A stretch of 34,085 nt of DNA from assembly GCA_000934665.2 (NCBI GenBank), contig KZ539078.1, positions 1 through 34,085 on the forward strand. Direction: 5' to 3'. The DNA comes from Catajapyx aquilonaris (lineage: Eukaryota). This document shows, in pieces, positions 1 to 34,085 of the stretch. The notes beneath the pieces were generated by a model. That model was given only the letters and a program-made list of their open reading frames with translations, was not told where the DNA came from and did not search any database. Made by a program: the position numbers and the translations under genes. The number at the start of each line of letters is the position of its first letter. The first letter of the stretch is position 1.

Positions 1-33
1 GGCGGGACAGGAAACGGGCTGGACCAATCAGAG
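1..33 (+). promoter_or_regulatory. Candidate CCAAT box (GGACCAATCAG) and GC-rich motif upstream of the ZNF gene
   Basis: CCAAT at 24-28 in NF-Y-like context, GGCGGG at 1-6, ~350 bp upstream of ATG 374. Motif match only. Confidence 0.35.
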
Positions 34-373
34 AGCCCCTTTGGCGGCACAGCTCACTTCAAAGGTTGACGCCACCTTTTCTATCTAGTCACCTTAGGGG
101 ATTCCAGCCAGTGGCGCCAGTCGCGCCACATCCACCCTTCGTGGCGGAGGGAAGGGGAACTCTCTGGGCGGAGGTCAGGTCGGTCGGGTTGTCGTTGTCT
201 GTGAGAAAGGAACAAGGAAGCCTGTTGAGTCACCAAGGATTGTCGCCGGTTGTCGAGGTCTGGTTGGAACCGAACTTGGAAGGAGGATAATATTGTTGCC
301 AGCTTTGGTCTCCAGACAAAGGTGCAGGGTTAGAGGAGAGTGCCCCGAGGAGAGAGAGAGACCCGGCCCAGCC

Positions 374-3300
374 ATGGAGATGCTGAAACTGGGCAGGTTC
401 CCCTGTACCCAGTGCCCCAACAGGGTGTTCAAGAGGAAGATTGACCTGATGGCGCACAGCTTCACCCACTCCAGATGGGACAGGGTCAAGGTGGAGGTCC
501 AGGAGGAGCCAGTGGAGCCGGCCACCATCACCTTCAACAGTGAGGAGGCCAAGAGAAGGTGGGAAGGAGGTGCCCTGAGGGTCAAGGAGGAGCCACGGGA
601 GGAGGAGGAGGGCAACAGCGGCCAGGCTCATCCAGACAAGGAGGAGACATCAGGGGGTGGAAGTGGAGATGGGGGCAGGCAGGACCAGGTGAGATTGGGC
701 ATGATGGGATGAGAAAGCGGGTGCCAACAGTTGTAACAGACTGAAAGACTGGACTCCAGAATCAATAGCATTGTTTTATGGTAATTTTTAGTGGAGGACT
801 CTGGATATAACAGACTTCAAGGGACTGGAAATTTTATAGCCAGGTACACAGGCCATATTATGGAAGTAAGCTGGGGCTAAGGCCGAGCGCAAATCATGCA
901 CTGTCGGTGCTATGTTGCAGCAGCTGGTTGCATGGGCAGGATGCGCACGCCTCTTACCTGCGAAGTCGCAGGGATGATGCAGGTTTCCAGCACTACTTGA
1001 AAACTCCCTCACATTGCATTTAATTTTCAACATGGCTGCGCTCAGGTTGGAGTGAATCGGGAGAATGTTCGATACAGAGTGTTGTAAGGAGGGCCGTCTT
1101 AACTTATGAGCATCCTGGCCAGTTGCCCGGGGGCCCCACGAGTGTAGCAGGTCCCATGCTAATGTTGTGACTTGCTGGCAATGAGTAAATACTAGGCTAT
1201 ACTGAACCGAAGTATGTGACGTACTGGTGGCCCATGGAACGTGGATAGTACACAAACAGTGATCAAGAATGACCTCATTCATGAACTGTGAGCATTATTA
1301 CTTCCCTAAAATTATGGAGTAGGCTACTGTAGTGCAATTCCGCGCCTGAGCTCACATCGAAATTGCATGATTTGTATCAGGTGTGCAATGTGACTTATGA
1401 TCATTGAAAAGCTGTGCATACGCATCCTGTCTCGATGCAACAAATCGGGGTGACGTCGCACCTTCATTGCATGATTTGTGTTCGGCCCTTTCAAGTCGAG
1501 GCTGTTATGTCCAGAGTCATCTGTATCACACTATTTTCATATCTGTTCCTTGAGTTGCAAAGCAGGGGGTGGATTCATCAAATGTCATAAGTCAAATTTT
1601 CGTCGTAACCATAGTTACTAATAATTAACTAACTATGGTTACTTATATTTATTATTGCCAACAGCAATTGGCAGCAATAAATATAAATGAAAAATTTGCC
1701 GCAAGTCGCGCCTTTTGCCGCGCGACATTTTTTTGTGAAATGGCCTTTACAACCAAAGAGTTCTGCTATAATTATTATACAGGGTGTTTATTGTAACTCT
1801 GTAAAGACTTTCAGGGGTAATAGAGGGGACCAAGACAAGTATTTTTGACATAGGAACCCATGTCCGGAAACGCCATCTAGAGGGGGTTCATAGACAAGGA
1901 ATGGGTGCGCTCAGACGCGTCACGCGGGCGGCGTTAGCGAGCGGACCGTTTAGTTGCTAGGTGGTGCGCGGATTGTACACAACTTCGCAATTCGCCATAA
2001 CCTGGCAACAACAGAGCCACCTAACAACTAAAGTCAGCATGCTAGGTAGCGCACAGATAATAAACAACAGCTCTGTTGTTGCCAGGTTATGGCCAAGGTT
2101 ATGGCGAATTGGGAAGTTGTGTACAATCCACGCGCCACCTAGCAACTAAACGGTCTGCTCGTTAGCGCCGCGTATTCGTTAACCCTACCTGGGCTCAGCG
2201 GGCGCGTCCGAATGCGCATCACCTACTCTCTCTCGCCGTGACGTCACAGGTGGGTGTTGGACGCGCTCTAGGCCGCGATTCAGGCCTTCGCATTCTGGCA
2301 GCAATTGAATAAATGATATAAATTGTCATGTAGTTATTTTTATTAATAAAAAACACGTTCTACTACCTACAAACCTTTATTACCTCCAAAATTAATTGCC
2401 CGTGGGAATGGCGAGTTCCTATTGGCACGCACACGGGTAGACGGGGGGGGGGGGGGNAACTGGCGCCGATTTGACGGGGAAGAGGGAAGGATCTTCAGCT
2501 TGGCAGGAGCTGCTTGTGTCAGGCACGCGACAGGCCCGTGGGCAAGCTGCCCGTGGTCAGCCCGGAAGTCTAGACCTCTGTCGCGTGCGCTGTGCGCACC
2601 CCTGGGCACATCCCTGGTTTCAGCGTTTGCCGCCCCAGATAAACACAGAGGTAAGGCCCATACTCCCATCCATAAATCCATTGCCCCGATTTTTCTATGG
2701 GCATCATTCAATTCCTGGGTGGTTCCGGCGTTTTTTTGAGTGAAAAAAGGTGTCAAGTCATAGTTATCGTTTTTTTAAAAACAAAAAATCTGTGAAACTT
2801 ACATCCAATTGAACTCTTATGGTGCAATCAGTTTCACGAGATTAAATTTAGTTATCGAGATATTAATATTTCTTTGAGGGGGTACCAAAATCACAATCTC
2901 GGGAAGATGCACTTTTTTCATAGCTTTCAATGAGTATATTTCGGGAACTGTTCTGAAAACCAATATGAAATTTTAAACTCCTGCTTCAGGAATAACGCAC
3001 TGTTATGTAATGCATAAATTCACCTTATTTAATGGTACAGTCACCCGCAAAAAAAATCTCGAATCTTGCATATTTTGGTCAAAATGCGCATATTTCGCAA
3101 TTTAATACACCGTCATGGTAAACGTGACTGTTGTGCTGTTTATATTTTGTGATACACTCGGTGACCCCCTAAAGTTCATGAAATAAAACCTTTGTTAGCT
3201 CCGCGTGTAGTTGAGATATGCGAGGTGAAATTATGGCAACAAGCGAAAACATGCATATTTCAAAATTTATATTCTCAAAAAAGCCATTTTTATTTTTTTA

Positions 3301-6300
3301 TTTTTATTTTTTATTTTACAAAGAAAGACATGGTATTAAATTAACTAGTGTCAAAACCCGGTATATATTTTTTATACGTCAGATATATATTGTTGTAAAA
3401 TGACAACTTTCGTCATTGTCCTACAATATGCACACTTAACTGAAATAAATATTTTCTCGAGGAAGCCATTTTAAAAATTTAATCGTTATTTTTCGTATAA
3501 CAAAGTAGCATGAGTTCTATTATAAAATTATATCAAAATGCGGCATATAGTCTATTATTTTGTATTCAGTCAGATACGAAAATATTTCGCAGCGGTGATT
3601 TTTGTTTCTATGCAACAACATGCTGCTCATTTCAAAAATTAATATCTCGAAAACATCATTTTTAATGTGCAATTTTGTTTATATTTCATAAAGGAAAGAC
3701 CGGTTCTGTCATAAAATGATATAAAAACCTGGTATAGATTCTTGATGATACAAATTTATGAAAAGTTGTATTTTTGTATACATGTACGGTATATTTTTGA
3801 AAATTCTACACTTCTACCATCAACGATATTTGAGATATGCCTCGCAAAAAAAAAACGTCCCAAGATCCCCAACAATGAAGAGTTCAAAATCAACAAGAGG
3901 CTCTTACTTGTAGGGACTACCGTCCCTACAATTTTATGTGCTATGTGATTGACNNNNNNNNNNNNNNNNNNNNNNNNNNNNNNNNNNNNNNNNNNNNNNN
4001 NTTTTTTTTTTAAGATGTGGGGGGGGGGGGGATTTTGAGCCTTTTCTTTGCGAGCCATTTTTCTTTTGGCTGTTTCTCCGCAACTAATCGTGCCACAGAT
4101 GTGCTTTTGATATCAATTTACTCAGAAAGGTTGATATAATCATATTCTATGGTTAATTTAAAAACTTTAAATTTTTGCGTTAAAAATCTTATAATTGCAA
4201 ATTTTAAACATTTAATTTTCCAAAAATGCATATATTTATTTTTCGCTGATTTTGAGTTATGCTGTAGCCCTATATGTTACCTACATGGGGCCATGTCAGT
4301 CATGTTGGCTAGTATAATACGAAAGAAGATTTGGCCTCTTAATTGAGACCCCCTCCATATGTCATTATGATGGGTACACCCAACATGCAAATCGCCCCAC
4401 CTTGCTCAGTGCAATTGTTGATATTCAAGTTGGGATGACCACTGGTGAGAGCAACACATTTAAGACTCATTTCAGTCATTTGGTAGCCCCCATCACCCTC
4501 CCCCAACCGAACCCATGCCTCCCACCCCCCAAACACAAATTGATAAAGCGTTGCAGACATTTTATCGCTCTTAGGGTTACACACCGTACATGAAATAAAT
4601 AGGAATAAGTTCCTGTGGTACGACACCATAGTTGTAACAAAGGACATCCACGCAAAAATGTAAAATTTTAAAATTAACCACAGAATACGATTTTATCAAC
4701 CTTTCTGAGTATATTGATATCAAACGCACATCTGTGGCACAATTAGTTGCGGAGAAACAGCGAAAAGAAAAATGGCTCGAAAATAAAAGGCTCAAAATTA
4801 CNNNNNNNNNNNNNNNNNNNNNCCCCCCCCCCCCCCCCCAAATGGTAAAAGTCAAAAAAATTTCAAAACGCTTTGGTACAACCTCAGTTCAATCCCATCC
4901 CAATAGCAGTGATTCAGCGATGGGGTGCAATTCACACACGGCATGCAATACCCTGCTTGAGGGTTTGCCTGTTACCTATTATGGCCGTTTTGCTACTGTG
5001 CGAGAGGAGGAGAAGTGCAATGCTGGCACAAGGGTGGTGTTGCGAACTGCTCTGACGTGTCTAGAGGATGTCACGGAGTGGCTGCAAGAGTATGAGATGC
5101 AAACTAGCACGAAGTGGATAGTGAAGGAAACCTTTCCCGGCGTTAAAAGGTAGGAAACGAAGTACCGTATTAGTTTCCTGAATATAAATAAATAATTTAA
5201 TGCTGTTGTCATTTGTCAAAAATTAAATCACTGATGGTGAACCTTGGACTGTTGTATTCAGGCCATGGTGTGATCTAGACACAGCATTCAGCGGAGAAAC
5301 TCAATCTGTTATGTTAGATTCATGGCAGTGATTTTCCCCTACAGGTACATTTTCCACAAGAAGTGGCTTTGCCAACATAGCTCAAAAAACAAGAAAAAAG
5401 AAGACATGGCATGTTCTAAGCCTCGCTTCACTGGGAGAAATGCTCACTGCCCAGTAACACTGGACATTCACGTGAAGAAGGACACTGGGGATACAAGGAA
5501 AAACGATGGGATATTTTTACTCAAGCATGGGATGCAGGGAGTAATAACGATACAAAACAATCATTCACACGCATTGAAATCTGCAGATGCCTTGAGATTG
5601 CTTCGCCCCGGATCTGATTTAAAAGGAAATTTGTTTGAAATGTTTTCTGATGGACTCTCGCCATCACAGGCACGTGCACTACACGAAAGCAAATTGCTTA
5701 TGCAGGATGATGCCTATGAGTTGATAGCTAATGGTGCTGTGAACCCACAAGAGAACATGGTGAGCAAGTGGCACCAGGAGTGGAGAGAGAAAAATTACGG
5801 GGCACAAATTAATCCCATCGAAAAGGTGCAGGAAAAGATTCCATCGTACAAAGAGCGAGGTAAAGTTACATACTAGTTGGAAAGATCGCCTTCAGAAGTA
5901 ATAAAAGTCAAGCTTAATTGGTAAATTTTTGTGTGTTGCAGGGTTTGATGTGGTTGTGAGCGACAATGGGCCATGGGCTATCCTGGTAGTCACGCCCATA
6001 ATGAGGAGAGCGCAACAGCTCCAATCATCCTCGGAGATCATTTTTATTGACTCAACAAGCAGTGTTGATGCCACATCATCAACATTAACAACGGTTCTCA
6101 CTGCAGCCAAAGGAGGAGCAGTACCACTCTGTGCCATCATCCATGAGAGCCAGAGTACAGAAGGTTACATGGCAGGCTTCCAACTGTTGAAGGACACATT
6201 TCCAAACACCTTTGGAGGAAAACTGGTAAGTGATATGAAAAATGAGTGACATGAATGGTTCCAATTATTAAGGCTTATTCATGACATCAGGATCACTAAT

Positions 6301-9300
6301 TATTTTAATTGCTTTCTAGGCTCCTGGTATCTTCATGACCGACAATTCCGATGCTGAGAAAGGCGCACTTCATGCAATATTCCCTGATGCGCGTCAGCTG
6401 CTGTGTCATTTTCACATCGGACAAGCAGAGTGGCGATGGCTAACCAGTGTGAGGAACAAGGTTCCACAGGATGATCGGCCAACATACTTTGAAAAATTTA
6501 AGAAGGTACTTGCATTTAAAAATCTGATGGGCCCGGTTGAATCATTAATATAGCACAAAGCAACAGATAGTTCCATTGCATCACTTATTGCTGTTCATGG
6601 CTAGTAGGCTACGTGTTCTAATAACATACTACTCGTAGTAGTAGGTTCAATTCTTTATAAATATTTGTCGCTCCCTCAGATCATGCACTCAACTTCAGAA
6701 GAAGAACTCCAAACAAGCATTGATGAATTCTTCTTAATTGTGAAGAATGACGGTTATGCTGACAGGGTGAGAAAAATGCTTGAAGGGGCCGAGATAACGG
6801 AGTGGGTGTGCTTGTTTCGTATGGAATGGTTTTCCCGAGGACACAATACAAACAATTTTGCAGAGGCATGCATCAGAATATTCAAGGATGTAGTGTGTTG
6901 TCGCATGAAAGCCTTCAATCCGGCTGCTCTTGTGGATTTTGTCATCAGTGTTTGGGAGCCATATCTTGAGAGGCGATTACTGGACTTTGCCCACAACCGA
7001 CGTGCAGCTCCAAGATTGTTCTATTCCAAGCTTCTGAATCGTATACCCAGTGGAATTTCAGAAAAAATTATTCCCATCAACTGTAACACATATTATGTGC
7101 CTAGTGTCCAAACTAGCGACTTGCACTATGAGGTGAGGGCTGATATTGGCTACTGTACATGTCCAAGTGGAGCACAAGGTGCATTTTGTAAGCACCAAGC
7201 AGTAGTCCATGACAAGTATGGTGGATTATTCCCAAATGCCCCTGCAGCAACATGGCAGGAACGATATGCTCTAGGAAAGCTGGCATTAGGATCAAAATGT
7301 CCTGCTCCTGAATTTTTCCTAAGCATATTAGATGACCAGAATCCGAATGAGACTCCACAGCCAAGTGACACATCAGAAGAGATAGAGTGTGGAAACCAGT
7401 GGCAGTCAGAGACGTCACCTGAGGTATAAGTTTCTTCCTTTTTTTTCCTCAATTGAAAATTTATTTAATGGATGCTAATGCTATACAGTATATGTGTTTC
7501 ATTTTCTTAGGGTAATTCTGCACAAGAGCAGCCTTCTGCAAACAACGAGAAGCTTCAGGAGGAACTCAATAACGAAGTCCGCAGGATTTTTGCCCTAGTA
7601 AAAGATGAACAAAATATCAATAACTCTGCTGGTCCTGTGCTGTTAAAGAAACTGAAATCCATCAAATCCACTGACCTTGCTATGGCAGCTATTGTACGAA
7701 TGAAAGCTGCCGTGACAGGAGTGACAACAAAGAGAAGCGGAATAATACGTGCACAGCCGGAATCTCTGAAGCGCCGCAGAGAAGGCATTGCTAAAGGCAG
7801 CAAGCGTGTTGCTGCTGGCCGGCCACGAGCTTTGCGGGAGCCCGTGAGAAAACAGGCACGTGTGAGGCCACACAAGTTAAGCTCCAGCGTGGAAGCTAAT
7901 GTCCCTCACGTGCGTTAGTGATGGTAGGCTATATTAACCCAGATTTGCGGCAGGATATTTTCCTGAGTTTTAATTAACATTAGGCTACTTCTCATCACGA
8001 CCAATTTAATTTTTCAATTTTGTCATTTTCATTTATTCTCAGGAGGCACCGTATTACCCGCCAATGCACAGAAGCAGTGATAAGGTCGGACCAGTAGTGC
8101 CTGTTCCTGTGACAACACCCCCAGTGACAGTGGTGGCAAGACAGTTTCTGCTGCTCCCACCCCAGCTCCCCCTCCTCGTCACTATAAGCAGTGTGATTCG
8201 TGAAGCCTTGACATTCACTGGTATCAATCCAGATGAGGAACAGCCGAACAGGACGCATCATTGAGGAGGATCCCGTTCCAGAAACCCCAGTATCTGTTAC
8301 CCCAGCCATCTGTAATTGTTGAACAATTTGAAACTGAAGCCCCAGCACAAGAGGAAGTACCTCCATCCACTCCAACTCAGGTTACCCCAAATGAGGCAAA
8401 AAGCCATGGTATCAGCCATATCAGAGTGCTGAAAAATGTTGGAAACAATGGGAGTGGACCCTGCAATTTTGGTGAGGATGATGGTGAATTGCATAGCACC
8501 ACGAGTTGACAGAGCAATTGAGTCTATTGGTGGATACAGGCCCAACACAATAACCAGGAGGCATTCTGGAGGTTTTGAGAATCAAAGTAACACAGAGAGT
8601 GTGATAATGATATTTCAATGCCAACTTAATCTGAAGAATGCAGGGTGGTTCCCCCGGTGAGGTTGAAAATCTTGCCTCAGCATGTAAAATCCAGAAAGAG
8701 GCGTAACACTATAGTGCAAGTTTGGAGAAAGGGAAGGTAGAATTCAGACCGCGTACAAACATGAGTGTGAGCAATGCCACAAATGGAGCTGTGGAGGGAG
8801 GCTATCACAGCCACATTTTTACAAAATGTTGAAATGGCTGCAAGGGATTAGCTGGGGAAATCTTTCACCACCACCCAGATGGTATTTGAATGACCAAAGG
8901 CTCGCATTAAGGGTACGTTGGGAAAGGGATATGCAGTTTCTTTCTACTTTTGTTAATATTGAATGACTTATTGCTCCATGACAAATGAGCGTGGGCCCAA
9001 AAAATATATTGTATACAGGGTTTTTTTTTGTCTTGGGCATACAAGTCCGGTGACTAATTTTTGTTCTTAGGGGTTTCTAAAGCGTAGAAAGTGTTTCACT
9101 ATGCAACAGACACTCGCATTATTGTAAAGGTCTTGCGTCGTCTGAATACAGAATTATTTGCACATACACATAGCAGTATTTTCATAACTGCAAATAAAGG
9201 GGAAACAGTCATTGGGCCAATGACTGTTTCCCCATTATTTGCAGTTATGAAAATACTGCGTGCTATGATTGTGTATGTGCAAATAATATTCTGTATTCAG

Positions 9301-12300
9301 AGTAGCCTATGGTAGAAGCAAATATTTTATATGAATTTAATTCCAATGAATTTTTGCATTCAATACTTCCTTGCCATCACCCAAGTCATTTGCAAACACA
9401 TACATACGTATGTACTAGTTACATATATTTTTATATGCACATGATACCCAGGTTTTTTTTCATGTGGCATTTTTTACGATTTTCCACGACTGCTAGTCAA
9501 TGGTTCATTACAATATTATACAGGTCCTAAGAACTTGCCTAAGAATGTAATGTACGATTTGTTTTGTATTAAAACATTTCATTGAATATACAGTGGATAT
9601 CGAGGGTGATAGCTCAGAAGGGCGTATGAGCCTGTAAGGAAATTTTACATGAGAGGGACAAAACTTTTCATTATTTCAATATTCATTAAAAATTTGTAAC
9701 TTTTTTGTGCAGCACACACACGTTTCAATGCAGATAAGATGTGTGTTGCACAAAAAAATTACAAAATTATAATGAATATTGAAATAATGAAGAGTTTTAT
9801 CCCTCTCATGTAAAATTCCCTTACAGGCTAATACGCCCTTCTGAGCTATCACCCTCGATATTATGAAATGAGTTCAGATTTTATTGACTTGTTGGGTGTG
9901 TGATGGCATATTGGCACCTGTGGATTCTGAATGTCCTACTCCTACTGATCCAATTTCAGGTCCCCTACCACTCTACCAGCAGACTGAACCTTTCCATCCC
10001 GACCGTTCTTAGCATGCTTTTCATAGGTGGCCTATAGGTATAGTCTACTGTTCCCGCTGTTGTATGAATCAAGGTTTAACATTATATTTTCACTGCCTAT
10101 TGTCATAACACTAATCGTGGTGTTTCAGTGAACTTTTGACTTCATTTACATGGCATTTAATAATATTTTATAATTAGGGATTTAAAAGTTGAAGCAGCAT
10201 CATATTCGAAACATGAAGCTGCATACGGTATAATTATTTCCTGAGTTTAAAATTCACACACCTGTGTCATCTTAAACATCTGAATCAATATGGAGCAGGT
10301 TTGAACTTGCATCATTAGCTGGGACTCTACTGAAGCACCCGTGGCTACTGCCAGCACTTTAGTGAACCTTAACTTTATGCAAAAAAAATAATAATAATAA
10401 TAATAGAGTTCGGCTTCTGCTGCCTGAATCGTGTCCTAGAGCGCGTCCAACACCCACCTGTGACGTCACGGCGAGAGAGAGTAGGTGATGCGCATTCGGA
10501 CGCGCCCGCTGAGCCCAGGTAGGGTTAACAAATACGCGTTAGCGCCTCCCGCGTGACGCGTCTGAGCGCACCCGTTCCTTGTCTATGAACCCCCTCTAGA
10601 TGGCGTTTCCGGACACGGGTTACTAGGTCAAATATGTTTGTCTTGGTCCCCTCTATTACCCCTACAAGTTTGTCCCCCCAATTCATTTACACCCTGTAGA
10701 AGGGAAGGGGGGCTTCCTGCCAGAGGCTCTTCCCTGTTGGGTCTGATTGGAACAATACACAGCTTTAATCTTACCTGAATACCTTTACTGAGTACACCTT
10801 TTGAGCTAGCTTGGTCTCGGATCCAAGTCCAGGGTTCGTCACACCAATAACTGAAAAAAATTATCCGAAAAAGGCCCCATTTTCAAAATGTAGCGTTATT
10901 TTCCCTTCCCATGGTATTTCGCAATTTGGCTGAAACTTGATATGCAGTGTTTTGGCATCCTGTTAGATCATTCATTGTTAATTATAATCAGTAAGGTCAA
11001 TATTTTTCATCTTCTCATTGCAGATATTGGAACCCTTCATTTTGATGTACCAGCTTCTCTACTGTGACCATTGCAACGGTGCATTTGCCACAAAGAAGGG
11101 GCTGGAATTGCACATGTTGAGGAAGCACATTTATCCAGAGCTTCAGGTAAAGCAATATATCAAGGTGTTAGTTCTTTTAGTTAGGTTAGGTTATGTTAAT
11201 TAGGTTCAAATCAAACCAGTGTGTATTGTATTAGTCACTATTAGTAGGGTACCCATTTATTACAGTGGAATAATTGAGGAATGAATAATTGAATGAATGG
11301 TAGAATTGGTTCAATCTGGGTAAACTGTAATCAGTGAGCTAAGGCAGAGGGTCTGAAAATGCTCTGTGCTGACAGGAACCATGGCTTGGAACTTGTATGA
11401 CAGAGAAAGGCCTGTTATGGTCTGAATAAGGGTGTGAGCCAGACAGTATTTCATGACATTATTTATTATGCAATGTATTCAATCGAACAGACATTTGTGC
11501 ATGATGCATCAAAGTTGTTGAGATTATAAAGCAAACTTGTATTGTGTTCAATTTTGAAATGCGATCATAAGGTAGCCAAATAATTTTCATTGGTAGGGAA
11601 ACAAACACTGGTTCCCAGAGCAAGAGGACACCAAATGAAATATTAAGTTGCAGAGGAGGTGACATAACTAAAATCCTCTTCTAGACTGAATCCTATTTGA
11701 GACACTGAATAATAAATTGACCAATAAAAAGCTAATATAAAATACACAAATTATTATGCACTGCTTTCCGGTAGTTCTTTTTGCTTCTGCTGTAAAACTG
11801 TAGGACTGTAGGCTGAGAAAATGACCTTAGTACAAGTAAATGACAGTTAACACAACTGATACAATTATGATATCTTATACAGGAAGTCCTGTGTTATGCC
11901 GGTAATTGTCTCCAGCAACACTATATATTATGGTGGACCACTGCAAAAGTAATCTAGCATGAATTCTTGTAATGACAATTAGCGAGGATGAAAGGGATCA
12001 GGTGGCCCATTGCACATGAAATGCCCCAGTAATTATCTTGTGTGATTGTAAAACCATGTCCCAACATCTCCCTTCATGTACACTTGCATTTATTTCAGGG
12101 AAATGGTGCTGAAGGCAACATCCAGAATGGGACCCGGCAAGACATGCACAAAGGGAGACACTTCGGGAGGAAGGTTTGTCATATTTGCAAGAGGAAGTTT
12201 AGTCGCTGGAGTCATTTGCAAAATCACATGAGAACCCACACTGGGGAGAAGCCATACAGTTGCAAGGTTTGTGAGAAAAAGTTTAGTCTTTCAGGAAGTT

Positions 12301-13604
12301 TGAATTCACACATGAGGGTGCACACAAGGGAGAAGCCATTCAGTTGCCAGATTTGCAAGAAAAAGTTTAGTATTTCAGGAACTTTGAATAACCACATGAG
12401 GCTTCACACAGGTACGAAGCCATACAGTTGCCAGGTTTGCAAGAAAAAGTTTAGTCTAACAGGATATTTGAATAGGCACGTGAGGTTTGTTCACAAGGGG
12501 GAGAAGCCATTCAGTTGCCAGGTGTGCAAGAAGAAGTTTAGTGTGCCAGGATATTTAAAGGTACACATGAGAACCCACACAGGGGAGAAGCCATTCAGTT
12601 GCGAGGTTTGCAAGAGAAGGTTTAGTGAGTCAGGAAGTTTGAATTCACACATGAGGGTGCACACTGGGGAGAAGCCATACAGTTGCCAGATTTGCAAGAA
12701 AAAATTTAGTGGGCCGGGAAATTTAAAGGTACACATGAGAACCCACACAGGGGAGAAGCCATTCAGTTGCATAATTTGCAAACAAAAGTTTCGTAGATCA
12801 GGTGATTTGAATACACACATGAGAACCCACACAGGGGAGAAGCCATACAGTTGTCAGGTTTGTGAGAGAAAGTTTAGTGCGTCAGGATATTTGAATGCCC
12901 ATATGAGAACCCACACAGGGGAGAAGCCATTCAGTTGCCAGGTTTGCAAGAAAACGTTTAGTCAGTCAGGAAATTTAAATACTCACATGAGAACCCATAC
13001 GGGGGAAAAGCCATTCAGTTGCCAGGTTTGCAAGAAAACGTTTAGTCGCTCAGGAAATTTCAATACTCACATGAGAACCCATACGGGGGACAAGCGATTC
13101 AGTTGCCAGGTTTGCAAGAAGAAGTTTATTGGATCAAGTGATTTGAATAAACACATGAGAACCCACACTGGGGAGAAGCCATTCAGTTGCCAGGTTTGCA
13201 AGAAAACGTTTAGTCGGTCAGGAAATTTCAATACTCACATGAGAACCCATACGGGGGACAAGCCATTCAGTTGCCATGTTTGCAAGAAGAAGTTTAGTGT
13301 GCCAGGATATTTAAAGGCACACATGAGAACCCACACAGGGGAGAAGCCATACAGTTGCATAATTTGCAAACAAAAGTTTAGTGGATCAGGTGATTTGAAT
13401 AAACACATGAGAACCCACACAGGAGTGAAGCCATATAGTTGCCAGGTTTGCAAGAAAACGTTTAGTCAGTCAGGAAATTTCAATACTCACATGAGAACCC
13501 ATACGGGGGAGAAGCCATACAGATGCCAGGTTTGCAAGAAAAAGTTTAGTCAGTCAGGATCTTTGAAACTTCATGTTGTTAGAAAGCACAGAGGAGAACA
13601 GTGA
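374..13604 (+). CDS. Multi-C2H2 zinc-finger protein gene, 3 coding exons: 374-688, 11024-11146, 12099-13604 (~647 aa, 19 fingers)
   Basis: GCCATGG start at 374. Exon 1 has one C2H2 (CTQCPNRVFKRKIDLMAHSFTH) and acidic VKEE segments, and ends CAG|GTGAGA. Exon 2 (ttctcattgcag acceptor) has CDHC...HMLRKH and ends CAG|GTAAAG. Exon 3 (tatttcag acceptor) has 17 fingers with TGEKP-type linkers. All junctions are phase 0 and in frame. Linking exon 1 across the 10.3-kb intron is inference. Confidence 0.7.
1566..1746. repeat. Degenerate MITE-like segment with small internal hairpins
   Basis: Weak ends ggggtggattcatcaaa / ttttgtgaaatggcc; hairpins gtaaccatagtta/taactatggttac and ttatatttattattgccaa/ttggcagcaataaatataa. 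Confidence 0.35.
1780..2285 (+). repeat. Left terminal inverted repeat (interrupted by a 222-bp MITE)
   Basis: For example, aggggtaatagaggggaccaagacaa...tgtccggaaacgccatctagagggggttcatagacaagg matches the reverse complement of 10577-10663. Confidence 0.9.
1939..2160. mobile_element. Palindromic MITE inserted in the left TIR
   Basis: GAGCGGACCGTTTAGTTGCTAGGTGG...CCACCTAGCAACTAAACGGTCTGCTC with long arms; direct repeat GTTAGC at 1933-1938 and 2161-2166; absent from the right TIR. Confidence 0.85.
3250..3770 (+). repeat. Degenerate AT-rich tandem repeat, ~190-bp period, ~3 copies
   Basis: Recurring motif ...aaaatt(t/a)at(a)t(t)ctc(g/a)a...(gc/at)cattt...aaag(a/t)...(t/a)aaaa..cgg(t/c)ata starting near 3260, 3445 and 3633. 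Confidence 0.55.
4002..4862. mobile_element. Foldback/MITE-like insertion with ~180-bp inverted arms, bounded by poly-G/poly-C tracts and assembly gaps
   Basis: 4032-4179 is the reverse complement of 4651-4798 (gctgtttctccgcaactaat / attagttgcggagaaacagc). The G-run near 4020 mirrors the C-run near 4830. The true ends are obscured by Ns. Confidence 0.65.
4920..7918 (+). CDS. Mutator/MULE-family DDE transposase with SWIM zinc finger; exons 4920-5149, 5345-5859, 5942-6225, 6320-6505, 6680-7423, 7511-7918 (~788 aa)
   Basis: All introns are GT-AG with matching phases (2,1,0,0,0). Motifs: WLCQH...CP...HSH (WRKY/FAR1-like DNA-binding domain), IFID (D1), FMTD (D2), LCHFH (CxxH), HNTNNFAE (E), CTCPSGAQGAFCKH (SWIM), and a basic C-terminus. 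The start codon is uncertain. Confidence 0.9.
9141..9301. repeat. Near-perfect ~160-bp hairpin (MITE-like)
   Basis: tctgaatacagaat...ggggaaacagtcattgg|g|ccaatgactgtttcccc...attctgtattcaga. Confidence 0.8.
9601..9857. mobile_element. Palindromic MITE with ATAT target-site duplication (Sola1-like, tentative)
   Basis: CGAGGGTGATAGCTCAGAAGGGCGTAT...ATACGCCCTTCTGAGCTATCACCCTCG; ATAT at 9597-9600 and 9858-9861. Confidence 0.85.
10422..10696 (-). repeat. Right terminal inverted repeat (~275 bp)
   Basis: Reverse complement of the left TIR; nearly identical internally and divergent at terminal positions ~9-33. Confidence 0.9.
12099..13604 (+). CDS. Terminal exon with 17 tandem Kruppel-type C2H2 zinc fingers
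   Basis: ORF 12042-13604 with repeated CxxC-12x-HxxxH and HTGEKP[FY] linkers; polypyrimidine-AG acceptor ends at 12098. Confidence 0.95.
   Translation, partial: GNGAEGNIQNGTRQDMHKGRHFGRKVCHICKRKFSRWSHLQNHMRTHTGEKPYSCKVCEKKFSLSGSLNSHMRVHTREKPFSCQICKKKFSISGTLNNHMRLHTGTKPYSCQVCKKKFSLTGYLNRHVRFVHKGEKPFSCQVCKKKFSVPGYLKVHMRTHTGEKPFSCEVCKRRFSESGSLNSHMRVHTGEKPYSCQICKKKFSGPGNLKVHMRTHTGEKPFSCIICKQKFRRSGDLNTHMRTHTGEKPYSCQVCERKFSASGYLNAHMRTHTGEKPFSCQVCKKTFSQSGNLNTHMRTHTGEKPFSCQVCKKTFSRSGNFNTHMRTHTGDKRFSCQVCKKKFIGSSDLNKHMRTHTGEKPFSCQVCKKTFSRSGNFNTHMRTHTGDKPFSCHVCKKKFSVPGYLKAHMRTHTGEKPYSCIICKQKFSGSGDLNKHMRTHTGVKPYSCQVCKKTFSQSGNFNTHMRTHTGEKPYRCQVCKKKFSQSGSLKLHVVRKHRGEQ
12177..13589 (+). repeat. 84-bp coding minisatellite (zinc-finger array, 17 units)
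   Basis: Near-identical recurring DNA cacatgagaacccacacaggggagaagccattcagttgccaggtttgcaagaa at ~84-bp spacing. Confidence 0.9.
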
Positions 13605-13612
13605 TATTTCGT

Positions 13613-13872
13613 CAAGGGTGATAGATCAAAAGGGCGCATGAACCAGAAAGTGAATTTTACAACAGAGGAAAAAAACGTTTCATAAATCAAATATTCATTA
13701 TAATTATGTAACTTTTTGTGCATCACACACACGTTCCAATGCAGATAAGGTGTCATTGCAGATTTTCAGGTTGCTGAGTTTTAAAGGTCAAATATGGTAA
13801 ATGCCAACGTGTAAAAAAAAAAAACACTTTTGGTAAAAATGGTTCATACGCCCTTCTGATCTATCACCCTCG
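13613..13872. mobile_element. Older relative of the 9601-9857 MITE, in the ZNF 3' UTR
   Basis: CAAGGGTGATAGATCAAAAGGGCGCATG...CATACGCCCTTCTGATCTATCACCCTCG; shares the internal cacacacacgtt(t/c)caatgcagataag. Confidence 0.8.
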
Positions 13873-15255
13873 ACATGTCCTGCATTAGTTATAGACTGCA
13901 TGAGGTGTGAGGAATCCCGAACAGGAGAAGCGAACTGAGTTACCAGTCATCCCGTAATTGGTTTCATGTGAACATACGAAGTGTAGAATAGACCCCAACT
14001 TTGTACTCATCAAGGAAAATGTAAGCATTTTATGCTGATCTGTGGGAATCGGGGATGTGATTAGGTATACAATGAATGTGAGAGAATCCTTGTCAGTTGT
14101 GCCTCTCGTCTCCCCAGCTATCACCTGCCTATGGACACATAGATACCTTGTTCACTACAGTAGTTGGTTTTTTTCTGAACTGTTCAGGGGGCATATTTGA
14201 TGGATGTGTGGCATGTATGTATGCATTGGGGGATATGGGGAAAGGAAAAGAGGAGCGTAGGAACTGAGTGAGGATTGAATGACCAAGTGTGTGCAATTTG
14301 ATCTGTGCAATTCAGTATCACGCTAGGGGAGAGTCTTGGGCAATTATTGTCCATTTAACATAATTGTACCTGGTATAGTAATATTGAATAAAGCATTTGC
14401 AGGTAGAAACGCTTGTCTGTTTTGAGGCTCAGGTTTTAAAAGTCAGGTTTAAGTTGTCAAGGAGCTCCTTGACTTTTTTGGTCAGCCAGATGGAGTGAAG
14501 AAGAGCCACGAGAAAAGGAAGACCAAACTCAGCGGGTATGATGACAGTGCCATTTCCTACCAGAAGGAGGAAGTCATCACCAATAAGCCAAGCAGAATTA
14601 GCAAATCCCAAAAATTTCAAAATGTAGGAGGGTAAGAAGAGTTAGTTTGGTTGTGAGTATGTTGTATAATTCCAGTGTAGTTTTATTGTTAGCTTTTTAC
14701 CTGGGCGGGGTCAAAGTTGATTAGATAGATTCTGTCAATTGGTTTGACATGAGACAAGTCTAATTAGGCTTGGCCGCAACAGAAAAGTGATGAGCCGATG
14801 TTGATTAAGGCTTATATGCATTAATATGCATGGCAAGTAAAAATTCACCACGACCTTATCATTTGTCGGCAAACGATGATTTTCATATCACTAGAATTCT
14901 CTTGATCGTGCCCATCGATTGATATATAAATCGCAGAAATCTGTCCAGCCCCACATAGAGAAAGAAATTGATGAAATTTGTGTGAAATTTGTGAATTTTC
15001 TAAAATTCAGATTTATATATTTCCAAGACTACTTCACCAGAGCTGACATATTTTACAGGCAGATGTATATACTACCATAAGTGCTACTGCCCAAATGTAA
15101 AGCAGATAGCACAAATATTTGGTGATTTACGGTCATCCGAAATATAGAGTAAATTGATGTTGTGCGTTTTATTTTTTTATAATTTAAAATCAAGCATTCG
15201 ATGAAATTTTATTTCACCATAAAATTCTCGTTCATTACCTTTCATTTGATATATA

Positions 15256-15507
15256 CAGGGTGGACCAACTTCAAGTGTCGTTTTATAACGGCGATTAAAA
15301 GCAGTGATTTTGCGATGACGCAGCAGCGACGTGTAAAACGGCCCACTTCGGCTCCATCGAAAATATTAGCTGCACACTGTGCAACCACATGCAGCTAATA
15401 TTTTCGATGGCGTCGAATGGGCTACTTTACACTTCGCTGCTACGTCAATCGTTAAGCGCTTCTATTTTAAGCCGTTATAAAACGACACTTGAAGTTGGTC
15501 CACCCTG
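15256..15507. mobile_element. Tc1/mariner-type MITE, TA target-site duplication
   Basis: 37-bp perfect TIR CAGGGTGGACCAACTTCAAGTGTCGTTTTATAACGGC, palindromic interior, TA on both sides. Confidence 0.9.
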
Positions 15508-15907
15508 TATATCATGTAGGTATACAATGTAATGGTTTAACAATTGAATGTATGTCGGTGTGTGTACAGTACATTGTTGAGATTGTCATGCTTATATCTC
15601 GGTGAAATATAACTCCAGGAGTGTACAATTTTGGATTTGGAATTAAGTTCTGTATGGCTACACACGTATTTATTTTTTTACAAATCGAAAGGGGTCTAGC
15701 TGCTAATTTTCTGAAAATTTACTGAATTGACATGGAATGACCCATATCTGATTGTTTCTATTTAAAAAAAAAAGAAAAAAAGAAGAAGAAACGTTAATAG
15801 GTGAGAAGAAATAAAATGCAATAAAGATGGTCAGTGATTACCACCAATGTTACAACCTCGGTTACAACATTTCGGCTTAAGTCTTCAGAACAACACATGT
15901 TATGAGG

Positions 15908-16245
15908 GAGGCGGAATGGCGCTGCGGTAACGTATGCGCCCACGGATGTTAAGGTCCCGGGTTCGATCCCAGCCCGGGATTCCCCTCTTCATCTCGTGCA
16001 GCGTTTAGCGCCATATCTGACATCGTCTTGGGTGGGATTCCGATAGACTAACCACCCGGGGGAGTTCACAAAATGACCACATAATTATGTCAATGCACTT
16101 GACATTGCACATTCCCGTGGGCCCAGGCGCTGCATAAAAAGGCACCCATATGTACTTGGACAAATAAAGGTCCTTCCTGTATACCTTAGGGTCAAGCACT
16201 GCCCGATTATTATTATTATTATTAATTATTATTATTATTACTATT
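15908..16245 (+). mobile_element. tRNA-derived SINE
   Basis: Pol III A-box TGGCGCTGCGG (15917-15927), B-box GGTTCGATCCC (15960-15970), ~230-bp body and (TTA)n tail from ~16207. Confidence 0.8.
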
Positions 16246-16607
16246 ATACTATTAACAGCACATGTTATGAATATTCCCCATAATGCCATTTTGTTCACAG
16301 CAGTGTGACTAGATTATGCCACATACAGTGCATTGTTTGATTTTAGAAGCATAAATGACGGACAGAAATTGGGAAGTCAGTGACATGACCATGGACCTTG
16401 TGAGTGTGACTGATGGGAAAAATATCAAAATATTCGTGGAAATTGTTCCCTATGCGACATAATGCAGTATTCGAAAAAGTGAAGCTTTTGGTACATACAA
16501 AATAATATTCCACGTGTTATTTGGGTGCTAATAAAAGAGAATGCGCTTGAGGTTATTTATGCATGCAAGTTGATTACAACAAAGAAAACAGAAAATGTGC
16601 ATTTTAA

Positions 16608-19600
16608 TTAGAAGCACTGGAATGCAAATCCAATCAAGAGGAGAGGCCATTGAAGGGTCCCGGAGAGAGCCCCTGAAAATAAAATATTGAACCAAATAGT
16701 AGGAAATATCCGTAACTGACAATATTGCGGCTCATTACCTGCCGATCTGTTGTTCGTCTGAATGTGAAATTGCTGCGACGGGGATTCAGATCTACCTCCT
16801 GAATTCTGAGCGTCTGCAGTGCAAAAATATTTGGTTCCAGGCTGCAGAGAACCTATCCAGCAGTTTGACCTGTGACCTGGAGGCATGTTGGCTTTGCATG
16901 ACCTTGAAATCTGACCATGTCCAGCAGCTGGTTGGGTCGAGCAGGTCACGACCATGTCAGGGTCACCACACAAGCTGCTTTTGGAAACATCAGGTTGAAC
17001 CCATGTGACATCCACTGCAGTGCTTGATGCATTGTCCTGTTCAATTGCGTCGAGGATTCTAGGAGGTGCTGCATTTTGGAATAATTCAATAAGGGGTTTT
17101 AATTATAGGGATAACAATTACCAGTTGGACTTGTTTGGACAGCGACTGTCGTGTTGGCGGTTTCCCAGCCATTTTCGGTGATTCCGTAGACTATGATGTT
17201 GTAAAGGCCGCATGCTTTCAGGCCGTTCACAGTCAGCGTCTCGCGAATTGTGTCGTATTCGAAGGTAGGATCACCTTCGTCAGCTACAACTGTCACCCTG
17301 TACCGTGACACGCACCTTGGTGCTTCATCAGGAGAATCCCATTTTAAATAGGCCGAATTGGCTGTGGCATCGACGTGCACTTTTTTGGGCCTGCCCGGAA
17401 CTATACAGGAGAATGAAAATAATGCATTGTGTTTGAAGCAACTTCGGTAGCGTACGTGAACATGATTGCAGTACCTATTTCTTCAGTTCTTGCACTAATG
17501 GAACTGATCTGACCCACATGATGCGGTGTGACTCCTGAGACTGTGATACTGTACGTAGTGCATGGCTCCAGACCTGTCATGGTACATTCGTTTACAGAGT
17601 CCTTACCGGTGCTTTTGGAATGAGTGGTTCCGTTTTCGGACACAAATGAGACTTGGTACCTAGACACACAAGCCAGGGCTGTGGCAGGGTAGTCCCAGGT
17701 GACCTTTATGGAGGAGGAGGTCACTTGAACCGCCCTGAAATCCGGCGGTGGACCAGGTGCTGCAAGTAGAGTTGCGATCAAAGACTCCGAACTTATTCAG
17801 TGCACCATCTTGCCTTACCATCCTCCTCAGTACTTGAAAAGTGGTACACGCATTTGTTGTAAGACTGATTGTTGTACTGAGTGCAGACGGCAAGTGTGTA
17901 GTCAGTGCAAGGCTCCAGGCCGTATATGCCTTGAGCGTACCACTGTCCACCTTGAGATGCATTGTAGTATTTTGTCACCATTTGGTCGTGCCCCAAAAGG
18001 TGAGCTGATGAGTAGACAGCCTGCAATCCTGCAGTGCACACTGGATAAGTGAAGTTCATGATGGCAAAAGATGGTCCGACAGTGACATTTAAATGCGTCG
18101 CCATCAAATCGTCATCTGCAATAATTCGCATCGTCAATGGTGTAGTTAGTGTTAGACAGTGTTTACAGCAGCTTTGGCACTCTACCTGTCGCCATTACTC
18201 CTTCGACAGTGACTTGGGCCGTTGGTCCTTTACGACCGTGTGAGGTCACAGCCCAAACTTGTAGCACATATTTGCGGCACACATGCAAGTCGGTCAGGGT
18301 TACACTTGTAAAGTTGGTTTCGATTTGTTCCTTGTTATCATCAGAAAATCCGTAAGAAACGACGTAATAATTGGCACAGACTTCCATATGATTCGGGTAG
18401 CTCCAAGACACTTGCAACGTGTGGGGTTGGTTTGATTCTGCCGTCAGATGAAGCGGTTTGCTGAAAGCTAAGAAAAACAACGCGATGGCATTTTAAAAAT
18501 ATTAGACTATTGCATAAGAATGTACAGACTATGCGGTGCATTCATTTAGAAGGAATATGACTTGGTACAGAGCTAAGGAAAGTGATTCTAATACAACGAT
18601 AGACGTACTTGTTTCACCCGTGACTGTGGCTGCAGGAGCATTGGGATAGTCATCATACGAAGCTGTTACGCTGAAATTGTACAAAGTGCAAGCTTCCAAT
18701 CCCTTCATTTGATACTCGCATGACGCTTCATTGCAAGTTACGGTGTGTTCCTGTCCGTCTGAGGCCTTCAGCACATAAAAGTTGAAGTCCGAGTTGTTGC
18801 AAACTTGTGCGACCCATTGCAGAATAGCGTCGTAAAATCCAGTGTGGACCTGCAATTTGCTCACCGTGTGCTCAGTTTCTGAAAAAAGATTTAGTTTCAT
18901 GACAAAATAAATCATAAACGACGTTATTGTATATCACTGTCTAACCATTTCCCATAACCGGTCCATTATTAAAACTGGCATGATTGGTGCTGTTTTGACC
19001 GTCGATTGTCACTGCCCATACTCTGACGTCGTAATCCTTACAACCTTGTAGGTCCTTCAGAACCATACTCATTTGAGTAGTTGTTACAATCTTGGAGAGC
19101 TCGCGTTTATTGGATGGTCCGTACCAGACGACGTAATGATTTGCACACTGAGGATATGTTAGAGGCTTGCTCCAATTCAGGGATAGAGTGTGTGGGTTGT
19201 ACGAACCGGATCTCAAATGAATGGGTTTGCTTGGAACTGCAGCAATTCAAGTAATTGATGTAATGGAACATAATGCGGAATATTAAACGTAGGACCAGTA
19301 TGAAACTCACCTGAAGGCTCGGTTCTGATGACATTACTGAGGTCTGACTTGTTCTGGAACTCGCTCCGTCCTTGAAGTTTCACTGACACTTTGAACGTGT
19401 AATTTGTGCAAGGTTCGAGTGCCAGGCAAACAGGGGAGGAACATATTGCTGTGAAAGTGCTGCTGTCCACTGAACAGACATCGTTTGTGACGTTCATTTC
19501 ACAGTGATTGTTGTCACTAGCGTATATTCTTACGGATTCTATCAGCCCTCCGCACTGACTGAAATTCCAGTCTAAGAATGCGTTGAAAGGACCATTTGCA

Positions 19601-22600
19601 GTGGCGGAGACGTCTGTAATAACTTTTTCGGAATCTGTACAAACATAATTGCTATGATCAGAAAATTAGCACTCATCAGCATCCATGTTATAGTTGAATT
19701 GTTTATTTTGAAAATATGCTCTGCTCAGGACCGGTTGCACCTTTGAAGCTAGATAGTTTTCTTTTCTTATGCTGTATACTAAAAGTATACTGACAGTGAG
19801 TATACGTATTCTAAGCTACTATTTAAATGTTCAAGGGTAAAGGTTTCATGGCTGTACGATAGTAAAAATATAATACATGTGAGACCTGCATTGTTTTTAC
19901 TCTCACACGTACTCATGCTCGTGGTGAAGGTGGTGTTGCTGTATACTCCAGCCTTTCCCTTTGGTGTGACCGCCCCAACACGAACGACATATTCGACGCA
20001 AGGCAGCACGTCTTCCGTAAAAGTCGTGTCTCTCGTGTGGTTTTTGTTGGTCCATTTTTGGCTTGTGATTGGCTTCATCTGCACGTAATATCCTGCAACG
20101 CAATCGGGGTTTTTCAGCGGAGGAAACCACGATATTTCCACCTTGTTGTTTGGTAGCTCTTGAATTGTAATAAGCAGTGGTGCGCTGGGGGCTGAGAAAG
20201 GGATTCGACTTGTTAAAATACGCTGTGAAGTATTTACACCAGTAACATTCCTGAAGCACATGCATGGGAAAGGCAGCACTCACGTTCTTCTGCGATTGTG
20301 ACAGGTCCAACAGTGTCTTCTCCCAATAGACATTCATCCGACCATAACTGAACAGTCACATTGTACTGCTTGCATGGAGTGAGGAGTCTAGTGGTGGAGT
20401 AAACGCATATGCCGCTACTTGTGTGGCAAACAGCAGCAAAATCTTCATCCTCAGTGAGTCTTTCCTTGTAGCCCGTTAATAGAGTTCTGAGACCCCTGGC
20501 AGTCTTCATAGCGCCGTTTCCAATATCGAATTGAATCTCAATCGTCTTGAGGCTTGTGGACTTGGCAGTCAAATTCACGATGGCATCTGAAAATTCGCTT
20601 TCCATTAATACAACAATGTTCGATAATAACAATATAATTTCTTACCATCATCACAGTATGATGCTGTAGCAGGTAGGTCGACTGAGGCCTCATTTCCGTA
20701 ATTCCTGGAGTCATTGTAAGATATGCTGACGCTGAGGGTGTAATCAAGGCACTTGTCCAGCGGGTGACAAAAATTAATACTGCAGGAAGTGTCGTCACAT
20801 GCATCGGCGTTGCTTGTGTAGCAAGTTAGCTTGCTCGTGTTTGAAGCCTTTGGAATTGCAGAAAGCATGTATTCTGACACATAAACCTGGTTACATGAAG
20901 GCAGAGTCCAGTTAAAGCTAACACTTCTTTCCTCCTCGTCATCGTCATCCTCATCATCACTTGATATATGCAGGTTGCCGACTGTGTCATTAAGACCTGC
21001 GAACAACGCAACATAAATGCAATCTAAAACGCTATTTCATAAGGTAAATTTAATCTGGCGGATTATTTCCTTTCTGCGCGCACCTAGGGAGTGTGCCCAT
21101 CCCTGGACAGTGTTCGACCAATCTCCGGTGACATTGTCGAACGTGGCCATTGCAACACGGAAGTCAAACAGTGAGCATGCAGGCACTGTCATCAAGGTCA
21201 CAGAAGTGTCGGTGACTCTCATTTCGAAGCTGGTCCACTCGTTCTCTAAATAATGTTCCTTGCATTCCACCCTGTACCAAGTGGGACAGGTGTCGTTTTC
21301 CCACGAGATTTGCACCAAGTTGGGGGCGGGATGGTCACTTATCCTCAAGCCTTTCACCACATCTGAGTCATAGAGAAGAGTTTATGTTATCTACTTGTGT
21401 AACACTCGTAGAGGTTTTGGGTTTGATTCCACAAGTCATATTTGGCTCCAGAGTCTCACTTAAAAATGAATAATTGTCTGTATAAACTGAAGGAACTTTC
21501 ACACTATATTGGGACAGACACGCTCGAGACGTCTCCAATCACTTTATTATTTTAAAGTGTTGGTTAGTGTAAATCATATACGAATGAAGAGTATGGCCAA
21601 GCCAGATTAATGCGGTATATTAAGTGGAGTAACTATTGCACATTGATTGATACGACATGATACTCACTCACCTGGGCATTCTTTCGGTAAACTTGCACGG
21701 ATCGGTTGGTCAGACTTGGGCTGTGACGAGATTAAGAGGAGGTGATTGACTGGTTTCTTATGCGGGGAGGTAGCTAATTGAAATACAGCATGATTGTGAC
21801 TCATTTTACAAAGAGTTTGTTTTATAGTGTTACAAATATTGCAGCGTGCTGAATTAATCCGAGAATATTATTGTGTGGTCCCGTCGCATTGTTTTCAACA
21901 TTATATGTCCTATGTAACAATGACCTGTTCAGTATCATGCACTCACCTGTGCAGATGATCCTATGATACTGCCTAAGATTATAACAATTCGCAAATTGCA
22001 ACCAGTCAGGGAAATCGAATTCATCCTTTGTAAGCAGCAGGAACTTCCGACACCAGCAAGTGTACGTCTCCGTCTACTGTCACTCGGTGGATGCCATATC
22101 TTTGACTCATCATATAGAACATATCAAGCCTAAGCGTACGTCTTGCAGGGCCACAACGAAGGTGTCATTTTTCCTGTTTACTTGCAATATTGTGATTACG
22201 CCTATCAACCATGACGCACAAATAAAGGCAGGTTCTTATGAATAGTCCTAGATAATTATGTTCCCATTATCTGCGCATCAGATTGCTTTAGGGCACGTCC
22301 TGGGGGTCGTTTGCATCTCATATTGCATCTCATACAAATGCAGATTGTGTTCTATCCAGTAAGATTTCTTGACAGAAAGAACAGAAAACTATAGAAATAT
22401 TTGCTCACCGATGAAAATGCAATTTGCTATGGAACAGCATGAATTATGGCATGATATAAATTAGAAAAATCACGGCATCACGTTAATATTGAGCAGGGAC
22501 TGATATGGCAAGAGAGACACTCACCTGGGCATTCTTTTGGTGAACTTGCACCGATCCGTTGGCCAGATGTGGGCTGTGAAGAGATTTAGGGGGGTGGGGC

Positions 22601-22895
22601 CGTTGTCTGGTTTCTTATGTGGGAATATCGATAATTAAATATCGATTTACTCATTTTACAAAATGTTTGTTTCATCTTAGTAAAACAAATTGGAAACTTT
22701 CAAAAGCAATTTGCTGAATTACTCGGGGAATTGATTGGTCCCGGCTTATAATCAGCAATATATCTGCCCTGTGTAACAAAAAAGCTTTTCAGTATAATTA
22801 TACCACTCACCTGTGCACTGTCCAGATGAACCTATGATACTGACTAATATGATAAAAATTCCCAACGTGCTGCCAGTCAGTGAAAGCGAATTCAT
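16608..22895 (-). CDS. FN3-repeat cell-surface protein A (signal peptide, 12 FN3, GPI-like tail; ~1273 aa)
   Basis: Exons: 22895-22811 (MNSLSLTGSTLGIFIILVSIIGSSGQCT), 21773-21672, 21362-21084, 20996-20646, 20586-20284, 20191-19913, 19634-19311, 19236-18946, 18878-18609, 18467-18186, 18115-17819, 17759-17475, 17400-17122, 17068-16739, 16672-16608 (GALSGTLQWPLLLIGFAFQCF*). All internal exons are phase 1-1 with lengths divisible by 3. FN3 motifs W..P, Y.V and L.PC..Y are present. Confidence 0.85.
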
Positions 22896-23242
22896 CTTTT
22901 GGTCACAGCAGGAGCCTCTGATACTATAGCAAGAGTAGAAAAAAAGACCTGGGGATGTTACTTATCTTGATACAACAAAGCTGTATTAAATGGCACATTA
23001 AGCCTATAGTCATACTTCTTGCAGGGCCACAGCCAAGGTGTAATTTTCCTGTTTACTTGCTATTGCGATTACGCCTATCAACCTTGACGTACAAGTAATA
23101 TAAGATGTTATTATAAATATAGATATGTTTCGCAGTATAATCGCTTTAGGGCAGGACGTAAGGGTCATTACTACTCGTGTTAAGACCATTTTTTAAACAT
23201 AAATAAGTGTCTCATCCAGTAAGGATTCTTGACAGAAAGAAG
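21662..23242 (-). repeat. Tandem duplication (~860-bp period) of the promoter + exon 1 + exon 2 region of FN3 gene A
   Basis: 21662-22382 aligns with 22515-23242 (actcacctgggcattcttt; tcttgcagggccaca; atccagtaag..ttcttgacagaaaga). Confidence 0.85.
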
Positions 23243-23500
23243 AAGTAAGCGCTTTTATACCAATTAAAATGATGAAATGTTCAAATGTACAAGTGCAAAT
23301 ATGAGCTGATGGCAGCATGACCAATATTCAATGACTATGTCATCTGGGGCATAATCAAGAAAGAATGAATAGCATGTATAGACAGTAATGTTATCATAAA
23401 AACACAAGTAATAATAATTATCATGATAGTGCACGTTCTTCAGATATTTATTTTGGCATTAGTGCCGAGGGAAGTCTCAGGTTAAAATTTCCAACAAGCT

Positions 23501-26500
23501 CTACATTAACAACAGTGCGCTCATCAGCAAATGCATTATCACTGGGAATAACAATGGTACCATCTGCTTGTTCTGTCCGAGAGCAATTGCAGAATCTGTA
23601 ACAGTGTAGAGAAGTACAAAAATTAGTGATCCAGTTGTTCAATCGTTATTGGTAGTCCATATGTATAGGAACTCACTAGTTTTGTGCGTATGAAAACCCC
23701 AGCTGGTTGATGACGAATTCCCACCGTTGCTGCTGGCAAGTGAATGACACGAGTACTGCGTGTCAGGGTGAAGTGAACCCATCTTGCAAATCGACGGAAG
23801 TCCGGGAGGCTTGTCAGCTTTGCAGGTTAGACAAATTTTATTTCCGTTTCCGGCAGTGCAAGTCACCAGAAGCCTTGCTTTTCCGCACAAGCTGTTCTTC
23901 GGAACAACTGGTTGGGTCCACTTAATGTCCACGCCAGTCGCAGAGACTCTCGACGCTTCAACGTCCGTTACATCACTTGGAGCTAAGGAACAGGATGAAT
24001 TACAACATGATTCAAACCATTATTAAAGTGTCATATTATAATGTTTACTCACGGAGTAAGTTAGTATCAAATATCACAGATGATGTGTTAGAAGCCTTCC
24101 CACTGCCCTTCTGGATGGCAGCAACTGTCACGTTGTAATCCCCACAAGCTTTGAGGTCTGTGAGATCTATTTCATGCGACGTTGCCGTTAAAGTGGCAGT
24201 TACCAAATTACTTTCTTTCACCTGGATTTGGTAATAATTGATGCAAAGAGGAGCGACCTCTGGAGTACTCCAGACCAAATAAGCTGAATAGCGAGTGATG
24301 ATGCTAGCAACTTGTGGTCGTATCGGGGCACTAGGAACTGTATTGAAAATATAATATTGCATTACATCTCATATGCACTTTAACCTTTGTAAGGATTGTT
24401 ACGTCTGAATATGCTCGGGTACTTACGAAGAAAGGCAGCTGTGAATTCATATTGTACTGCAGGAGAAACTATTCCTGTCTTCGATATGGCAGCAATCCTC
24501 ACCCTGTAGTCTACACATGGGCCAAGACCACTCAGGGTTGCTTCAGTTGCTGGGACGTTCTGAGTGGAAATTACCTGATCATCTTGTAGCACCTCTACTT
24601 GATACTGAGCCACACAATTGGGAGCGACCTTTGGATGGTTCCAGGTCAGGTCAGCTGATCCACTTGTGATATTTGTCGCATTTGGTTCTTGCGGAGCACT
24701 GGGCGCTGTTGGACAGACGAGGATTGCATTACACTTCATCAGGCAAAATAAAATGCCCACGATAAGATGTATTTGTCAGCGGGAATGTCAAAGTATGAAA
24801 GAGCTCGTGTTGCTTACAAGCAGCGGTGAATTCATATTGTACTGTAGGAGAAGCCACTCCGTTCTTCGATATGGCAGCAATCCTCGCCCTGTAGTCTACG
24901 CATGCGTCAAGACCACTCAGGATTGCTTCAGCTGACGTCCTGTTTTTAGTGGAAATTACCGTATCGCCCTGCAACACCACTACTTGATAATGGGCCAGGC
25001 AATTTGGAGCGATCTTTGGAGGGTTCCAGGTCAGGACAGCTGATCCGCTTGTAATATTTGTCGCATTTGGTTCTTGAGGAGCACTGGGAACTGTTTGAAG
25101 GCAAGGCTTGCATTACATTCCAGACCAAATGCTTTGAATATTTTGTTTTTCAAGGCCTGCAAAGTCTGAAAATGCTCGTGTTACTTACGAAGAAAGGCAG
25201 CAGTGAATTCATATTGTACTGTAGGAGAAGCCACTCCGTTCTTCGACATGGCATCAATCCTCACCCTGTAGTCTACACAAGCGTCAAGACCACTCAGGGT
25301 TGCTTCAGTTTCTGGGACGTTCTGAGTGGAAATTACCTTATCACCCTGTAGCGCCTCTACTTGATAATGAGCCACACAATTAGGGGCGATCTTTGGAGTA
25401 CTCCATCTCAGAATAGCCGATTCGTATGTGACGTTGCTTGCACTTGGCTCAAGCGGAGCGCTAATATCTGTTTGGAAAGTAGCATTATTTTCATTACTCT
25501 CTAACTACCCGGATCTAATCATAGAATTTCAATATTATACTGACAGTGAAGGTTTGCAACATCCGGAGCTGAATTAAGTGAAAGAAAAATGCATGTTTTC
25601 ACACGCATTTTGCCTTGAACTTTTGATAATAGTCTATAGTTACTCACCGAGAAAGCCAGAAGTAAATTTGAATGGTGCACTTGGCGGAGAAGTTTCATTC
25701 GAAATGGAAGTAATAGTCACGTTGTAATCCGTGCAAGGTTCAAGTCTATTGACAGTTGTTGTGGTCGATTTTGAAGTACTAGTGGAAAGAACAGTGCCAT
25801 TCTGTTGTATCACCTGGACTTTGTAATGATCCACGCAATGTGTGCCTTTCTCTGGAGGTTTCCAGACCACATCAGCTGAGCTGTGCGTGATGTTAGTTGT
25901 ATTTGTTTGTAGCGGAGCGCTAGGAGCTGCATGAAAATTAGTCTTACGACACCAAATCTGAGCACAGTGTATTTATAGTCATTCATGAAGGTTGTTACTT
26001 ACGATAATAGGTAGTAGTTAATTTAATAGGTGTGCATGGAAGTGATAGATCTCCTGTGTGCCACATGGCAACGACCATCACCTCGTAACGTCGACAGGCC
26101 TCAAGTGTGACATTACACTCAGTTGATTCTGCATCTTGAGTCGAAATTTTCGAGTCGTTCAATGCCCTCACCTGGACTTCATAGTAATCTACGCAACTGG
26201 CTGGGGCTTTCGGAGCAGTCCAGGTCAGATGCGCCGAGTGGCTAGAGATGTCAGTTGCCATCAGTGTTGAAGGAGGGCTGGGAACTGCAAGCATAGTTAG
26301 CATTACATCCTGAAAATATGGTCTGACGAAATATACGTATGTGAATTCAATAGGAATTATTAGTGATGCGTTTTCTTATTATGCAATGAAACCCACCCAT
26401 AATGGATGTAGATGTGGTGTCATAATGTATCAGGTAATGTCTCATCGGGTTTAGTGCTTAACATAGGTGTAGTTGCCATCTTTGAATTCCGGCGTGTAAA

Positions 26501-29392
26501 AGCCCCGACAAGAGCATGGTAAGTGGTGCAAAGTGACACATCAAGAGCTATTTCAGTAGTGCTTGAGTTGAATTTAGACCATTCCGAACTGTTACGAGGC
26601 TTCAGATGAATGTAGTATCCACGAATGCACGTAGGGTTCTCCACAGGTATACTATCGGGTTCAAAAACTTTCGGCCACTTTATCCTGGGCTTGAAGGAAC
26701 CCTTAACACAAAGACACCTCCTTAACTTGGGGTCTGTGCGAAGGGTTGCTTCAAGACCAGGATAAAGTGGCCAAATGTATTTGAACCCGATAGTACATAC
26801 CAATTCATATACAGTCTGCCTCTGGTTCCTTCCAGGACGAAAGCCTCACTAAAGAATCAGTGACACTTGTCTTCTGGTTGACCTGCTGCTAAGCAATTCA
26901 ACATGTTTTTTTTAGAAACATTAAAAATAACCGTCACGTATATTGCGGACGCAGATCAGCAAATATTGCTCAAAGTCCACTCTATCGGAGGTGGGACGAG
27001 GAAGGAGTTATGAAGTCAGGTCTTAATCCCAAAAATCAGTTTAAAGAGTCGGAGGCGTCTTGCAGAAGCAGCAATGTAATTATTGTCATATCTTTGCCTC
27101 TCTGAAAACTGGTTTCTGGAGTGAACCAGCCATATTAGCATCTTCACACACCCTCCCCTTGAACTAGGATTTGGGCAGCGCATGACCTGACAGGCTTGCA
27201 CGAAAACATTATACTAGACCACTTTAATAAAAACAGGATAAAACTATCATATCAGAAATGTACTATGCATGCAAATTACTTCGCAGATTAGGATAAGTCT
27301 ACTCTTTCTCACATAATTCTAGTGTTAGCAGAAGTGTAGGATGGCGGCTACTTACGATCAGGAAGAGTGGTGATGTCTTCAATGAATAAGGTTTCATTTT
27401 GGTATGTGTCACTTGTAATGAGTTTGAGCTGTGCACTAAAGTTGTAATTAGTGCAAGGTTCAAAAGTATTGTCACAAAAGAGGGCGGTGCAACTTGATGT
27501 AAAATATGGGGTGAATTTACATATGTCGCTAAAGTTGGTGATTGTGCATGATGTTCCATCACTCGAGTTCAATCTAACGGAATCTATGAAATCGGTGCAC
27601 TGGTAAAAGCTCCAGTCCAGGGAGATGCTGTGAGGGTCGACAGCTTCTCCTTTGAAGTCACCAATTATCGCAGCAGATGCTGTATGGATAGGAATGTGTC
27701 ATAAGGTGGGAAAATGCACAGTGCTAAGAGTATTTTTAGGTGCTTACCGACACTGGTGGTGTAATTGGCGTATGTGTAGGGTCCATAATTTCCCCCTAAT
27801 TTGAAAGCTCTAACTCGAATATTGTAAGCAGCACATGGGTACACATTTACCGCGAATTCAGTGTCGCTTGAATAGGTCCATAATTTCGGCCAATCCGGGC
27901 TACTCCTTGGCTTTGTTTGAACTTGATAGCCATGAATGCAAGTGGTGTTTTCAGTTGGTGCAGACCACTTCAGAAGCAATCTGTCTCCTTGCTGCTCTTC
28001 GAATTCAATTGTTCCTGGTGGGCCAGGAGCTGTAGAAAAAAACCAACATTAATGCACTGCATTATTCCCTCATTATTATCGTCGGAGCTCAACATTTTAA
28101 AGTCACTGAAGTCATTAGTTGACATTACAACAAGACTAAAAACAGGTCTTACGTCCTCTGGGCATAAGAGATTCTCCTATGCTCATGGCACCCAACCGAC
28201 CATCGGAAGTCACTGTCCAAACTTTGACCTCGATCTTGCTGCATATTTCCTCGAAGCTGCTCCGAGTGATAATAATAGTGTTTGTAGTTTTTATCGTTGT
28301 TCGATTACTCTCATATATTGATCCATAGGAAATCTGGTATTGTTCAACGCAGGATGAGTAGTTGGCTGGTTTCTTCCAAGATACGATCAGGGTGTAATCT
28401 TTCATAGGTGTCATTTGCAAGTCTTCAGGTTCGCTGGATGCTAAATTGGAAAAGAAAATATTGATTACATTATCACGTTGCCTTTAAATGCTGGTTACAA
28501 ATTAGTGTTCGAATCCTCACTCGTAGATGCGTTCGCCACTTCAAAGTCAGGTTGGAATGCCTCATGACCTTGAAGTTGGACTTCTGCTGTGAAATGAACA
28601 CTTTCGCAGGGATGAAATTCATGGCAATAGACCATTTGGCAGTAGGTCGTCGAGTTATGATTTTCGCAAACTTCGTTTACATTGTGAACTGTGCAATTGT
28701 TTCCATCGCTTGAATTGAATCGAAGAACCGCAATGTTTTTCTGGCACTGTGTGAGTGTCCAGGATAGAGAGATGTGGTAGGGACCAATCGCCTCAGCTGT
28801 GAAGTTCACAATAATAACGCCACTTTCTGTTGAAAAAAAAGAGTACGAAACACTGTAGCAACTGCAGGATTAATGCCCGATTGCACCAACGAAATTACCG
28901 ATTCGATACCTCCTAACAGATCGTTAGCACACGTTAAAAGGGCTCCTAACTATCCATTAGGAGCTATCGGATAGGTAATTTCGGTTGGTGCAATCTGGCG
29001 TACAAAATGAGGCTACGTTATTCTGCAGCTGTAAAACATTTCCGAGGATCTACCTTGACTGATGATAGGAGTCAGGTTCACATCTGCGTCGTCCCCATCT
29101 TCGCACGCACTTCTCGATGCCTTCTGAATAAAACGAACAATTGCGTAAGTGTGTATCTCCAAATACATTAAAGATTAAATTTAAAAATTAACAGACTGCC
29201 ATTTAAATATTTCTTAAAAATGTATGTTAGAGAAAGCTGTATTTTCTTGATGACGAACTATTCGGATCCAGAATTTAGTCTGAAATCAACAAAGTTAATT
29301 TATCAGTAGCACAACCTTACCTCAGCAGCATGTCCACTTGAATTGAACGACAAGAGAAGGAAGAGCAGAACAGCTCTCGATCCACCTTCCAT
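23501..29392 (-). CDS. FN3-repeat cell-surface protein B (signal peptide, 11 FN3, GPI-like tail; ~1139 aa)
   Basis: Exons: 29392-29321 (gccATGg; MEGGSRAVLLFLLLSFNSSGHAAE), 29123-29054, 28826-28521, 28440-28153, 28029-27748, 27679-27356, 26284-26003, 25926-25648, 25467-25189, 25090-24818, 24705-24427, 24337-24053, 23982-23677, 23595-23501 (SAIALGQNKQMVPLLFPVIMHLLMSALLLM*). Phases are consistent. Confidence 0.85.
26430..26890 (-). pseudogene. Decayed FN3 pseudo-exon(s) within gene B, split by a MITE
   Basis: PVENPTCIRGYYIHLKPR...CTTYHALVGAF resembles exon 28029-27748 but frameshifts and stops (GNYTYVKH*). The 5' piece AGQPEDKCH*...SWKEPEADCI* is also broken. Confidence 0.7.
26652..26793. mobile_element. 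142-bp MITE, TA target-site duplication
   Basis: CTATCGGGTTCAAA...TTTGAACCCGATAG, inner arms ggccactttatcctgg / ccaggataaagtggcc; TA at 26650-26651 and 26794-26795. Confidence 0.85.
28874..29000. mobile_element. PIF/Harbinger-like MITE in an intron of gene B
   Basis: GCCCGATTGCACCAACGAAATTACC...GGTAATTTCGGTTGGTGCAATCTGGC; flanks TAA/TAC (an imperfect TWA duplication). Confidence 0.6.
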
Positions 29393-31154
29393 GGCAACTC
29401 CTTATTGGTACTGCAGAGTGGTATAGGTTTACATCATAATCATAGTTTCCACGGTAGAGCCATATGCCGTATCTCCACCACTCCAATACCTGCACGGCTG
29501 CACTTGTCAAGATACTGCAAATACATTGACGCAGGTCAGTCAAGTATACATGTTTGGACCCCTACTGTTTGCGTGCGATAAGAATTTCCTAATGAACTCA
29601 TAATCCAGATAATGTAGCTCACTAAGCTTACGACATGTGAAGGTTAATATAATGATAGGATTTTCTTTATATTCTGTAATTTTGTAATTATAATTAGTAT
29701 TGGTACATCGAGCTCTTCTGTGTACACATAAGCCTTATTGTTATGCGCATCTCATGTCCGAGGTCAAATTATTACCCAAGGTATTATGCCTGCACAGGAG
29801 ATGTGAGTTTCTTAATCTAAGGTGGTAGTGGGCGGACATATCAGACTCTTGGGACATTCCCAAATGATAAAATGAAGGTCAAAATGCTCTCTCATTGTCT
29901 GTTTTGCTATGTGTGGGTGTGTTTTAATGTGGGTTCATAACGATTCCTACCTTGATATTGACATACTCCTATGCCCATTCTTTACGGAGGATTGTGGAAA
30001 TCTGCTTTACTGTACACGATGTAGGCATAAACTCTAGTATATAAAGTTCTTCCCCTCCAAACGGCATGTGCTTTGCCGATGTCATCGCCTGATGCAACAA
30101 AGGCACTAAGCCTATAAGATCCGTTACAATCGGAAGCAACGTCAGCAACACATTATCGCAATCCGATTAAAAGATACGATTCACCATATTGCAGATTGGA
30201 AATTCGCTGGAATGGCGGGGATCAGAGAGGTCGTCAAACTGTACCTCCGGCAAGGTTAATATTCCGCGATATTTATCGACACGTCCTTTCCTTATTGTAG
30301 CAGCTCATACTTGAGAGGGATTAAATGTCAAATTCAGATAATACCTAACGCCCATGTTTTGTCGGCCCCTTAGAGCTACAGCAAGGGCCAAAGTCTATTC
30401 CAATGTCTATAGCAAAATGTACTGCGATAGTATAAATTCTAGTTACATCAACTCCAGTTAAGTACCACAATATGATTACGTATTGTGAATACCTGCGTAT
30501 AATCGGAGATTTTTTATAGTGTGCTCTTTAGATAAGCCTATCTGGGATTGACATAAAATTTACAGACTGTTTCAGGCCTTTCAGCAACTTACCGGACCAT
30601 CCTCATGCTTAGTCAGCCAGCTTGTAATCAACCTCTTGTTACTGTTGTTGTCTCTTGAACCTGCCAGTTAAACATATTCGTGGAATATCAGGCAGCTTTT
30701 TTCCCCATTTAATTTACTCATCCTGCTACAGTATGTACCCCCGCGAGCATAAAGATGGGTACGGCAGGCCCCTTTTTGACCTTTCTTTATCCGACTCAAA
30801 TTAATGAACTCTTTTTGGACCGAGTTAGCTTCATCAGGCGTGTGTTCGTGTATTTATGACAGTATATATTTGATACTGTAATTGCTGAGATTGGCAGAGC
30901 AGCCTGCCGAAGGTGAGGGCCTGGCGTCTCCATGTTTATGATCGCGTGTGTATGATACAATGAATATCTTCAAGTGTGTGTCTCCGATGTATAGTAGTTA
31001 TTTTCGTACTTTGACAGGGTTTGAAAGATTCTATCACTTCACTGATACAATCACTTCTTTAATAATGAAAAAAATATCATCAAAGTGTCCTCCTGTAAAA
31101 TAATGACGGCTGGCACGAATACACACGGGCAGCACAGGCGGTTTGAAACCAGAC

Positions 31155-31677
31155 TCAGCAGAGCCACCTATTTTGCAATCTGCTGCACAACCTGATCTGG
31201 AAGCTGACGACCATCAAAGAATTGGTCGCGTTTGCTGCAGACATGTTCGTCATTGCAGCTGAAATTGAACGCAAATTTTTTAAAACTCTGATTGTCGCAA
31301 GTAATAATGCAATATTACTTACTCCAAGGAGAGGTGCAATAATTTGCGAATTTGCACGGTCCCTTTTCACCTCGAAGTGTTTCGGGACATATTCGCACGT
31401 TGTAATCCACGTCAGGTTGCACTTCTGTGATGTCAAAGGTGTCGTTTGTTTCGTGATTTGCATCGGTCCAGTTCTGATCTGCTTGCTTAATCTGCACTTT
31501 GTACTGCTGAACACAAGCAGGGTTCACTTCCGGGGAGGCCATCCACAGGAGGTTTCCGGGCATATTCCTCAAACCCGACGGACCCTCGTTCGCCAGAAAC
31601 TGTCCATAAAATAAGTGTGTTAATGACATATAAAATGTGTATACATGTTGAGGGAATTATTACCTTCTTCATCCATG
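31155..31677 (-). pseudogene. Relic FN3 gene fragment
   Basis: Exon 31599-31323 has intact splice sites but a frameshift (VSGERGSVGFEEY then ...PEVNPACVQQYKVQIK...VQPDVDYNVRI). The next exon from 31258 hits a stop at 31155. Confidence 0.65.
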
Positions 31678-32321
31678 GTTACCGTGTTTGTTCTCTCTCA
31701 TCCTTTGGCGCTATCGAATGATACATATTTTGTGTCGGATTGTGAAAGAGTTTCCAGGAGTGAAGAAACGGTAGTTTATTGGTATCGCTAAACATATTTA
31801 ACATTTAAATGGTCTTTATTAACTCAACTTTATTAATCATCAATGAGACAAGCATTTCATAATTTATATTCCAAGTGAATTGTCCTTTTCAATTTGCAAT
31901 TTTAAAACTAGAATTGCTTTATTTTTCAATAAGTAGCCACTTTAGCTACATTGAAAAGCATTGGCATTTAATATTATGTTGAGTAGAACATTAATAAGTC
32001 CCTGGAGATGTAGTTAATGTCAGGAATTAAGACATTGTGAGTATAATAATTATATATAATTTTTACCCACTGCATTGGCACATGAGGATTGGTCAAATCA
32101 TGTACGTTTTTAGGGTAGATTCTCTCGAAGTTATTTAAAAATTTGTCTGTTCCACCTAATAATAACATAATATTTTTAGCAATAGTTTTGACAAACGAAC
32201 CGTTTAATATAATAAGCATTTGGTGCCAAAAATTTCCAACCGATATACGGACACTCCTTTGAGATATGCAGTAGATATCCTGCCAACAATACTAAGGACT
32301 GCATTGTAGAGCAGCAAAAAA

Positions 32322-34085
32322 TTATAACAACAATGTGCCCAACAAAGAAGTGAACACCGGTAGCAACAATGCCAAGGTCGGTACTTGCTGCTGGAGGGCT
32401 ACTGCTGAATCTGTAAAAAAAACAGAGACTTTGAAATATTAGACAGATATGAACTTTTGCATGTCTTTTTTCAGTTTGCGCATGGTTATGATATGTCTAA
32501 TAATGATTTTAACCAATAACGAGGGACATTGCAGTAAGTTACTCTGGTACAAGTCAAAACTTTCTTTGCAATCTTAGCTGAGAAACAGGGCAGAACATGA
32601 CTGCATTATTCAGCTTAGGAAACCATTGTTGTGACGTCAGTACTGTTCTATGGCTATTTCACTTGCACTCACTTTTTTTGGCAGTGTGAAATTTGTAGCT
32701 TGTTTGTCCCGAGCTTCCTCCGTTGCTTTTGGCGAATGCAACGCATGAATACTGCGAGTCAGGTTGGAGGGAACTAATCCTGCAGCTGGATGGACTTCTC
32801 TTATCTGCTTCACACGTCTTGGAAGATGTCTTTCCATTTCCAGTTGTGCAAGTCACCTCCAGTCGTGCGTCTCCACATGAGCTGTAACTAGGAGTGACTG
32901 GCTCCGTCCACTTAATGTCCACTTCTGTTGCCGTCACCTTGTCCGCCTCGATTGGTATCTCAGGAGGAGCTGCATAGAACAGAAAGGACTGGAACTCTTG
33001 ACAGCAGCGTATGAAGTATCTCATAATATTACTGGTATTGTTACTCACGAAGCAAGGGGGTAGAAAAGTTATAGGTAGCACTTGATGGAGAAACGGTTTC
33101 TGTCTTCGATGCAATGGAAGAAATTGTCACACTGTATTCTCCACATGCTTTGAGAATGTTGACTGCTTTTTCAGTTGATGATGTGTTTAGAGTGGAAAGC
33201 ACACTGCGTTTCTGTACCAACTGGACTTGATAATGATCCACGCAGTTGGGAGCAACCTTTGGAGGACTCCACGTCACTTCAGCTGATGTGTAATTAATTT
33301 TAGTGGCATTTGGTTCTTGCGGAGCACTGGGAACTGTTTGAAGGCAAGGCATGCATTACATTCCAGACCAAATGCTCTAAATATTGTATTTTGCAAGGAT
33401 TTCAAAGTCTAAAAATGATCTTGTTACTTACGAAGAAAGGCAGCAGTGAATTGGTATGGTACTCCTATAGAAGCCATTCCAGTCTTCGATATAGCAGAAA
33501 TCCGCACACCGTAGTCTACACATGCGTCAAGCCCACTGATGGGTGCGTCAGTTGCTGTGAAGTTCTGAGTGGAAATTACGGAATCACCATGCTTCACTTC
33601 TACTTGATAGTAAGCCACACAATTTGGAGCGACCTTTGGAAGGTTCCAGGTAAGGTCAGCTGATCCGCTTGTGATATTTGTCGCACTTGGTTCTTGAGGA
33701 GCACTGGGCACTGTTGGAAAGAAGAGGCTTGCATTACACTTCAGACAAAATAAAATACCCACGATAAGATGTTGCATTTTTCAGGAATGTCAAAGTCTGA
33801 AAGAACTAGTGTTGCTTACAAGCAGCGGTAATTTCACATGATGCTCTAGGAGAAGCCATTCCATTCTTCGATATGGCAGCAATCCTCACAGTGTAGTCTA
33901 CACATGCGTCAAGCCCACTGATGGATGTCTCAGTTGCTGTGACGTTTTTTGTGGAAATTACCTGTTCATCTTGTAGCACCTCTACTAAATACTGAGCCAC
34001 ACAATTTGGAGCGACCTTTGGAAGATTCCAGGTCAGGTCAGCTGATCCGCTTGAGATATTTGTCGCACTTGGTTCTTGAGGAGCA
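32322..34085 (-). CDS. FN3-repeat cell-surface protein C, 3' portion (gene continues beyond the window)
   Basis: Exons: >34085-33820, 33710-33432, 33333-33049, 32969-32673, 32410-32322 (SAVALQQQVPTLALLLPVFTSLLGTLLL*). Phase-1 junctions; paralogous to the 3' exons of gene B. Confidence 0.85.

Follow-up and report, generated by a model that had tools for sequence, protein, structure and literature searches.

The R3 receptor phosphatases (PTPRB, PTPRJ/CD148, PTPRH, PTPRO and PTPRQ) carry heavily N-glycosylated ectodomains that consist of FN3 domains only. Contactins and NCAM-120 combine a signal peptide, membrane-adjacent FN3 domains and a GPI anchor; their N-terminal Ig domains do the binding, signalling proceeds via partners in the same membrane and, to our knowledge, their FN3 domains do not carry two pole cysteines each. 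Titin is intracellular, fibronectin and tenascin are secreted matrix proteins, and we know of no lipid-anchored form of any of the three. FNDC7 and its zebrafish relatives (fndc7a and fndc7rs1-4), which we liken to the present proteins by description only, are also multi-FN3 and exist in several related fish copies; in PMC6363392, both fndc7a and fndc7rs4 are reported from lateral-line support cells.

The locus described here occupies the minus strand between 16.6 and 34.1 kb (16608–34085) of the window, that is, the whole 34,085-nucleotide stretch of Catajapyx aquilonaris DNA analysed. All FN3-like frames lie on this strand; they form three head-to-tail paralogues (A, B and C), accompanied by a solitary relic exon and, within B, a decayed one. 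These are probably three paralogous animal genes in a compact cluster, the product of each comprising FN3-type domains only and a GPI-attachment-type C-terminal signal. Like the R3 phosphatases, the products are FN3-only and rich in N-glycosylation sequons (28–31), and would form long cell-surface rods; unlike them, they have a GPI-type end and neither a transmembrane helix nor a phosphatase domain. With contactins and NCAM-120 they share the signal peptide, FN3 domains near the membrane, the GPI-type signal and the lack of a cytoplasmic part, but they have no Ig domain. Their domains have the same fold as the FN3 arrays of the titin A-band, fibronectin and tenascin, which give the best PDB profile matches.

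The three FN3 genes are real and at least two of them, B and C, are transcribed. The joined exons are open from Met to stop over 1241 residues in A and 1110 or 1139 residues in B, depending on the choice of putative 5′ end, whereas C runs off the window and yields a partial product of 404 residues; the domain counts are 12, 11 and at least 4, respectively. A splice-site scan places phase-1 acceptors and donors at the borders of the FN3-like frames, and all 27 domain exons of A, B and C are phase 1-1, with lengths divisible by 3. The initial annotation, which proposed a tandem family of at least three head-to-tail paralogues plus a relic, with one FN3 domain per symmetric phase 1-1 exon, is borne out on each of these points.

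Gene A was modelled in silico, no A junction being among the RNA joints listed. Its signal-peptide exon (22811–22895), found by a hydrophobic scan and the joined frame, ends in a phase-1 CAG/GTGAGT donor. A decayed second copy of this exon (21947–22024), whose strong donor is not in frame with A1, lies within a 640-bp duplication (21634–22225 versus 22487–23098, 70% identity). Domains A1 (21084–21362), A2 (20646–20996; seven Cys and an acidic insert), A3 (20284–20586; no Trp and no BC-loop Cys) and A9 (17819–18115) were delimited by the splice scan and the joined frame, and A5 (19311–19634; X type, six Cys) by the splice scan. For A4 (19907–20191; K type, 33.4 bits), A6 (18946–19236; W type, 31.5 bits), A7 (18609–18878; 28.5 bits), A8 (18186–18467; W type, 44.2 bits) and A10 (17475–17759; 47.7 bits), the scan is joined by matches to Pfam fn3. 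The penultimate A11 (17122–17400; 37.1 bits) and the membrane-proximal A12 (16739–17068; 24 bits, five Cys by alignment) precede a 66-nt in-frame intron and the last coding exon with the GPI-type signal (16608–16672; stop 16610–16608).

Signal-peptide exons had been assigned to both A and B; the assignment for B is not confirmed as written. The putative B exon (29321–29392, hydrophobic scan) ends in a strong GTAAGG donor of phase 0 and reaches B1 in frame only through a weak donor or through a putative further 70-nt exon (29054–29123; phase 0 to 1, one Cys), which we infer from the open joined frame. Both 5′ exons are in silico, with no joint for them among the RNA joints listed. The splice scan delimits B1 (28521–28826; Cys-rich X type, six Cys), for which the FN3-like, low-confidence model cited was built on the B4-led alignment, as well as B2 (28153–28440; W type, 24.4 bits) and B3 (27748–28029; K type, 29.9 bits). 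The 3′ end of B4 (27356–27679; X type, six Cys) is set by an RNA joint to B5, which skips a decayed K-type FN3 exon (26426–26667) that has no donor and 32% identity to B3. The decayed exon carries at its 5′ end an inserted high-copy repeat (26715–26800, no strand assigned), with a summed depth of ~20404 in its bin and loose ends at 26735 and 26796–26798 in the DNA run X1. The chain continues with B5 (26003–26284; four Cys, 39.5 bits), B6 (25648–25926; 51.6 bits) and the recent repeat units B7 (25189–25467; 42.3 bits), B8 (24818–25090; 41.6 bits) and B9 (24427–24705; 47.9 bits), marked by a 385-bp tandem array (24403–25398). It closes with the penultimate B10 (24053–24337; 34 bits), the membrane-proximal B11 (23677–23982; 20.2 bits, six Cys) and a last exon (23431–23595) that holds the GPI-type signal, the stop codon (23503–23501) and 3′ UTR, with AATAAA ~20 nt before the end of the X5 RNA contig.

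Gene C starts within C1 (33820–34084; 41.3 bits, phase-1 donor at 33820), the 5′ part of which is cut by the window end, and proceeds through C2 (33432–33710; 36.2 bits), the penultimate C3 (33049–33333; 40 bits) and the membrane-proximal C4 (32673–32969; 28.3 bits, five Cys by alignment) to a last coding exon with the GPI-type signal (32322–32410; stop 32324–32322). An X5 contig spans 31882–32410 unspliced, so that the 3′ UTR covers 31882–32321 as far as this contig reaches, with AATAAA ~40 nt before its end. The lone relic exon (31324–31590; K type) scores 19.3 bits against fn3, below the cut-off, and has a phase-1 donor and no usable acceptor.

The X5 contigs join exons of B and C exactly at nine predicted GT..AG sites (CT..AC on the plus strand). 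The joints in B are 23595/23677 (last exon and B11), 23982/24053 (B11 and B10), 24337/24427 (B10 and B9), 24705/24818 (B9 and B8), 25926/26003 (B6 and B5) and 26284/27356 (B5 and B4); those in C are 32410/32673 (last exon and C4), 32969/33049 (C4 and C3) and 33333/33432 (C3 and C2). None of the nine is seen in the DNA run X1. In both genes the terminal exon continues without further splicing into 3′ UTR (70 to 440 nt), and the contigs stop 20–40 nt past AATAAA, which supports B and C being separate transcripts with their own 3′ UTRs. Apart from the decayed B exon, no exon is skipped among the RNA joints listed, the others linking consecutive exons; the combinatorial splicing suggested earlier is not supported by these joints.

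Of the 30 stop-to-stop ORFs compared with Pfam fn3 (PF00041), 21 match at E ≤ 0.01, and 17 of these exceed the gathering score. Seven of the 27 domain exons (A1, A2, A3, A5, A9, B1 and B4) give no Pfam fn3 match and are termed FN3-like by motif or by low-confidence model; hhalign probabilities against the family profile are low (2–48%), and the X-type model, from the B4-led alignment, is poor (pLDDT 63.3; FN3-like matches, best Foldseek E 0.018). The AF2 model of B11 (pLDDT 76.5) has a seven-strand FN3 fold, and all of its PDB matches listed are FN3 domains or FN3-scaffold proteins. A phosphatase or Ig domain was found in none of the 165 minus-strand ORFs scanned (30 + 135), in agreement with the initial annotation.

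The family changes by whole-exon duplication (B7–B9 and C1–C2, with domain identities of 63–76% among them), by exon decay (the B exon hit by the repeat and now skipped), by gene decay (the relic exon and the dead signal-exon copy) and by recombination or conversion between repeats. Symmetric exons permit such changes in frame, and exon number does vary (recent duplicates, one lost exon), which speaks for fast-evolving, diversified recognition or immune-type receptors that would gain repertoire when exons are skipped, duplicated or swapped in frame. We consider this reading unlikely. Values of pN/pS of ~1.0–1.3 occur in two 15-codon windows of the recent repeat (codons 43–64 and 71–85, roughly the C′-E region and the FG loop), but only there, and short-window values near 1 cannot separate selection from relaxation; overall dN/dS among recent duplicates is 0.31–0.60, and 0.20 in the membrane-proximal domain, so that the fast evolution proposed for these proteins is not supported. 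Two introns are conserved at least as well as their flanking exons (91.5% versus 84–86%, and 88% versus 79%), yet the contrasts are not significant singly (Fisher p 0.05–0.17), and conversion would explain them too. A search of 1.84 billion representatives returned no close homologue (best single-domain match, 36.5 bits), which is compatible with rapid diversification and agrees with the earlier remark that the proteins belong to no recognised named family. The DNA run contains additional contigs of 90–95% likeness that may point to further copies, but only three genes are seen, and the RNA joints listed connect neighbours, the decayed exon apart. The gradient from divergent distal to conserved proximal domains, also put forward in the initial annotation, mixes gene pairs (A–B distally, B–C proximally); A and B are equally divergent proximally (A12/B11, 44% identity; A11/B10, 29%). 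A diversified receptor system made up of A, B and C is not supported.

Of the 27 domains, 26 carry a Cys where the BC loop ends (A3 is the exception), and 24 have an EF-loop Cys, at the C-terminal pole; the latter is absent precisely from the final domain of each gene. Both partners are found at 23 of 24 junctions. To place these Cys, the domains were aligned to FN3 domains of titin and fibronectin and the model was analysed with DSSP; A7, A12 and B2 were assigned by hand. With one Cys per pole in almost all domains, and the C-terminal-pole Cys absent only where no further domain follows, the pattern suggests that disulfide staples tie consecutive domains, from the EF-loop Cys to the BC-loop-end Cys of the next domain; such interdomain disulfides would stiffen the chain. 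In the top three PDB matches (two titin chains and fibronectin), both Cys columns, defined as those invariant in an 11-domain profile, are occupied by non-Cys residues in all aligned stretches printed. The penultimate domains of A, B and C (A11, B10 and C3) share an invariant LKACG motif. The Cys do not pair off evenly: once its tail is removed, A retains 45, and A1, A2 and A10 have one extra Cys each. The membrane-proximal domain, previously described as a six-Cys FN3, has five invariant Cys in the alignment of A12, B11 and C4, the sixth occurring in B only.

Beyond the last domain, the tails of A, B and C consist of small residues, a polar spacer and a hydrophobic C-terminus of 13–20 residues, with no residues beyond, as the translations confirm for the final exon and absent cytoplasmic part described in the initial annotation. 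In B and C, the codon split by the last intron encodes Asn, followed by Ser-Ala, a polar spacer of 8–9 residues and a hydrophobic end of 17–20 residues. The A tail has Ser-Ala-Gly, a spacer and a short stretch of 13 hydrophobic residues that includes Gln and Cys. Inspection by general rules supports a C-terminal GPI-type signal in each protein. The products would enter the ER through the N-terminal signal peptide, the FN3 chain would be heavily N-glycosylated, and a GPI anchor would replace the hydrophobic C-terminal peptide, attached to a small residue right after the last FN3 domain. If one FN3 domain covers ~3.5 nm, the product would be an extended multi-domain chain of roughly 40 nm on the outer leaflet, without a cytoplasmic part. 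Such a protein could act only by adhesion or spacing, by coating the surface, or via partners that share its membrane; most likely, it would serve as an anchored glycoprotein rod in adhesion or in a surface coat.

The hydrophobic end might instead be a tail-less C-terminal membrane anchor, or be cleaved to release a secreted protein that is cross-linked through its pole cysteines into a matrix layer. GPI addition was called by inspection, the A tail is short and, as each domain has two surface Cys, intermolecular disulfides are on paper as possible as intramolecular staples. We nevertheless find an ending of this kind quite unlikely: B and C have classic small residues, the 8–9-residue spacer and a terminal tail of 17–20 residues without basic stop-transfer residues, and the exact absence of the EF-loop Cys from the three last domains fits intrachain partners better than random cross-linking from chain to chain.

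Returning to the GPI-type rod, its resemblance to R3 ectodomains could be taken to mean that A, B and C are anchored decoys or cis-modulators derived from an all-FN3 receptor tyrosine phosphatase, which lost its transmembrane and catalytic exons and with which they would compete for ligands. The ectodomain plan is the same (FN3 only, one per phase 1-1 exon), and a tapeworm protein, P0001, tops the representative search by summed score; it has 21 matched FN3 stretches as well as a transmembrane segment and the beginning of a phosphatase domain. However, many FN3 genes place a single FN3 domain in each phase-1 exon, and the P0001 score is a sum of weak stretches, none of which is among the best 40 (weakest, 15.2 bits). 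PTPRJ FN3 domains are among the PDB matches (7u08, 2dle and 7u01), but in the profile search 7u08 (38 bits) ranks below titin (8q6t, 155.7 bits summed), fibronectin (6xax, 78.8 bits), LAR-type phosphatases and tenascin. By sequence, PTPRJ is no nearer to these domains than titin or fibronectin is, and the specific likeness to R3 ectodomains claimed earlier is not supported; with no phosphatase remnant within the window, a decoy origin is distinctly improbable.

That the cluster represents exons of one long known gene, or alternative 3′ ends, with transmembrane and cytoplasmic exons beyond the window, is scarcely credible: C is truncated by the window end and the RNA joints listed include none for A or the 5′ part of B, but no C-to-B or B-to-A joint is among them either, no protein family is matched on the strand downstream of A (the opposite strand carries a zinc-finger gene), an in-frame stop follows each hydrophobic tail, B and C end in exons that run unspliced into 3′ UTRs with AATAAA near the contig ends, and a signal-peptide exon lies ~540 bp past the end of the B contig.

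Every FN3-like reading frame from 16.6 to 34.1 kb is on the minus strand, in animal-type DNA with a GC content of ~0.40–0.45 across the region; apart from a relic exon, these frames belong to three head-to-tail genes, A, B, and C, whose domain exons are numbered here from the N-terminus (A1–A12, B1–B11, and C1–C4). In a splice-site scan, almost every frame is preceded by an AG acceptor with two leading bases and followed by a GT donor with one trailing base, i.e., it is of phase 1-1, and the lengths of all 27 domain exons are divisible by three. Joining the exons by coordinates gives, for gene A (1241 aa), 12 domain exons between a putative signal exon and a tail exon; for gene B, 11 domain exons and a tail (1110 or 1139 aa, depending on whether its 5′ end has one exon or two); and for gene C (404 aa), four domain exons and a tail, the 5′ part of this gene lying past the end of the window. 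The translations carry 28 N-x-S/T sequons in A and 29–31 in B.

The contigs of X5, a sequencing run whose type is not on record, were mapped to positions 16000–34085, where the introns that they leave out are exactly the predicted ones, with CT..AC ends on the plus strand, i.e., GT..AG on the minus strand. At least nine such joints are found across the region (in plus-strand coordinates), six in gene B (23595/23677, 23982/24053, 24337/24427, 24705/24818, 25926/26003, and 26284/27356) and three in gene C (32410/32673, 32969/33049, and 33333/33432). None of these nine joints occurs in the DNA run X1, so they reflect splicing rather than a processed DNA copy; the X5 pieces listed show zero differences from the window sequence. 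A gene B contig ends at 23431, ~20 nt past an AATAAA, and a gene C contig, unspliced from 32410 to 31882, ends ~40 nt past an AATAAA; a contig end is no proof of an RNA end, yet together with the in-frame stops these ends speak for B and C as separate transcription units that terminate in their tail exons. The genes and their architecture are real. None of the joints listed falls in gene A or in the B exons upstream of B4, which are models predicted from the sequence; X5 cover is missing in some bins.

The N-termini of A and B are hydrophobic (Kyte–Doolittle 3.21 and 2.98, respectively, over 10 residues). The signal-like exon of B, with its ATG at 29392, ends in a strong GTAAGG donor of phase 0 and therefore cannot be joined directly to B1. 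A candidate 70-nt exon at 29123–29054, flanked by a good acceptor and a donor of phase 1, would restore the frame and add one Cys; together with the strong donor, it appears to fit better than the weak donor at 29338, which we disfavor as the end of the signal-like exon. The putative signal exon of A sits in a duplicated 640-bp block (21634–22225 versus 22487–23098, 70% identity), each copy of which holds one signal-peptide-like exon. The copy nearer to A1 (22024–21947) was rejected as the first exon of A and looks dead, since splicing from its strong donor would miss the reading frame of A1. The duplication may be all that remains of a paralogue lost from between B and A.

At the other end of the chain, the B and C tails are homologous. 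In both, the last intron splits an Asn codon, after which come Ser-Ala, a polar spacer of 8–9 residues, and a hydrophobic terminal stretch of 17–20 residues. In A, a 66-nt in-frame intron precedes the tail, which consists of Ser-Ala-Gly, a spacer, and 13 terminal residues. Nothing follows the hydrophobic stretch in any of the three, the stop codons lying at 16610–16608 (A), 23503–23501 (B), and 32324–32322 (C). The long open reading frame at 32179–32496 was rejected as the terminal exon of C: the RNA joint at 32410 imposes another frame, one whose stop ends at 32322. Translation of all three genes bears out the final exon described in the initial annotation, with a small-residue site, a spacer, a hydrophobic end, and no cytoplasmic domain. 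By rules of the big-PI type, signals for GPI attachment comprise small residues at the attachment site and two positions after it, a polar spacer, and a hydrophobic terminal tail. By inspection of the translations, A, B, and C have the layout expected of such a signal, and GPI anchoring is probable.

The Pfam fn3 profile (PF00041) matches 21 of the 30 stop-to-stop minus-strand reading frames at E ≤ 0.01, and 17 of these matches exceed the gathering score of 25 bits; counted by domain exon, 20 of 27 match at the same cut-off and 17 exceed 25 bits. The remaining seven (A1, A2, A3, A5, A9, B1, and B4) are without a Pfam fn3 match and reach hhalign probabilities of 2–48%; their Trp and L-x-x-C-x-x-Y motifs are in register. 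The predicted model of the membrane-proximal domain (pLDDT 76.5) is a seven-strand beta-sandwich with 193 PDB matches at E ≤ 0.001, and those listed are all FN3 domains or FN3-scaffold proteins. The model of the Cys-rich X-type domain is weak (pLDDT 63.3), with FN3 matches at E ~0.02. The all-FN3 architecture of the initial annotation accordingly holds for 20 of the 27 domain exons; given the Pfam-negative exons, their low hhalign probabilities, and the weak X-type model, it is not established for a quarter of the domains, for which it is likely. Domain A2 also carries an acidic low-complexity insert, an Asp/Glu codon run at 20927–20963 in the A–B region that read mapping flags as a repeat.

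Phosphatase and Ig domains are missing, as had been claimed: neither family matches any of 165 minus-strand reading frames, i.e., the 30 mentioned and 135 further ones of at least 40 aa that span the rest of the window and the intergenic gaps. I-set, V-set, and C2-set give no match, and Ig_J and Ig_ILCR1 appear only below the cut-off, on FN3 exons. The proteins resemble receptor tyrosine phosphatases of the R3 subtype in their ectodomain, likely all FN3, but lack both the intracellular tyrosine-phosphatase domain of these receptors and their single transmembrane helix with a cytoplasmic region, the RNA contigs running into the 3′ UTR instead. Unlike GPI-anchored IgSF molecules of the contactin and NCAM type, they have no N-terminal Ig domains.

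A profile of the three membrane-proximal domains gave 237 matches at E ≤ 0.001 among 1.84 billion representative sequences, all of them multi-FN3 proteins that score through many weak stretches. The best single stretch (36.5 bits) belongs to a 189-aa tapeworm fragment; by summed score, the top match is a protein, also from a tapeworm, that has a transmembrane segment and in which a phosphatase domain begins. The membrane-proximal exon of B and exon B9 found no match in word-based protein searches, the membrane-proximal domain as a single query against the PDB returned nothing below E 0.7, and the ESM Atlas returned generic fn3 clusters only. A profile built from 11 canonical domains places PTPRJ below titin, fibronectin, LAR-type phosphatases, and tenascin in a PDB search. 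At the sequence level, with database matches this weak and a PDB ranking this non-specific, the domains are generic FN3. The sequences searched, which include animal RefSeq proteins, contain no close, named homologue, and among them the family has no close relative. The name FNDC7 is absent from the ten named representative matches checked, the available part of a review of FNDC proteins (PMC9750624) is silent on FNDC7 structure, and literature searches for a tandem family of GPI-anchored, all-FN3 proteins came up empty.

Two Cys positions recur along the chains, as placed by alignment to titin and fibronectin and by the strand map of the model, with those of A7, A12, and B2, which the regular expression missed, assigned by hand. 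The first lies at the end of the BC loop, four positions ahead of the conserved Tyr of strand C, and occurs in 26 of the 27 domains (missing in A3). The second, in the EF loop and three residues before the tyrosine-corner Tyr, is present in 24 and missing exactly in the three membrane-proximal domains, which no domain follows; in the penultimate domains of A, B, and C (A11, B10, and C3), LKACG is invariant. The N-terminal pole of the FN3 fold carries the BC, C′E, and FG loops, and its C-terminal pole the AB, CC′, and EF loops. The two Cys thus sit at opposite poles, at too great a distance for an intradomain disulfide. In a chain without linkers, the EF loop of one domain would face the BC loop of the next, and a disulfide from the EF-loop Cys to the Cys at the end of the following BC loop could staple each junction. 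Both partners are present at 23 of the 24 junctions. Such a scheme would account for the odd number of invariant Cys in the last domain, which lacks the EF-loop Cys: the initial annotation counted six there, of which five are invariant and the sixth occurs in B alone. The first domain could be capped by a Cys located just after the putative signal sequence of A or, in B, within the candidate 70-nt exon. Against the staples, A1, A2, and A10 each contain an extra Cys, and the total in A is odd. Searches of the open literature for disulfides between FN3 domains brought up papers on antibody Fc and no case of junction stapling in FN3 arrays.

The domain identity matrix resolves five groups: a recent repeat (B7, B8, B9, C1, and C2; 63–76% identity), which forms a 385-bp tandem array of exon plus intron; the membrane-proximal domains (A12, B11, and C4; 41–56%); the X type (A5, B1, and B4; 31–35%); a W type (A6, A8, and B2); and a K type (A4, B3, a decayed exon in B, and a relic). 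The decayed exon (~26426–26667) has lost its donor, has a high-copy repeat at its 5′ end (summed X1 depth ~20404), and is bypassed in the RNA by the joint 26284/27356. The relic, a lone exon at 31324–31590 between C and B, has an intact donor and no acceptor. A gradient from divergent distal to conserved proximal domains, proposed earlier, mixes gene pairs: A and B share 26–46% identity throughout, proximal end included (A12/B11 44%, A11/B10 29%), and B and C can be compared only proximally.

Nei–Gojobori dN/dS values are 0.31–0.60 among the recent repeats and 0.20 for B11 versus C4, and are saturated for older domain pairs. Across the five recent repeats, 15-codon windows give a pN/pS of ~0.4 for the first half and of 0.98–1.27 for three windows, which cover codons 43–64 and 71–85. 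Between B and C, the intron at 24706–24817 (33711–33819 in C) is 91.5% identical (97/106), whereas its flanking exons are 84–86% identical, and the intron at 25091–25188 (33334–33431 in C) is 88% identical (86/98), with flanking exons at 79%; Fisher p values for these contrasts are 0.05–0.17 per comparison. Synonymous divergence between repeat exons (0.21–0.38) also exceeds intron divergence. Either conversion or faster exon change could lie behind the contrast. C1 is a mosaic of the kind made by recombination or conversion, its body resembling B9 and its 3′ end and following intron resembling B8. The rate data fit relaxed constraint plus conversion, and positive selection is not demonstrated. 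Apart from the skip of the decayed exon, the splice joints listed, from contigs in which rare variants are dropped, connect consecutive exons only, and three genes are seen. Second X1 contigs at 16657–16757, 27833–28035, 28348–28414, 31345–31474, and 33706–34054 show several differences from the window in each 100 nt, with a depth about equal to that of the main contig (e.g., 18.7 of 42.5); they represent additional paralogues or, alternatively, a second haplotype that is very divergent. The diversified receptor system envisaged in the initial annotation, comparable in principle to the Dscam, FREP, or VLR families, is possible but so far unsupported. Short of that claim, the locus is a solid but fairly ordinary gene-family annotation.

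The most economical reading is an anchored, glycosylated, possibly disulfide-stiffened rod serving in adhesion, spacing, or a surface coat. A fuller proposal, which we regard as rather unlikely, is that these are lineage-restricted GPI-anchored chains of 11–12 FN3 domains with every junction stapled, forming a rigid, protease-resistant, heavily glycosylated rod in which the C′–E and FG loops of the recent duplicates would be free to vary as a recognition surface. If so, an animal lineage would have built lipid-anchored rods from the commonest extracellular module, without the Ig heads or catalytic tails behind the known roles of related proteins. The Cys pattern supplies a rule for designing stiff FN3 chains that is simple and can be tested, and it could be of interest for FN3-scaffold engineering. 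The cluster is also a clean, small case of symmetric exons letting a gene gain and lose whole domains, with recent duplicates, a repeat-disabled and skipped exon, a relic exon, and a dead promoter copy side by side.

Repeats and other genes lie in and around the cluster. High-copy repeats at 28870–28960 and 30770–30880, in the C–B intergenic region and the first long B intron, reach a summed X1 depth of ~2000–8000 per bin with many loose ends. Just downstream of gene A, a very high-copy element (~15900–16100; summed X1 depth ~3645 in bin 16000–16602) shows a tRNA-like box B stretch by eye and is probably a tRNA-derived SINE; ARAGORN finds no tRNA in it, and Rfam and tRNA scans of the window give zero matches. 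A remnant of a MULE-type transposase occupies 5274–7918 on the plus strand over several frames, near N runs at 2457, 3954–4001, and 4802–4822; its MULE domain lies at 6320–6553, and the sole matches of the reading frame at 6608–7429 (273 aa) are tick and insect MULE proteins (36–50% identity). A single-exon C2H2 zinc-finger array at 12033–13604 on the plus strand consists of an 84-bp unit repeated 16 times (80% match), matches zf-C2H2 and zf-H2C2_2 strongly, and is accompanied by a further finger-bearing reading frame at 10988–11203 and a finger-like N-terminal one at 98–712.
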